From: Patescibacteria group bacterium
Lineage (GTDB): Bacteria > Patescibacteriota > Patescibacteriia > 2-01-FULL-39-33
Direction of reading: 5' to 3'
Assembly (NCBI GenBank): GCA_041650895.1
Contig: JBAZKF010000001.1
Location: 637,181 to 701,180, forward strand
Length of the DNA: 64,000 nt
Part shown: positions 1 to 64,000 of the stretch, piece after piece
Layout: each line of letters starts with the position of its first letter
Position numbering within the stretch: the first letter of the stretch is position 1
Translations under genes and position numbers: made by a program
The notes under the pieces: model-generated
The model's database searches: none
What the model was told of the DNA's origin: nothing
What the model saw: only the letters and a program-made list of their open reading frames with translations

Positions 1-7
1 GAATAAG

Positions 8-496
8 TTATTCAGTTTTTGCTTCTTCGGCTGGGGTCGCGTTAATAGTTTCTACAACCTCTTCAGCCGGCTTTTCTTCAGTTACGGCCTCAGTTACAAC
101 TTCTTCAACTGGAGTCTCAATAGTTGCTTTAGCTGCTTCCTCAACGGCTTTAGCATCGGTCTCAGCCTTTGCCTTAGCTTCTTCGGCGGCCTTCTTATCG
201 GATTCTATCTGCGCCGTACGCTTTTTGCCTGGTTGAGTCTTACCAGCTCTAACTTTATCAGCTTTAATTAAACCCAAGTTAACTAATAAGTTATGGACAG
301 TCGGGGTTGGTTGAGCTCCCTTGCTAATCCAAAAAGTCACGCGATCAGCTTTGATTTCCGACGCTTTGGTATGGGGGTTATAAGTTCCCAATTTCTCCAC
401 ATTATCGCCCCATGGATCTTTAGACTTTTCCACGACGATTAGGGAGTATAAAGGATGTTTTTTCTTGCCTGTTCGAGATAATCTAATTGATAACAT
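8..496 (-). CDS. rpsP: 30S ribosomal protein S16 with long acidic (E/A/K/T-rich) C-terminal extension
   Basis: N-terminus MLSIRLSRTGKKKHPLYSLIVVEKSKDPWGDNVEKLGTYNP matches the bS16 fold. The start was chosen at the internal Met that aligns with S16 N-termini; the ORF-track start adds 16 non-conserved residues. Confidence 0.85.
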   Translation of the reverse strand: MLSIRLSRTGKKKHPLYSLIVVEKSKDPWGDNVEKLGTYNPHTKASEIKADRVTFWISKGAQPTPTVHNLLVNLGLIKADKVRAGKTQPGKKRTAQIESDKKAAEEAKAKAETDAKAVEEAAKATIETPVEEVVTEAVTEEKPAEEVVETINATPAEEAKTE

Positions 497-645
497 AAAT
501 AATATAATAATTAAAAATGGGCTTTGGGGCCCCTTTACGAGCACTCTGACTAATCAATAATTTAGCATATAGAACGATAAAAGTCAAGATGAGACAAAAA
601 AGAATAAAAATAAACCGGCCATAAAGACCGGTTAAAGTACAAGAC

Positions 646-1239
646 CTAAGCCTCTTTTATGAAATAACCAACATAATCCCAAAAGGAAATAATGGTTACT
701 ATCAGAGCTGATAGTGAGAAAAGTACGGACAAAGCCACTAAACCAGCGTCAACCGCCAGAGGTACGCCCCAAAAGTGAGCCCCTAAGGCAGTAATGACAG
801 TAATCAGCATGGCAGTCTGGGTATTGGCCTTGCGCTTGCCCCAAGGTCGAGCTGCCAAATCTGCACCGGAGGTGGCGCAATAGGCGCGCAAAAACCATAC
901 TGTCAATTCACGAAATAGAAACACAGCCATAATCCATAAAGGCAAAATGTTTAATGCTGTTAAACAAAGAAACATCATTAAATGAAAAGTCACGTCGCAA
1001 TAAGGATCATACAGTTTTCCAAAGTCAGACACCTTATCCCAACGCCGAGCCAAAAAGCCGTCTAAAAAATCTGTTGCTTCTATAACCACAACAACCAATA
1101 AGCACCAGGCCAAAGATACGGCCGAAAAATACATGAGCAACGTCATGGCCAATGGTGTTAAGAGTAAACGAATAGAGGTTAAAGCGTTGGGAATGTTATC
1201 CCTAGTCAGAATGTTAATTACCCTATGCTTTATCATCAT
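646..1239 (-). CDS. pgsA: CDP-alcohol phosphatidyltransferase (phosphatidylglycerophosphate synthase-like), multi-TM
   Basis: Family signature D-G-x2-A-R-x8-G-x3-D-x3-D is seen in DFLDGFLARRWDKVSDFGKLYDPYCD. Hydrophobic helices are present throughout. Confidence 0.7.
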   Translation of the reverse strand: MMIKHRVINILTRDNIPNALTSIRLLLTPLAMTLLMYFSAVSLAWCLLVVVVIEATDFLDGFLARRWDKVSDFGKLYDPYCDVTFHLMMFLCLTALNILPLWIMAVFLFRELTVWFLRAYCATSGADLAARPWGKRKANTQTAMLITVITALGAHFWGVPLAVDAGLVALSVLFSLSALIVTIISFWDYVGYFIKEA

Positions 1240-1915
1240 CTATCTTCTCCTTCCTGTTGACGCCACCTTCTTCCCTGACATCACCAGGATTCATTTGTCT
1301 TTCCAACCAACGACGCATCTCGTTTTGCTTTGCTGAAGCCGCGAGGTCAGTTACTGTTCTAAAATCATCCGCCTCAGCATCTGTCTCGGGACAAAAACCT
1401 ATTTGTTCTCCGATCTCCCCACCACCTCCCTCATCTTCATCTGTGTCTTGGTCGCAGTATTCCGTCAGGACAGCTCCCGCTAAGTCTGGCAAGAGAGAGG
1501 GGAGAGACTTGGTCAAATCAATGACATCAACCTCTACCGGTTCTAACTGGTCGTTAATTTTCATTAGTGATGGCAAGCCAAAATGTTGACTAAAAATATA
1601 TTCCATAATTGACATCGCATCGTCTTGCCAATCATATTCCAAATAAACGGCGTCGCACTGGGAAACGCAATGAGACAAAAGCGACAGCGTCTGTATAAAC
1701 CAGCGCCTGGACTCTTCGTCATATTTTTCAATTAACTTTTTGTCTATGGCGGTACTCTTTTCCGCCAACTGCAACTGTACTTCTTGGCTTTCCAAAAAAG
1801 TTATCGGATTAACAACACTTAATCCTAGTTGCTCAAGCCAGCTTTCAATTCGGTCAAACTTTTTGGCATCCTTTTCCAAATCACCGCTTTTAGCACTACA
1901 AATGTATATCACCAT
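1223..1915 (-). CDS. hypothetical protein, N-terminal nucleoside 2-deoxyribosyltransferase-like (DUF4406-like) domain plus very acidic C-terminus
   Basis: Strong SD (AAAGGAGG) 8 nt upstream of the ATG. The N-terminal pattern YICSAKSGD...VVNP...CDAVYLEYDWQD resembles the DUF4406 / deoxyribosyltransferase fold; this is a similarity judgement only. Confidence 0.45.
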   Translation of the reverse strand: MVIYICSAKSGDLEKDAKKFDRIESWLEQLGLSVVNPITFLESQEVQLQLAEKSTAIDKKLIEKYDEESRRWFIQTLSLLSHCVSQCDAVYLEYDWQDDAMSIMEYIFSQHFGLPSLMKINDQLEPVEVDVIDLTKSLPSLLPDLAGAVLTEYCDQDTDEDEGGGGEIGEQIGFCPETDAEADDFRTVTDLAASAKQNEMRRWLERQMNPGDVREEGGVNRKEKIDDDKA

Positions 1916-2046
1916 AGCTAATCCTCCTTTCCCTGGTAAAACTAAGTTAAATTGTCAAAGTCCGATTAGCCGTATCTTAACCAAAACAACGTTGAAAGTC
2001 AAAAAAACCGCCCTGACGAAAGTCGGGGCGGAACTGAAAGAACTGA

Positions 2047-3180
2047 TTATCGACCTCCGCGTTTACGCTGGACTCTTTCCAAAAATATCGGGCCATTAAT
2101 GGTTTTACCTCGATCCCGATCCATCAAAAAGAAAGCTTGTCTTGGCTTTTCAAAGTCTGCCTTAATAGACAAAGCATACGCATTATAACCAATCATTGAT
2201 CCGTTACAAACATAATTTCCGCCGTCGCGTAATTGGTGCCAATGGCCGATAACGTCTAAATTAGCATGTTTGGCTTTATTCCATTGAGCAATGGCTTTAT
2301 TGAGTGGGATAGTAATTCCGCCGACTCCACCGTGATATTTAATACCATCACCATGATGAAATCGCAACACTTGATCATAAACCTGGACATAAGCCAGATA
2401 ACTCTCGGGAATAATGAACTTCACGCGCTTCTCGTTTAGCGCTTGATAGTGAAGAGCCAACATATTATAAAGAAGGAACTCCAAAGAAGTACCTGTTTGA
2501 TTGGCATGACGTTTGAGTTTAGTGAATCGACCATGGTTGCCACAACAGCACGGAATGATTAAATTACAATTAGTCTGCTTAAGGAACATGTCTATACCGG
2601 ACACCAAAGCATTTCGTACTAACAGCAAAGCTTTAGTGGGAGGCAAAACATTAATTTCTTGTAATTCCTCATGCAGGTAATTAGAAATAAAATCTCCGAG
2701 TAGCGCAATAATGATTGTATCAATGCAGACTTCTTGCTGATTCATTTCTATTAGACGCAGAGAATTCTGAAAACAATACTTATAGCGCGCATCAAAGGTA
2801 GCCAGGTCATAAGAATTAAGTCCATTAACTGTTTCCGGATCAACCTTCTCTTCTGCATGCCAGTCACCGTAGACTACCACAGCGACAGCCTCAGAAGTGT
2901 TAGTGCCTTTCTTGGGTAAAATCTCCGTTACTTCTGGATCTTGCTCTAGCGACTTTACCGCTTCAACAACCTTTTCCAAATCACGGTAACGGTTAATCAA
3001 CTCACGATACTTTCTTTCTACGCCTTTTATCTCTTCTTTGTGCTGTCCTGCAATCAAATCTAAATCAACACTCCCTGAAATACTAGGGTTGGCTTCTTTA
3101 AAAATAGCTAAGCAATTTGGACAATCACTGCGCGGCACTCGCTTGCCTTGATAGGTTGGGTGTTGTTTGCATTTACTCAT
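2047..3180 (-). CDS. calcineurin-like metallophosphoesterase with N-terminal Cys4 zinc-ribbon
   Basis: Metallophosphatase motifs GDWH, GDFISNY and GNHG are present. N-terminus is CKQHP...CPNC. SD GGAGG lies upstream. Confidence 0.6.
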   Translation of the reverse strand: MSKCKQHPTYQGKRVPRSDCPNCLAIFKEANPSISGSVDLDLIAGQHKEEIKGVERKYRELINRYRDLEKVVEAVKSLEQDPEVTEILPKKGTNTSEAVAVVVYGDWHAEEKVDPETVNGLNSYDLATFDARYKYCFQNSLRLIEMNQQEVCIDTIIIALLGDFISNYLHEELQEINVLPPTKALLLVRNALVSGIDMFLKQTNCNLIIPCCCGNHGRFTKLKRHANQTGTSLEFLLYNMLALHYQALNEKRVKFIIPESYLAYVQVYDQVLRFHHGDGIKYHGGVGGITIPLNKAIAQWNKAKHANLDVIGHWHQLRDGGNYVCNGSMIGYNAYALSIKADFEKPRQAFFLMDRDRGKTINGPIFLERVQRKRGGR

Positions 3181-3343
3181 GGGACTTCCTCCTTCCCTTG
3201 TTGTTTACTTAATTGTTGCCTTGTTTAAGTTTTAATGTGCTTTAAATCACCCTCCAGAAATTATTTTATAACCTCATCTTATCCCCAGCAGAATAAGTTG
3301 TCAATAGTGGGAAAACTATGTAAGATATCTAAGGTTCAAATCT

Positions 3344-4759
3344 ATGCTTAACATCCCTTTAGCCCTGACTTATGACGACGTCTTACTTCTACCTAAGAAG
3401 TCGGAAATCGTTTCTCGCCGTGACGTGGATACTGCCACCCGGCTGACGCGGAACATCTCACTCAAGATTCCGTTGGTTTCGGCTAACATGGATACAGTCA
3501 CAGAAAGCCAGATGGCCATAGCTATGGCGCTTAAGGGCGGTATTGGCATTATTCATCGCTTTCTGGATTTAGAGACACAAGTAAAAGAAGTGACCAAAGT
3601 CAAACGCAAGCAACATATAGTAATTGACCACCCTTTCACTATTTCCCCTTGGGCGACTTTAGGCGAACTAAAAAATAAAATCTCCGAATTGGGTTGCAAT
3701 GGTTTCTTGGTAACGGATAAGGATAATAATCTGGTCGGCATTGTCAGCCGGCGCGATACTGACTTTATCACTGATGACGATGTGCTGATTGAATCAATTA
3801 TGACGCCAAAAACCAAGCTAATTGTCGCCAGTCCAGACATCACGCCGGAACAAGCGCGCCAAATATTCCGTTTGAATAAAGTAGAAAAATTACCATTGGT
3901 GGACGCGGATTTTAAGGTTAGGGGATTGATAACGCAAAAGGACATCTTAATCTACGGCAATAGTGAAACAGCCAAGGACTCTAAGGGACGTTTACTGGTA
4001 GGAGCGGCCATAGGAGCGGGAGACGACTTCTTGGAACGCGCCCAAGCGCTGATAGAAGCAGAAACAGATGTAATCGTGATTGATATCGCCCATGGACATT
4101 CACTTAATGAACTTCAGGCGATTTATAAGATAAAAGAAAAATTCCCGCAAGTGGAACTTGTTGGCGGCAATATTGCTACGGCGCAAGGCGCGCTGGATCT
4201 GATTAATGCCGGCATAGATGCGGTCAAAGTCGGTATCGGCCCCGGTTCTATCTGTACCACCCGCATCACCACTGGTTTCGGTGTGCCCCAATTATCGGCA
4301 ATCTTCAATATCGCCTCGGTCTGCCAACGTCATCAAGTGCCGTTAATCGCCGACGGCGGTATCAAACAGCCGGCTGACGTAGTAAAGGCTTTGGCCGCCG
4401 GCGCCGACACGGTGATGATCGGCGGACAATTCGCCGGCACTGCCGAGGCACCCGGTCCAGTTATCACCTACCAGGGCCGGCAATATAAAATTTCCCGCGG
4501 TATGGCATCACTGACTGCCGCCCTATCACGACCCAACGCCAAGGAATCAATCCAACAGATCACGCCAGAAGGCATTGAAGCGCGCGTCCCCTATCGCGGT
4601 TCAGTGACTAATATCATTGACCAATATGTCGGCGGTTTGCGTTCCGGCATGAGTTATGGCAACGCCAAAAAAATTGACGACCTACGCGATTGCCAATTCA
4701 TTCGCATTACCGAAGCCAGTCGCGTGGAATCAGGCAGTCATGATAACGAGATTTTATAA
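3344..4759 (+). CDS. guaB: inosine-5'-monophosphate dehydrogenase with CBS pair
   Basis: [11 protein letters not shown]-terminus; catalytic loop [11 protein letters not shown]; CBS-domain insert; C-terminal flap. Confidence 0.9.
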
Positions 4760-4851
4760 TCTTTATTGACTTTAGAATATTGAGCGGGTAATATCATAAT
4801 TAGAACTTTAAAACAATAAATGCCTCATGACAAAAGAAAGGGAGGGTAATC

Positions 4852-5550
4852 ATGAAAGACGCACAAAGGCGCAAAAGATTCGGTATCTCTACTGGTGACG
4901 CTTGTGCCATTGATGTCCTGCATAATTTCGGAATTGATTTGCAAAATAGGCAACTTTGGATTAGCGGAACCAACATTGACTTGTTAACGGCTGATGACGC
5001 AGGTCCGGAGCCAGGCGTTGAATACATGATGTCTAACAGAGTAATCAGAAACTTGCATCTTCTGAGATTGCGTTCTGAAACTGCTCCGGCTTTAGTCCAT
5101 TTGCACACCTGTGGCGGAGATTATCATGAAGGTATGGCTATTTACAACGCCTTACGTTCCATGCCCTTCCCCATAACCATTATTTCTTATACCCATGCCA
5201 GAAGCATGTCTTCAATCATTATACAGGCGGCCGAGAAGCGCGTTCTGATGCCTGACTCTTACTTTATGATCCATTATGGGCAATTGTATGCCGGTGGTGA
5301 AGCTAAAACAGTCAAGAGCAACGTTGAATTCGATAAAATCGGCACAGACAGAATGTTAGATATTTATGTTGAGAAGGCCAAAAAAGGAAAGAAATTCATA
5401 AAATGGAGTGAGACTCGCATTCGCAACTTTCTAAAAAGAAAAATGGATGAAAAAGGCGATTTCTTCTTGATGCCGGAAGAAGCTGTGGAATTCGGTTTTG
5501 CTGATGAGGTCTTTGACTTTGACTGGCAAAGACTGACTGAGTTTAGCTAA
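4852..5550 (+). CDS. ClpP-family serine peptidase-like protein (orphan, atypical termini)
   Basis: Strong SD AAAGGGAGGG. ClpP-like core LHTCGGDYHEGMAIYNAL...THARSMSSIIIQAAEKRVLMPDSYFMIHYG carries the Ser motif. No clpX is nearby. Confidence 0.6.
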   Translation: MKDAQRRKRFGISTGDACAIDVLHNFGIDLQNRQLWISGTNIDLLTADDAGPEPGVEYMMSNRVIRNLHLLRLRSETAPALVHLHTCGGDYHEGMAIYNALRSMPFPITIISYTHARSMSSIIIQAAEKRVLMPDSYFMIHYGQLYAGGEAKTVKSNVEFDKIGTDRMLDIYVEKAKKGKKFIKWSETRIRNFLKRKMDEKGDFFLMPEEAVEFGFADEVFDFDWQRLTEFS

Positions 5551-5752
5551 TTGACTTTCCAATTTAGCTATCTAGAACCTCGTTCTTTACTAACCCCGTA
5601 ATCTTCGGGGTTTTAAATTTGGCTAATTTTAGATAAAATTATCTTATATTTATTTAATTATTTGTGAACTACTTTCCCACTTGAAACTTTCCAGAAAATG
5701 CTTTATAATATATTACATCGTTTTGATCAATAAACTAGCGTTTAACAATTAA

Positions 5753-5823
5753 GGGCCTATAGTATAGCGGTAGAACGGTTCCATGGCATGGAACAGGTCA
5801 GGGTTCGACTCCCTGTAGGTCCA
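5753..5823 (+). tRNA. tRNA-Ala(GGC)
   Basis: Cloverleaf folded by hand. Acceptor GGGCCTA/TAGGTCC has a G3:U70 pair (Ala identity). Anticodon loop is ATGGCAT; T-arm is CAGGGTTCGACTCCCTG. Confidence 0.7.
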
Positions 5824-5824
5824 C

Positions 5825-5866
5825 AAATAAAATAAATTGGCTAAAATTAGCCAATTTATTTTATTT
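5825..5866. terminator. 42-nt perfect AT-rich palindrome immediately 3' of tRNA-Ala (hairpin / bidirectional terminator or binding site)
   Basis: AAATAAAATAAATTGGCTAAAATTAGCCAATTTATTTTATTT is its own reverse complement. It contains the recurrent TTAGCCAA motif. Confidence 0.4.
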
Positions 5867-5977
5867 TAAAAAATTATTCAGTTGACAAAAAATTATTACT
5901 GCGATATGATTATAAATCAAATTAATGCAGTTTAAAACCCACAAGTTAACCGCCCAAAACAGGCAAGGAGAATCACC

Positions 5978-6277
5978 GTGGGCCATAAGAGGAAAGAAAC
6001 TAAGACAAGTAAAGCCCCGCAACACCCGATGGTAGGTCAAATGATTTACGTTGGCCCCGGACCGGAATGCACGGGCGGACAAGCATTGATTACTGAAACA
6101 GAAATACGATTCAAAGGCAAAAAGAAATCACTCTTTGTCAAACTGAATGCCCATCCCAGAGGGTTCCTGAACTGGACCAACGGTCTAAGGCCAAAACAAA
6201 AGGCTCTTGAAAAAAAATACGGCGATACCAAGGCCAAGTACGATCCGGATGATCGTAGTTGGGGTATGCCAGAATAG
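5978..6277 (+). CDS. hypothetical basic protein (GTG start)
   Basis: SD AAGGAG lies 7 nt upstream of the GTG. A rho-independent terminator is at 6285-6314. Confidence 0.4.
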   Translation: MGHKRKETKTSKAPQHPMVGQMIYVGPGPECTGGQALITETEIRFKGKKKSLFVKLNAHPRGFLNWTNGLRPKQKALEKKYGDTKAKYDPDDRSWGMPE

Positions 6278-6284
6278 AACATAA

Positions 6285-6314
6285 ACCCCCGAATCATGTA
6301 TTCCGGGGGTTTTT
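6285..6314 (+). terminator. rho-independent terminator
   Basis: CCCCCGAATCATGTATTCCGGGGG stem followed by a T-run. Confidence 0.6.
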
Positions 6315-6385
6315 CGTTGCCTAATTATAATTCAATAATAATAAAAACCCGAATACAATCCGGGTTACGCAAAAGTGCAATATAA

Positions 6386-6913
6386 TTAATAAACAATCGT
6401 CCAGCGATAAAAGTTGTGCCTGCTTACCTTGACCATTCCACTATCATCTATAATCTCATCTTTAATGAAGTCACCTCTTAGTACCATACCGGGACAAAGA
6501 TCCAATGCTTCATTTAGTGACAAGAATAACACCTCTCTCGGCCCGTCAATAGAAAAAAATCTTTTGTAGAGTTTGGTCATTACCCTTTTTCTGTGGTTAA
6601 ATTCTTTTCTCCATTTTAGCAATTCGCTATAATTCCCTGAACTTATAGCGCTTCGCTTTTCAGACATCATTGAGAGATGATCCATTAGTTTTTCATGGAT
6701 CTCCGCTTTTTTTATGGCGTCAGACCTACTCAATCTACTAACGGAAACCTGCAAGCAACCTGACATTGACGGCCTCGGTTTAACAGATTCCACGTAAAAG
6801 TAAGCTTTGGCGTTCTTAATATCGGTTGCACTATCTCTTTTAGTCACGCAACCGACGAACAAAAAAGAAAATACAAAAACTGATAGCAAAAACAAAAAAC
6901 TGATACTTCTCAC
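6386..6913 (-). CDS. hypothetical lipoprotein (GTG start)
   Basis: SD GGAGG upstream. Signal peptide with a lipobox-like LFVGC. Terminator hairpin on the minus strand at 6336-6368. Confidence 0.5.
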   Translation of the reverse strand: MRSISFLFLLSVFVFSFLFVGCVTKRDSATDIKNAKAYFYVESVKPRPSMSGCLQVSVSRLSRSDAIKKAEIHEKLMDHLSMMSEKRSAISSGNYSELLKWRKEFNHRKRVMTKLYKRFFSIDGPREVLFLSLNEALDLCPGMVLRGDFIKDEIIDDSGMVKVSRHNFYRWTIVY

Positions 6914-7172
6914 TGTTTTCCTCCTTTTAGTTAGACACCTACGACCGTATTAACTATTACCAATTATCAATGTTCTAAACTTAACCAAAACAAAGATTCC
7001 TAGTGCTCCTGATAACCAATCATAGCACTTTCTAAACTATTTTTCAATACCAAGTTAATTAATATTATTTTCACGTTAAACCGCTAAATTTATTCTATTT
7101 TATATAACATAAATTAGCTAAATTTAGCCAATTTGTTTAAATTTAGCCAAATAATTATCAACCTTGGTCTCA

Positions 7173-7194
7173 ATGTCTAGACATGTCTAGACAT
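7173..7194. repeat. tandem palindromic operator-like repeat ATGTCTAGACATGTCTAGACAT (copy 1 of 3)
   Basis: Two overlapping copies of the 12-bp palindrome ATGTCTAGACAT. Confidence 0.8.
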
Positions 7195-7332
7195 TTATCC
7201 CACATAGCAACAGGTTATCCACAGATTTCCACAATGTCGTTAATTTCTTTTTTTACTAAATTTAGATAAAAATGGCTGTTTTAGCAAAATCTATAAACAT
7301 AACTAACTCAATAACAGTGGAATAAAAAAGTA

Positions 7333-7354
7333 ATGTCTAGACATGTCTGGACAT
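7333..7354. repeat. operator-like repeat ATGTCTAGACATGTCTGGACAT (copy 2 of 3)
   Basis: Near-identical to copy 1 with a single A>G change. Confidence 0.8.
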
Positions 7355-7410
7355 TACTTAAATTTGTTAAAAAACTTTATTATTTAAATTTAGCCAAAAT
7401 TATTTTTCAT

Positions 7411-7431
7411 TGTCTAGACATGTCTGGACAT
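7411..7431. repeat. operator-like repeat TGTCTAGACATGTCTGGACAT (copy 3 of 3)
   Basis: Near-identical to copy 2. Confidence 0.8.
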
Positions 7432-7583
7432 TACGCAAACAAAAAATTATAACAAAAAAGTTATAATCTTAAAGGCACCATTTTTCTACCCCTATGCGGA
7501 ATATTAAGATACCAAATGACATTACCGGTAAAATAACCACTTGTTATATTACCGCGCAAGACTTTACTAAAAAATACTTCTTT

Positions 7584-7655
7584 TGCTCTCATCAGGAATC
7601 GAACCTGAATCTAGGGCTTAGGAGTCCCTTGTTCTATCCGTTGAACTATGAGGGC
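7584..7655 (-). tRNA. tRNA-Arg(CCU) (one C3:A70 acceptor mismatch)
   Basis: Minus strand reads GCCCTCA TA GTTC AACGGATA GAAC A AGGGA CTCCTAA GCCCT AGAT TCAGG TTCGATT CCTGA TGAGAGC A. The anticodon is CCT. Confidence 0.55.
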
Positions 7656-7816
7656 GTAACTTGGCAAAACGAGACAGGAGTAGCCAATATTAACCACCTA
7701 TTGAATAATGAAGTTTAAACTGTCTAGTTACTTGATTGACGAAGTAAAATTCTGTATAATTAAGACAGATTTATTAATGAGATGACACATCTCAAATCAA
7801 TTTTACAGTAAAAATT

Positions 7817-8455
7817 ATGATAATTCAATGGTTAGGCTTATCGGCCGTAAAAGTCCAGACTAAGGGCCAAGGAGAAGAGTTAGTAATTGCTCTGGATCCG
7901 TTTGCCGATAATGGCTCCCTAAAAATGCCGCGTTTCCAAGCCGACATCGTAATGGCATCCAGTAATCATGAAGAACACGCCAATTTTGAGGCCATCCGCG
8001 GAGAGCCCTTTGCTATCGTCCATCCCGGCGAATACGAAACTAAAGGCATTTTTATTTACGGCATACCCGGTGTAAACTCTTCTGATAAAGAAAAGCTTCA
8101 AAACACGATTTATAAAATTATTGCTGAGGAAATCTCCATTGTTCATTTAGGCAGATTAAATAAGACTCTAACCGATGAACAAGTTGACCAACTGGGTAAT
8201 GTTGACATCCTATTCCTGCCAATCGGTGGCAAGGATGTTCTGGATGACAAGAAAGCGATTGAAGTCGCTTCACAATTGGAGCCAAGAATAATTATTCCGA
8301 TACACTACAAAATTAATGGACAAAAAACTGACTTGGCTGATGCTGGCGATTATCTCAAACATTGCGGTTTAAAGTCAGAGACTCAGGAGAAGTTACGGGC
8401 AAATAAAAAAGATCTGCTTGCTGAAGATACCAGAGTAATCATTCTAACGGTTTAA
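7817..8455 (+). CDS. metallo-beta-lactamase-fold metal-dependent hydrolase
   Basis: UPF0173 / MBL-fold-like. MIIQWLGLSAVKV at the N-terminus; the His/Asp metal ligands are spread along the sequence. Confidence 0.65.
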   Translation: MIIQWLGLSAVKVQTKGQGEELVIALDPFADNGSLKMPRFQADIVMASSNHEEHANFEAIRGEPFAIVHPGEYETKGIFIYGIPGVNSSDKEKLQNTIYKIIAEEISIVHLGRLNKTLTDEQVDQLGNVDILFLPIGGKDVLDDKKAIEVASQLEPRIIIPIHYKINGQKTDLADAGDYLKHCGLKSETQEKLRANKKDLLAEDTRVIILTV

Positions 8456-8480
8456 TTAAAAATCATTTGAACCTTTTCCC

Positions 8481-9293
8481 ATGCGTCAAAAAAAATCTTC
8501 CACCCCGCGGCGGAAACAATCAGGAGGCCCGAAAAAAAGCACCTCAAAATCAATAAATAAACCAGCAGAACCGCGCTATATCAACATCAACACTCCGCCC
8601 TTAGAAAAAAGGGCCGTATTGGTCTGGCTGATTATTACCGTCTTAATGGCGGTAGTTGTGATTTGTTGGTTCTTATCTTTATCCAGCAATATCGCCAGTG
8701 AAACTAAGAATCTTAATTTGGAACAAATAAAAAAAGAGATTGATTCAACTTTAGGCAAGTTTGATTTATCCGGTAATATCGCTTCTACTACTCCTTTGAT
8801 ATCACCGGAAGATTTAACGACAATAAAAGAGAATGTACTTAAGGAAATAAGACAGAACGAACCGGAATTATGGCCGGAAAAAACTTCTCTCGTTCTTGGT
8901 CTGACATTCCGTCTGCCACCGAACTGGCAAATGGATGAAAGCCAAAATACTCTGCGTTTAACCGATTATGCTTTAAACGGCGACATACCTGAGGCTTTTA
9001 CGTTAATAACCATCACAGCTCAAGCTGACAGCCGCAAACAATCGCTCTTTTCCTGGTTCTCTCGCAATAAGATCGATTTAAAAAGCTATTCTCTTGATGA
9101 AACCTCTCTCAACTCCACCAGCACCGATGTCTTATATTATACCCGCACTGTTCCGGTGGCAGGAGAAATTGATCGACGTGTTTATTTAAAAACAGTAGAC
9201 AAAGTTTACGAAATACAAATACTGGGACGAGGAGAAGACACCATTTCCAATCAAATAGTGAATTTAATCATAGGCAGTATTAGATTAATTTAA
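8481..9293 (+). CDS. hypothetical membrane-anchored protein (basic N-terminus, 1 TM, extracytoplasmic domain)
   Basis: K/R/P-rich N-terminus followed by one hydrophobic helix, VLVWLIITVLMAVVVICWFL. Confidence 0.5.
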   Translation: MRQKKSSTPRRKQSGGPKKSTSKSINKPAEPRYININTPPLEKRAVLVWLIITVLMAVVVICWFLSLSSNIASETKNLNLEQIKKEIDSTLGKFDLSGNIASTTPLISPEDLTTIKENVLKEIRQNEPELWPEKTSLVLGLTFRLPPNWQMDESQNTLRLTDYALNGDIPEAFTLITITAQADSRKQSLFSWFSRNKIDLKSYSLDETSLNSTSTDVLYYTRTVPVAGEIDRRVYLKTVDKVYEIQILGRGEDTISNQIVNLIIGSIRLI

Positions 9294-9312
9294 ATTTGCC
9301 AGTCATTAATTT

Positions 9313-11796
9313 TTGTTTATGCCCAAAAAAGAAGATCGCAGCCAGCAATATCTTGATTTTAACGCTAATCCTAATGCTATTACTGATCGCCTGATTAGTG
9401 AAGAAGTTCAACAAAGCTACTTGGACTATGCTATGTCGGTAATCGTCTCCCGTGCCTTGCCTGATGTTCGTGACGGCTTAAAACCGGTGCACCGCCGCGT
9501 CTTGTACGCCATGTGGGATATCGGACTACGCGCTAACGCCAAATTCCGCAAATCAGCTAATGTGGTAGGTGAAGTCATGGCCAAATACCACCCACATGGC
9601 GATTCGGCCATTTATGAAACCATGGTGCGTATGGCCCAAGACTTTTCTTTGCGCCATCCTTTGGTTAAAGGTCAAGGAAACTTCGGCTCTATGGACGGTG
9701 ATAGCGCCGCGGCCATGCGTTACACCGAAGCTAAACTCTCTCCCATTGCCGAAGAAATGCTGTTTGATATTGATAAGAATACGGTTAACTTCATACCTAA
9801 TTACGATGGCGCCCATAAAGAGCCTCGCGTTCTGCCGGCCAAGTTGCCTAACTTATTGATTAATGGCACCCAAGGCATTGCCGTTGGCATGGCAACCAAT
9901 ATTCCGCCGCACAACTTAGGAGAGATTGTTGACGGTGTAGTGCATTTGATTGATAACCCTGATTGCGAAGTTGAGGATTTGGTCAAATTCATTAAAGGCC
10001 CGGATTTTCCTACGGGTGGAATTATTTACAATCTTAACGATATCAAGCAAGCCTATTTGACCGGCAAAGGTGGCGTAGTCTGTCGCGCCAAAACTGATAT
10101 AGAAGAAACCAAAACCGGACTCTACCGCATTATTATTACCGAAGTCAACTACCAAACCAATAAAGCCACTTTACTGGAAAAAATTGCCGAATTAGTCAAA
10201 GACAAAAAAATCGAGGGAATTAAAGATTTACGCGATGAATCCAATAAAGACGGTGTACGCGTCGTGATTGAAATCAAAAAAGACGCCTACCCTCAAAAGA
10301 TCCTTAACCAATTATTCAAATTCACACAACTACAAGATACTTTTCATTTCAATGTCTTAGCTTTAGTGGATGGCATCCAACCCAAAGTACTGAATCTAAA
10401 AATGGTTTTAGAAGAATACCTCAAACATCGGCAGGAAGTAATTACCCGCCGTACCCAGTTTGAATTAGACAAAGCCAAAGATCGAGCTCATATTTTAGAA
10501 GGTTTGGTTATGGCTTTGGCTCATATTGATGAGATTATCGCCGCCATTAAAAAATCCAAAGACAAAGACGATGCCAAATCTAATTTAATCAAAAAATTCA
10601 AGCTAAGCGAACGGCAAGCCGTAGCCATTTTGGAGATGAAACTGCAACAGCTGGCTAACTTGGAGAAGATTAAGATTGAGACTGAGTTGAAAGAAAAAAT
10701 GAAACTGATCAAGGAGCTGGAATCATTACTAAAATCTCCAACTAGAATCTTAGCTTTAATCAAAACGGAAATTTTGGAATTGAAAGAGAAATTCGGCGAG
10801 CCCAGACGCACTCAAATAGTCGCTCATGGCGTGGACAGCTTCAAAGCCGAGGATTTGATTCCTGATGAAGAAATGATCGTTATGGTCACTAATGACGGCT
10901 ATATCAAACGCTTACCGCCCGACACCTTTAAAACTCAAGGACGAGGCGGCAAAGGAGTTATCGGATTAACCACGAAAGAAGAAGATTCAGTGGAACATTT
11001 CTTCCTGACTTCTACGCACGCCGACCTGATGTTTTTTACTAATCGCGGGCGTGTCTTCCAACTCAAAGGCTATGACGTGCCTCAGTCCTCACGTACGGCC
11101 AAGGGCCAGGCTTTGGTTAACTTCTTGCAACTAGCGCCCAATGAGAAAGTCTCAGCCATTTTACCTTCCACAGAGGTAGAAAATGATAAGTTTTTGGTTA
11201 TGGTAACAAATCGCGGAACAATCAAGAAGTCTAAAATTGAAGATTTCAAGAATGTCCGCCGATCAGGATTAATCGCCATTAAACTGAGAGATGACGATGA
11301 TTTGCAATGGGTTCAACCGTCCAAGGGCGCAGAAAATATTATTCTGGTTACTAAACTAGGCCAGGCCATCAGATTTAAAGAGTCAGATGTCCGCTCTATG
11401 GGACGCACCTCCTCAGGAGTCAGAGGCGTCCGCCTAAAGAGCAAAGATGCGGTTGTGGGTATGGCTGTTTTTGACCCTAAAGATGAGAAGGTGGCCAAAT
11501 TAATGATTATCATGGCCAATGGTTTCGGCAAACAAACAGAGCTTAAATATTATAAGGTCCAAGGAAGAGGCGGCTCGGGCATTAAAACAGCTAAAATTAC
11601 CTCTAAAACAGGGGAAATAATCACCGGCAAATTGATTTATGATGATTCCGCCGATATGATTATAATTTCCAATCATGGCCAGGTTATCCGCCTACCCATC
11701 AAAACAGTCAGTATTCTTGGTCGTGACACGCAAGGTGTCAGGGTAATGAGGTTTAAGGAAGAAAAAGACACTGTAGCCAATGTAACGCTGTTATAA
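9313..11796 (+). CDS. gyrA: DNA gyrase subunit A
   Basis: Active-site region [10 protein letters not shown] (catalytic Tyr). The QRDR-like segment and C-terminal beta-pinwheel repeats are present. Terminator at 11800-11838. Confidence 0.9.
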
Positions 11797-11799
11797 AAT

Positions 11800-11838
11800 A
11801 AAAAAAGCGTCCCTGCCAAGCGGGGACGCTTTTGTTTG
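11800..11838. terminator. bidirectional rho-independent terminator
   Basis: AGCGTCCCTGCCAAGCGGGGACGCT hairpin flanked by an A-run and a T-run. Confidence 0.7.
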
Positions 11839-11856
11839 TGCTTAAATAAAGAACCG

Positions 11857-13107
11857 TTATGGTAATTGGCCAAAAAGCTGCCGGTTAGCCAACTCTTCCA
11901 TTTTGTCTTTCAATAGCTTGCGCCAGATAACAATAACTTCCGGGCCCCAAACAATATTGTTTCCTTCTTCAAAATCTTGAGCCGCCGCTTCAACCATCCG
12001 AGAAATCAGTATAATATTACAACCCGCTTCAAGTAAGGAGGTTAAAATCTTTGATGTCTCCCAGCCCGCGCTGATTAAACTGGTAGCAATTATATGAAAA
12101 GTAAATTCATAATCCACTAAAAGCTGGACTATCTCTTGATCAGTTTTGCCTTGATCACTGACAACAGCCATAAATTCAGGGGATACCCTTTTAGCATCAA
12201 TCGAGACTTCCTGAGATTGTTTCCCCTTGTCTTCCATGCAACTCCTAGGCATAACCTTAGGCGCATAAATATCAGCAATCTTACCTAAAGATAAGCCAAA
12301 CATCTGCAAGTAGGTTATTATTTCTTTATCCTCCACAGACAGAGAGCGCAGGAAAGCGACGAGACCATCAGGACCCAAAGCCTGATAAAACAAAGAGGCT
12401 TTCTGTTCATCGGAAATCTTTAATTCATCCCAAAAATACCAAATCTTGCGCTTAGTCCACTGCATAACCATCTTTTTGGGATCATTTTTACTAGGGACAA
12501 GGATGGTTTGAATGACTCTAAAAGTATCTTTATTAAGCTTACCACCCTTACCTATTAATTCTATCACAACATCAATACTGCCGTAAAAATTGCTCAAAAA
12601 TCTAATAGTGCTGGAGGTAATGATATTGTTATTAACCATAGCTGCCATTTGCCGTGATTGATCCCAGCCACTGGCTAAAATATAATTAATAATATCCTCG
12701 TCGCTCAAGCCGTCAAAGTCAGTGCCGTTCCAAGACATGGACATAATAAGAGAATTGGCTATCTCATCATCTTTTGAACCGGCCTCTCCAAACCAACTGA
12801 ATATTTCTTGGCTGGGAAACTTGGCTGATAGATACCAAGAGAATATGACTTCCTGCTTATAAATAAATCTTTCCATACGGCTACCGTCTTCTTCGTTTTT
12901 CAAAGACAACAACTGACGGATTAATTCCACATGACTGCCACAAATAACGGCCAACCCGTTAAGCAAGGAACTATAAATTATATGCACTGGTAGCTTCCCT
13001 TCTTTGAGCGCCTCTTCCATCCTGATTATAGCGACCTTTATTTTATCCCACAGATCGCTTTCGTGATTGCCTTTAACTCCCGGGCTATTAGACTCATCTT
13101 GAGACAT
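11857..13107 (-). CDS. hypothetical protein with internal ~25-aa degenerate repeats
   Basis: Start placed at the Met preceded by a strong SD (AAAAGGAGG). The ORF-track start at 13158 lacks an RBS. Confidence 0.5.
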   Translation of the reverse strand: MSQDESNSPGVKGNHESDLWDKIKVAIIRMEEALKEGKLPVHIIYSSLLNGLAVICGSHVELIRQLLSLKNEEDGSRMERFIYKQEVIFSWYLSAKFPSQEIFSWFGEAGSKDDEIANSLIMSMSWNGTDFDGLSDEDIINYILASGWDQSRQMAAMVNNNIITSSTIRFLSNFYGSIDVVIELIGKGGKLNKDTFRVIQTILVPSKNDPKKMVMQWTKRKIWYFWDELKISDEQKASLFYQALGPDGLVAFLRSLSVEDKEIITYLQMFGLSLGKIADIYAPKVMPRSCMEDKGKQSQEVSIDAKRVSPEFMAVVSDQGKTDQEIVQLLVDYEFTFHIIATSLISAGWETSKILTSLLEAGCNIILISRMVEAAAQDFEEGNNIVWGPEVIVIWRKLLKDKMEELANRQLFGQLP

Positions 13108-13282
13108 GAACACCTCCTTTTGGTTTTTATTGTTTTGTTTTAAAGTACTCATTATCATAATATAATAGCACGAATTTTAAAATTGTCAACTAAAAGTTAA
13201 CTAAGCCTTAAGGCTTGATTTTTAACTGTTTTATTATTATAATATAAAAAGAAAATACTAAAGATTATTGTTTAAAAGACTT

Positions 13283-14011
13283 ATGTCAGGACATAGCAAA
13301 TGGGCGAAAACTCATCGCCAAAAATCAGTGACTGATGCCAAAAAAGGAGCTACCTTCACAAAGATAGCCAACCTAATAACCATCGCGGCGCGGGAAAGTG
13401 GCGGTGATCCGGAAACAAACTTCAAATTGCGATTAGCGATTGATAAGGCCAGGGAAGCTAATATGCCTAAAGATAATATTGAACGGGCGATTACTAAAGG
13501 AACTGGTGCAAATAAAGATGGCGTTAATTTTGAGGAAATCATTTACGAGGTGGTCGGTCCGGCAGGGGTGGGATTTATTATAGAAGCCATAACCGACAAC
13601 AAAAACCGCACAGTTGCCGATTTAAAATCAGTTTTGAATAAAAATGGCGGGCAACTGGGATCCTCCGGCAGTGTTTCATGGAACTTTAAAAGATTGGGTT
13701 CTTTACTTATAGCTTCCACTGATTTAAGCGAGGAACAGGAATTAGAATTGATCGAAGCCGGAGCGGAAGATATCAAAAGAATGCCGGCAACTGCCGAAGC
13801 AGAAATAACCACCTCAGTGGAATCACTGTCTCAAGTGACGAATAAAGCCAAAGGATTAGGATTAGCCATCAAAGAAACTTCTATTGTCTATCAACCAAAA
13901 GATGAAATAAACATTACTAATGAAACAGATCGCGAAAAAATAGAACGCCTCTACAATACCATTGATGACCTGGATGACATTACAAATGTTTATACCAATG
14001 CTTCATGGTAA
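13283..14011 (+). CDS. yebC: YebC/PmpR family DNA-binding transcriptional regulator
   Basis: MSGHSKWAKTHRQK...NMPKDNIERAI matches the YebC family. Start set at the ATG of the conserved MSGHSKW. Confidence 0.85.
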   Translation: MSGHSKWAKTHRQKSVTDAKKGATFTKIANLITIAARESGGDPETNFKLRLAIDKAREANMPKDNIERAITKGTGANKDGVNFEEIIYEVVGPAGVGFIIEAITDNKNRTVADLKSVLNKNGGQLGSSGSVSWNFKRLGSLLIASTDLSEEQELELIEAGAEDIKRMPATAEAEITTSVESLSQVTNKAKGLGLAIKETSIVYQPKDEINITNETDREKIERLYNTIDDLDDITNVYTNASW

Positions 14012-14514
14012 AAACAAAACCGCATATAATTTTGGGCATTGACCCGGGTATCGCTGATACCGGTTTCGGCGTAATTGAAGAAAATTGCGGCCGGTTTAAA
14101 TTGTTTGATTACGGCTCTATTAAAACCGACAAACGAGAGAGTTTATCTTCAAGATTGTTGGACTTACATGAACAATTAACAATAATAATCAAAAAATATC
14201 GGCCGGAAGTAGCGGCGGTAGAACAATTGTTTTTTTGCACTAATACTAAAACCGCTCTGACTGTCGGCCAAGCCCGAGGAGTTATTTTGTTAACCTTGGC
14301 ACAAAACCAAACTAAATTGATTGAATTGACGCCACTGCAAGTCAAGCAAGGATTAACCGGTTACGGCCAAGCTGATAAAAAACAAATTCAACAAATGGTA
14401 AAAATCATCCTTAATCTCAAAACCAATCCCAAGCCTGATGACGCCGCTGATGCTTTGGCTATGGCCATTTGCGGCGCTGGCATTAATAAACTTAATTCCC
14501 GGATTAATTCATAA
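14005..14514 (+). CDS. ruvC: crossover junction endodeoxyribonuclease RuvC
   Basis: ILGIDPGIADTGFGVIE N-terminal catalytic Asp. Overlaps the yebC stop by 7 nt. The yebC-ruvC arrangement is conserved in bacteria. Confidence 0.85.
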   Translation: MVKTKPHIILGIDPGIADTGFGVIEENCGRFKLFDYGSIKTDKRESLSSRLLDLHEQLTIIIKKYRPEVAAVEQLFFCTNTKTALTVGQARGVILLTLAQNQTKLIELTPLQVKQGLTGYGQADKKQIQQMVKIILNLKTNPKPDDAADALAMAICGAGINKLNSRINS

Positions 14515-14565
14515 GCTATCGGACTATTGAAAAGAATTAGAACAATAAATCAAAAAATATAATAT

Positions 14566-17436
14566 ATGTCTAATATAAACTGGCGCGATCCGCAAAAACT
14601 CGTACCCACTCACCAACATGAACCCAAAGGAGGAAAAATATCTTTTTCCTCCAATCAAGTTAAACCTCAACGGAAACATCGACGCCATATTTGGCGGAGA
14701 TTATTTAAAGTATTAGTGCCTATAATCATAATAGTAATTCTATTCTTGGCTTTAATGGCGGCGGCTGCTTTATTTTGGATTTCCAAAGATTTACCGTCAG
14801 CTGATGGTGTGCTCAAACGGAATATTACAGTTTCAACTAAAATTTATGATCGTACCGGCCAAACAGTACTTTATGATATCCATGGCGACATTAAACGTAC
14901 TGTCATCCCTTTATCTGAGGTCCCTGACTATATGAAACAGGCGGTGATTACTGCTGAAGATAGGGATTTCTACCAGCATCATGGTTTTTCTTTTACCGGT
15001 ATTATCCGCTCAATTTTAATTAATATCACAACTGGCAGTAAAGTTAGCGGTTCAACCTTAACCCAACAATTTGTCAAAAACGCCATCTTAACTAATGAAA
15101 AAACTTATACCAGAAAAATAAAGGAATTATTAATTTCTTATCAAATAGAAAGTAAATTCACTAAAGATCAAATCTTAGGCATGTATTTGAATGAAATACC
15201 TTATGGCTCAGTAATTTATGGCGTGGAAGCGGCGGCTCAATCTTATTTCGGCAAACCAACGAAAGATTTGACTTTAGCTGAGTCTGCTATTTTAGCAGCC
15301 ATACCCAACGCGCCGACCTATTATTCGCCTTACGGCAACCATAAAGACAAATTATTGCAACGCCAGAGATACATTCTTGACTCTATGGCGGAATTAGGTT
15401 ATGTCACCAAAGAACAAGCGGAGGAAGCTAAGAATGAAAAACTGACTTTTAAGCCTCTAAGAGAATCTATCATCGCGCCACATTTCGTTATGTATATCAA
15501 AGAAATACTATCGGAAAAATACGGCGAAAATTTCATTAATCAAGAGGGTTTGAAAGTTTATACTACGCTTGATTTGGAAAAACAAAAAATTGCTGAAGAG
15601 GCGGTTAAAAAAGGAGTTGAAACTAATGGTAAAAAATACGGTTTTACCAACGCCTCATTGGTTTCTTTGGATCCGAAAACCGGCCAGATATTAGCCATGG
15701 TCGGATCGGCCGACTATTTTGATGAAGCTATTGATGGACAAGTTAACGTCTCCTTGCGGTCACGCCAACCAGGTTCATCTTTCAAACCAATTGTTTATAC
15801 GACATCATTTATTAAAGGTTATACTCCCAATACGATTATTTACGACACAGTGACAAATTTTGATACTACCGGTGAAAAGGCTTATGAGCCTCATAATTAC
15901 CATAACGACGAAAGCGGACCAGTAACCCTGCGCAAGGCTTTAGCTGGATCATTAAACATTCCAGCGGTTAAGCTGACTTATTTAACAGGTATGGATAATA
16001 TCTTTAATCTAGCGGAAAAATTAGGTTACACAACTTTTAATGACCGTAGCCGTTTTGGGTTGTCGATTGTTTTAGGTGGAGCGGAAGTAAAATTATTGGA
16101 ACATACCGCGGCTTATGCCACTTTAGCCACTGATGGTATTAAACATGAAGTTAACCCTATTTTAAAAATTGAAGATAAAAATAATAAGATAATTGAGGAA
16201 TTCAAAGATAAAAATGAAGAGATTATAGATGCGGAAGTTGCCAGACAAACCAACGACATTTTATCCGATGACTCAGCTCGCGCTTATATCTTTGGTAGTG
16301 GCAGTCGTTTAGTTCTGCCTGGACGACCGGCGGCAGTCAAAACTGGTACAACTAATGACTTCCATGACGCTTGGACTTTAGGTTATACCCCGTCGTTGGC
16401 TTGCGGTGTTTGGGTAGGGAATAATGACAATGCGGCTATGAAGGCGGGCGCTGACGGTTCAGTGATTGCGGCTCCTATTTGGAATAATTACATGTCTGAA
16501 GCGCTCAAAGGACAAGCAGCGGAAGAATTTACTAAGCCTCAGCCGGTTACCACTGGTAAGGCAGTCTTAGATGGCATAGCCAATTCCGGCACAATGATAA
16601 AAATTGACACAATTTCTGGGAAATTAGCTACTCAATATACTCCTTTAAGCACAATTAAAGAAATAGCTACGGGCGAAGTTCATGATATTTTGTATTATGT
16701 GGATAAAGATGCCCCACGCGGCCCACTCCCCTCTCATCCGGAAAATGACCCGCAATATTACAATTGGGAAGCCGGAGTGAAATCTTGGGCAGAAAAAAAT
16801 AATATTATTACCAATGGCCAACCCATACCAACATCTTACGATGATATCCATTTGGCTTCTGATCAGCCACAACTCAATATTATCAGCCCTAACGACAAAC
16901 AAACTATAAAGGACAGTTATATTATTGTTAACTTGCAGGGTTCGGCAGCTCGCGGTATCCAAAAAACAGAATATCTAATTGATAACCAACTAATTGATAC
17001 TACTAGTGGATTAACTACTGACAAAACCTTGGATCTATCTGAATTAGCAAGCGGTTACCATACTTTGACTATTATAATTAAGGATGATCTACAAAACACC
17101 GCTTCAAAATCAATTGACTTTAATTTGATCGCTGTTAATCCTTTGCCCCGTCTTGATTGGACATCTCCGATTGATGGCGCTACTATTAATAATTTCCCTT
17201 TAGCTTTAAAGGCTGACTTAACTAATTTTGATCGGATAAAACAAATTGACCTTTATTATTTATCAGCTACCAGTACTAAAGAAAACTTCATTACTACGAT
17301 TAGGCCACAAAGTGATAATTTTAACTTTAGTTGGAAAAAGAGTCCCGATTCCGGCGATTACACTATTTATGCTAATATTTTTAACTTAAATAACAAAAAA
17401 TACGAATCGCCTAAATTAAAAATAAAAATACAATAA
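14566..17436 (+). CDS. mrcA: class A penicillin-binding protein (GT51 transglycosylase + transpeptidase) with long C-terminal extension
   Basis: N-terminal TM helix. GT51 motifs EDRDFYQHHG and TLTQQFVKN. Transpeptidase motifs STFKP, SLN and KTG(T). The C-terminal ~300-aa extra domain is unassigned. Confidence 0.85.
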   Translation: MSNINWRDPQKLVPTHQHEPKGGKISFSSNQVKPQRKHRRHIWRRLFKVLVPIIIIVILFLALMAAAALFWISKDLPSADGVLKRNITVSTKIYDRTGQTVLYDIHGDIKRTVIPLSEVPDYMKQAVITAEDRDFYQHHGFSFTGIIRSILINITTGSKVSGSTLTQQFVKNAILTNEKTYTRKIKELLISYQIESKFTKDQILGMYLNEIPYGSVIYGVEAAAQSYFGKPTKDLTLAESAILAAIPNAPTYYSPYGNHKDKLLQRQRYILDSMAELGYVTKEQAEEAKNEKLTFKPLRESIIAPHFVMYIKEILSEKYGENFINQEGLKVYTTLDLEKQKIAEEAVKKGVETNGKKYGFTNASLVSLDPKTGQILAMVGSADYFDEAIDGQVNVSLRSRQPGSSFKPIVYTTSFIKGYTPNTIIYDTVTNFDTTGEKAYEPHNYHNDESGPVTLRKALAGSLNIPAVKLTYLTGMDNIFNLAEKLGYTTFNDRSRFGLSIVLGGAEVKLLEHTAAYATLATDGIKHEVNPILKIEDKNNKIIEEFKDKNEEIIDAEVARQTNDILSDDSARAYIFGSGSRLVLPGRPAAVKTGTTNDFHDAWTLGYTPSLACGVWVGNNDNAAMKAGADGSVIAAPIWNNYMSEALKGQAAEEFTKPQPVTTGKAVLDGIANSGTMIKIDTISGKLATQYTPLSTIKEIATGEVHDILYYVDKDAPRGPLPSHPENDPQYYNWEAGVKSWAEKNNIITNGQPIPTSYDDIHLASDQPQLNIISPNDKQTIKDSYIIVNLQGSAARGIQKTEYLIDNQLIDTTSGLTTDKTLDLSELASGYHTLTIIIKDDLQNTASKSIDFNLIAVNPLPRLDWTSPIDGATINNFPLALKADLTNFDRIKQIDLYYLSATSTKENFITTIRPQSDNFNFSWKKSPDSGDYTIYANIFNLNNKKYESPKLKIKIQ

Positions 17437-17439
17437 TTA

Positions 17440-17467
17440 AAAAACCCGGAAACTTCCGGGTTTTTTA
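17440..17467. terminator. rho-independent terminator
   Basis: AAAAAACCCGGAAACTTCCGGGTTTTTT. Confidence 0.7.
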
Positions 17468-17473
17468 ATTATC

Positions 17474-18220
17474 TTAATTTATAACTTCTGCTTTAGCAGG
17501 AATCATTTTCTTTTTTGTGATTAATTGTTGCAAAGAAGTGAATACTGTCAATAATAACCAATAGAACACTAAACCACTGGGCAGGCTCCAACCAATTACT
17601 ATGGTCATTAGAGGCATCATAACTGTCATTTGACGACTCATAATAGCTGACATATCCTCATCCTTACTGTCTTTATTCTTAATTACCGGACGTTTAGCAA
17701 TCATCATGGACGCTTGCCAATACTGCGCGGCACCAGCCAAAACAGCTAAAATCCATTGGGGTTTAGCCATATCTAAAAATCCAAAAGCTAAAGAGTTAAT
17801 GTGCCCGGGATTAGTAATAAAAGGATAAAGTAAAGACAAACTACCATTTCTTAAGCCAGTATTGAACACTTGATAAATAGCAATTAAAAAAGGCAACTGA
17901 ATAAGTAATGGTAGACAAGAGGAAAGTGGATTAATTTTATGTTCTTTATATAAATTCATCATCTCTTTGGCTTGTCGTTCTTTATCGTCTTTATATTTTT
18001 CTTTCATTTCATCAATCTTCGGTTGCAGTTCCTGCAGTGATTGTTGCGCCTTAATCGTACTGCGTGACGGTAAATATAAAGCTAATTTTATTAATAAAGT
18101 TAAAATGATTATTACTAAGCCAATATCGTGTCCAGGGATAGTATTGTAAACAAAAACCAATAAATTAAGTAATGGCTGGTAACAAATTAAATTAAAAATA
18201 TTTACAATTGAACTAATCAT
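17474..18220 (-). CDS. yidC: membrane protein insertase YidC (short form)
   Basis: Multi-TM protein with the conserved YidC core. Sits in the yidD-rnpA-rpmH arrangement next to dnaA. Confidence 0.85.
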   Translation of the reverse strand: MISSIVNIFNLICYQPLLNLLVFVYNTIPGHDIGLVIIILTLLIKLALYLPSRSTIKAQQSLQELQPKIDEMKEKYKDDKERQAKEMMNLYKEHKINPLSSCLPLLIQLPFLIAIYQVFNTGLRNGSLSLLYPFITNPGHINSLAFGFLDMAKPQWILAVLAGAAQYWQASMMIAKRPVIKNKDSKDEDMSAIMSRQMTVMMPLMTIVIGWSLPSGLVFYWLLLTVFTSLQQLITKKKMIPAKAEVIN

Positions 18221-18228
18221 AATTTTAA

Positions 18229-18483
18229 TTATTTTATTGGATCAAAACCGCCTTTGGAAAAAGGATTACATCTGAGAATGCGAATAAACGCCATGAATCC
18301 GCCTTTTATTATCCCATATTTATCTATAGCTTGATAACCATATTCTGAACAGGTCGGATAAAAACGACAATAGCCGTGGGGAAAAAAGTATTTGGGCATA
18401 CCATGATCAAAAGATAGTGTCCTTTGATAAAATATAATCAACTTTAAGACTAAAATTTTAGTAAAATTAGACAAAAAATTCAT
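18229..18483 (-). CDS. yidD: membrane protein insertion efficiency factor YidD
   Basis: [18 protein letters not shown]...ILRCNPF matches the YidD family. Confidence 0.8.
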
Positions 18484-18818
18484 ATAATCTTATCTTTTGC
18501 TAATAACTTGACTAAATCATTATTAAAACTAGAAAAATCTAATTTTTTACTGGGAACTAATGCTATAATTAATAAATCAATATTTTTAGTAAAATTAGAC
18601 AAATTATTGCCTATAATAGCCTTAGCCCTACGTCTAATCTTATTTCTTTCTACAGCTTTTCCACTTATTTTATTACTGACAATAACAGAAAAACGGCAAT
18701 GTTCTAAGTCATTATTTATAAATCTAATAATAAAGTTCTGACTTGAATCTTTTTTGCCGTTTTTGAATATCCTTTCAAATTCTTGTTTTTTAGAAATACG
18801 GTATTTATTGGCCAACAT
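18480..18818 (-). CDS. rnpA: ribonuclease P protein component
   Basis: Small basic protein with the RnpA RNR-like motif [13 protein letters not shown]. Overlaps yidD by 4 nt. Confidence 0.8.
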
Positions 18819-18842
18819 AGTGTAAATTTAGCCAAATTATAA

Positions 18843-18998
18843 TTATTTAGATCTAGTAGAAATGACTAATTTCTTCCTTCCTTTAGCTCTTCTTCTCTTT
18901 AAAACCAATTTACCAGTATGAGTCCTACTTTTAGCCCTAAAACCATGTTTTTTGACTCTTTTAACTTTATGAGGTTGATAAGTTCTTTTAGTTGCCAT
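18843..18998 (-). CDS. rpmH: 50S ribosomal protein L34
   Basis: Hand translation of the minus strand gives [51 protein letters not shown]. Not in the ORF track because it is under 60 aa. Confidence 0.85.
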
Positions 18999-18999
18999 A

Positions 19000-19162
19000 A
19001 AATACTAAAGATAATTATTAATAACTAAAGTAAAAATAACACTTTTTTTATAATAAGTCAATAAAAATTGTTATCCACAAGTTATTAACAGTTTTGATTA
19101 TCTTTAGTTTTTTGATCAGTTTCCAATTGTGGATAATTATGATAAAATGTTATTAACTTAAA
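19000..19162. promoter_or_regulatory. candidate oriC / dnaA promoter region with two perfect inverted DnaA boxes
   Basis: TTATCCACA at 19071-19079 and its reverse complement TGTGGATAA at 19128-19136 flank an AT-rich stretch. Located between rpmH and dnaA. Confidence 0.6.
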
Positions 19163-20629
19163 TTGAAACACTCTTTAATAACAGCTGATTATCTAATTAA
19201 TACTTTCAGTATGACACCACAAGAACTCTGGCAGGCCACTTTAGGAGAGTTAGAAACTTTATTATCTAAAGCTAACTTTACTACTTGGTTTAGACATACT
19301 AATATAGTTAGTTATGATGATAATAAGGTGGTTATTAATGTGCCTAATATTTTTACTAAAGAATATTTAGCTAAAAAATATCATAGTGCCATATTAAAAG
19401 CGATTAGAAATATTACTAATAACCCTAATTTAAAAGAAATTGAATATAAAATAGAATCATCAATTCAAAATAAAAGCGCCTTTACCAGACCAACAGAAAC
19501 TATAATTAACAATGAAGAAATAATTCCCGCCAAAGAAGTATTTAAAACTTCTAACCAAATAACTAATGAAAAACCTCTTAATAATAATAAAAATAATTTA
19601 AATTATAAATACACCCTTAATACTTTTATTGTAGGAAAAAATAATGATTTAGCTCATGCCGCATCTTTAGCGGTAATAAAATCACCTGGTACGGCTTATA
19701 ACCCTTTGTTTATTTATGGTGGTGTTGGATTAGGTAAAACCCATTTAATGCATGCTATTGGTAATAAAATATTGGAAAATAGCCAAGAAATGAAGGTTTT
19801 TTATACAACTTGTGAAAATTTTACCAATGATTATCTAACAGCTGTACGTAATCTTTCTGGCAACGGCCAACGCTCAATGGAAGATTTTAATAATAAATAT
19901 AGGACTTTAGATGTACTTTTAGTTGATGATATCCAATTTTTATCTAATAAAGAAAGAACAGAAGAAGTTTTTTTTAATATTTTTAATGAATTACATCAAA
20001 GCAATAAACAAATTATTATTTCCTCTGACCGGCCACCTAAAGCCATACCAGATATTGAACAACGTTTAATTTCCCGTTTTGAATGGGGAATGATTGTTGA
20101 TATTTCTATTCCTGATTTAGAGACAAAAATCGCGATTATTCAAGAAAAATTAAAAGAAAAAAATACAATTTTAGAAAATGATATTATTGAATATTTAGCT
20201 GGATCAATTAGAAATAATATCCGTGAATTAGAAGGTGTTTTAAATCGAGTAATTGCTTTAACTCAGCTACAAAATCGCTCTATTTCCTTAGAGGAAGTCA
20301 AACAAATTACTGCAGCTACAATTAGTAATAATCAAAAAAATAATTTAACTCCTAAAAACATAATTAAATTGGTTTCTGAATATTATGATATAACTATTGA
20401 TAATATTATCAGTCCTTGCCGTAAAAAGAATTTAACTGAACCGCGCCAAATTACTATGTATTTAATGCGGGAAGAACTTAAATTATCTTATCCGGTAATC
20501 GGCCAAGAATTAGGTGGGCGCGATCATACTACTGTTATTCATGCTTGTGATAAAATCATTAATCTTATTAAGATTAATGAAAAAATCAGACAAGATATAA
20601 ATATAATTAAACAAAAGTTATTTGTTTAA
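19163..20629 (+). CDS. dnaA: chromosomal replication initiator protein DnaA
   Basis: AAA+ Walker A GGVGLGKTHLMHAIGN. C-terminal domain IV helix-turn-helix. The true start may be the second Met (MTPQELW). Confidence 0.9.
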   Translation: MKHSLITADYLINTFSMTPQELWQATLGELETLLSKANFTTWFRHTNIVSYDDNKVVINVPNIFTKEYLAKKYHSAILKAIRNITNNPNLKEIEYKIESSIQNKSAFTRPTETIINNEEIIPAKEVFKTSNQITNEKPLNNNKNNLNYKYTLNTFIVGKNNDLAHAASLAVIKSPGTAYNPLFIYGGVGLGKTHLMHAIGNKILENSQEMKVFYTTCENFTNDYLTAVRNLSGNGQRSMEDFNNKYRTLDVLLVDDIQFLSNKERTEEVFFNIFNELHQSNKQIIISSDRPPKAIPDIEQRLISRFEWGMIVDISIPDLETKIAIIQEKLKEKNTILENDIIEYLAGSIRNNIRELEGVLNRVIALTQLQNRSISLEEVKQITAATISNNQKNNLTPKNIIKLVSEYYDITIDNIISPCRKKNLTEPRQITMYLMREELKLSYPVIGQELGGRDHTTVIHACDKIINLIKINEKIRQDINIIKQKLFV

Positions 20630-20959
20630 TTATAAATTAGAGGATAAACTGGTGATAAGTAATTATAACAGTTGAAAAGTTTTATCCTCAATTTTTCCCC
20701 TATAGGATAACTTGGTGATATTATCAATAATATAGTGATTTAAAAGTGTTGAAAAAGTGGTTTAATTGATTTATTAAGTGGAAAAATAATTTAATTAAAA
20801 TTTTACCTGACTTATAAAAAATTAAAACTGATTTAGATACTTTTTATCAACAAGTAAAATTTTAATAAACATTAAGTAATTATAGGATATATAATAGTTT
20901 TACCCATTAAGCAGTCCATTATTACTATTATTAATATATATACTATTATAAATAATAAT
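20630..20959. promoter_or_regulatory. AT-rich dnaA-dnaN intergenic region with degenerate DnaA boxes (alternative/second oriC module)
   Basis: TTATCCTCA, GGATAAACT and AGGATAACT motifs are present; ~80% AT. Confidence 0.4.
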
Positions 20960-22099
20960 ATGAAATTATCTTGTACTCAGGAAAATCTTAATCAAGCAAT
21001 AAATGTTGTTTCCCATATAGCGGGTAAAAATTCTAATTTACCTATTTTAGCTAATATTTTAATTAAAGCAGAAAATAAGAATTTAACCCTATCAGCAACT
21101 AATTTAGAAGTTGGAGTAACAATTAATATTAGAAGTAAAGTGGAAAATGATGGAGAATTTTCAATTGATGCTAAATTACTTAATAATTATATTTCTTTAC
21201 TGCCAAAAGACAGAGTTGATTTGGAATTAATTAATGAAGAATTAAAAATTCAATGCCAAAAACAGAAAACTAAAATAAAAGGCCAAAATACCTCTGATTT
21301 TCCTTTAATACCTAAAATTGAAAAAGAAAATCCTTATATTATTTCAGCTAAAAAATTACGAGATGCTATTTATAGTGTATTTTTTTCAGCTGCTAATTCT
21401 GAATTAAGACCTGAATTATCAGGCGTTTTAATGGATTTTTCAGCTGATAAATTGATTTTAGCCGCTACTGATAGTTACCGTTTAGCTGAAATAAAAATTG
21501 ATTATATTGAGAATAATAAAAGTCCTAAACTTAATAATAATGAAAAAGTTATTATTCCCGCTAAATCATTACAGGAAATATCTCGTATTTTAAGTGTATT
21601 TAAAGATGATAATAATTTGGAAATAATTGAAAACATAGAAATTTATACTAATGAAAACCAAATTATGTTTGTTTATAATGGTGTAGAATTTATTTCTCGC
21701 CTAATTGATGGCCAATATCCTGATTATAATCAAATTATACCTGCAGAATGCCCAAATAAAATAAAAGTTAATATTAATGAATTAATTAAAGCAGTAAAAG
21801 CTGCTAGTTTATTTGTAAAAAATGGAGTATTTGATATTAAATTAGATTATAATAAATCTCCTAATGAATTAATAATTATATCTTCATCTTCCCAAACAGG
21901 AGAAAATGAATCAATAGTAGAAATGGAAAAAATCGGTCTAGGAAATGAAATAATTTTAAATTATAAGTACTTATTAGATGGATTACAGGTATTAAATTCA
22001 GAAAAAGTAGAATTTTCTATTAGTGATCCTAATAATCCTTGTATTATTAGGGGTAAAAATAATGATTATCTTTATTTAATTATGCCTATTAGGCAATAA
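20960..22099 (+). CDS. dnaN: DNA polymerase III beta sliding clamp
   Basis: Three-domain beta-clamp signature, MKLSCTQENLNQAINVVSHIAGKNSNLPIL. Confidence 0.85.
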   Translation: MKLSCTQENLNQAINVVSHIAGKNSNLPILANILIKAENKNLTLSATNLEVGVTINIRSKVENDGEFSIDAKLLNNYISLLPKDRVDLELINEELKIQCQKQKTKIKGQNTSDFPLIPKIEKENPYIISAKKLRDAIYSVFFSAANSELRPELSGVLMDFSADKLILAATDSYRLAEIKIDYIENNKSPKLNNNEKVIIPAKSLQEISRILSVFKDDNNLEIIENIEIYTNENQIMFVYNGVEFISRLIDGQYPDYNQIIPAECPNKIKVNINELIKAVKAASLFVKNGVFDIKLDYNKSPNELIIISSSSQTGENESIVEMEKIGLGNEIILNYKYLLDGLQVLNSEKVEFSISDPNNPCIIRGKNNDYLYLIMPIRQ

Positions 22100-22104
22100 T
22101 AATT

Positions 22105-22134
22105 AAAAAATCCTCCTAAAAGGAGGATTTTTTA
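22105..22134. terminator. bidirectional terminator
   Basis: AAAAAATCCTCCTAAAAGGAGGATTTTTT. Confidence 0.7.
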
Positions 22135-22887
22135 ATTATAGTTTCTATTCTTACCTACAATTAAATTTATTTTTTCTATTGCTAAATTTATTTTTATCGG
22201 ATTTTTAATAATTCTTTTTTCATCTATTAAAAGTATAGGAATTGATTTATCACTATCAATTTTTATTTTTTTTGCCTTAAAATAACTAAAAGATTCTTTT
22301 TGTTGAGAAAATATTTTTTTATTAACATTTTTTATTACTAAATTAAGCCAATTTTTATTATTAATTAAAGGTATTTTATTAATATAATCCCCATAGTAAA
22401 TATTACTAACTATTATAATACTATCTTTTTTATCAACACTAATATAATAATCATCATCACAATTAATATAAATATTATCACCAGACATCTCTAAATAAGA
22501 AATAAAATAATAATGATCATTTATTATTCCAAGATTTATTTTTTCTATAATTCTTTGTGATATAATATTACAAGCCTCCTCACCTTCTGGAATACCAAAA
22601 ATATTACATAAATTATTATTTGGTCCAATCGGTATAAAACCCAAGGTTAATGATAAATCAGGTAAAAGATTTATTATTTGATTTAGGGTTTTATCATTAC
22701 CTACTACCACTACTGTTTTTACACCTTGATTTAAATCTTCACGTAAAGTCAGTTTAAGATTTTTTAAAGGTGAAATCCTGGTTATTTTTCCATTAATACC
22801 AAAATCAGCCAGTCGTGACTCTATTTTAGAAAGAGTATTACTGTATTTAGCTTCATTTAGATAGTTATCGTAAATATAATAATACAT
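22132..22887 (-). CDS. diacylglycerol kinase catalytic-domain (DAGK_cat / YegS-like) lipid kinase
   Basis: VVVVGNDKT lines up with the family GGDGT motif; the LGFIPIGPNNNL loop is also present. Confidence 0.6.
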   Translation of the reverse strand: MYYYIYDNYLNEAKYSNTLSKIESRLADFGINGKITRISPLKNLKLTLREDLNQGVKTVVVVGNDKTLNQIINLLPDLSLTLGFIPIGPNNNLCNIFGIPEGEEACNIISQRIIEKINLGIINDHYYFISYLEMSGDNIYINCDDDYYISVDKKDSIIIVSNIYYGDYINKIPLINNKNWLNLVIKNVNKKIFSQQKESFSYFKAKKIKIDSDKSIPILLIDEKRIIKNPIKINLAIEKINLIVGKNRNYN

Positions 22888-22933
22888 AATTAATTAAAAT
22901 ATACCCGCGTTTTGACCGCGGGTATAGGATAAT

Positions 22934-23356
22934 TTATTGTTTATCAATTATTGGCGGCTTTAATTCCATTTTCTTTTGTTTCGTAGATTCCGGTTTAGGA
23001 CTGCGATCCTTATTATCATTCATAGTACATTTACCATTAATTAAAGCACCGCCGGCAATTGATAATATCCCTGTTTTTATATCACCGTAAATTCTGGCAG
23101 TTGATGTTAACTCTAATTTATTTTTTATACTAATATTTCCTTGTATTTCCCCGGCGATTAAAGCATTTTCTGCTCCAATATTAGCGAATATTTTTGAATC
23201 TGGGCCTACTTTAAGATTTTTACTTGTTTTAATGGTGCCGCAAATCATACCCTCAACAATAATATTGCCTTCAGTAATAAAATCACCTTCGACTTTTACT
23301 GATGGACCGATAATAGTATCTGTCTCATTTATTAATGGTTGGTTTTCTTTAAACAT
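22934..23356 (-). CDS. bactofilin (polymer-forming cytoskeletal protein)
   Basis: Repetitive beta-helical segments (IIGPSVKVEGDFITEGNIIVEG..) typical of the DUF583 / bactofilin family. Confidence 0.75.
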   Translation of the reverse strand: MFKENQPLINETDTIIGPSVKVEGDFITEGNIIVEGMICGTIKTSKNLKVGPDSKIFANIGAENALIAGEIQGNISIKNKLELTSTARIYGDIKTGILSIAGGALINGKCTMNDNKDRSPKPESTKQKKMELKPPIIDKQ

Positions 23357-23468
23357 AATAATTTATTAATATAGTTATATTATATAACAATTATCCCTGG
23401 ATTAAAATATGGAAAAGTCAAGTATTAATAATTCATTTATTTTTAATATTCTGTTATAATATAGTTAT

Positions 23469-23906
23469 ATGACTAATTCTTTCCTAAAAACAAAATTAAA
23501 CTCAGAAAACGAAAAAACCCAAGAAAATAATGATTTTATCGGGTATTTTGGTAATAATCCTCAATGGTTTGATGGGGAAGCACAATTATCTTGCGATGTT
23601 TATGAGACAAAAAATGATATTATTGTCAGGACTACGGTTGCCGGAGTCAAACCTGAAAATTTGGATATTTCCATTTCTAATGATTTATTAACTATCCGAG
23701 GATCGCGTCAACAAGAAGAAGAAGTTAATAAAGAAGATTATTATTCTCAAGAGTGTTATTGGGGAGCCTTTTCCCGCTCAATTGTTTTACCAAGAGAAGT
23801 TGATCAAAAGAAAATAGATGCTAATCTTAAAAATGGCGTATTAACAATAAAACTTCCTAAAAAATATAAGACGTCAGGGATAAAAATAAGGCAAATAAAT
23901 GAGTAG
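23469..23906 (+). CDS. Hsp20/alpha-crystallin family small heat-shock protein
   Basis: Alpha-crystallin domain LSCDVYETKNDIIVRTTVAGVKPENLDISI...GAFSRSIVLP...NGVLTIKLPK. Confidence 0.8.
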   Translation: MTNSFLKTKLNSENEKTQENNDFIGYFGNNPQWFDGEAQLSCDVYETKNDIIVRTTVAGVKPENLDISISNDLLTIRGSRQQEEEVNKEDYYSQECYWGAFSRSIVLPREVDQKKIDANLKNGVLTIKLPKKYKTSGIKIRQINE

Positions 23907-23909
23907 TTT

Positions 23910-24137
23910 ATGAATAATCAGGAAAAAGGAGTTATTATAAATCAAGAAGGTGATTCATTTATAATAAAATTTAATGATGGACGAGAATTGCCTTGGCCTA
24001 AGAAAAATATTAATTGGGTAATTAAAGAAGGTGAAATAGTAAAAGTTACTGTTTCCCCACAAGTACTGGAGAATGATTTTCAGGAAGATCAGGCTAAAAA
24101 TCTATTAAAAACAATTTTTCAAACAAATAATGCTTGA
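23910..24137 (+). CDS. hypothetical small protein
   Basis: Tight spacing between hsp20 and the vanW-like gene. No recognisable motifs. Confidence 0.35.
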   Translation: MNNQEKGVIINQEGDSFIIKFNDGRELPWPKKNINWVIKEGEIVKVTVSPQVLENDFQEDQAKNLLKTIFQTNNA

Positions 24138-26010
24138 AGATTTACTGAAGAAAATTCAGTTAAATAAGATTAATAATAAAATAAGCGGCCACTGGTTAAT
24201 AATATTTTCTCTAGCCGTTGTTTTTTTAATTTTATTTATTTTTATTATTTCTTTTGAATTGGTTTATGCCGCTAAATTTTTACCCCATAGCCGTATCGGC
24301 TCAATTGATTTATCAAATTTAAGTATTGGTCAGGCATTGGATAAAGTTGAAAATAAAGCCAATGAAATAAATCAAAATGGCTTTAGTTTCATTTATCAAA
24401 ATGATAATCAAGATAAGATTTCACCTTTGGAAATACCGGAAGATCCTGATGTTTCAGGGGTTGATTTATTATTTTATGATATTCATCAAACAGTTTATAG
24501 TAACTTTCAATTAGGGCATAATAATAATTTTATTTTAAGTGTAGCTCAGCAATTAGGTATTCTCTCTGGTCATAAAAAGCTATCCGCCTCTTACAAATTA
24601 AATGAAGAGCTTTTAATTAAACTGTTAAAACAGCAATTTAAATTATTAGAACAACCAGCAATGAATGCCCGACCAAATATTCAATGCGAAAGAGAAGATT
24701 GCCAAATAACTATTTTACCGGAAAAACAAGGATGGGTTATTGATTATAATAGTATTATTAAAGAAATAAAAAATAATCTTGATCAATTAGAAAATAGACC
24801 GATAAAAATCAACCCAATTATTTCTCAACCAGAAATAAAACAATCAGATATAGGCGATAAAAAAAATAAAATACAAACTATTTTAATTTCTTCCAGTACA
24901 GAATTTATTTATCAAGATAAAAAATGGGTTTTGAGTAAAAAAAGCCTAAGTCAGTTTTTAGATTTTCAAAAAGTGAATAATCAAATAGTTATCGGTATTA
25001 ATCAAGACAAATTTTTTGACTGGTTTAAATTGAATATTAGTTCAGAATTGGATAAGCCGGCTAAAAATGCTTCTTTAGAAATAAAGAATGGCAAAGTAAA
25101 TAAATTATCAACTCATCAGAACGGACTGGAAGCGGATAAAGAAAAAGCTTATAATGATTTTAATCAAAAAATGATTAATAGTGATTATTCAGTTAATCAA
25201 ATAATTATAACTACCAGAGAGATTTATCCTGAAGTGACGACCGACCAAGTTAATGATCTTGGTATTAAGGAAATTATCGGTACCGGACAATCATCATTTG
25301 CCGGCAGTCCGACTAACCGCCGGAAAAATATTAAAAATGGCGCCGCCAAACTTCATGGCTTATTAATCAAGCCGGAAGAAGAATTTTCTTTAATTAAAGC
25401 TTTACTGCCGATAGATGCGGCCAATGGTTATTTTCCTGAATTAGTGATTAAAGGCAATAAAACTACAGCTGAATACGGCGGAGGATTATGCCAAATCGGT
25501 ACTACTGTTTTTCGTTCCGCCTTAGCTTCCGGCCTACCTATCTTAGAACGGCAAAACCATTCTTATAATGTGACTTATTATTTAGAAAGTGGCTTACCAG
25601 GAGTTGATGCTACAATTTATGATCCGAAACCTGATTTAAGATTTAGAAATGATACTGGCAATTATATTTTAATTCAAGCCAGAATAGAAGGTGATAAGCT
25701 ATATTTTGATTTTTGGGGAATTAACGATGGGCGCACTACTACTAGGACAAAACCTAAAACATGGGGTGTTAAGGTTCCATTACCAACAAAAATTATTGAG
25801 ACTACTGATTTAGATCCTGGAGTGAAAAAATGTACTGAGAGTTCACATAATGGCATTAGCGCGTCTTTTGACTATATAGTGGTATATGGTGATGGAAAAA
25901 CAGTTACTAGCACTTTTACCTCAGTTTACAAACCTTGGCAAGCGGTATGCCTGGTTGGAGTGGCTACTGAACAAGCATCTAGTACAGAAGTAATAGAAAC
26001 TAGTAATTAA
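24130..26010 (+). CDS. VanW-family protein (N-terminal TM, peptidoglycan-associated)
   Basis: VanW-domain core GGGLCQIGTTVFRSALASGLPILERQNHSY. Confidence 0.7.
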   Translation: MLEDLLKKIQLNKINNKISGHWLIIFSLAVVFLILFIFIISFELVYAAKFLPHSRIGSIDLSNLSIGQALDKVENKANEINQNGFSFIYQNDNQDKISPLEIPEDPDVSGVDLLFYDIHQTVYSNFQLGHNNNFILSVAQQLGILSGHKKLSASYKLNEELLIKLLKQQFKLLEQPAMNARPNIQCEREDCQITILPEKQGWVIDYNSIIKEIKNNLDQLENRPIKINPIISQPEIKQSDIGDKKNKIQTILISSSTEFIYQDKKWVLSKKSLSQFLDFQKVNNQIVIGINQDKFFDWFKLNISSELDKPAKNASLEIKNGKVNKLSTHQNGLEADKEKAYNDFNQKMINSDYSVNQIIITTREIYPEVTTDQVNDLGIKEIIGTGQSSFAGSPTNRRKNIKNGAAKLHGLLIKPEEEFSLIKALLPIDAANGYFPELVIKGNKTTAEYGGGLCQIGTTVFRSALASGLPILERQNHSYNVTYYLESGLPGVDATIYDPKPDLRFRNDTGNYILIQARIEGDKLYFDFWGINDGRTTTRTKPKTWGVKVPLPTKIIETTDLDPGVKKCTESSHNGISASFDYIVVYGDGKTVTSTFTSVYKPWQAVCLVGVATEQASSTEVIETSN

Positions 26011-26152
26011 ATAAGTATTATAAATGATTAATAATAAAAATAATACCCAAGTTTTGGTGTTATTTTTATTGGATGTAGATTATTATATTGAGAATTTAAA
26101 CCCCTTATTTTAAGATATTAAGTGGTGGTATTGGGTTATTTGTGAACTGGGA

Positions 26153-26181
26153 TTGACAAAACAATGTTAATTTGCTATGAT
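26153..26181 (+). promoter_or_regulatory. sigma70-like promoter TTGACA-N17-TATGAT
   Basis: Consensus -35 and near-consensus -10 with 17-nt spacing, directly upstream of the duplicated-leader small ORFs. Confidence 0.5.
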
Positions 26182-26224
26182 TATAACTCAAGAAAGTTGA
26201 ACTTTAACAAAGAGGAGAAATAAA

Positions 26225-26323
26225 GTGAAATACTTAATAAGAATTAAATGGATACCATATCTTGTTATGGTTATATTTGTGGGCATTATTGCGATATTTT
26301 GTGTTTTAGTGGGTTGGATGTAG
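26225..26323 (+). CDS. putative 32-aa hydrophobic membrane peptide (GTG start)
   Basis: (M)KYLIRIKWIPYLVMVIFVGIIAIFCVLVGWM. Preceded by a 25-nt leader that is identical to the one before the next ORF. Confidence 0.3.
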   Translation: MKYLIRIKWIPYLVMVIFVGIIAIFCVLVGWM

Positions 26324-26429
26324 GAAGGAAGCTGATTATGCCGTTTTGTTCACATGGATATAATTAAGATAGAGGATGTTGGATATGTAATAAATAAGTT
26401 GAACTTTAACAAAGAGGAGAGACAAGTTT

Positions 26430-26804
26430 ATGCCTATGAAAATGATATGGCGATGTAATAGTTGTGGTGAACATGGTTATACTGGAGAAAAAATTCCTAA
26501 AAAATGTCCTGCCTGTAGGAGTATATTTATATGGAATTGTAATGATAAGGTTATGAGAGTAGTATATTTTAAAAATCTTAGGACTAGAAAATATTTTCTT
26601 GAGTTTGATGGAGGAACACGAGTAGAGATTTGCGAAAAAACATTACCATTTCGTCGTTATCGTGGTGGTTTCACTGGAAATTACCTTGCAAATAAAGAAG
26701 TAGTAGAACAGGTTTTTAGAAATATTGATTTTATGATAAAGAATCTTCTTAAAACACTTGGTTATGGTGATATAGAAATTGTCGAAGTGCCCAAGTTTAG
26801 GTAA
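26430..26804 (+). CDS. hypothetical zinc-ribbon protein
   Basis: CNSCGEHGY...CPACRS; same leader/SD as the preceding peptide. Terminator at 26818-26848. Confidence 0.45.
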   Translation: MPMKMIWRCNSCGEHGYTGEKIPKKCPACRSIFIWNCNDKVMRVVYFKNLRTRKYFLEFDGGTRVEICEKTLPFRRYRGGFTGNYLANKEVVEQVFRNIDFMIKNLLKTLGYGDIEIVEVPKFR

Positions 26805-26817
26805 ACCACTGTTTATT

Positions 26818-26848
26818 GAGACTCTGAAATGTGAGTCTCTTTTTTTTA
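26818..26848 (+). terminator. rho-independent terminator
   Basis: GAGACTCTGAAATGTGAGTCTC followed by T9. Confidence 0.7.
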
Positions 26849-26899
26849 TTCTCAAAAATAAGGTTTAATTTTATCCTTGGGTGTAATACAAAAAACACC

Positions 26900-27080
26900 C
26901 TTAATAAAATAAGGATGTTTTTGTTAGTATTATCACTGGGAATTCCGCACGCCGCTTTCGCGGCGCTTGTCTTGGGTTGGCGTCAAATACTCTTAATGGT
27001 CGTATTTGCCGATGCTCACTGCGCGGCTCTCGCCGCTAGTTTGTTTCCAACCTGTTCGGTTTACTTAATAATAATTATTA
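26900..27080. ncRNA. candidate structured small RNA (GC-rich island between two terminators; strand undetermined)
   Basis: ~60% GC in an AT-rich context. Contains GNRA-tetraloop hairpins GCCGC-GAAA-GCGGC and GCGGC-GAGA-GCCGC (minus-strand reading). Flanked by hairpin terminators at 26818 and 27084. The overlapping ORF 26831-27154 is implausible. Confidence 0.3.
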
Positions 27081-27083
27081 TGC

Positions 27084-27116
27084 TTAAAACAGCATCCATT
27101 TATGGATGCTGTTTTA
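27084..27116. terminator. bidirectional hairpin terminator
   Basis: AAAACAGCATCCATTTATGGATGCTGTTTT. Confidence 0.6.
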
Positions 27117-27124
27117 ATTATCTG

Positions 27125-27196
27125 TACCGCCACGGGGAGTCGAACCCCGCTTAACGGATTGAAAACCCGCTGTCCTAACCGATAGACGATGGCGGC
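27125..27196 (-). tRNA. tRNA-Glu(UUC)
   Basis: Minus strand reads GCCGCCA TC GTCT ATCGGTTA GGAC A GCGGG TTTTCAA TCCGT TAAG CGGGG TTCGACT CCCCG TGGCGGT A. The anticodon is TTC. Confidence 0.7.
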
Positions 27197-27263
27197 AAAT
27201 TTTTGCCTGAAAATTTAAGATACTTTTCCAGTATAATCTATTTTTCTTTTTTTGTCAAGAAGT

Positions 27264-28403
27264 TTATTCCTTTCCCAAGGCGCCGGAAGTGTATTTATTA
27301 CCAGCATTCCATAATAACCAACCGGAGGTGTTATTTTCGTCAGCTGCTTTGATTTGAGCTTTTATCATACTGGCTGTATAAACGGCTCCCATATTAAAAT
27401 CTTGTAACCAAGGCCGGCTTTGCGCCGTAGAGGAAGCGGCGGCAATCATAATATTGCCGTCTCGCATAGCTTTATTGACTATTTCATACGGGTGAGCCGC
27501 AGGATTATCAAACCCCATAATGCCGGAATAATAATGAGAAGGATAAACCATAGGCGAAATGTAATCGAAGTATTTAGCTGCATCAGTCAGTCTTTGCCCG
27601 ATACCTAAGTCATAGTTAGGATCGCTCCTTTGCCAATAAGTCAAGCCGAATAGATCAATAGACAAAGGAATATCTATATTGCGTAACTCAGTTTTTAAGT
27701 AAGAAAAAAAATCGTTTAATATTTCAAAACGTTTTTTTTCCGGCGGAAAATTACTGTAACTGATTGTTTTAATATTGCCGTCAGATGGAAAACGAATATA
27801 ATCAAATTGAATTTCATCAAAACCGATTTCTTTAGCCTCTTTGGCTTGTCTGACCACTAAATCCCAGGAAGTAGGATTAGTCATGTCCAACCAAGAAATT
27901 CCGCGATTATCCAGCCAAATGCCACCGCCAGCATTCCTTAAGGCTAAATTTTTAAATGTTGCTACAGCCGTTGGATCTTGAAAGGTAGTGATTCTGGCAA
28001 TAGTATAAATATTTTTATCCTGCAAGTCGGTAATGATTTTTTTATAATCCGTATAAGCTAATGATGCCTTGGAAATCGGCCAGTTCCTTAATACTTCATC
28101 CTGCGGCTCAAACATTAATTTGCCTGCAGGATCTTTGAAATCAATTACTAAAGTATTAAGTTCGGTATTTTCCACTAAATCAATCAATCGCTGGCGAAAA
28201 CTCAAGCTACTAAAGGCATAACCGGTCATATAAATTCCTTTGACTTTTTCCGGCGTAGGCAATGATTTAATTGTAATAATTTCATTCTCTTTTGTAATTT
28301 GTTGCGACTCAGCCGCGTGACGCGGTGAAAAATAAAAGATAGTTATCAATATAGCAACTATGATTATACTGACAGCTATGATTACTTTATGATTTTTAGT
28401 CAT
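27264..28403 (-). CDS. secreted/anchored TIM-barrel glycoside-hydrolase-like protein (GHL10/DUF4015-like)
   Basis: N-terminal signal anchor MTKNHKVIIAVSIIIVAILITIF. Family-like motifs IYMTGY..LVIDFKD...WLD. Start chosen at the first ATG; the ORF-track start is a TTG. Confidence 0.5.
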   Translation of the reverse strand: MTKNHKVIIAVSIIIVAILITIFYFSPRHAAESQQITKENEIITIKSLPTPEKVKGIYMTGYAFSSLSFRQRLIDLVENTELNTLVIDFKDPAGKLMFEPQDEVLRNWPISKASLAYTDYKKIITDLQDKNIYTIARITTFQDPTAVATFKNLALRNAGGGIWLDNRGISWLDMTNPTSWDLVVRQAKEAKEIGFDEIQFDYIRFPSDGNIKTISYSNFPPEKKRFEILNDFFSYLKTELRNIDIPLSIDLFGLTYWQRSDPNYDLGIGQRLTDAAKYFDYISPMVYPSHYYSGIMGFDNPAAHPYEIVNKAMRDGNIMIAAASSTAQSRPWLQDFNMGAVYTASMIKAQIKAADENNTSGWLLWNAGNKYTSGALGKE

Positions 28404-28511
28404 AGAATAGCAATTAGCATTATCAATCAAACCCAAAGTCTTTGTCTTTTCTTGAATTATACCTCAAATATTGCCAAAAGACTAATTTTCGGGTAAATTT
28501 AATGTAAGATT

Positions 28512-29543
28512 ATGAAAATTTTAGCCTTAGAAACATCTTGTGACGAAACTTCCGCCGCTATCATCAAAGCTGATCGCGGTCAGTTGGAAATAATGTCCAA
28601 TATTATTTCTTCACAAATAGACATCCATAAAAAATACGGTGGAGTAGTGCCGGAAATAGCCGCGCGTCATCATATTAAAAATGTTTTACCGGTAGTAATG
28701 GAAACTTTGACTAAAGCCAATATTAAACCCCAAAATATTGATTTATTAGCTGTGGTTTCCGGACCGGGATTAGTAACCTCACTGGTGGTGGGATTAGAAA
28801 CGGCTAAAGGTCTGTCTTTAGCCTGGCACAAACCCCTTTTGGCTGTTAATCATATGTACGCGCACATTGCCGCTAATTTTTTAGATGCTAATTTGTCCTT
28901 CCCCGCGGTCTGTTTAGTGGTATCCGGCGGTCATACGGAAATAGTGGTATTGGATAGTTATTATAAATATACAAAAATCGGCCAGACAGTCGATGACGCT
29001 GTGGGTGAAGCGTTTGATAAAGTAGCCAAGTTATTAGATCTGGGTTATCCAGGCGGTCCGGCGATTTCTCATTTAGCCGAGGAATATGCCAACAGTAATA
29101 AAATGTATAAGAAGATTAATTTGCCCCGACCCATGCTAAAATCAAATGATTTCAATTTTAGTTTTTCCGGACTTAAAACAGCAGTCTTATATACCGCTCA
29201 AAAAGTTCGTCATATTGATAATGGTTTTCGTTCGGCTATGGCTTATGAATTTCAAGAAGCAGTAGTGGAAGTCTTGGTAAGTAAGACAATTAAGGCCGCC
29301 AAAAAGTATCAAGTAAAAACAATTATTATGGCTGGAGGTGTTGCCGCCAATAAGCGCCTAAGGGCAGAATTAAAGTTACAAGCAGAGAAATTAGGATTAA
29401 AATTTACTGTACCGGAATTCAAGCTTTGTACTGATAATGCCGCCATGGCGGGTATAGCCGCTTATTATCTCTCAACCAAAAAAAAAGTTCCGATGGATAA
29501 TTACAAAAGAGCTACGGCCAATCCAAATTGGGAATTAATTTAG
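28512..29543 (+). CDS. tsaD: tRNA N6-adenosine threonylcarbamoyltransferase TsaD
   Basis: MKILALETSCDETSAAI N-terminus and the Kae1/TsaD metal-binding HH motif. Confidence 0.85.
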   Translation: MKILALETSCDETSAAIIKADRGQLEIMSNIISSQIDIHKKYGGVVPEIAARHHIKNVLPVVMETLTKANIKPQNIDLLAVVSGPGLVTSLVVGLETAKGLSLAWHKPLLAVNHMYAHIAANFLDANLSFPAVCLVVSGGHTEIVVLDSYYKYTKIGQTVDDAVGEAFDKVAKLLDLGYPGGPAISHLAEEYANSNKMYKKINLPRPMLKSNDFNFSFSGLKTAVLYTAQKVRHIDNGFRSAMAYEFQEAVVEVLVSKTIKAAKKYQVKTIIMAGGVAANKRLRAELKLQAEKLGLKFTVPEFKLCTDNAAMAGIAAYYLSTKKKVPMDNYKRATANPNWELI

Positions 29544-29581
29544 TTTGTAAGATTACAAACCAGTAGTAAAATCAGGATTTT

Positions 29582-30010
29582 ATGAAATTTGTCTCTTATT
29601 CTGAAAAAGAAACATTCAACTTTGCTAAAAAATTCGCCCGGCAATTATTAGGCGGAGAAGTTTTGTGTTTGATTGGTGATTTGGGCGCCGGCAAAACCGC
29701 TTTCACTAAGGGTTTGGCGGCAGGATTAGGAATTAAAAGCATTATTACCAGTCCAACTTTTGTATTAATGAAGAATTATCAGCTCAGTGGTGGACATAAA
29801 ACAATTAAGCACTTAGCACATATTGACGCCTATCGTTTGACTGACGGGGAACAGCTTGCGGCTATCGGCGCGCTTGATTATTTATCCGATTCAGATTGTA
29901 TAACAGTAATTGAGTGGGCTGATCGCGTTCGCAATGTTTGGCCGAAGAAGATGATTAAAATAGAGTTTAAAATATTGAAAGGCGATAAGAGAGAGATTAA
30001 AGTTAGCTAA
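29582..30010 (+). CDS. tsaE: tRNA threonylcarbamoyladenosine biosynthesis ATPase TsaE
   Basis: Walker A GDLGAGKTAFTKGLA; adjacent to tsaD. Confidence 0.8.
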   Translation: MKFVSYSEKETFNFAKKFARQLLGGEVLCLIGDLGAGKTAFTKGLAAGLGIKSIITSPTFVLMKNYQLSGGHKTIKHLAHIDAYRLTDGEQLAAIGALDYLSDSDCITVIEWADRVRNVWPKKMIKIEFKILKGDKREIKVS

Positions 30011-30019
30011 TTCAAAAAT

Positions 30020-30355
30020 ATGAAATGTTTTTTGCATGCTAAAATTCATAAAGCAACCGTTACAAAAGCGGATGTTTCTTATATAGGCAGTATTACTATT
30101 GATAAAAACTTGCTAAAGAAAGTCGGAATTATGCCGGGTGAAAAAGTATTAGTAACCAGCAATACTACCGGAGCCCGTTTAGAAACTTATGTGATTAAAG
30201 GTGGGGCGGGAGAAGTCTGTATGAATGGAGCGGCAGCTCATTTGATTAAGGCGGGAGAAGAAGTTATTATTATGGCTTTTGAGTGGTCGAAAAAAATAAT
30301 CAAATCAAAAATTATTTTAGTTGATAAAAATAATGAATTTGTTAAAAATCTTTAA
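30020..30355 (+). CDS. panD: aspartate 1-decarboxylase (pyruvoyl-dependent)
   Basis: MKCFLHAKIHKATVTKADVSYIGSITID contains the G-S self-processing site. Confidence 0.8.
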   Translation: MKCFLHAKIHKATVTKADVSYIGSITIDKNLLKKVGIMPGEKVLVTSNTTGARLETYVIKGGAGEVCMNGAAAHLIKAGEEVIIMAFEWSKKIIKSKIILVDKNNEFVKNL

Positions 30356-30363
30356 TTTTATTT

Positions 30364-30888
30364 ATGAAGCAATTAGATTTTCCAAAATTTATGCAAACTT
30401 ATGAATATGATTGTGGCACTAAAGCTTTGCAAGCCGTGTTGATTTATTATGGTATAGAGATACGTGAGGAACTACTAATTAAATATGCTAAAACTAATAA
30501 AAAAGAAGGAACATTAATAAAAGGAATTTTGCGTACTTTAAAAAAATATAAATTAAAATTTAATGACGGCCAACTGTCAATTAAGGACTTAAAAGATAAT
30601 ATTGATAAAAAGATTCCGACTATTTTGCTTTTGCAAGCCTGGAATCCGAAAAAGATTGATTATACTAATAGCTATCGCGATGGCCATTGGGTAGTTGCTG
30701 TCGGTTATACTAAAGATAAAATAATTTTTGAAGACCCTTATTTTTCTATTTGTACTTTTTTAACTAATAAGGAACTTGAAAAACGCTGGCATGGCCAAGA
30801 AAAAGTAAAACAAATAAAAAATTACGGTATAGTTGTTTATGGAAAAAATCCAACTTATGATTCTAAAAAAATAATCCATATGGATTAA
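30364..30888 (+). CDS. papain-like cysteine peptidase (C39-like domain)
   Basis: Catalytic Cys in YDCGTKALQAVLIYYG and His in DGHWVVAVGY. Confidence 0.6.
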   Translation: MKQLDFPKFMQTYEYDCGTKALQAVLIYYGIEIREELLIKYAKTNKKEGTLIKGILRTLKKYKLKFNDGQLSIKDLKDNIDKKIPTILLLQAWNPKKIDYTNSYRDGHWVVAVGYTKDKIIFEDPYFSICTFLTNKELEKRWHGQEKVKQIKNYGIVVYGKNPTYDSKKIIHMD

Positions 30889-30928
30889 AAAACCCCGAGA
30901 TAATTCGGAGTTTTTTAATGTTATAAGT

Positions 30929-33900
30929 CTATTTGGCGACACGGAAAACTTCTTCTACTGTTGTTTCTCCGGCCATGGCTTTTAAAATGCCATCCTGAAG
31001 CATTAAGACTGCGCCCTCCTTAACGGCCAGTTCTTCTATTTCTGAATTAGTAACCGCCGGTCCTTGCACCACTTTTTGCATTTCAGCGGTGTTTGGTATG
31101 ACCTCATAAATACCTAAGCGTCCTTTATAACCTAAACCGCCGCATTTTTCGCAACCAATCGCCTTAAAGTAAGTCGGGTTTTTTGGTATTTTGACTCCAG
31201 ATTTAGGATTAATACCCTTAATAATATTGGCCACTTCTTTGGCCGTCTCAGCATTAAGTTCATCCGGTTGCTTGCAATACTGACAAATCTTTCTGACTAG
31301 GCGCTGGCCGATAGTACATTCCAAGGAGTTAGCTAAAATATGCGGTTCAATGCCTAAACCCAAGAAACGGGGGAAAGCTCCGGCCGCGGAATTGGTATGG
31401 ATGGTGGATAAGACTAAATGACCCGTTAAGGCCGCTTCAATCGCTGTCTTGGCGGTTTCACTGTCACGGATTTCTCCGATCATCATGATATTAGGATTTT
31501 GACGTAATAAAGAGCGCATGGCTGCGGCGAAAGTGTAGCCTTGAGCTTCATCAATCTGTGTTTGCATTACGCCGGCCAAGTGGTATTCAATCGGGTCTTC
31601 TATGGTAATAATTTTAATATCCGGCTTATTGAGTTGGTTAAGTAAGGCGTATAAAGTAGTAGTCTTGCCTGAGCCGGTTGGTCCGGTAGTAACAATAATA
31701 CCCTTGGTCTTTTCCATTGATTCTTGTAAGGGCTTTAGAGCATACTCACGCATACCTAAATCTTCAATTTTTAGGCTGGCGGCTTGCGCCGATAAGATAC
31801 GGATGACAATTGTCTCACCGTAACCCCCGGAAATAATGGAAATGCGACAATCTTGTTTGACTTGTGGCGTGAAAATGCCGAAACGTCCATCCCAAGCCGC
31901 TTTTTTGATATTAGTCGGCATGCCGGCCAAAATTTTCATATTAGATAAGACCGGCAAATATTGGCCCTTATCCAAAGTAGCCATATCATACAGAATGCCA
32001 TCAATCCTGAAACGCACCTTAACGCCAGTATCAGTCGGCTCAATATGAATATCGCCGGCGTCCGCTTTAAGCGCCACCGCCATTAATAAAGCCGTCAGCT
32101 CTTTAGCTGGAAGATTTTCCAGTTCTCCTTGGATTTGTTTTAAATCTTTGGATAGTTCTTCGCCCTTAGTTAGCTCTTTGGCGGTCAGATTAATGCCACG
32201 GCCGATAGTTTGGGTAATGACTATGTCGTACAATTCTTCCACATAATCCAATTTACCAATAACGCGGAAAACCTCTTGTACGTCGGTAACGCCGTTCAGA
32301 GATTTAATAATGCCATCCTGCAACATTGTAATCATGCCGTTTTCAATCGCTTGTTTGAGAATTTCAAAGGCCGCTGCGCCATTCATAGTCAACTCTTTGA
32401 TGTTATCGGTCATGGTAAAAATTTCATAGATACCGATACGGCCCTTGTAGCCGATGCCGCCGCAAGCTTCGCAACCCGGTCCGGGTTCATACATCTGAGG
32501 TAAGTTTGCCGGTATGTCAATACCCGACTTAGGGGAAACGGTTGCTAATATTTTTTCTACCGTAATTTTTTCCTCTTCTGTAATTTGATGCGGTTGTTTG
32601 CATTTTTCGCATAATTTGCGTACCAAGCGTTGGCCGATAACCGCATTAATGGAGGGAACAATAAAGAAGGGTTTGATGCCCATATCCATTAAACGTGGGA
32701 TAACTCCAGCCGCGTCATTAGTATGGACGGTAGAAAGCACCAGGTGGCCTGTTAAGGCCGCTTGAGTAGCAATATCAGCTGTCTCATTATCGCGAATTTC
32801 ACCTACCATTACAATATCCGGATCTTGGCGTAAAATAGAGCGCAAGCCCTTGGCAAAGGTGTAGTCTTTTTTAGGATCAACTTGCGATTGATTAATGCCC
32901 TTGAGGCGGTATTCAATCGGGTCTTCCAGGGTGATGATTTTTACATCCGGATGATTAAGCTTATTAAGGACCGCGTATAAGGTCGTAGTCTTACCGGAAC
33001 CGGTCGGACCGGCAGTTAGAATTAAGCCGTTTGGTTTTTTTATTTCCGCTTCCAATGTTTTAAAGGCTGCCGGCAATAATCCTAATTGTTCAAAAGATAA
33101 GGCGATTGATTGGGAATGCAATAAACGCATGACTACGCTTTCGCCGAAATTAGTCGGCAGGAAAGACGTTCTGACATCTATTGCGTCATTTTCCAGGAAG
33201 ATGGTAAAACGGCCATCTTGAGGCTTGTCATCAATGTTGATTTTTGCTCGCGCTAAAATTTTAAGGCGGGCAATTATTTTTTTCCATTTATCTTTTTCAA
33301 TCATGGCCGAATCATGCAAGACACCGTCTACGCGCAAACGCACCACGATGCCTTTTTCTTCAGCTTCAATATGAACATCTGAAGCCTCAGCTTTGAGTCC
33401 AGTCGCCAGAATAATCGCCACTACATCAGTAATATTGACCTTATTGATCTTTTCATTTAAATCCTTAAAAGTCGTTATTTCTTTTTCAAAACGTTCAATA
33501 TCCTCTTTTTTTATTTCCACTCCACCCACTAAACGAGAGATTTTGGGTAAAGAATCATATAATTTGGCGGAACGTTCAAAACTATGCCGGGAGATAAGAT
33601 AAGGCAAAGCGTTGGCGTGAAACCTTTCCTGTAAAGCAGTTAATATTTTTTTGGCTTCATTATTATAATTTACACAGCCCACGCGCAGTTCCGAGCCGTT
33701 ATTGAAGAAACAGATTGTTTGAGTATCTTTGGCTGTTGACTCGTCAATAGAACTTAGGGCATCGGGAGAAATAGGGAAGCCAACCAGATTAATATAAGGC
33801 AAACCTAAAGCATCGGCGTTTTTGGCTACCTCGTCCTCTTTTTCTTTAATTTTTATTTGCGTTAATTTTTGTTGGAGCTGACCGCCTGTTGATTCTTTTT

Positions 33901-33958
33901 CGGCCGTCTCTCCTTCAGTTGTAAGATCCTCCAGTGATGGGCCTAAATTATCAGTCAT
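30929..33958 (-). CDS. pilB: tandem-duplicated (fused pseudo-dimer) type II/IV secretion ATPase PilB/GspE
   Basis: Two complete GspE/PilB units in one 1009-aa ORF. Each has an N2-like domain, Walker A (TAGPTGSGKTTTLYAVL and TTGPTGSGKTTTLYALL), Asp/His boxes and a tetracysteine zinc motif (CEKCKQ..CEACGG and CQYCKQ..CEKCGG). Confidence 0.85.
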   Translation of the reverse strand: MTDNLGPSLEDLTTEGETAEKESTGGQLQQKLTQIKIKEKEDEVAKNADALGLPYINLVGFPISPDALSSIDESTAKDTQTICFFNNGSELRVGCVNYNNEAKKILTALQERFHANALPYLISRHSFERSAKLYDSLPKISRLVGGVEIKKEDIERFEKEITTFKDLNEKINKVNITDVVAIILATGLKAEASDVHIEAEEKGIVVRLRVDGVLHDSAMIEKDKWKKIIARLKILARAKINIDDKPQDGRFTIFLENDAIDVRTSFLPTNFGESVVMRLLHSQSIALSFEQLGLLPAAFKTLEAEIKKPNGLILTAGPTGSGKTTTLYAVLNKLNHPDVKIITLEDPIEYRLKGINQSQVDPKKDYTFAKGLRSILRQDPDIVMVGEIRDNETADIATQAALTGHLVLSTVHTNDAAGVIPRLMDMGIKPFFIVPSINAVIGQRLVRKLCEKCKQPHQITEEEKITVEKILATVSPKSGIDIPANLPQMYEPGPGCEACGGIGYKGRIGIYEIFTMTDNIKELTMNGAAAFEILKQAIENGMITMLQDGIIKSLNGVTDVQEVFRVIGKLDYVEELYDIVITQTIGRGINLTAKELTKGEELSKDLKQIQGELENLPAKELTALLMAVALKADAGDIHIEPTDTGVKVRFRIDGILYDMATLDKGQYLPVLSNMKILAGMPTNIKKAAWDGRFGIFTPQVKQDCRISIISGGYGETIVIRILSAQAASLKIEDLGMREYALKPLQESMEKTKGIIVTTGPTGSGKTTTLYALLNQLNKPDIKIITIEDPIEYHLAGVMQTQIDEAQGYTFAAAMRSLLRQNPNIMMIGEIRDSETAKTAIEAALTGHLVLSTIHTNSAAGAFPRFLGLGIEPHILANSLECTIGQRLVRKICQYCKQPDELNAETAKEVANIIKGINPKSGVKIPKNPTYFKAIGCEKCGGLGYKGRLGIYEVIPNTAEMQKVVQGPAVTNSEIEELAVKEGAVLMLQDGILKAMAGETTVEEVFRVAK

Positions 33959-34186
33959 ATATATTTGCTTATAATGAAAGGAATGAGGTTTAAAACATGA
34001 TTTCTTTCTTTCTTATTGTTATTATACTTGATTTTTTATCCTCTTGACAAGTTTGTTTTGATTTGCTATAATTATACACAGGTGAAGGGTAGAAAAACCC
34101 CACGAACCTTGATAACTTATTTTCGCAGCTATTCCGCTTAATCGGGATATGTGGAAATGTTATCGGTTTATTATTAAGCAAAGAAT

Positions 34187-34528
34187 ATGGCTGAGAAAGA
34201 CCAAATGTTTGTAGAAACCATCGTCAAGGCGATTGTTGCCAACCCCGATGATGTCAGAGTCGACAGAACTGTCGACGAAAGAGGCGTCTTATTGACCCTC
34301 CACGTTGCCCCCACCGATATCGGTTACGTTATCGGCCGCCAGGGACAGACCGCCAAAGCGATTAGAACTTTGGCCAAAATCATCGGCGCTAAGAATAACG
34401 CCAGAGTTAACTTAAAGATCGACGAACCGGAAGGTTCCAGAGGTCCTCGCGCTTCTCGTCCTATGGACGCTGAAAGAACGGACACTGAGAGAGTTGATAC
34501 TGATATGGTTGATGACTTGAGCATCTAA
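34187..34528 (+). CDS. KH-domain RNA-binding protein (KhpA/YlqC-like) with acidic tail
   Basis: KH GXXG loop VIGRQGQTAKAIRTLAKI. In a trmD-type ribosomal operon context. Confidence 0.7.
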   Translation: MAEKDQMFVETIVKAIVANPDDVRVDRTVDERGVLLTLHVAPTDIGYVIGRQGQTAKAIRTLAKIIGAKNNARVNLKIDEPEGSRGPRASRPMDAERTDTERVDTDMVDDLSI

Positions 34529-34546
34529 TAAAGCCATCAGAAACAT

Positions 34547-34582
34547 AAAAACACCGCCTCACTCGGGGCGGTGTTTTGTTTG
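34547..34582 (+). terminator. rho-independent terminator
   Basis: AAAACACCGCCTCACTCGGGGCGGTGTTTTGTTT. Confidence 0.7.
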
Positions 34583-34729
34583 TCTAAGCCAGTCTTGACA
34601 ATACTTTGTTTTTACAGTATATTCTAGAAGGTAAAAAGCCCTTTAAATTTTAGGATCAAACAGTCCGGATTAATGTAAGACTTGCTGTGTTTGGATATTA
34701 ATAATCAACAACTAAAGGAGGAATCAGTT

Positions 34730-35275
34730 ATGAGCAATGAAGATGCGGCCCCAAAAGCGATTGAGATAGATAGGGCGGCAGAAAAGCTGGAAGATCTGGT
34801 ATTCTCTGCGGAAATAGAAGATACTAGAATGGTTCCAGTTACCAAAGCATTGGCTAAAGGAATGTTTTCTTTAGTTTTTAATTTTAAGGAAGGATTTGAT
34901 CTGATAAAAGAAGAAGATATTATCGGGTCGGTAAGTAAAAGCGGCGTGGCTATTAGCATTAGTTTTATAAACAGAACCGTTTTAGTCGTTATTCTATCGG
35001 ATATTGAGAGTACGGGACGGGTTGAAGTCGGCGTTTTTGATTCAGTTAGCAAACAATGGACTCCCAGTGATTATTCCCCTGGTCAGCCTTTACCGATCTA
35101 TGTTAATGCAACATTAACTGAAGCGATTTTTGTTGATGAATATTTTTTTGTTTTTACTAATGAGACAATAAGGCAAACGGCGTTGGAAATTTTGCAAACC
35201 ATGCAGGCCTTGCCGACGAAGGAAAAAATTCCCCAAGTCGAAATTCCGGCAAAAGCGGAGAATCCGGCAGAATAA
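34730..35275 (+). CDS. hypothetical protein (sits in the position usually held by rimM; no PRC-barrel motif recognised)
   Basis: Start chosen 9 nt after SD AAAGGAGG. Sits between the KH-protein gene and trmD. Confidence 0.45.
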   Translation: MSNEDAAPKAIEIDRAAEKLEDLVFSAEIEDTRMVPVTKALAKGMFSLVFNFKEGFDLIKEEDIIGSVSKSGVAISISFINRTVLVVILSDIESTGRVEVGVFDSVSKQWTPSDYSPGQPLPIYVNATLTEAIFVDEYFFVFTNETIRQTALEILQTMQALPTKEKIPQVEIPAKAENPAE

Positions 35276-35351
35276 TTGCCAAGCACACTTTACCGGTCAT
35301 TTTGGCCGGTTTTAAATTATCTGTTATAATTGAACTGTCTGAAGCAATTAT

Positions 35352-36026
35352 ATGAAACGATTTGATATTATCACAATTTTTCCCGAAATTTTGGAGTCAT
35401 ATTTTAATGAGTCTTTATTTAAGCGCGCGCAAAAAAATAAGTTACTTACTGTTAAGGCGCATAATTTGCGTCACTGGACGACTGATCGGCATCAAACGGT
35501 TGATGATAAGCCCTACGGCGGAGGAGTCGGATTGTTATTTAAGATTGAACCGATTTATAAGGCTCTTAAGGCAGTCAAAAGCCAAAAGTCAAAAATTCAT
35601 AAAGTCAAAACAAGAATAATTTTGACCGCGGCAAATGGCAAAAGATTTACCCAGAAAGACGCAGTGCGTTTGGCTAAATATGATCAGTTGATTTTTGTCT
35701 GCCCGCGTTATGAAGGCGTAGATGCGCGAGTGGGAAAGTTGGTGGATGAAAAGATTTCCATCGGCGATTATGTTTTGGCCGGAGGTGAATTGCCGGCAGC
35801 GGTAATTATTGAGGCTGTATCTCGCCACCTGCCCGGCTTTGTGGGCAAGCAAGAATCCGTAGAATATGAATCGCATGCAACCATTGGCTATCTGGAGCAT
35901 CCGCATTACACTCGGCCGGAAATTTTTGTGGCGAATGGCAAGAAACTAAGAGTGCCCAAAGTGCTATTGTCCGGCCATCATGGCGAGGTGGAAGAATGGC
36001 GTCGAAAAAAAAGCAAAAAACAATAA
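35352..36026 (+). CDS. trmD: tRNA (guanine37-N1)-methyltransferase
   Basis: MKRFDIITIFPE...YGGGVGLL SPOUT-knot motifs. Confidence 0.9.
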   Translation: MKRFDIITIFPEILESYFNESLFKRAQKNKLLTVKAHNLRHWTTDRHQTVDDKPYGGGVGLLFKIEPIYKALKAVKSQKSKIHKVKTRIILTAANGKRFTQKDAVRLAKYDQLIFVCPRYEGVDARVGKLVDEKISIGDYVLAGGELPAAVIIEAVSRHLPGFVGKQESVEYESHATIGYLEHPHYTRPEIFVANGKKLRVPKVLLSGHHGEVEEWRRKKSKKQ

Positions 36027-36101
36027 ATTATTTTTTTTGATTGACAGAATATTTTTTACAGCTTAAGATTATATTAGCAACTAATTAATAAAAATAAACA
36101 C

Positions 36102-36260
36102 ATGTCATTCCAATTTTTAGGAGACGACGATAACGCCGTTGTTGCCCCGACTGAAGAAGTCGCAGCTACTGAACCGGTTACTGAACCGGCTACTGAAGAA
36201 GCCACCGAAGAGGTCGCTCCGGAAGCCGTTGAGGCCCCGGCTGATGAAGTCGCTGAATAA
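36102..36260 (+). CDS. putative 52-aa highly acidic E/A/T/V/P-rich peptide
   Basis: MSFQFLGDDDNAVVAPTEEVAATEPVTEPATEEATEEVAPEAVEAPADEVAE. Followed by a terminator at 36305. An overlapping alternative-frame basic ORF (36139-36360) cannot be excluded. Confidence 0.3.
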   Translation: MSFQFLGDDDNAVVAPTEEVAATEPVTEPATEEATEEVAPEAVEAPADEVAE

Positions 36261-36304
36261 TGTAGATGAGTTTGTGCAAATGCTGTGTATAAATGAATTT
36301 ACTC

Positions 36305-36338
36305 AAAAATCGCCGGCTTCGGTCGGCGGTTTTTTGTT
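36305..36338 (+). terminator. rho-independent terminator
   Basis: AAAAATCGCCGGCTTCGGTCGGCGGTTTTTTG. Confidence 0.7.
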
Positions 36339-36411
36339 TGTACAATTTTGGCTAAATTAAGCTAATATGTAATGGTTTTTGGTCATCAGTATTATTACTT
36401 ATTAATTATTC

Positions 36412-36440
36412 TTGACATTCTCTCTAAAATAAGATAAAAT
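36412..36440 (+). promoter_or_regulatory. consensus sigma70 promoter upstream of the 16S rRNA gene (TTGACA-N17-TAAAAT)
   Basis: Perfect -35 with 17-nt spacing to a TAAAAT -10, ~470 nt upstream of 16S. A second conserved element, TTGACAACTGAATAGTG at 36642-36658, is shared with the 23S upstream region. Confidence 0.55.
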
Positions 36441-36910
36441 TAGAGGGTAAAAACTTAACACCAAACTCTTTCCCAAAAGATAATCAAAATTAAGTTGTTT
36501 TATCCGCCAATACTAATATTGTAGCGGTATAAAAAAGGGAAAACAGTGGTATCTGAAATGAATTTTGTCCAGGACAAAGTTCGCCAAATCGGATCCCTCT
36601 GTTTTTTCTTAACTTGAAAAATGACTGTTAGGAAAAGTATTTTGACAACTGAATAGTGGTAAAAAGCACCAAACCAAAGAATTTAAATTTGAGTTTTTAT
36701 GAATTCGTTTCCGCCCCCGCGGAGTAAATCGAATTCAATACAATACTTTCAATCCAACTTTATGACAGCCGGTTCTCCGGTGCGCCCTTAGCGCAAGTCA
36801 TAAAGCGAAAAAAACGGTTGGCAACTGATCGTAATCTAGTTGCAAAGCCAGTTGAATGAATTTTTTTTATCTCACTTCGGTGTTGATAAGGAACCCTTTC
36901 ATTCTTCTTT

Positions 36911-38384
<1,474 letters not shown>

Positions 38385-38542
38385 AAGGAGAAATTGAGAC
38401 AGCTCTCACGAGTTTGTCTCATGGTCGCTCTTATGCTGAATAAGCATAAGAATGGGTTTGGTTAAACTTTTTACCGCTATTTAGTTGTCAAATTTAATTT
38501 CGTTCATTGAAATATTGATTCAACAGACAGGAGGAATGACAA

Positions 38543-38821
38543 ATGCGAGTCAGGGAAGCTTTTTTAGTTGACACCCCAATGGGTGGATCAAATTTGGGTA
38601 TTCCCGCCGGAAGCTTTGGCATCAGAGTCAGAGTTAAGTGCGAAATGGAAGATAAAGATGGATGCACCGATGATGAAGGCAGGCAAATTTTGGATGCTAT
38701 GAGTGAGCAGTTAGAACATAGAGAAGTAAGCGTCGTCAGTATGCAGAATAATCTGATAGGGGAAGGAAGATTTTTTGATGTTGCATTAATCTTTAAGTTT
38801 CCCAAAGAGAATGAAAGCTAA
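38543..38821 (+). CDS. hypothetical 92-aa protein encoded in the 16S-tRNA spacer
   Basis: Strong SD ACAGGAGGAATGACAAATG. Long clean ORF followed by a hairpin terminator (38841-38877). Confidence 0.5.
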   Translation: MRVREAFLVDTPMGGSNLGIPAGSFGIRVRVKCEMEDKDGCTDDEGRQILDAMSEQLEHREVSVVSMQNNLIGEGRFFDVALIFKFPKENES

Positions 38822-38942
38822 AAAGATTAGTATTTTATATCCCGCACCGCGGAAGAGCGGGAGTCGGGATTTTTTAATGAAAGATTGCTAAGAAAATACA
38901 ATTTTGTTATAGTAATATTATTGAAAATTGTAAATTAATTAT

Positions 38943-39016
38943 GCGCATATAGCTCAGTTGGTTAGAGCGCGTCACTGATAATGACGAGGTCCCAAGTTCG
39001 AATCTTGGTATGCGCA
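38943..39016 (+). tRNA. tRNA-Ile(GAU)
   Basis: GCGCATA TA GCTC AGTTGGTTA GAGC G CGTCA CTGATAA TGACG AGGTC CCAAG TTCGAAT CTTGG TATGCGC A. Confidence 0.9.
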
Positions 39017-39058
39017 CAGGAAGTTGAAATATAAAACTTAAAACTTAAAATTCAGAAT

Positions 39059-39130
39059 GCCGAGGTAGCTCAGTGGTAGAGCAGAAGACTGAAAATCTTT
39101 GTGTCGCGAGTTCAATTCTCGCCCTCGGCA
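39059..39130 (+). tRNA. tRNA-Phe(GAA)
   Basis: GCCGAGG TA GCTC AGTGGTA GAGC A GAAGA CTGAAAA TCTTT GTGTC GCGAG TTCAATT CTCGC CCTCGGC A. Confidence 0.9.
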
Positions 39131-39134
39131 CAGA

Positions 39135-39167
39135 ATTAATTCAGCCCCGCCGATTGCGGGGCTGAAT
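39135..39167. repeat. perfect 13-bp-stem hairpin between tRNA-Phe and tRNA-Pro
   Basis: AATTCAGCCCCGC CGATT GCGGGGCTGAATT. Confidence 0.6.
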
Positions 39168-39174
39168 TCAAAAT

Positions 39175-39248
39175 CGGGGTGTAGCTCAGTTGGCTAGAGC
39201 GCTTGCTTTGGGAGCAAGAAGTCGCAGGTTCAAGTCCTGTCACCCCGA
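39175..39248 (+). tRNA. tRNA-Pro(UGG)
   Basis: C1:G72 acceptor CGGGGTG/CACCCCG; anticodon loop TTTGGGA; T-arm GCAGGTTCAAGTCCTGT. Confidence 0.85.
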
Positions 39249-39327
39249 CATGATAGAACTTTCTAAAAATTTCGTCTAAGAAAAAGGCCGGGCATTTCTG
39301 CTCGGCTTTTTTGTACGATTTTTTAAA

Positions 39328-40092
39328 CTAACGACAAACAAGTATTAATGTCTCCGGTTCCATATTTTTGAAACCTAAAATAAAGTATCCTCGTCTAGTC
39401 AATTCAATCATGCGTTTTGAATAATTGGCTTTTTTAGTATTTCCCAGACGGAGAAAAACCAGATAATCGAAAATAAATTTTTTTATCCAGTCTCCAATAC
39501 AATCGGTAACTAACCAATCGGAAGTTCCAAAACTTTTAGCAATACACCTTTCGTAGCCCGTGACTAAATCTTCAATAACGCTATCAATATAATCATAATT
39601 AAGGTAAGTATTATAAGATAGTTTAATAAAGCTTTGAGTAATACCCGGTCCGCATTTTTTCCTGAGCTCCTTCATTAAATCCTTATGGTTTTTTTCTTGG
39701 TTTTTGTAGTATTCAGAATAGTAATCAATACTTTCTAGTAATATTTTGGATATAAAATCCATGGAACGGGAGTCAACAGAATATTCATGGTCTTTAGTAA
39801 GTTTTCTTCTCATGTGTCCATAAATTCCATCAGACATCCACTCAGGTTGAGGAAGCAATCGTTCTAAGGATAGGAATGATACTTTATGAACCGGCCGATC
39901 AGTAGCCAGTGACATTGCTTTTTTTATAGTTGGTTGGCTGATTTCCTCCCGAGAAAGAGTAGGGAATGCGCGCATAGTCGATAATCTTTGTAGCGGAACC
40001 ATTATTCTGGGAGTATCTTTGTACTTCCAACCGTTTTCTCTGAGATATTTACTGAAGTCTTTCATGACCACTTTCCTTTGTTTTTTTACCAC
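39328..40092 (-). CDS. hypothetical protein (254 aa), AT-rich, no recognisable domain
   Basis: Long ORF immediately downstream of the tRNA cluster terminator. Overlaps the upstream gene by 7 nt, so the two are probably co-transcribed. Confidence 0.5.
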   Translation of the reverse strand: MVKKQRKVVMKDFSKYLRENGWKYKDTPRIMVPLQRLSTMRAFPTLSREEISQPTIKKAMSLATDRPVHKVSFLSLERLLPQPEWMSDGIYGHMRRKLTKDHEYSVDSRSMDFISKILLESIDYYSEYYKNQEKNHKDLMKELRKKCGPGITQSFIKLSYNTYLNYDYIDSVIEDLVTGYERCIAKSFGTSDWLVTDCIGDWIKKFIFDYLVFLRLGNTKKANYSKRMIELTRRGYFILGFKNMEPETLILVCR

Positions 40093-40514
40093 TCAACGAC
40101 TATTCTGATAAATATATCATGTTCATAACTACCGTAAAACTTGTATGCTTCAGTGTCAATCTCAAAACAACATTTGAATCCCTGCTCCCTAAAAAAGGAG
40201 AGAACCTTCTTTCCGACTGCGGAATTATTGATTATTTTTTCCCAATTGGCGCAAAAATATTTATTCATTCTCGGATTACCAAATTCAATAAGGGTTTTCT
40301 GAATTTTTCTTTTTTCGGGAAAGCGTTTGATTTCTTCTATCATGTCCGCAAGCATATCATCAAGGGGAGGAGTACCGCAGCCACGCTTTTTGATCTCGCC
40401 TCGTCTTTCCAGCGCAGAATATAACATAGAAGCGGTTATTTCCCTTTCTTTTTCTTCTTTCATTTGTTTCTCAATTATTCCGTCTCTTAGTGTTTCAGCC
40501 AAAGTCTTTTCCAT
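40086..40514 (-). CDS. hypothetical protein (142 aa), charged N-terminal half
   Basis: Forms a two-gene cassette with 39328-40092. Confidence 0.45.
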   Translation of the reverse strand: MEKTLAETLRDGIIEKQMKEEKEREITASMLYSALERRGEIKKRGCGTPPLDDMLADMIEEIKRFPEKRKIQKTLIEFGNPRMNKYFCANWEKIINNSAVGKKVLSFFREQGFKCCFEIDTEAYKFYGSYEHDIFIRIVVEW

Positions 40515-40677
40515 GTCTTGTCTCCTTGTTGTTTGGTTGTCAAAGTGCCGCTGTTAGTCCGTTGCTAACTACCCAGGATATCATATTGTATTAATGGTGG
40601 TCAATACCACCATATTTTTACTTTTTTAAAAAAATAGGTTATAATGCTGTCAGCCATCAAAAATCATTAAAAAACAT

Positions 40678-41439
40678 ATGTATATTGAAGTGCTAAATAA
40701 TATTGGCCTGTCAACCAACGAAGCCAGGATTTATAATGCGCTTTTGGAGATAAAAACCGGTACAGTCAGCGCCATTTCCAAGCACGCCGGCATTGACCGG
40801 CGCAATGTTTATGACACCATTCATCGTTTAATCAAACAAGGATTGGTTTATCAGATTATGCCCAGGAAAACCTTGACTTACGCCCCAGTCAGCCCGGAAA
40901 AATTGCGCGAGTTCGTTGAGGAGAAGGTAAAAGAATTAGAAACCGCGCTTCCGGGTATGCTTAAAAAGTTTGATTTGGTGAGCCCGACCCAGCAAATCTC
41001 TATTTTTAAAGGTGTCAGGGGATTAAAGAGTTATATTAATTTAATCCTAAAAACCGGCCGAAACGTTTACGGTTTAGGCAGTAAGGGATCGTGGTTTGAT
41101 CCGCGCGTCAAGAATTTCAGCATCCGGGCTTGCCAGGAATGGAAAAAGAAGAAAATCAAAGGAAAATATATTTATGACGCAGAAATAAGAAACCATCCGG
41201 AGGTGATTAAATGGATCGGTGGGGCGTATAAATTTTTACCCGCCAAATATTCCTCTAACTCATCATTGGAAATTTTTGGCGATTACGTGGTTATTTATTC
41301 CGGCATGAGCCCCAAGGAATTGGATGATGATATTAGTTTTTTTGTTTTGCGCGATAAGACACTGGCGCATGATTACAGAAAATGGTTTGATTTGATTTGG
41401 GATTTATTGCCGGCGGCAGGCAAAAGCGGTAAAAAATAA
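40678..41439 (+). CDS. TrmB-family (sugar-responsive) transcriptional regulator
   Basis: N-terminal wHTH LSTNEARIYNALLEIKTGTVSAISKHAGIDRRNVYDTIHRLIKQGLV is typical of TrmB. Confidence 0.65.
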   Translation: MYIEVLNNIGLSTNEARIYNALLEIKTGTVSAISKHAGIDRRNVYDTIHRLIKQGLVYQIMPRKTLTYAPVSPEKLREFVEEKVKELETALPGMLKKFDLVSPTQQISIFKGVRGLKSYINLILKTGRNVYGLGSKGSWFDPRVKNFSIRACQEWKKKKIKGKYIYDAEIRNHPEVIKWIGGAYKFLPAKYSSNSSLEIFGDYVVIYSGMSPKELDDDISFFVLRDKTLAHDYRKWFDLIWDLLPAAGKSGKK

Positions 41440-41584
41440 TTGGACTTTAATTTGAAGTTTTTATGAATAGAGCATGAGGGAGTATGACTAAGCCGAGGTA
41501 TTGAAAGGAAGCCGTCCAATATGTTAAAATAAATCAAGAGAATTACTCAATTCTTCTATAATTAAACCAAAGAATAAAGTAAAT

Positions 41585-44500
41585 ATGACTTTATTTTTAC
41601 AAAAAACAAAAAAAGCAGTCAGTCGAATCGGGACAGCTATCCTTAAAAACTTAGGATCAGCTGTTTTTTTATCAATTATTTTTATTTTGATTTTTCTTGG
41701 TTATAACTCAGTAAAAAAGATTAATGTAGCCCAAGCGCTGACAGGCGATAGTTTGGTCAGTTCACAATCCCAAAACTCAAACAGTATCGGTCAATATGAA
41801 AAATTTGAACTGACGTTCATTTTGGAAGGAAATTATTCTGATCCTTCGAACACCGCGACTTATAAAAATCCCTTTGATGCGGACCAAATAAAAGTTGATG
41901 TAATTTTTACACAGCCTGACGGTACACAAAAAATCATTCCTGCTTTCTACTATATGGAATATGATATTACTTCTACTAATCCCGAACGTTATGGCAACGG
42001 CCGAGACCCTTCTTGGAAAGCGCGTTTTACTCCTACGCAAATTGGTACGCATAATTACGTAATTAGAGTAATTGATAATAGTGGCACTCAGACTATTTCG
42101 GGGTCGAATACATTTCAATGTATTCCTTCATCTAAAAAAGGCTTTGTTCGCATTGATTCTCGCGATCCATATTTATTGCGTCGGACGACTGGCGAGCAGT
42201 TTGTTCCTATTGGTTATAATCAAAATTGCGCTGGAGCCGATACTGGAATAGCTTGGTGGACTACGCATTTTCAGAAGATGGTCGATAATGGCGTTACTTG
42301 GGAACGAGTTTGGATGACTAGTTATAATACTGGAGAGAACATAGAATGGACACCGAATAATATATATAATCCGCCACCTTATTATCATGGTGTGGGTCAA
42401 TATGGCATGGAAATTGCTTGGAGGTTGGATCATGTATTAGAGCTTGCTGAACAGAATAATATTGCCATCCAGCTTACTCTGCAGTATTTTCAGCAGTTTT
42501 TAAGTTATGATGAGTGGCGTAATAATCCTTATAACATCGCCAATGCGGCTTACGGCGGTTGGCTGACCGATCCGCAACAGTTTTTTACTAATACGGAAGC
42601 GCGACGTTTGACCAAAAATAAATATCGTTATATTGTGGCTCGTTGGGGTTATTCTACCGCTATTCATAGTTGGGAATTATTCAATGAAGTCGGATATTCA
42701 AGTGGAGCAAGCAGTAATGCCGCGGCGATTGTTGCGTGGCATACGGAAATGGCGCAATTCTTAAAAGATATCGATTCTTTTGATCATCTTATTACAACTA
42801 GTCTTGAAGCTGGTTATAATGAGTCCTTTGAGGATCCTTTTTGGCTACTCCCGAGCATAGACTTAGTGCAGGTCCACTCTTATTCAACGGATATTTTTTC
42901 TTATACGCAAACAGTAACGGAAAAGCTTCGTAAGTATGGGAAACCGATTTTTACGGCGGAGTTTGGCTTAAGTGCTGATAATAATTCTCCTGAACGCACT
43001 TATAATTCTTTTTCTGAACCGTACCGTTCGCAGCTTCTAGAAGGTTTGCATATGCATAACGCTATCTGGCAGGCGCTCCATCTAAAATCAGGCGCACATA
43101 TTTGGGAGGCTCCCTATGTTAATAATCTACAACTTTATAAACTTTATAAACCTTTATTTTTATATATTAACAGTGAGAGTTTAGGAGACAAGGCATTAGT
43201 AAGTACTGTGGCTAATTTAACTACGCAGAAGCAGTCTAATGAACCATTAGTTCAGGCAAATATTCCTGGGTTATCATTGTTTTACGATGTTCCACAACAA
43301 ACAACATTTACCGTAGATCAGTATGGGCAAATAGAGGGGCTTTCAAAGATGACCGGTCATTTGCACGGAAGTTGGCATGAAAATTTGCGTTCTGATCCGA
43401 TTTTACTGACAAATTTTGATGCGCCGGCGGTTTTGCAGGTTAATATTCCGCAAGTTGCGGCTAATGCTAATAATGGCATGAGTATTACTTTAGACGGAGT
43501 GATTGTGAAAACAGTGGCTCCACCGAGTGGCGCTACTAATTTGCAATATGAAGTGAATATTCCCGCCGGGTCGCATACTGTTCAGGTAAAAAACACTGGA
43601 TTTGATTGGATTCGTATAACCAACTATGCTTTTAGCAGTCCGACTTCAGCCGTTTTTAATTCGCATATATTGCGTAGTATCGGTTTGGTGGGAAACAATA
43701 CTGCTTATTTATGGGTTTACGATATCGGTAGCCAATATGGGTTGACAAATAATGGAGTGATTAATAGTGCGACATTTTCGCTACCCGGTTTCAGTAATGG
43801 CATTTATAATATTCAGTATTATAATACCTGGGGTACAGGAGGAATAATTAGTGAGACACAAGCTCAAGTAACGAACGGTATTTTGACGGGAACAATACCC
43901 AGCTTTTCAAAAGATATCGCTATCAAAGTAAAATTAGGATCAGTAGGGTCTTGTATTGAAAATTGGTCCTGCGGTGCTTGGTCATCCTGCTCTAATAGTA
44001 GTCAAACTAGAACTTGTGTTGATTCCAATATTTGCGGTACCACTAGGAATAAACCAATAGTTTATCAGTCCTGCTCTTTACCGTCTTCCGGTTGTACAGA
44101 AAATTGGTCTTGTGGCACTTGGTCGGCTTGCACCAGCTATAGTCAGAGTAGAGTCTGTACTGATACTAATAGCTGTGGCACTATTACCAGTAGGCCGGCG
44201 ATGTCTCAAACCTGCAGTATAACTTGCTCGCCAAAGTGGAATTGCACGGCCTGGTCGGGATGTTCTAATGGTAAACAAATTCGGACTTGTACTGATAGTC
44301 ACGGTTGTAAATTAGAAAGCACTAGACCGGCGGAAAGCCAGACTTGCGGCAGTTCTAATTCTTCTGGCCCAGCTGCCAACTCAACAATAATTAATTATGC
44401 GAATAAGGCCGGCTATTTCACTGGCCGAATGGTAAAGACAGCTGATAATCCAGCTATTTATCATGTAACTGAGAATGGTGATAGGCATCTATATGTTAAT

Positions 44501-44938
44501 GAAGCGACTTATTGGACTTGGCATACCGGTACCTGGAAAGAACAGCAGTTGGAAATAGTCACTCAGGCGTCTTTTGATGCTTTGCCGGAAGGCGAGCATG
44601 TCAATGTCAATCCTGGATCTAGGCTGATTAAATTTGATAACAGTCTCAGAACTTATATTATTTTTGGCGATAATAGTCTAAAGTATATAAACGAAGAGGC
44701 TGTAATAAAGTGGTTTGGATCAGGATGGGAAAGCAAGATAGTTATCATTCAGTCCGGTTTTGAAAATGATTATATTAAAAATGACACCGCCTTCATTGAC
44801 ACTGATGATGATGGCTTATCTGATAGTGATGAGACCGACATTTATAATACTCAGCCGACTAACGCTGATAGCGACGGCGATGGCTATAAAGACGGGCGAG
44901 AAGTTTTACTCGGTTATGATCCTAATTCAAAGGATTAA
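41585..44938 (+). CDS. large secreted multidomain glycoside hydrolase (GH5-like catalytic domain, 3x Cys-rich ~45-aa modules, C-terminal Ca-binding Asp-rich repeats)
   Basis: N-terminal TM/signal. Candidate catalytic acid/base WELFNEVG and nucleophile region FTAEFG (GH5-like). Three tandem modules C-x3-W-x-C-G-x-W-S-x-C-x5-Q-x-R-x-C-x-D-x3-C-G-T. C-terminus DTDDDGLSDSDETD...DSDGDGYKDG is thrombospondin-type-3 / dockerin-like. Confidence 0.65.
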   Translation: MTLFLQKTKKAVSRIGTAILKNLGSAVFLSIIFILIFLGYNSVKKINVAQALTGDSLVSSQSQNSNSIGQYEKFELTFILEGNYSDPSNTATYKNPFDADQIKVDVIFTQPDGTQKIIPAFYYMEYDITSTNPERYGNGRDPSWKARFTPTQIGTHNYVIRVIDNSGTQTISGSNTFQCIPSSKKGFVRIDSRDPYLLRRTTGEQFVPIGYNQNCAGADTGIAWWTTHFQKMVDNGVTWERVWMTSYNTGENIEWTPNNIYNPPPYYHGVGQYGMEIAWRLDHVLELAEQNNIAIQLTLQYFQQFLSYDEWRNNPYNIANAAYGGWLTDPQQFFTNTEARRLTKNKYRYIVARWGYSTAIHSWELFNEVGYSSGASSNAAAIVAWHTEMAQFLKDIDSFDHLITTSLEAGYNESFEDPFWLLPSIDLVQVHSYSTDIFSYTQTVTEKLRKYGKPIFTAEFGLSADNNSPERTYNSFSEPYRSQLLEGLHMHNAIWQALHLKSGAHIWEAPYVNNLQLYKLYKPLFLYINSESLGDKALVSTVANLTTQKQSNEPLVQANIPGLSLFYDVPQQTTFTVDQYGQIEGLSKMTGHLHGSWHENLRSDPILLTNFDAPAVLQVNIPQVAANANNGMSITLDGVIVKTVAPPSGATNLQYEVNIPAGSHTVQVKNTGFDWIRITNYAFSSPTSAVFNSHILRSIGLVGNNTAYLWVYDIGSQYGLTNNGVINSATFSLPGFSNGIYNIQYYNTWGTGGIISETQAQVTNGILTGTIPSFSKDIAIKVKLGSVGSCIENWSCGAWSSCSNSSQTRTCVDSNICGTTRNKPIVYQSCSLPSSGCTENWSCGTWSACTSYSQSRVCTDTNSCGTITSRPAMSQTCSITCSPKWNCTAWSGCSNGKQIRTCTDSHGCKLESTRPAESQTCGSSNSSGPAANSTIINYANKAGYFTGRMVKTADNPAIYHVTENGDRHLYVNEATYWTWHTGTWKEQQLEIVTQASFDALPEGEHVNVNPGSRLIKFDNSLRTYIIFGDNSLKYINEEAVIKWFGSGWESKIVIIQSGFENDYIKNDTAFIDTDDDGLSDSDETDIYNTQPTNADSDGDGYKDGREVLLGYDPNSKD

Positions 44939-45177
44939 GACGGTTGCATTGAAGCCGGCTAAAACTTCTTTCAAATGAAAATCCAAAGATTTCTTATTTG
45001 AAATAGTTGGCGGAGGATGAAAGTGGCAAAATATAATTTTTTGTTTTGTAAGCTGGATTACTTGCTTTATTTGGTTAGAATTGGTTAACAGTAAACAAAA
45101 ACCGGCTATATTAAATAGCTGGTTTTTGTTTGGGATAACTTAAGTTTGAATAAAGCCTTATGAACGTTCTCTCATGT

Positions 45178-45247
45178 CGGGGTGCGGGGAATTGAACCCC
45201 GTCTACACCCACCCCATGGGCGCGTACTACCGACATACTCCACCCCG
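45178..45247 (-). tRNA. tRNA-Pro(GGG)
   Basis: Minus strand reads CGGGGTG GA GTAT GTCGGTA GTAC G CGCCC ATGGGGT GGGTG TAGA CGGGG TTCAATT CCCCG CACCCCG A. Confidence 0.7.
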
Positions 45248-45636
45248 ATTTTATTTTTGGTATTTAGATAAATCTCGCTTCACTCTCGTTCAGCTCGTCC
45301 AGGGTTAGCGAAAATATGCCACTGGCATATTTTCGATCGTTCAATTTCGCGCTCTCGCGCTTATTTCACTTCTAACCTTTTAAAATCCTGGGCGGATTTT
45401 AAACCACCCCATGGGCGCGTACTACCGACATACTCCACCCCGATTTTATTTTTGGTATTTAGATAAATCTCGCTTCACTCTCGTTCAGCTCGTCCAGGGT
45501 TAGCGAAAATATGCCACTGGCATATTTTCGATCGTTCAATTTCGCGCTCTCGCGCTTATTTCACTTCTAACCTTTTAAAATCCTGGGCGGATTTTAAACC
45601 ACCCCATGGGCGCGTACTACCGACATACTCCACCCC
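45209..45636. repeat. 195-bp tandem direct repeat x2.2 containing copies of the tRNA-Pro(GGG) 5' half plus upstream sequence; each unit carries a perfect 27-bp palindrome
   Basis: Unit 45209-45403 is identical to 45404-45598; a partial third copy runs to 45636. Each unit begins with CCACCCCATGGGCGCGTACTACCGACATACTCCACCCCGA (the reverse complement of tRNA positions 1-40) and contains CGAAAATATGCCACTGGCATATTTTCG. Confidence 0.85.
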
Positions 45637-45711
45637 GTTGCCTATCAGGATCTTTATCTTTACTTAAAAGCTTGATTTACTATTGCAGTTTACTGAATTT
45701 TTAATAAAAAG

Positions 45712-46557
45712 TCAAGAATCCGAGCGTTTATTTTTAGCATAGTCAATCAGGGTTTGTCTCAAAGCTTCTTTAATTGGTCTCATGGTGATACCTAAATCAG
45801 CCAAGTTTTTTGACTGCAGAATATTACTAGAACGTTTCTTTACCGCAAGTCCCAGGTCGACCAGGTCAGCTTCATTAATCCAGCTATTTTCATGTTGTGG
45901 ATCAATCAACTCTCGATATAAATCAAGAATCTCCTTGTGCCTGATACTTCCGGGGTTAGTGACATGAAAAATTCCTCCAGCCCTTTTTGTTAATAACTGA
46001 TAAAAAACTTTTATCATGTCTCCAATTATCGTTACGCTATTTTCCACGTCAACGACTTGTTTATAAGCAGTTAACTTATCAATTAAGTTGCCACGATAAG
46101 GTAAATTATCGATGGGCATCCTGATTCTGGCAATGCCGACGTTAGGCAGATTCATTAAGGCCAGGTCGGCTGCATATTTTGATTTTGTATAAACTACTTC
46201 CGGATTAGCGAAATCAGTTTCTTTCCAACCCTTTGGTTCGGGAGATTGGCCATAAAAAATACAGCCGCTGCCAATGTGCAGTAAATAAACATCTTTTTTT
46301 GCGCAGGCCGATGCAATCATAAGAGGCAATAGGGTATTGCCTTTGATTGTTTCCAATTGATTAGTCTCGCACCAGTCAACATTCGGCTTACCGACAATTC
46401 CCGCCGCGTTTAAAACTACATCCGGGCAAAACTCTTCTAAAATATCAGTAACATCTTCAATTGAATTGATGATTTTATCTGATAGGATAGCCTCGTTTCT
46501 CCATTCTTGGGCACAACGGCTGCCAATATAGCCACTGCCGATAATCAGGATTTTAAT
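45712..46557 (-). CDS. NAD(P)-dependent sugar-nucleotide reductase/epimerase (RmlD-like) lacking a canonical ATG start
   Basis: The Rossmann N-terminus (I)KILIIGSGYIG is encoded in-frame upstream of the first ATG, which lies at residue ~68. The expected ATG position reads ATT. The RmlD-like C-terminal substrate-binding region is present. Confidence 0.5.
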   Translation of the reverse strand: MKILIIGSGYIGSRCAQEWRNEAILSDKIINSIEDVTDILEEFCPDVVLNAAGIVGKPNVDWCETNQLETIKGNTLLPLMIASACAKKDVYLLHIGSGCIFYGQSPEPKGWKETDFANPEVVYTKSKYAADLALMNLPNVGIARIRMPIDNLPYRGNLIDKLTAYKQVVDVENSVTIIGDMIKVFYQLLTKRAGGIFHVTNPGSIRHKEILDLYRELIDPQHENSWINEADLVDLGLAVKKRSSNILQSKNLADLGITMRPIKEALRQTLIDYAKNKRSDS

Positions 46558-46722
46558 ATTTATTTTTTTGATTTATTTAATAACTGCATTTTAGCAACTA
46601 AATTGCCGAATAGGAAATCGCTCCTATTATCTATAAACTAATTGTTGGCAATCACTATTGACAATTTTTTAGTGTTATGATACAATTTGGTATTAATTGA
46701 ACCTTAACAATGGAGATAAAAT

Positions 46723-46917
46723 ATGGGTAAATTGCCGTTTATTGAGCCGGAAAGATGCGGTCAGTGCGGCCGTTTAACCAGAATTTACGATTCTAAAAAT
46801 CAAGTCTGTTTTAATTGTTATCATAATTTAAGTCCTTTTGCGAAAAAGAAGCAGGGAAGTGACGGGCAACCCGTAGTTGTTCCGCCGACAAGCAATGTTC
46901 TTAATGTAAGGATTTAA
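46723..46917 (+). CDS. hypothetical small zinc-ribbon protein
   Basis: CGQCGR...CFNC; SD GGAGAT. Confidence 0.4.
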   Translation: MGKLPFIEPERCGQCGRLTRIYDSKNQVCFNCYHNLSPFAKKKQGSDGQPVVVPPTSNVLNVRI

Positions 46918-46933
46918 CCGGAAGGAGATACAG

Positions 46934-47914
46934 ATGAAAAGTTCAGCCGTGGTTTTATGTTTAATCCTGGCGTCCGCTTTGATTTTATCGTCGGGTTGCG
47001 CCACTAATCGAAGAGTTGAAACGGTCGTTACCACCACATCGGAAAACGGCATAACGACTGTTACTGAAGAAACGGTTATTACGGAAGAAGTTGTCTATCC
47101 CGATCCTGATCATTATTATTACGTTGTCGGCAGTGTTACGCATCGCGTCTACTTCGGCGTGGATACGGTTTGGGTCCGTCCGGTGCCGGTTGATTATGTG
47201 GTATTAAATTATTATTGGCGTCCGACGTCTTATTACCGCAGTCATTTTCATCGGTCGCCCGGTCATCATCACGGTTATGTTGACGTGAATGTGGGTATTT
47301 ATGGTGTTTCAATGACTCATCATCGGCCAAGATCTTATTCTTCGCCATCGCGGCATGAACCGCCGCGATTGCGACCTGAGTCCAGGCATGGGCAACCGCA
47401 ACACATGTCACCGCCACGACAGCAGACGCAACATGGCAGTCCCAGCATGAATCGCTCGGTAACGCCGTCGCGGCCGTCTTATGCGTCACCGTCTCGGCCA
47501 CAAACACCGCAGACGCCGGCGAGATCAGTAGCCCCAGCTCGACCGATGCGTAGTGCGCCCCAAACTGTCCGGCCGACTTCGCCCGGACAGCAACACAATT
47601 CCAATGTAAACCATTCGCCGGTACCTTCGCGTCAAGCACCGTCGCGGCCGTCTCATGCGTCACCGTCTCGGCCACAAACACCGCAGACGCCGGCGAGATC
47701 AGTAGCCCCAGCTCGACCGACAACGCGAAGTATGTCGCCGGTTCGTTTACCACAACGCAGTGCGCCGGCAAGATCGGTGGCACCCGCCCGGTCGTCTCGG
47801 CCAACTCATAGCGTGTCGCCCGCTCGTTCGCCACAACGCAGTGCGCCCGTCAATCGATCCCGGTCCGCTCGTCCTACAAATAGTGGCGGACGTGGTAATG
47901 GTCGTAACAAATAA
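46934..47914 (+). CDS. secreted lipoprotein with Pro/Ser/Arg-rich low-complexity C-terminal repeats
   Basis: SD AAGGAGA. Lipobox LSSGC. An internal ~67-nt segment is directly repeated (47479-47545 and 47653-47719), which encodes the repeated SPSRPQTPQTPARSVAPARP. Confidence 0.6.
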   Translation: MKSSAVVLCLILASALILSSGCATNRRVETVVTTTSENGITTVTEETVITEEVVYPDPDHYYYVVGSVTHRVYFGVDTVWVRPVPVDYVVLNYYWRPTSYYRSHFHRSPGHHHGYVDVNVGIYGVSMTHHRPRSYSSPSRHEPPRLRPESRHGQPQHMSPPRQQTQHGSPSMNRSVTPSRPSYASPSRPQTPQTPARSVAPARPMRSAPQTVRPTSPGQQHNSNVNHSPVPSRQAPSRPSHASPSRPQTPQTPARSVAPARPTTRSMSPVRLPQRSAPARSVAPARSSRPTHSVSPARSPQRSAPVNRSRSARPTNSGGRGNGRNK

Positions 47915-47925
47915 GGAGGAAAGCC

Positions 47926-48108
47926 ATGATTACATTTATCCTGACAATATTGCTTTATGGTTTAGGAATTATTCTTTTATTGGCTTCCCTGATGGTTTTT
48001 GACTCAACAAAGATGGAAGAAAAAGATTTTAGGCAACTTATCATTGCAATTGCTCTGGCCGCCGTCTGCTTTCTTGCTTCTCTAACCTGTCACGTGATTA
48101 TGACATAA
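47926..48108 (+). CDS. hypothetical 60-aa two-TM membrane protein
   Basis: SD AAGGAGGAAAGCC ATG; two hydrophobic helices. Confidence 0.4.
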   Translation: MITFILTILLYGLGIILLLASLMVFDSTKMEEKDFRQLIIAIALAAVCFLASLTCHVIMT

Positions 48109-48195
48109 AGATAAACGTACTTTTTTGGCCGGAGAGCTTGTCTCTCCGGTTTTAATATTGCCTAAAGAGTTCAATCTTGTTACCATACTATTAAT

Positions 48196-49440
48196 ATGAA
48201 AATTATCGCCGATCTCCATATCCATTCCAAATATTCCCGCAGTTGCAGTCAAGATCTGACTTTACCCAATATCGCCAAATGGTGTGAGCGTAAGGGTATA
48301 GGACTGGTTACTACCGGTGATTTCACTCATCCGGCCTGGTTTAAATCAATTAAAGAAGAATTAATTCAAGCGGAACAGGGATTTTTTCGGCTTAAAGACG
48401 ACCCCTCCACGGTTAGGTTTGTTTTAGGCGGAGAAATCAGTTGTATTTATACTCAAGGAGGGAAATGTCGTCGTGTACATATTTGTTTGCTTTTGCCGTC
48501 AATTGAAGCGGCGGAGGAATTAATTCAAGAGTTAATTAATCGCGGCTGCAATCTCAAATCCGACGGTCGTCCGATTATCGGCTTGTCGGCCAAGGAGCTG
48601 GCGCGTTTGGCTTTTGAGATTGATGAAAATATTATCGTCTTTCCCGCGCATGTGTGGACGCCATGGTTTGCCGTGTTCGGTTCCAAGTCGGGATTTGATT
48701 CGCTTCAGGAATGCTTTGAAGAATTGACACCGAAAATTTTTTCAGTGGAGACGGGGCTATCCTCCGATCCATTAATGAACTGGAGTTTGTCATGTTTGGA
48801 TGAAATAACTCTGCTCTCTAATTCTGACGCGCACTCGCCAGCCAATCTCGGACGCGAAGCTAATGTATTTGATTTTAAGGAAAACGAATTCACTTATCAA
48901 GAACTGAGAAGAATAATAAAAGAAAAAGATCGAAAAAAATTTCTGATGACCTTGGAGTTTTTTCCCGAAGAAGGCAAGTATCATATTGACGGCCATGCCG
49001 CTTGCGGTTTTTTTTGCGTGCCGGAAAAAAGCAAACAGTTGGATAACAAATGTCCTAAGTGCGGCAAGTCGCTTGTTCTAGGCGTACTCAATCGGGTTAG
49101 CTTATTAGCCGATCGGAGCGAGATCAAGGCGGATGAGTTCATTCCCTATAAGAATCTGATTCCTTTGCAGGAAATAATCGCCGACGTTTTGGAAGTCGGC
49201 AAAAGTTCCAAGAAAGTCCAGAGAGAGTACTTAAGTTTAGTCCGCCATGCCAATGAGTTTTCCGTGTTATTGGATTCATCCTTGGCGGAATTGAGGGAAA
49301 TCACTTTACCGGAAGTCGCCGAAGCCATAATCGCCATGCGTCAAGGCCAGGTGGAGATTTCCGCCGGTTATGACGGAGTTTTTGGAAAGATAAAAATAAA
49401 AAATGCCCGACTTAGGGTCGAACAGAAAAAAAAATTTTGA
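48196..49440 (+). CDS. PHP-domain nuclease, endonuclease Q-like
   Basis: N-terminal PHP motif IADLHIHSKYSRSCS. C-terminal zinc-finger CPKCGKSLVLG. ~414 aa matches the EndoQ architecture. Ends with a TGA stop. Confidence 0.55.
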   Translation: MKIIADLHIHSKYSRSCSQDLTLPNIAKWCERKGIGLVTTGDFTHPAWFKSIKEELIQAEQGFFRLKDDPSTVRFVLGGEISCIYTQGGKCRRVHICLLLPSIEAAEELIQELINRGCNLKSDGRPIIGLSAKELARLAFEIDENIIVFPAHVWTPWFAVFGSKSGFDSLQECFEELTPKIFSVETGLSSDPLMNWSLSCLDEITLLSNSDAHSPANLGREANVFDFKENEFTYQELRRIIKEKDRKKFLMTLEFFPEEGKYHIDGHAACGFFCVPEKSKQLDNKCPKCGKSLVLGVLNRVSLLADRSEIKADEFIPYKNLIPLQEIIADVLEVGKSSKKVQREYLSLVRHANEFSVLLDSSLAELREITLPEVAEAIIAMRQGQVEISAGYDGVFGKIKIKNARLRVEQKKKF

Positions 49441-49465
49441 AATTAAAACAAAATTTTTACCAAAG

Positions 49466-49497
49466 AAAAAATCCCCTTCTGCAGAGAGGGGATTTTT
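49466..49497. terminator. bidirectional terminator
   Basis: AAAAAATCCCCTTCTGCAGAGAGGGGATTTTT. Confidence 0.65.
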
Positions 49498-49512
49498 CCC
49501 TTGAGAAAATTC

Positions 49513-49608
49513 TTATTTCTTCTTTTTTTTAGCAGCTTTCTTTTTCTTTGCTGGTTTCTTTTTTGCAACTTTTTTCACAGCTTTCTTCGCTTTTTTCTTT
49601 TTTGCCAT
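49513..49608 (-). CDS. putative 31-aa poly-lysine/alanine peptide
   Basis: MAKKKKAKKAVKKVAKKKPAKKKKAAKKKKK. Strong SD AAGGGGGTGA 8 nt upstream. Missed by the ORF track because it is under 60 aa. Confidence 0.4.
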   Translation of the reverse strand: MAKKKKAKKAVKKVAKKKPAKKKKAAKKKKK

Positions 49609-49818
49609 AGATAGCTCACCCCCTTTCTTTTATAAGTGTAAGCTGAAACGATTTTCTCTGCAAAAACTATTTCAACTAAATATATTATAGCATACTTTTT
49701 TTTTGACAACAATAGTTATCCACAACTGTCAATAATATTTTTTAAAATTATTTTTCATTATTGTCGGAAAATTAATTAAGTTGAATTATTTTTTTTATTC
49801 CGTTAATATATTCATATT

Positions 49819-50391
49819 ATGACAAACAACATGACAGCGGAACAATTGAAAGAAAAATACCAGAGCTTCCTTAAGACGGAGTTTACGGTTTTTGATCTGG
49901 AAACATCCGGTTTGGATCCACTGCGGGATGAAATTCTGGAAATCGCCGGCATTCGGTTGCGCGGCGATGAAGAATTGGCTCGTTTTGAAGCTTTAATCCG
50001 CCCCACTCGTCCGATTCCGCCGGAGGTGGAGAAGATTAATGGTTTAAATGAGATATACTTATTGGTCAATGGCCGACCCAGCAGTCAGGTGTTGGTTGAG
50101 TTTTTGTCTTTTATTGACGGCTCTATCATTGTCGGCCACAATATTAAAGAGTTTGATTGGCTATTTGTTTTGTCGCATATTAAACGCCACGTTTTGAATG
50201 CACCGCAACATAAAATGATTGATACTCTGGAGTTATCCCGTAAGTTGTTGTCTTTACCGCAATATAATTTAACAGCGGTGGCTCGCCATTTTGGACACGA
50301 AAATCGTAATGCTCATCGCGCTATGCCTGATGTGGAAGTCAACGCTAAAGTATTTGTTAATCTTATGGAGCAAATGCTTAAAGTTCAATAA
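49819..50391 (+). CDS. dnaQ: DEDDh 3'-5' exonuclease (DNA polymerase III epsilon-like)
   Basis: Exo I FTVFDLETSGLDP, Exo II HNIKEFDW and Exo III HRAMPDV are present. A TTATCCACA DnaA box sits upstream (49717-49725). Confidence 0.75.
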   Translation: MTNNMTAEQLKEKYQSFLKTEFTVFDLETSGLDPLRDEILEIAGIRLRGDEELARFEALIRPTRPIPPEVEKINGLNEIYLLVNGRPSSQVLVEFLSFIDGSIIVGHNIKEFDWLFVLSHIKRHVLNAPQHKMIDTLELSRKLLSLPQYNLTAVARHFGHENRNAHRAMPDVEVNAKVFVNLMEQMLKVQ

Positions 50392-50416
50392 TTTGTAAAT
50401 AGCATGTAATAAAATT

Positions 50417-50446
50417 TTAATCCCGGCCGTAAGCCGGGATTTTTAA
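50417..50446 (+). terminator. rho-independent terminator
   Basis: AATCCCGGCCGTAAGCCGGGATTTTT. Confidence 0.7.
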
Positions 50447-50497
50447 GTAAAAATAAAACCGTTCCGACAGAAGCGTCGGAGCGGTATGGGAAAGTGC

Positions 50498-50695
50498 TTA
50501 TTGTTGCCGGGTTACAGGGATGTTGAAAAGTTTGGCCACTGCCGGCAGAATTTTCGTTGTGATAAACGGCTTGACCTTGCCCATAAGGAAGGGCTTTACT
50601 GTACTGCGCCAGAAGGGCACCAGGTATTTTTCCGCTACCTTAAACTTGTATTCAACGAAGAGGCCGATAACCAGAATTGTAATGGCGACGAACAT
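50498..50695 (-). CDS. hypothetical 65-aa membrane-anchored Lys-rich protein (last gene of the minus-strand operon)
   Basis: SD AAAGGAGAAC. N-terminal TM helix. Preferred over the antisense ORF 50486-50728, which has neither SD nor features. Confidence 0.45.
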   Translation of the reverse strand: MFVAITILVIGLFVEYKFKVAEKYLVPFWRSTVKPFLMGKVKPFITTKILPAVAKLFNIPVTRQQ

Positions 50696-50777
50696 GATAG
50701 TTCTCCTTTGGTGACGAGTCGCTCTTAGCGGCTTCGTCTGTTTTTCACTAAAATTGTTTAAATGAACGATTAACCAG

Positions 50778-52400
50778 CTATTCCGCAGAAGTCGACGGAG
50801 CGGTCGTCGGCTCTACTCTTTCCGCTTGAGGCAGGCCCCCCATAACCGGCTTAAAGCTGACATTAGCTTCCAATTGATTCTTCCAAGCGCCAGAGTCGGC
50901 TGATTCCATCCAATAAACGCATTGGTTGGCTGCATCAGTCAATATCACATCAGGACGGTTGCCGGCGATATAGTGTTTAGGGTCATTACTGTCCAAGGTA
51001 ACGACAGTGGTCAGCCAATAGAAGCGGATCTTATCGTTTACCCTGGTGATATAGGGCCGTTGCTCGACCGGTCGATTGATTGTCCAGTCAAAGAATTTAT
51101 GATCGCCGATAACTTTATTGGTTACGGCGGTTACTCCCAGCATTGGTTCTTTCTGATGATGAGAAAAAATGAATATTTTACTCAAGCCGTCAGCCGGCAC
51201 GAACAAAGAGACGGATAATCCTTGCGATTTTTCCGAGTAAGGCTGAAGCGAGAAGTAGTGATAAAGAGCGTCTTTGCCGCCGAGTTGCCCCAGACGGAAA
51301 AAGATAGTGAAGGGCTGATCGTTCATATCCTCGGGCATATTGGCGATTCTGACATCGCCGTTATGTATCCAAGGTAGAGGAGCGGATAGTCCTTTATGGA
51401 ACTTGAAGCTTTCAGCAATGTAACGGGATACTTTATAAGACAAGACATTCTGTCCATCCAGGAATGGGTGGTTTTTCATTTTGGCCGGCGGCACATAATA
51501 GCCGCAACCGAACATGACTCGCCTGATGCTTTGCCAGACGTTGTCTGGCGATTGTTCAATTATCTGTACTCCGCCAAAAATCGGCCGTGGAAACAGTAAT
51601 CCTTTCCAACGGATCAGTGGTACTACTTGCACCATCTTTCCAGAATCGTCTTTAAGGTAGATAACTCCGTCCGGTTCATAATTGAAGTAACGCCATAACC
51701 CGAAAGCGCGGCTGACGGCGGTGTAAGTATTTCTGCTCCATTTAAGGTTTTCTCCAGTTTCGAATTTGACGTTAATTAGGTTTTGCAACCCCCAATCCGG
51801 AGCCGGAGATGTGCCATCAACATTATAAACTTGGCGAATTCCAGAGAAGATACGGGGTAAAAGAGGAGTAGGCTCAATGCCCATAGTAAAACGGTATTGA
51901 CTGCCGATCCGCACAAAATGCGGTTCAGCCGGTTGGACGTTGTCTTGCACTAATTCCCGCGCTTGCGAGAAAACAGAGTTAAGCGGTAAGATCCGCTCGT
52001 AAGCCGTTTCCGGTAATTGCTCCAATTCTACGAAATCATTGACTTTGTAGCAGTAATACTGCGCCAGATAGTGATGAATCGGCTTGCCGACCTCATAAAT
52101 ACCGAAGCCAATAAGCAGATAGAGTACTACTAACAGTAGTTTACCGCGCCATCGATATTTGCGGTACAGCCAACGGAAAATGCCTATGGCCGCAATAATC
52201 GCCAAGAAAGAACCAAAGAACTTTCTGACAGTAATGACGGATCCGTATACATACCCGCGAGCTATAAATAGCTCTAAGCCGGTTGCTATCAGGAGAATAG
52301 TAAAAATCAACCAGTGACGTTTAGCGAAATTCATTGACCAGACGGCGCTGTGTTTGAAAAGCCAGAAAAGCCGACCGTGTTTATCTTGTTTTTCACTCAT
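50778..52400 (-). CDS. hypothetical polytopic membrane protein with large extracytoplasmic domain (540 aa)
   Basis: SD AGGAGATAG. Four N-terminal TM helices, then a ~400-aa Trp/Tyr-rich domain. Unassigned. Confidence 0.55.
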   Translation of the reverse strand: MSEKQDKHGRLFWLFKHSAVWSMNFAKRHWLIFTILLIATGLELFIARGYVYGSVITVRKFFGSFLAIIAAIGIFRWLYRKYRWRGKLLLVVLYLLIGFGIYEVGKPIHHYLAQYYCYKVNDFVELEQLPETAYERILPLNSVFSQARELVQDNVQPAEPHFVRIGSQYRFTMGIEPTPLLPRIFSGIRQVYNVDGTSPAPDWGLQNLINVKFETGENLKWSRNTYTAVSRAFGLWRYFNYEPDGVIYLKDDSGKMVQVVPLIRWKGLLFPRPIFGGVQIIEQSPDNVWQSIRRVMFGCGYYVPPAKMKNHPFLDGQNVLSYKVSRYIAESFKFHKGLSAPLPWIHNGDVRIANMPEDMNDQPFTIFFRLGQLGGKDALYHYFSLQPYSEKSQGLSVSLFVPADGLSKIFIFSHHQKEPMLGVTAVTNKVIGDHKFFDWTINRPVEQRPYITRVNDKIRFYWLTTVVTLDSNDPKHYIAGNRPDVILTDAANQCVYWMESADSGAWKNQLEANVSFKPVMGGLPQAERVEPTTAPSTSAE

Positions 52401-52411
52401 GGTGCTATCTC

Positions 52412-53185
52412 CTATTCCCTTTCTTGGTCGGAGTTATTCACTACTCCTTCAGGGCTGCCAGGACTGCTTTCACCTCGGGCAAAAGCTTTTAGATTAGCTC
52501 TCGCCGCCCTTAAGCGTTCATCATTCAACGGAGTGGCTTTGGCCTTGTCGCCTACAAGATTAATGCTGGTTTGCACAGTTGCAAGTTCTTGTTGCAGGGC
52601 GGATAGCTCGGAAGTCGCCGTTGTTGCCGGCAGTTCTTCTGTTTCTGCAGGAGTCGCGGTAATAACCACTGGTTGTTCCGGCTGATTAGCCGTTCTAACT
52701 GCGTCTTTAAGGGCGCTTCGCCAATTGGCTAAACCGCCGGTTAAGTTATTCCACCAGTTTCTGGCTTTCTTTTTGGCTTCATTGCCGACTTGGATTTCTC
52801 CGGTTTCAATCCTGTCGATTACGTCTAGATGCTTCAGTAATCTTTCACGCTTGCCCAAGAGTCGCATAACCATGGGACCGCAATAGAAGCCGACCATCGT
52901 AAAAACGACAGCCATTAACAACAAGAAGGAATTGACTGCGGGGCCATGCACCATCATATAGAGGCATAATCGCCAATTAATGAAACCCAGAAGCAAGGCC
53001 GAGTAAAAGCGTCCTCGCGCTTTACGACCTAAGATGAAACCGGAGACTTGATCGGCCGGTAGGCGCTTACTGTGGGTCAGATTGTAAACGAAAGAGAATA
53101 CAACTACCCCAAAGTATTTATCAAGACCGAACCAGACGATACCGAGAGCAGTGAACAACAGGGCATACGACAAAAAAATTAGCAT
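52412..53185 (-). CDS. hypothetical membrane protein (3-4 TM) with cytoplasmic Ala/Thr/Glu-rich coiled tail
   Basis: SD AAGGAGA. 11-nt gap to the downstream gene. Confidence 0.5.
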   Translation of the reverse strand: MLIFLSYALLFTALGIVWFGLDKYFGVVVFSFVYNLTHSKRLPADQVSGFILGRKARGRFYSALLLGFINWRLCLYMMVHGPAVNSFLLLMAVVFTMVGFYCGPMVMRLLGKRERLLKHLDVIDRIETGEIQVGNEAKKKARNWWNNLTGGLANWRSALKDAVRTANQPEQPVVITATPAETEELPATTATSELSALQQELATVQTSINLVGDKAKATPLNDERLRAARANLKAFARGESSPGSPEGVVNNSDQERE

Positions 53186-53243
53186 GGTGATTCTCCTTGG
53201 TTCGCGGTTGGCAACCGCATTAGTTGAAAGTTATTCCTTTACG

Positions 53244-54536
53244 TTAATCAGTTAGTTCTTCCTTAGACGCTCTTTCTCTTAAGATGTTCATTTTTGGTCG
53301 GTAATGTTTCTTGAGCGTGGCGATGGCCCAGAGCTGTTTTGCTTTAGGCCAACCGTCATAGCGCTTATAGAACAGATTCTTATCGCAGATAAAAGTGATA
53401 AGCAGCCGCCAGGGCTGTAGTCGCGCAATCAGCATGCCGACCAATTCCCATATTTCTTCTTCCAGGTCCGGACGGGGTTGCAAGAGCAAAAGTTTAAGTT
53501 CATCTGACAATTCATCAAAACTTTCAACTTCGTTTTGTTCTAAGCGTTTGATCAGCCGTTCCAGATCTTTGTAGATTTTGGGAATTTTGGTGCCAAGGCT
53601 TCTCAGACGCGCCTTTTTTTGCGGTTCCGTCAAATGAAGATAATCAATTTCGGGATCGGCGGCGGAAAGGATATCAATCAGCAGGCAATCGCGTTTTTCT
53701 TCTAGGATTTCGGGGTGCTCCCGATACCAGGAAAGATTAACAGTGATCAGTCCGGCTTCTTCCAATCGATCGATTAAATGCTTGTTGGTCAATGGGAAAA
53801 TGTCAATTTGTGTTGCTCGATTTTTTTTGGCCAGCTTGCCATCCTCAACAACCATGAAGTCTCCCCCCGGCAGATTACGGAAGACAAAAACGCCGTTAAG
53901 CGCCCGACTGTAAAAACAGCCTAATTTTTCGTAGCGCCAGTCCGGTATTTCTACCGTACGGTATCGCAAGTTGCCATACTTTTGAGCGCTAGCGATAAGC
54001 TGGCGGGTTAATTCCCTGTTAGCCCAGTTATTGCCGGGGGCAAGAAATTCTTCCGTCAGTTTTCTTTGATGTTGAGCCGCTTGAATCAAGTCATCGCAAT
54101 AACTTATAACCGTGATATCTTCTACTAAAAGCAGATCCAGGATTGTTTCATAAGATGTCAGTTCCTGATCAATATCCAGGGCTATGCCGGAAGTCGTAGT
54201 GATATCCGCAATAACCTGGCGGAACTTTTTGAAGAACTCCGCCATCAGCGAACGATCAAACGAACTGAAGGGAAAGTAAATCGGTTTATGCTCTTGATCG
54301 GGGGAAAGAATTATTGCTAGTTGATTAGCCACGCCATGTGACAGATACAGCGGATTGCCGGTTTCTTGGGCGATTTCCGGCGACCAACCGATGCCATCAA
54401 TGGAAAATGAGGTTAGTTGAGTCGGGGGAAGTCCCAATCGTTTAAGGCAATCGTTATATCTTTCAATAAGTTGCGGCGTGTCCACCAGAGTCAATCCTTG
54501 GCCGAATAATCCGGCATCAGCAAGTAATTTATCCAT
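53244..54536 (-). CDS. hypothetical soluble protein (430 aa) with N-terminal FGQGL motif
   Basis: SD AAAGGAATAAA. Its N-terminus MDKLLADAGLFGQGLTLVDTPQL shares a motif with the N-terminus of the 56557-57789 protein. Confidence 0.55.
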   Translation of the reverse strand: MDKLLADAGLFGQGLTLVDTPQLIERYNDCLKRLGLPPTQLTSFSIDGIGWSPEIAQETGNPLYLSHGVANQLAIILSPDQEHKPIYFPFSSFDRSLMAEFFKKFRQVIADITTTSGIALDIDQELTSYETILDLLLVEDITVISYCDDLIQAAQHQRKLTEEFLAPGNNWANRELTRQLIASAQKYGNLRYRTVEIPDWRYEKLGCFYSRALNGVFVFRNLPGGDFMVVEDGKLAKKNRATQIDIFPLTNKHLIDRLEEAGLITVNLSWYREHPEILEEKRDCLLIDILSAADPEIDYLHLTEPQKKARLRSLGTKIPKIYKDLERLIKRLEQNEVESFDELSDELKLLLLQPRPDLEEEIWELVGMLIARLQPWRLLITFICDKNLFYKRYDGWPKAKQLWAIATLKKHYRPKMNILRERASKEELTD

Positions 54537-54617
54537 TTTATTCCTTTCAGTTCAACCCCGCCAATATTTTGGAGGGGGTTAGGTTTTTTACCATAACCCC
54601 CTCCGTTAGGAGAGGTC

Positions 54618-56567
54618 TTACTTGTGCGATTCCAGCCAGTTTTGGACTGCCTGGTTGGCTTCCAGTTGAATCATCATTTGTTCGCTTGCCCGTTCCACTT
54701 CGCGACGATGACCCAAGTCAACAATTGCTACCATATTGTCCAGGTAGCGCATCGCCTCTTGGAACCTGATTTCTGCGAACGATTTGCCTCGCATATTCTG
54801 TTGCATTAATCCTAATACCATAATCTTTTGTTGGTCGTAGGGTTGACGGAAAAATATTTCCGGATCGGACATCCATTCTTCAGGTAAGTCAAAGTCTAAT
54901 AGCCGATCATCAACGGCCCGTTGAATATTGCGGGTGTCGCGCGAACTGAATTTGGGGAATTGTCTTTGGACTTCTTGATAGAGCTTAGCAAAAAACTTTT
55001 GTTCATTAATATCATGTTCTTTGTTCACTCGGTTGAAAATATCCAAAATAGTCCGTTCCCTGGGTTGCTGATAGCCGACGTAGGTCTCGGCCATACTGCC
55101 GATTAAACGTTGGGCAAATAAGTATTTGTAATCGTCAGGATCGGTCATGGCGATGAAAGCAGGATCGATTTCGGCGATGCGCTTCCACCATAGGTGGTCC
55201 TGATCCAGGAAATCTTGCCACGTTGTGGCTCCTTCAATTTTGAAGCGGGTCACGATACGCGACAGTAGAGCCGAATCCAGTTGGTCGGGAATATTAGTCA
55301 GAAAGAACACTACGGAGTTGCCTCGCCAAATAGCCGAAGCTCCTTCCAAATTGGTCAGAGCCGCACCGATAACCTCACGGACACCGGCAGATACGCCTTG
55401 GCGAGTCCTGTCTTCATAATTAACTTCAGCATCATCGGCCGGTCCGAAAGAAATCCTGTCAGGATTTAAGATACGTTGCCACCATTCCTCGGCCCGTTCT
55501 CTGGATCCGCCTTGGTAGGTAGAAACGATATTGGGGGGATGAGGATCAAATACATAAGGTAATTCCAACCACTGACAGAGATCATAAAGCATGGTGGAAA
55601 AGGCGCCAATCATCATGGTTTTACCCGTACCGGGAATGCCAAACCCTATGCTGGCGGTCGGCATACCTCCTAAATCAAACATGACGTTGCGTCTTTCCGC
55701 TACTTTATAACAAGCTGTGCGTACTGCCAATCGTTGAAAAAAGCGTTTGGCATCGCGATTGCCGACAATAGTGTTGATATCAACCCGCTTGAACTCCACG
55801 CTAATCGCGTTGTTTAGTCCGTTTTCAAAACCGGAAATGGTAAAATCTTCCCCTGCCAACTTGTAAGTTATATCGGTAAAGAATTGAGTGTATTCCAACG
55901 AGTCGCGACGCAGTTTGATTTCATCCAGTGCTCCTTTAGCCGCCACTTGGACGGCTTTGAGCAGATCCAAATCATTCCTGACTTTTCCTGATTCCTGGAC
56001 GAATTTTCCCATATAGACTAGCAGGCAGTTAAAACCGCGCAGATAGTCGGTCAGACAGATTTCCGGATAGCCCGGAAAGTCCATGGATAGGGAATCCAAC
56101 TTTTCACCCTTGTAACGCGACAATGACCAAAAGACGAAAGAGGCGAAGCTGAACTGGGCGACGGCCGCAGCCGTTGCCAGTTTTTTGGAAAACTCCGCTT
56201 TTTGCCCTTCATTCAGTCGTTGGCGCGAATTGTCATCAAGCAGTTTAGCCAATCCCGAACTTTTAGCATACATCTCCACCACGTAACAGCCAATGCCGAT
56301 TCCCGTGTATAAGGAGTTAAGCAGTTGGTTGACGTTGCCTGAATTAATTGTTCTGTTGGGATTGTATGGTTTAACGAGCTCCAGCCAATTGATTCTTTCC
56401 TCCATCGGCGCTGATTCGCTAAACTTTAATCCGCCAGCGGTCGAAGGAGGTGTTAGCGGCTTCTTTGGCAGCCAACCGGCGTTTTTTATTAATTTGTCGG
56501 CAAAAGCATCAAAAGATCTGAGTTGCTCTGCCGTAATCGGCACGCAGGATCCGTTTTTATCTCCCAT
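54618..56567 (-). CDS. classic-clade AAA+ ATPase with ~280-aa N-terminal domain and C-terminal extension
   Basis: SD GGAGGAC. Walker A GFGIPGTGKT. Sensor-1 FFLTN. Arg-finger region SALLSRI. A hydrophobic segment AAAVAQFSFASFVFWSL lies upstream of the ATPase core. Confidence 0.75.
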   Translation of the reverse strand: MGDKNGSCVPITAEQLRSFDAFADKLIKNAGWLPKKPLTPPSTAGGLKFSESAPMEERINWLELVKPYNPNRTINSGNVNQLLNSLYTGIGIGCYVVEMYAKSSGLAKLLDDNSRQRLNEGQKAEFSKKLATAAAVAQFSFASFVFWSLSRYKGEKLDSLSMDFPGYPEICLTDYLRGFNCLLVYMGKFVQESGKVRNDLDLLKAVQVAAKGALDEIKLRRDSLEYTQFFTDITYKLAGEDFTISGFENGLNNAISVEFKRVDINTIVGNRDAKRFFQRLAVRTACYKVAERRNVMFDLGGMPTASIGFGIPGTGKTMMIGAFSTMLYDLCQWLELPYVFDPHPPNIVSTYQGGSRERAEEWWQRILNPDRISFGPADDAEVNYEDRTRQGVSAGVREVIGAALTNLEGASAIWRGNSVVFFLTNIPDQLDSALLSRIVTRFKIEGATTWQDFLDQDHLWWKRIAEIDPAFIAMTDPDDYKYLFAQRLIGSMAETYVGYQQPRERTILDIFNRVNKEHDINEQKFFAKLYQEVQRQFPKFSSRDTRNIQRAVDDRLLDFDLPEEWMSDPEIFFRQPYDQQKIMVLGLMQQNMRGKSFAEIRFQEAMRYLDNMVAIVDLGHRREVERASEQMMIQLEANQAVQNWLESHK

Positions 56568-57789
56568 TAATCAAGTCCTCCCCGTTAAAGGTTATGTATT
56601 TGAAGCTGGCAAATCCCAACTCGGAGAGTTGGTGATCATTGACGGCTTGTTGCAATAAACAATGAGGCAGAATGCAATAATGTCTGACTGCGGAAACGTG
56701 CCGTTGCTGGCATTCCATGGAGAGTTCGTTGATCTTAAAAACTTCTCGGACTTTGCGCCGCAAGGGCCGGCCATAGACTTCTTGCCGTTCGGAAATAACT
56801 TCTTCTTCAGTCAGCAATAAGACAAAGTCGTCTTCTTTCCGGCTGAATTCCGTCATAATCCGACACCAAGCTTCTTGCCATTTGTCAGTGTTTGCTGACA
56901 GGTTATCGCAAAGGAACTTGGAATATAACGGCCCTAAACCGATACGCCTGATAATTTTAGGATGGATATTAACCAAACGATCATCAATATCCAAAGCCAG
57001 GATTCCGAGCTGGGGAGCCCGCGAGCCGACATTGGTAATGATGTGCAAGAATTCTTTCCAGGTTTGCCCGTACTCTTCCAATGGTTCGCAATCATTGTCA
57101 TGTTCAAAATTCATCAGATATAAGTAGGGGCGGTTAGTGGTAAAATCAAAACAAGCCCAAGCGAAACTGTAACATCGCGCCTTAGGATTGTCTGATTTTA
57201 ACGCTGTCAATTCTCCAGCCGTAAACGGCAGGAATAATTTGTCCTCCGCTAACATGGAAAAATAAGATCTTTCGCCTAAAATCGCCAGAATATCTTCTGC
57301 TTCAGTCAGTTGATTGAACATGTATTCCAGCGCTGTCCTTTTCAGACGGTCCGATCCGGGCAAACTAGCCAGTCGTTCATCGCGTTGCAGATAGTCAATC
57401 CTTAGATTATCAAGCTCAATAAAATTAGGAAAGCCGGACTCGGTCAAGTCCACTCGCAGGCGATGCTGGTTGTTGTGGATATATTTCATTCTTAGGCATT
57501 CCATGGTGTAAGAAAAACGTTTTAGAAAATCAATAATGATGCCGGTTTGATTATCGGCGTTGTTGCCGATTTTATGACACCAGGATAGCAGAATTTTTAT
57601 TACCCGGAGCTGCTGAGCGAAATACTTGACGTATTTGTCAGTATCTTCCAGTAAGGCAAAATCCATACTGCCTCCATCAGTAAAATCTCCGCCGACTAAG
57701 CTATTGAGCTCGTCAGCAGATCGTCTTAAATCAGCGGGGGTAATATTAACCGTACTTAATCCTTGGCCGAAAAATGATAGTCCTCCCAT
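56557..57789 (-). CDS. hypothetical protein (410 aa) with N-terminal FGQGL motif
   Basis: Start set at MGGLSFFGQGLSTVNITPADL, 7 nt after SD AAAGGAG. Overlaps the AAA+ gene by 11 nt. Confidence 0.5.
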   Translation of the reverse strand: MGGLSFFGQGLSTVNITPADLRRSADELNSLVGGDFTDGGSMDFALLEDTDKYVKYFAQQLRVIKILLSWCHKIGNNADNQTGIIIDFLKRFSYTMECLRMKYIHNNQHRLRVDLTESGFPNFIELDNLRIDYLQRDERLASLPGSDRLKRTALEYMFNQLTEAEDILAILGERSYFSMLAEDKLFLPFTAGELTALKSDNPKARCYSFAWACFDFTTNRPYLYLMNFEHDNDCEPLEEYGQTWKEFLHIITNVGSRAPQLGILALDIDDRLVNIHPKIIRRIGLGPLYSKFLCDNLSANTDKWQEAWCRIMTEFSRKEDDFVLLLTEEEVISERQEVYGRPLRRKVREVFKINELSMECQQRHVSAVRHYCILPHCLLQQAVNDHQLSELGFASFKYITFNGEDLINGR

Positions 57790-57880
57790 AACAACTCCTT
57801 TCATGGCCGTTAGCCATACTGAAAGAAAAAGGAGGAGATCCAAGATTAAGGATCTCCTCCGTTGCGTGTAGTTGTGTGTA

Positions 57881-59206
57881 TTATTTACCCTCATCTCCTC
57901 CGAAGAATGATTCTTTTCTCAGATCAAAACCGTAGTTTTTTTGAAACAGTTCAATTTGTTCCTCTACGTCATTTCTGAATTGTCGATCCTGTTGATTGGA
58001 AGCCGCCATAATTTCGTGGTAGAGTTTGAGCCACTCCGGTATTTCTTGAAGCGCTTTAACCAACGCTTTTTGGGCCGCGGCTCGGATTTCCGCCATACTG
58101 GCCATACTTCTGGCGTCAACTCCCCGGCCGGCTTTGTTCAATTCTTCGGCCGTCGCCAAATCTTGATGGGATTTAGTGGCTTCCAACCAGGAACGCACCG
58201 TTGTCTGGCGGTATTCCACCTGTTTGGTGATCATGGCTTGCCAGGTGAGATTGATGGTCAGAAGGTCATTAAGTGTTTGGACATGAAGGTCCAATTGATG
58301 CGCAAAGTTTTGCGCTTCCTGGGCGATTGCCATACAAATATTATATTTGCCTTGCAAGGCATTCAGTGATTGCTTCAAATCGGAAGTTTTCTGGTCTTGC
58401 TTGGCAAAGCCTTTGTCTGTCCTATCCATTGTTACCAATGTCTGTTCGGCCTCGGCCAACTCACCTTTGAGCGCGACAATCTGTTGGTCAAGTCTTTCGC
58501 AAGCTTCGTTTGCTTGCGTGTGGGTTTCAAACGCCGCCCGTTTCTGCGCCTTGTCTTGTTCCAGTTGCATTTTCTGTGACTGAGCGCGAGCTTGCATGGC
58601 TTTCAAAAGCCGACCGCAAGCCAATTTGTAAGCCGTCAGACTATCTTCAATGGTTGCGTTGCTGAGGCGATCGCGCATTGCCTTATTGATACGTTCTTTG
58701 GTCGCCGCTTCCAATTGTTGGGCCGACGCTAAGTCAGTCTGGGCGTTGCGGATGGCGCTTTGGCGGAACAAACGTTTGGCCTTGGCCTTGGCTAAGGCAA
58801 GTTCAGCCTCTTTAATTCTGTTTCCGGCTTGTACCAGGGACGCCTGTTCTTGTGGCGTCATTTCTTTGAGTTGGATTACCTCGGCTCCCAATCCTTCCAG
58901 TATGATATTGAGACTTGCCATCATGCCGGCCAAGTCCGTTTTTTCTTTGGCCAAACTGGCGCGAACTTGCTCCCAGTCGGCCTTCTTTAAGCGACTCTTG
59001 ATGTCTATACTAAGAGTCGGACCTTGGCTTTTGGTGGCTGTTTCCAGACCTTGTCGCATATCGCCAAGTATGGCGTTGATATCAAAGCCCAAATTTATTG
59101 ATGCCGGTTCTTGCTCCAACTTTTGGCTGGCGGTATCCAAATTTTGTAGCATACTATCCAAGAAATTAGATCCGTCAACTCCACCGCCCGTTTGTTCTGT
59201 CGTCAT
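57881..59206 (-). CDS. long coiled-coil protein (Gln/Ala/Lys/Glu-rich heptads), first gene of the operon
   Basis: SD AAGGAG. Predicted extended coiled coils across most of its 441 aa. No catalytic motif. Confidence 0.55.
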   Translation of the reverse strand: MTTEQTGGGVDGSNFLDSMLQNLDTASQKLEQEPASINLGFDINAILGDMRQGLETATKSQGPTLSIDIKSRLKKADWEQVRASLAKEKTDLAGMMASLNIILEGLGAEVIQLKEMTPQEQASLVQAGNRIKEAELALAKAKAKRLFRQSAIRNAQTDLASAQQLEAATKERINKAMRDRLSNATIEDSLTAYKLACGRLLKAMQARAQSQKMQLEQDKAQKRAAFETHTQANEACERLDQQIVALKGELAEAEQTLVTMDRTDKGFAKQDQKTSDLKQSLNALQGKYNICMAIAQEAQNFAHQLDLHVQTLNDLLTINLTWQAMITKQVEYRQTTVRSWLEATKSHQDLATAEELNKAGRGVDARSMASMAEIRAAAQKALVKALQEIPEWLKLYHEIMAASNQQDRQFRNDVEEQIELFQKNYGFDLRKESFFGGDEGK

Positions 59207-59544
59207 GATTACAGCTCCTTGTTGTCGCCGGCCCGCTAAGCGGCGCGACTTTTGGTTGTTTCTAACAGTTTAATCGCCAATAATACTTGAGTGTATCTTG
59301 GTGTTACCTAATTTACTTTTTCCTCCTTATTTTTAAAGCTATTAAGTTGTCAAAGTCCGCACCCTTACGCCAAATTCTTTGGCATAAAGCGATTGATTAC
59401 CTTAGCAAAAAAAATAATATTTGTCAACTAATTTGTCATAATAATAGAAACAGTCTCGGATTAAAGTAGTCATTTAGGCATTTTTTGTTTAAATTTAGAT
59501 AATTTTTGTGGTTATTCTCTAACTTTTTAGTAATTTTTTGGCAT

Positions 59545-59575
59545 AAAAAAGCCGACCAGGCAAGCTGGTCGGCGT
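59545..59575 (-). terminator. rho-independent terminator (minus strand) separating the membrane-protein triplet from the AAA+ operon
   Basis: Minus strand reads CCTTACGCCGACCAGCTTGCCTGGTCGGCTTTTTT. Confidence 0.7.
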
Positions 59576-59589
59576 AAGGTGCTGATTGT

Positions 59590-60462
59590 TTATGAGCCGA
59601 AGCCGTTGGCGTCGGGCCCTTTTGGTTTGCTCCGTCCCGCCTTCCGCGTCATCCTCGTTTTCTTCGGGCCGTCTTTCGATTCCCCTTCCGGCTTATCAAC
59701 GGGTTGCTCTGGGGGTTGCTCCGGGGCGGGATCGGCGGTAGCAGCAGCGCCGTTGGCGGTAGCAACAGCCTGGCCGGCCGGAATGTTTTTTACCGTATCA
59801 GTTCGCTCGTAAGCGGTTTGATCTTCCGGACAGCTTTGTAACTGATCCCTTATTTCGTCATAATCCCTCTGTAATTCGTTAATCATCGTTTGCAGCTTCT
59901 CATTGTCTTCCCGTTGCTTTTTTAGAGTCAACTGGTACTCGCGATACTTGCGATAGGAGAATAAGGAAACGAAGTAAGCAACGATGATCGGCAATATCAG
60001 CCACCACGAGAAAAGTAACAGAATAAGCAATAAGCTGGCCATCCCTAGGGCCAGACCGGCAACCATACCGTGGATTATTGCGCCCATTAAACAGACAAAA
60101 ATTGCGCCTAACAGACTACTGATAACACCGTAGCCAAGCTCCATTTCAATAGACTTAATAACGGCTTTAGCATTCTCTTCTCTGTACTCTTGGTATGTCG
60201 GGATAGGGAACCCCTTAATCTTTTTGGTGATGTTTTTTTCCCATAGGTAACTCCATAGATAATCATGCGCATGGAGACATTCCATCCACCACTGGGGCGG
60301 TAACCAGAGAACTTTGAAACTCCACCAGTGGTCGTGTCGTTGTTTGATGCTATTAACCAGGACTATGACCGGTATGGTCGACCAAGTAAAGAGCGTTAAT
60401 GAGCCTATCAATATTCCGATGTAGAGAGAGTGCCAAAGGCAAAGAGTGAGCAGAGTGTTCAT
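59590..60462 (-). CDS. membrane protein, paralog 3 of a tandem triplet (4 TM, WLPPxWW motif, basic Pro/Ala-rich tail)
   Basis: Shares VLVNSIKQRH...WLPPQWW and the helix layout with the two upstream genes. Confidence 0.6.
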   Translation of the reverse strand: MNTLLTLCLWHSLYIGILIGSLTLFTWSTIPVIVLVNSIKQRHDHWWSFKVLWLPPQWWMECLHAHDYLWSYLWEKNITKKIKGFPIPTYQEYREENAKAVIKSIEMELGYGVISSLLGAIFVCLMGAIIHGMVAGLALGMASLLLILLLFSWWLILPIIVAYFVSLFSYRKYREYQLTLKKQREDNEKLQTMINELQRDYDEIRDQLQSCPEDQTAYERTDTVKNIPAGQAVATANGAAATADPAPEQPPEQPVDKPEGESKDGPKKTRMTRKAGRSKPKGPDANGFGS

Positions 60463-61253
60463 TGTTCGTCCTTTCCTGTTGGGGGCGGTGTTTCTTTTTT
60501 CTTTTTCGTTGTTGGCTGTTTTCTGGTGTGCGTTGGTTTGTTCTTTGGCTTATTATCTAGCGTCTTTTTGGGGGTATCCGCTCGTTTCTGTCTCGGTGGT
60601 CCTATATTCTTCGCACAAACATTGGTAACAGCGGTAGTTTGATCAGTCGTATTAGCCTCTGTTTCTTCTAATCGTTTGCGCAAATCATTAACGCAGTCAC
60701 ACATTCTTTCGCTCATAGCTATCAGCTGGTTCATAGTTGTCAGATTCTCGTCATATCTTTTTTTCTTTTCTTGGATTGATTGACATTTGTGATGAAAAAA
60801 TCGGTAAATGAGATAGGTAATAATGATCGGAAAAGTCAGCCACCATAGATAGCCCAGTAACAGACTGGCCGTCACCAAAGCCAGACTGACGGCCGTGCCG
60901 CAGGTTACTGCTATTATCAGACAAGAGAGAAGTACGGCGAAAAATCCGTCAATGACCTCGTCTTTCGTTACCTCATTGATAGCTCTAATTATCTCCTTAG
61001 GTCTTGCGTTAGCGTACGTTTGGTAGGTTCTGATATCACCAATTATCCAAGGGAAACAGTCTATTATGTAGTCGATGGCATAAAAGCAGGCCATCCACCA
61101 CCATGGAGGTAACCAGTCAACCTCGAAAGGTCGTCGGCGGTTATGACGTTGTTTGATACCATTGACCAAGACTATGGTTGGGAGAACCGAATAAGCAAAA
61201 AACGTCAATGCGGCTACTAACGTGCCGATGTAAAAGATAGTTAACGCGTTCAT
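60459..61253 (-). CDS. membrane protein, paralog 2 of the tandem triplet
   Basis: VLVNGIKQRH...WLPPWWW. The C-terminus KKKKETPPPTGKDEQ is identical to paralog 1, and ~50 nt of the 3' DNA is identical. Confidence 0.6.
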   Translation of the reverse strand: MNALTIFYIGTLVAALTFFAYSVLPTIVLVNGIKQRHNRRRPFEVDWLPPWWWMACFYAIDYIIDCFPWIIGDIRTYQTYANARPKEIIRAINEVTKDEVIDGFFAVLLSCLIIAVTCGTAVSLALVTASLLLGYLWWLTFPIIITYLIYRFFHHKCQSIQEKKKRYDENLTTMNQLIAMSERMCDCVNDLRKRLEETEANTTDQTTAVTNVCAKNIGPPRQKRADTPKKTLDNKPKNKPTHTRKQPTTKKKKETPPPTGKDEQ

Positions 61254-61978
61254 TGTTCGTCCTTTCCTGTTGGGGGCGGTGTTTCTTTTTTCTTTTTCGT
61301 CTTCGCTCTCGGCCTTCCGGCGCGCGTCGGCTTTTTTGGGTTTGGGGAGGCGTTGGTTGTTGCAATTGACGTTGCTATAGCGAACAGCGCTGATTTCAAT
61401 TCTATAATCTCCTCGTCAATAACCTTTTGCCTAAGCTGATAGCTTTTGATAGCGCGCCAAATAATGTAAGCAACTCCGCCGATCAGCCATAACCACCAAG
61501 TGTATTTGAGTAGTAAGCCGATTATCGAAACAATCATAAGCAGTAATGTGCCGAATGAAAACAAGAGAAGCCAGGTGCCAGCCGCGACCATTGCCGGGAG
61601 TAATACTCCTAATACAAACGTAATAAAAATCATTGCACTAAGTGAGATATCCAGAGGGTGCTCATTAAGCAGTCTCTTTTTACCGCATTCTACCCAGCCG
61701 TCCAGCGTCTCATTGAAATTATCTTTGACTCCCGAGGTGAAAAGAATAATGTAGTAATAAATAAAAGCATGATAAGCGATTAGCCAATCGGGTGGTAGCC
61801 AAACAGCTTTATAATCTTTCCGACGGAATCGGCATTTGGCGCCGTTTACGATAATAACCAGTAAATGGATGAAAAAGGCTGAAAAAATGGCAAAAAATGC
61901 CAGTTCGGTGCCAAGCCGTACCAGATGATCAAAGTATAACGAAAAAGTCCAACTAATTGCTAAAAGTAACATTTCCAT
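61250..61978 (-). CDS. membrane protein, paralog 1 of the tandem triplet
   Basis: Start at MEMLLL after SD AAGGAGAAC. WLPPDW motif. Same C-terminal KKKKETPPPTGKDEQ. Confidence 0.55.
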   Translation of the reverse strand: MEMLLLAISWTFSLYFDHLVRLGTELAFFAIFSAFFIHLLVIIVNGAKCRFRRKDYKAVWLPPDWLIAYHAFIYYYIILFTSGVKDNFNETLDGWVECGKKRLLNEHPLDISLSAMIFITFVLGVLLPAMVAAGTWLLLFSFGTLLLMIVSIIGLLLKYTWWLWLIGGVAYIIWRAIKSYQLRQKVIDEEIIELKSALFAIATSIATTNASPNPKKPTRAGRPRAKTKKKKETPPPTGKDEQ

Positions 61979-62297
61979 GATGTTCTCCTTGCCTTTTATG
62001 GCTGTTTTGGTTTGCGCAGTAATGTTTTTAAGTTTTGAATGTGCCGATCTTCGTACCACAATATCATATAAGCGGTGAAAAGTCAATGGTTAGTGGAGAA
62101 GTTGGGGAAAAGTCAGCAGTTTCATTATATAAGTCAGAAAATAAAGGAATTGGGAGACAGAAGCTATTTTTTGATTGATCTGTTTGGTTTTTGTCGACAA
62201 AGTTATAAAACTTGTTTAAATTTAGGCAAATTATTCATTAATTTTGTCTTGCCGCGTGCTTATTTATCCGTATATTTTCTATTTTTTTATTTATCTC

Positions 62298-62326
62298 TTG
62301 ACATTGTATAAAAAATAACATATAAT
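62298..62326 (+). promoter_or_regulatory. perfect consensus sigma70 promoter TTGACA-N17-TATAAT upstream of the 23S rRNA gene
   Basis: Exact -35 and -10 hexamers with 17-nt spacing. Followed by a 15-codon mini-ORF (62447-62494) with an SD, then a hairpin/T-run at 62513-62541. The element TTGACAACTGAATAGTG (62623-62639) is shared with the 16S upstream region. Confidence 0.55.
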
Positions 62327-62789
62327 TGTAGACATCTGACTGACACCGTTGAATAACTGAAGATTCGGCTTTGCAGAGCCAAAATTCAGCTTAGTTTGTC
62401 TCTTTAATCCATAAATGCCGGAGGGCATATTGGAAAGGAACAATAATATGAGATTAAACATCACCAATAATTCTTCTCCAAGTCAAACGGACTAACCTTT
62501 TTAGTGTCCGCCAGAACCGCTTGGAGAAAGCGGTTTTTTTGTTAGCTTCCGAATCCGATCGATAATGGAATTTATCGCTCAAATTGCGGAAGTTAATGTC
62601 AAATATCCTGAACCTGGGAACATTGACAACTGAATAGTGTATAGTAAAGAAATGGGTAATTTAATGTCGCGCCAAAATTTATGGGCGTGGCAGCGAATTG
62701 CAATTATTAATGAGTACATACTTTTAGTATTTTAGTAATAAAATACAAAATAAGGAAAAACTCTTTTTAAGAGTTATCCAGATTCTTGC

Positions 62790-64000
62790 GATTAAACATT
62801 AAGGGCGAATGGTGGATGCCTAGACATCAAAAGGCGATGAAGGACGTAGCAGCCTGCGAAAAGCTTCGGGGAGGTGGCAAGCAACCTTTGATCCGGAGAT
62901 ATCCGAATGGGGAAACCCGGCGCGGCAAACCCGCGTCATTTGTGACTGAATTCATAGGTTACAAACGCAAACCCAGCGAAGTGAAACATCTCAGTAGCTG
63001 GAGGAAAAGAAAAAATTGAATCCTTAGTTCCGTTTTCTGCGTAAGCAGAACACGGATCTATGGATTGCATTCCGCGAGTAGTGGCGAGCGAAAGCGGAGC
63101 AGCCTAAACCTTAGCAGTGTTGACGGTGTGAAACTTTTCCCGCAAGGGGAAGGCGTAGCGCCGGCATAAAGGAGTGCCCGTTGCTGCTTTGGGGTGATGA
63201 TTATAACTTTCGGATTGCACTTATATCCGAGCGGAATAAAATTTTTAGCGGAACGGTTTTGGAACAGCCGGCCAAAGCGGGTGAAAGCCCCGTACGCGAA
63301 AAGAATCGTACTTCCGTCGTTATAATCTAGAGTACTACAGGACTCGTGAAATCTTGTAGGAATCCGCCATGACTATATGGCAAGGCTAAATACTTTTGAT
63401 GATCGATAGCGAACAAGTACCGTGAGGGAAAGGTGAAAAGCAGCCCGGTTAGGGCGATGAAATAGTATCTGAAACCATTTGCTTACAAACGAGTCGGAGT
63501 CCAAGGTCGTAGCAATACGAATTCTGGATGACGGCGTTCCTATTGAAGAATGAGCCAACGAGTTTATTCTGCGTTGCTTGCTTAATCCCTTCGGGGAGAA
63601 GGCATAGTGAAAGCGAGGATTAATAGTCCGAACAATTGTAGCGCGGATAAGACCCGAAACGAAGTGATCTATCCATGGCCAGGGTGAACCAGATGTAACA
63701 GTCTGGGAAGGCCCGAACCCACAAGCTGTGCAACACTTGGGGATGAGCTGTGGATAGCGGAGAAATTCCAATCGAACTTCGTGATAGCTGGTTCTCCTCG
63801 AAATAGCTTCAGGGCTAGCTTCGAAAATAGACCCGGGGGTAGAGCACTGAATGAGGACAGGTCCGCAAGGTTACTGTCTTCAATCAAACTCCGAATACCG
63901 GTAATCTTTATTTCGGAAGTCAGACTATGGGCGCTAAGGTCCATCAGTCAAAAGGGAAACAGCCCAGATCGCCAATTAAGGTCCCTAAATCTATGTTAAG
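62790..64000 (+). rRNA. rrl: 23S ribosomal RNA, 5' portion (runs off the window end)
   Basis: GGTGGATGCCTAGAC...GCGATGAAGGACGT...CCGAATGGGGAAACCC...GAAACATCTCAGTA are conserved 23S domain I motifs. ORF-track hits inside this span are spurious. Confidence 0.95.

Follow-up and report, generated by a model that had tools for sequence, protein, structure and literature searches.

The gene trio and its putative expression signals

The locus described here lies in a window of 64,000 nucleotides, which is the whole stretch of Patescibacteria DNA that was analysed, and it consists of three consecutive genes on the minus strand. Gene A (61250-61978, minus strand; 242 aa from its ATG) is first in order and is the most divergent paralog (group 1). 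It is followed by gene B (60459-61253, minus strand; 264 aa), a divergent paralog of group 2, and then by a further group-2 paralog, gene C (59590-60462, minus strand; 290 aa). The start of gene A is an ATG that is preceded by AAGGAG and agrees with the public gene call P0004; a longer version beginning at a TTG codon (62086) was rejected, since it would run over the -35 box and has no conserved Shine-Dalgarno context. At both the A/B and the B/C junction we found the combination that is taken as the sign of translational coupling, namely a 4-nt ATGA stop/start overlap together with a Shine-Dalgarno sequence in the upstream ORF. This sequence (GGAAAGGA) stands 7-14 nt upstream of the ATG, within the 3′ end of the preceding ORF, and the 3′ end of the 16S rRNA contains CACCUCCUUUC. 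Translation of A, B and C may well be coupled by this stop/start arrangement.

The trio is bounded by candidate transcription signals. A consensus scan located a promoter-like site (62058-62086, minus strand) with the hexamers TTGACT and TATTGT, a spacing of 17 nt and a TG before the second hexamer. This site, a consensus match only, precedes the start codon of gene A by approximately 80 nt, and the sequence around it is kept in the closest relative (L003). At the other end, 17 nt past the stop codon of gene C, there is an intrinsic-terminator-like hairpin (59551-59573, minus strand) with a 9-bp stem, containing 7 G-C pairs, which is followed by TTTTTTAT; its stem is kept in L003, where only the loop has changed. 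The trio would then form a transcription unit of its own, running from the promoter-like site to a strong terminator.

Architecture and relatedness of the three proteins

All three proteins share one layout. A hydrophobic helix at the N-terminus is followed by a basic stretch and a Trp-rich WLPPxWW segment, and then by a variable loop of approximately 40 residues; next come a hydrophobic block (55-60 residues, with LLL..WWL at its end), a helical segment and finally a charged low-complexity tail. A simple insertion-energy scale recovers one strong N-terminal segment and two in the C-terminal hydrophobic block, and it gives the WLPPxWW segment no TM-helix score. The earlier note had assigned four TM helices to each protein; several hydrophobic segments are indeed there, but with three strong ones the count of four is not secure, and we place the number per protein at 3 to 5. 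Charge counts likewise qualify the view that all three tails are basic, as those of A and B are clearly net-basic (with that of A being Lys/Pro-rich) but the C tail as a whole is charge-neutral. The AF2 model is all-helical and of moderate quality (pLDDT 75, pTM 0.54). The positive-inside rule predicts that most of the protein mass, made up of the loop, coiled coil and tail, faces the cytoplasm.

The three proteins are homologous by BLASTP (B-C, E=1e-32; A-B, E=6e-18; A-C, E=0.013), the A-C match being weak yet collinear and with the same motifs kept. This, together with the ORF list, bears out the general description of three minus-strand genes with 4-nt overlaps and a common layout. At the amino-acid level, B shares 34% identity with C, and A shares 25%. 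The segments VLVN(G/S)IKQRH and WLPPxWW, which had been put forward as conserved motifs, are found in B and C; gene A carries the versions IIVNGAKCRF and WLPPDWL, and the motif is to that extent looser than claimed.

The suggestion that the genes themselves were duplicated recently does not survive. Identities are as low as 25-34%, and the proposed dN/dS comparison between the copies argues against recent duplication, in that dS is 2.4-3.6 and synonymous sites are saturated. Moreover, individual members of the trio have orthologs elsewhere. Gene A shares 50% identity with L1_A, which opens the trio in L001, and holds the same first position; C has orthologs in the middle gene of that trio (L1_B, 47%) and in the single copy of L003 (48%). 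The AAA+ protein of L001 is itself only 62% identical to that of the window. Two genomes that are more distant carry trios as well. Because A and C have orthologs in other genomes and dS exceeds 2, the paralogs are older than the repeated tract described below. A, B and C are old paralogs in a tandem, same-strand homologous array.

Distribution, copy number and rate of change

An exhaustive profile search of 1.84 billion representative proteins returned six proteins and placed the family in four related, uncultivated Patescibacteria genomes only. A word-indexed search of 5.8 billion proteins found only the window's genome and one Buchananbacteria MAG, and a metagenome scan yielded nothing beyond L014 and L015, which are the same as L003 and L004, respectively. 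This narrow distribution is a lower bound, because remote members scoring approximately 25-36 bits, such as the first two genes of the L005 trio, escape a library-wide search. To judge by these searches, the family appears restricted to a small clade of Patescibacteria that is related to Buchananbacteria.

The copy-number comparison with related genomes that had been recommended gave 3, 3, 3 and 1 copies in the family-bearing genomes and none in two further relatives (L009 and L010). In L001/L004 the genes form a trio with ATGA overlaps, and in L005 a trio of spaced genes. L003 has one copy, the ortholog of C, with A and B missing: positions 62078-60525 of the window, which hold A and B, align to only 110 nt there, and a second assembly (L014) confirms the single-copy state. 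With 0 to 3 copies in related genomes, the family appears to be dispensable.

The comparison with L003 also shows how gene C has evolved. Its dN is 0.38-0.44 and its omega 0.34-0.55, versus an omega of 0.05-0.28 in six neighbouring genes; dN is 0.05-0.09 in five neighbours and 0.16-0.18 in TM257, the 257-aa membrane protein of the adjacent gene cluster. Protein change in C is 4-9 times faster than in its neighbours, with similar dS across genes. Positive selection on C is not supported by these omega values, and no 40-codon window exceeds 1 where dS is estimable (in two windows dS is not computable). Allelic replacement of C is not needed either, because its dS falls within the range of the neighbouring genes. 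These rates suggest a family that is fast-evolving at the protein level, under constraint that is relaxed but not absent.

The neighbouring AAA+/DUF6638 cluster

Beyond the trio lies a six-gene cluster (50778-59206, minus strand), which we treat as context and not as part of the trio. Its genes, all on the minus strand, encode a coiled-coil protein (57881-59206), a protein without assignment (56557-57894), an AAA+ protein (54618-56567), a DUF6638 protein (53244-54536) and two membrane proteins (52412-53185 and 50778-52400). The trio had been placed immediately upstream of the AAA+ operon, but two genes, a 383-nt spacer and the terminator intervene before the AAA+ gene, and the hairpin (7 G-C pairs and a T-run) and the spacer argue against co-transcription, although read-through may occur. 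The cluster is found in close and distant lineages, from Patescibacteria to Flavobacteriia. The same six genes occur in L006 (Winogradskyella-type), L008, L009 and L010, and in part in L011, all of which are without the family, so the two do not co-occur wherever the cluster is found. The DUF6638 domain is confidently predicted, and a PDB fold search of its model gave no structural match. On the function of the cluster, nothing informative came from PDB sequence searches, the DUF6638 fold search, Pfam on the Flavobacteriia homologs or the literature.

It is nevertheless conceivable that the trio is a clade-specific accessory of this cluster, its coiled coils and charged tails either recruiting the AAA+ ATPase to the membrane or being threaded by it. 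Recruitment of this sort is known: SelS/VIMP recruits p97, and PEX15/PEX26 recruits PEX1/PEX6. The AAA domain of the cluster (classical clade) is closest to PEX6/CDC48-type ATPases, and B has a Pfam match to Selenoprotein_S over its last TM helix and the next helix, although this is sub-threshold (17.2 bits, where the cutoff is 29.8). A comparable arrangement, TM helices and then a disordered tail, is seen in the 257-aa membrane protein of the cluster, but that protein shows no homology to the trio (hhalign probability 1%), and descent of the trio from it was rejected on this ground. In all four of the family-bearing genomes, the family is directly upstream of the cluster on the same strand. 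That it is never seen away from the cluster is a weak test, given how few these genomes are and that they are relatives of one another. Furthermore, although the 23S rRNA gene, trio and cluster are syntenic in these four genomes, the 23S rRNA adjoins the cluster in the clade even without the trio, and the adjacency may therefore be inherited synteny. The strong terminator, spacer and promoter-like site set the trio apart, and in L005 trio and cluster are separated by an opposite-strand gene. Finally, the cluster is intact and under purifying selection in L003, which lacks A and B, and is also intact where the family is absent altogether (L006, L008, L009 and L010). On balance we regard the accessory role as unlikely, while a link of some kind between the trio and the AAA+ ATPase is possible from the gene context.

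An exact repeat across the gene junctions

Both junctions within the trio carry the same 53-nt sequence. Copy 1 (61248-61300, minus strand) takes in the final 16 codons of A with their stop, the Shine-Dalgarno sequence GGAAAGGA and the ATG AAC of B; copy 2 (60457-60509, minus strand) comprises the corresponding 16 codons and stop of B, the same Shine-Dalgarno sequence and the ATG AAC of C. A and B consequently end in the same 16 residues, TKKKKETPPPTGKDEQ*, and the identical 3′ ends that the earlier note reported for two copies are confirmed as an exact direct repeat. Identity is 53/53 nt inside the tract and drops sharply to 57% in the junction regions beyond it. None of 100,000 column shuffles reached a run of 53 nt, the longest being 36. 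In pointing to gene conversion, or other very recent copying, the earlier note thus had the correct type of cause for the shared tails. We envisage that one junction (A/B or B/C) recently received the tract from the other, either by short-tract gene conversion or through a junction-inclusive duplication that was homogenised afterwards.

The two halves of the tract behave differently in other genomes, and this bears on whether the identity might instead persist because purifying selection acts on a cis element, for example a translation-initiation or coupling signal or a regulatory RNA target. The 3′ 28-29 nt (CCCCAACAGGAAAGGACGAACAATGAA) recur unchanged in non-coding sequence of L003 and are approximately 77% conserved in L001; these two genomes have only the part of the tract next to the ribosome-binding site, ...CAACAGGAAAGGACGAACAATGAA. 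This part is under constraint, because it is kept in both, and it holds the ribosome-binding region and start of group-2 genes. However, the 5′ 24 nt (ACGAAAAAGAAAAAAGAAACACCG) are not conserved in L003 or L001 and yet are the same in both window copies, including at synonymous sites. A structured RNA in the repeat was also rejected, since no structure is predicted for the sense RNA (z = +1.1) and there is no Rfam family match. Selection on a cis element is accordingly a very unlikely explanation for the full 53 nt. With recent copying preferred, the identical C-termini appear to be a by-product of the copied tract, and not a protein-level feature under selection: A and B would share an end peptide because of the next gene's ribosome-binding site, and not because of protein function.

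Searches for known families and a possible phage origin

Matches of the three proteins in Pfam, NCBIfam, PADLOC and PHROGs are sub-threshold and composition-driven, and were rejected. Apart from Selenoprotein_S, Pfam gave DUF3810 at 14.6 and 17.2 bits (cutoff 28), and the best NCBIfam scores were at most 19 bits against cutoffs of at least 42; gene A had zero matches in either scan. A PDB profile search reached E 0.006 at best, a compositional match to a Nav-channel linker. Foldseek of the AF2 model gave no fold match (best E 0.66), although this is a weak test because the model is only moderate. Membership of a known transporter or protease family, which the earlier note had raised as grounds for abandoning its reading, was not seen in Pfam, NCBIfam or PDB. 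PADLOC returned no defence-system match, the best being the CARF_TM model for C only (E 0.0098).

We also considered that the trio might be a phage or mobile-element remnant, holin/spanin-like or involved in superinfection exclusion, which was inserted by the 23S rRNA gene. Patchy distribution, variable copy number and fast evolution would all be in keeping with such an origin, as would the weak PHROGs matches of C (phrog_5405, 3.6e-5; Rz-like spanins, 3e-4). These matches are, however, limited to a TM helix and the next helix and to C only, with none for A, and no relative of the family appeared in an IMG/VR scan of 2.9 million viral contigs. Integrase and phage genes are absent nearby, the GC content resembles that of the flanks, and position and order have been inherited even between genomes with no more than 60-62% identity in their AAA+ proteins. 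A phage origin is thus highly improbable.

The array itself is well supported, being present with the same sequence in three assemblies: the 957-kb NCBI contig, the 242-kb MEGAHIT k141 contig L012, with 100% identity over the entire array, and in part the JGI contig L013, which covers B and the B/C junction. That strain variants of one gene were joined in tandem through a shared k-mer-sized repeat can be practically dismissed, for although 53 nt is near the usual de Bruijn k-mer sizes and L013 begins within the A/B copy of the repeat, the three contigs agree, JGI reads through the B/C junction, B and C are not strain alleles because they are only 34% identical, and relatives have trios without any exact repeat.

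Discussion

We consider that the locus is best, and quite likely, explained as a set of old orphan paralogs which form their own transcription unit with coupled translation, make a mixed complex, carry a converted junction and are dispensable. Because of the stop/start coupling, A, B and C are expected to be made in linked amounts, and for this reason a mixed complex is the most likely outcome. The three proteins probably assemble into a hetero-oligomeric membrane complex, an assignment that draws only on paralogy and coupled translation. Such a complex is not obligatory, because L003 manages with one copy. The role of the trio would most likely be that of a non-essential membrane scaffold or adaptor, possibly (and speculatively) one that serves the adjacent AAA+/DUF6638 module. 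A more specific version, in which the trio supplies clade-specific membrane adaptors or substrates to a widespread membrane-associated AAA+/DUF6638 machine whose ATPase engages their coiled coils and tails, seems to us quite doubtful; if it were true, the trio would provide a handle on what the conserved six-gene system does.

Taken alone, the trio is one more lineage-restricted, fast-evolving membrane-protein family among the Patescibacteria unknowns and matters little. It would gain in importance as an add-on to the AAA+/DUF6638 cluster, which is conserved across distant phyla. The junction is of interest as a small example of how a conversion tract over a stop/start junction may give two diverged proteins a single end peptide.

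Meheust et al. (2019; PMC6744442) report 106 CPR-enriched protein families, most of them poorly annotated, of which 76 have one or more predicted TM helices. As a class, these resemble the trio family in that it too is poorly annotated, predicted to be membrane-located and limited to a CPR sub-lineage, but the trio family is far narrower (four genomes) and adds a coupled tandem trio and a junction conversion tract. In having a last TM helix followed by a heptad-like helical segment, the trio proteins resemble DivIC/FtsB and the phage Rz spanins, with sub-threshold matches only; they differ in their extra N-terminal TM and Trp-rich segments, no match reaches threshold, and their genomic context is not that of cell-division or lysis genes. 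The likeness to SelS/VIMP and PEX15/PEX26 lies in a predicted order in which the membrane anchor comes first, a helical or coiled-coil segment in the cytoplasm next and a disordered tail last, and in a setting that includes a PEX6/CDC48-like AAA+ gene nearby. Unlike those single-pass proteins, however, the trio proteins are polytopic, have no significant sequence match to them and show no ATPase-binding motif, and the ATPase cluster is widespread without the trio. Concerted evolution of duplicated bacterial genes by short-tract gene conversion is a general mechanism, and the perfect-identity tract inside otherwise diverged same-strand paralogs is like its usual product. The tract here differs in being very short (53 nt) and in spanning a gene boundary. 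It makes uniform both the C-terminus of the upstream gene and the ribosome-binding site and start of the gene that follows, and leaves the bulk of the paralogs diverged.

Results

Three homologous genes stand next to one another on the minus strand, flanked on one side by the 23S gene, which points the other way, and on the other by a run of genes that are also on the minus strand. They appear in the ORF list as A (61250-61978, 242 aa from its ATG), B (60459-61253, 264 aa) and C (59590-60462, 290 aa). The tandem trio with 4-nt overlaps is real, and its earlier description was largely accurate. Both the A/B and the B/C junction run ...GAA CAA TGA AC into an ATGA stop/start overlap, and the three proteins can be aligned over their entire cores, C sharing 34% identity with B and 25% with A (BLASTP E values of 1e-32 for B-C, 6e-18 for A-B and 0.013 for A-C). 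B exactly matches an annotated protein of a Patescibacteria (CPR) metagenome-assembled genome. Each ATG is preceded at 7-14 nt by a Shine-Dalgarno match, which for B and C (GGAAAGGA) lies within the final codons of the upstream gene. A promoter-like site (62086-62058) is found 5′ of A. Directly 3′ of C is a hairpin resembling a strong terminator, with 7 G-C pairs and a T-run (59573-59551), and the closest relative (contig L003) shows conservation on each flank. The whole array is identical in an independent MEGAHIT contig (L012), and a contig from JGI (L013) crosses the B/C junction.

The four transmembrane helices proposed in the earlier note are not established. On a simple insertion-energy scale, the N-terminus holds one strong hydrophobic segment and a 55-60-residue C-terminal block holds two; WLPPxWW did not qualify. 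Basic tails had been ascribed to all three proteins; those of A and B are clearly net-basic, and that of C, taken as a whole, carries no net charge. Few positions are invariant or nearly so across ten collected family members: one Lys following the first helix, the W-x-P-P motif, and two sites that bracket the hydrophobic block, a Gly ahead of it and L...WWL where it ends. Lys and Arg are enriched in the loop that follows helix 1 (8-12 per protein) and again beyond the last helix; under the positive-inside rule, the loop, the subsequent helical segment and the tail are therefore probably cytoplasmic. An AF2 model of B is all-helical and of moderate quality only (pLDDT 75, pTM 0.54).

A profile search of all 1.84 billion representative proteins found six family members, namely A, B, C and one in each of three other genomes. 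These four organisms remained the only carriers found after word-indexed searches and scans of GTDB genomes and of metagenomes, and a viral contig scan found no contig encoding a relative. Copy number varies among relatives. A Buchananbacteria contig (L001/L004) carries a trio with ATGA overlaps (249/205/218 aa), and L005 a more diverged trio with spaced genes, the first two of which reach 36 and 26 bits with the family profile (400 shuffled controls, at most 7 bits). L003, whose AAA+ protein is 90% identical, has a single copy; window positions 62078-60525, covering A and B, correspond to only 110 nt there, and a second assembly (L014) agrees. Two further relatives have the neighbouring gene cluster and no family member; in one of these (L010), the 23S gene also adjoins the cluster.

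The earlier note had inferred recent duplication or gene conversion from the identical ends of two copies. Recent duplication of the genes is refuted by a dS of 2.4-3.6 between copies, which indicates that the paralogs are old, and by orthology between A and the first L001 gene (50%); A was already present in the common ancestor. C is orthologous to the single gene of L003 (48%) and the middle L001 gene (47%). B is grouped with C (together group 2) as a divergent sequence (39% to the middle L001 gene), and a separate group, missing from the window, is made up of the third L001 and L005 genes. Most simply, L003 lost A and B.

The probable recent change is a tract at the junctions. The identical ends noticed in two copies (~50 nt) were borne out as an exact 53-nt repeat (60457-60509 and 61248-61300), which takes in the 16 final codons of the upstream gene with its stop, and then ATG AAC of the gene downstream. 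The flanking junction regions share 57% identity, none of 100,000 column shuffles matched the 53-nt run, and no structure is predicted for the junction RNA. In L003, ...CCCCAACAGGAAAGGACGAACAATGAA lies in non-coding sequence immediately 5′ of the single family gene, and in L001 CAAACAAGAAAGGATAAGCAATGAAT lies at the A′/B′ junction; these matches upstream of group-2 genes identify the 3′ half of the tract as their conserved translation-initiation region. Since the 5′ half (ACGAAAAAGAAAAAAGAAACACCG) is identical between the window copies yet unconserved in L003 and L001, the identity is best explained, on comparison of these sequences, by a short tract having recently been converted or copied across the junction, with the common C-terminal peptide TKKKKETPPPTGKDEQ as its by-product. 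The evolutionary reading is thus corrected to one in which the paralogs are old and the junction tract is recent.

Within gene C, the window and L003 share 54-67% nucleotide identity, against mostly 81-92% in five well-conserved genes downstream and 87-88% in the adjacent intergenic spacer. The dN of C is 0.38-0.44, compared with 0.05-0.09 for five neighbouring genes and 0.16-0.18 for a 257-aa membrane protein, and its omega is 0.34-0.55 (neighbours 0.05-0.28). These values point to a real coding gene under relaxed constraint. Positive selection is not demonstrated, as no 40-codon window with estimable dS had omega above 1, and replacement by a foreign allele is needless because dS (0.8-1.1) lies inside the neighbours' range. 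A second divergence hot spot is the disordered C-terminal tail of the 257-aa membrane protein (52412-52760, minus strand; 58-71% nucleotide identity, with indels).

Downstream of the trio are six minus-strand genes (50778-59206) encoding a 441-aa coiled-coil protein, a 445-aa protein, a 649-aa AAA protein, a DUF6638 protein and two membrane proteins. AAA (one domain in the 649-aa protein, Pfam 2.4e-5; nearest PDB sequences PEX6) and DUF6638 (6.3e-38) are the only annotated domains, and no function is annotated for the cluster. An AF2 model of DUF6638 reaches high confidence (pLDDT 92, pTM 0.87), but Foldseek finds no PDB match for it, and none of the papers searched mentions the domain. The set also occurs in other Patescibacteria, an unassigned lineage (L008) and one Flavobacteriia contig (L006), with a DUF6638 protein that matches an annotated Winogradskyella protein; the loci are on L006, L008, L009, L010 and L011. 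Protein sizes across loci are ~440 aa (coiled-coil), ~350-445 aa (second), ~650 aa (AAA+), and ~200-260 and ~540-560 aa (membrane proteins). In L005 (3073-3366, minus) and L010 (1845-2135, minus), the cluster is immediately preceded by a gene for a small DUF5654 membrane protein in the opposite orientation; it is absent from the window's 383-nt spacer.

The trio is not homologous to the 257-aa membrane protein. It had also been suggested that trio and AAA+ operon may be functionally linked. Their adjacency is limited to four related genomes in which 23S gene, trio and cluster are syntenic. The trio is absent from the cluster loci on L006, L008, L009, L010 and L011, and the cluster is under strong purifying selection in L003, where A and B are missing; the cluster therefore has no need of the trio, and we consider a functional link possible but unlikely.

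Several other features were observed. The 16S gene (36908-38382), followed 3′ by tRNA-Ile, tRNA-Phe and tRNA-Pro, is unlinked to the 23S gene (62789-64000, starting at 62789), which lies ~24 kb away on the same strand. A perfect sigma-70 consensus (TTGACA, 17 nt, TATAAT; 12/12 matches) at 62298-62326 on the plus strand is ~460 nt upstream of the 23S start and divergent from the trio's promoter-like site. ORFs inside the 23S region of L003 (1056-1607 and 2406-2891), together with a LAGLIDADG_1 Pfam match in an ORF of the window's own genome (L012, 1-201), suggest intron-borne homing endonucleases in the 23S gene. Positions 18000-24000 have a G+C content of 25-27% (about 40-46% elsewhere in the window) and could represent an island, foreign or unusual in some other way, that contains several ORFs. 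A 326-aa Pro/Ser/Arg-rich protein (46934-47914, plus strand) has a signal-like N-terminus, internal repeats (PSRPQTPQTPARSVAPARP) and no Pfam match.

Discussion

A, B and C are three old paralogous small helical membrane proteins with fast protein evolution and variable copy number, and their genes combine stop/start overlaps, internal Shine-Dalgarno sites and a junction conversion tract. The trio would form its own transcription unit, and translational coupling would yield the three proteins in linked amounts. They would then most likely assemble, through transmembrane packing and the helical segments that follow the final transmembrane helix, into a mixed membrane complex with most of its mass in the cytoplasm. 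Such a complex could conceivably serve as a scaffold or adaptor.

The trio shows no defining feature of any known protein family. Many poorly annotated, membrane-located and lineage-restricted families have been described in CPR bacteria (PMC6744442), and the present family is the same in kind. The junction repeat is a short conversion tract of the textbook type, added here to a CPR-type orphan family.
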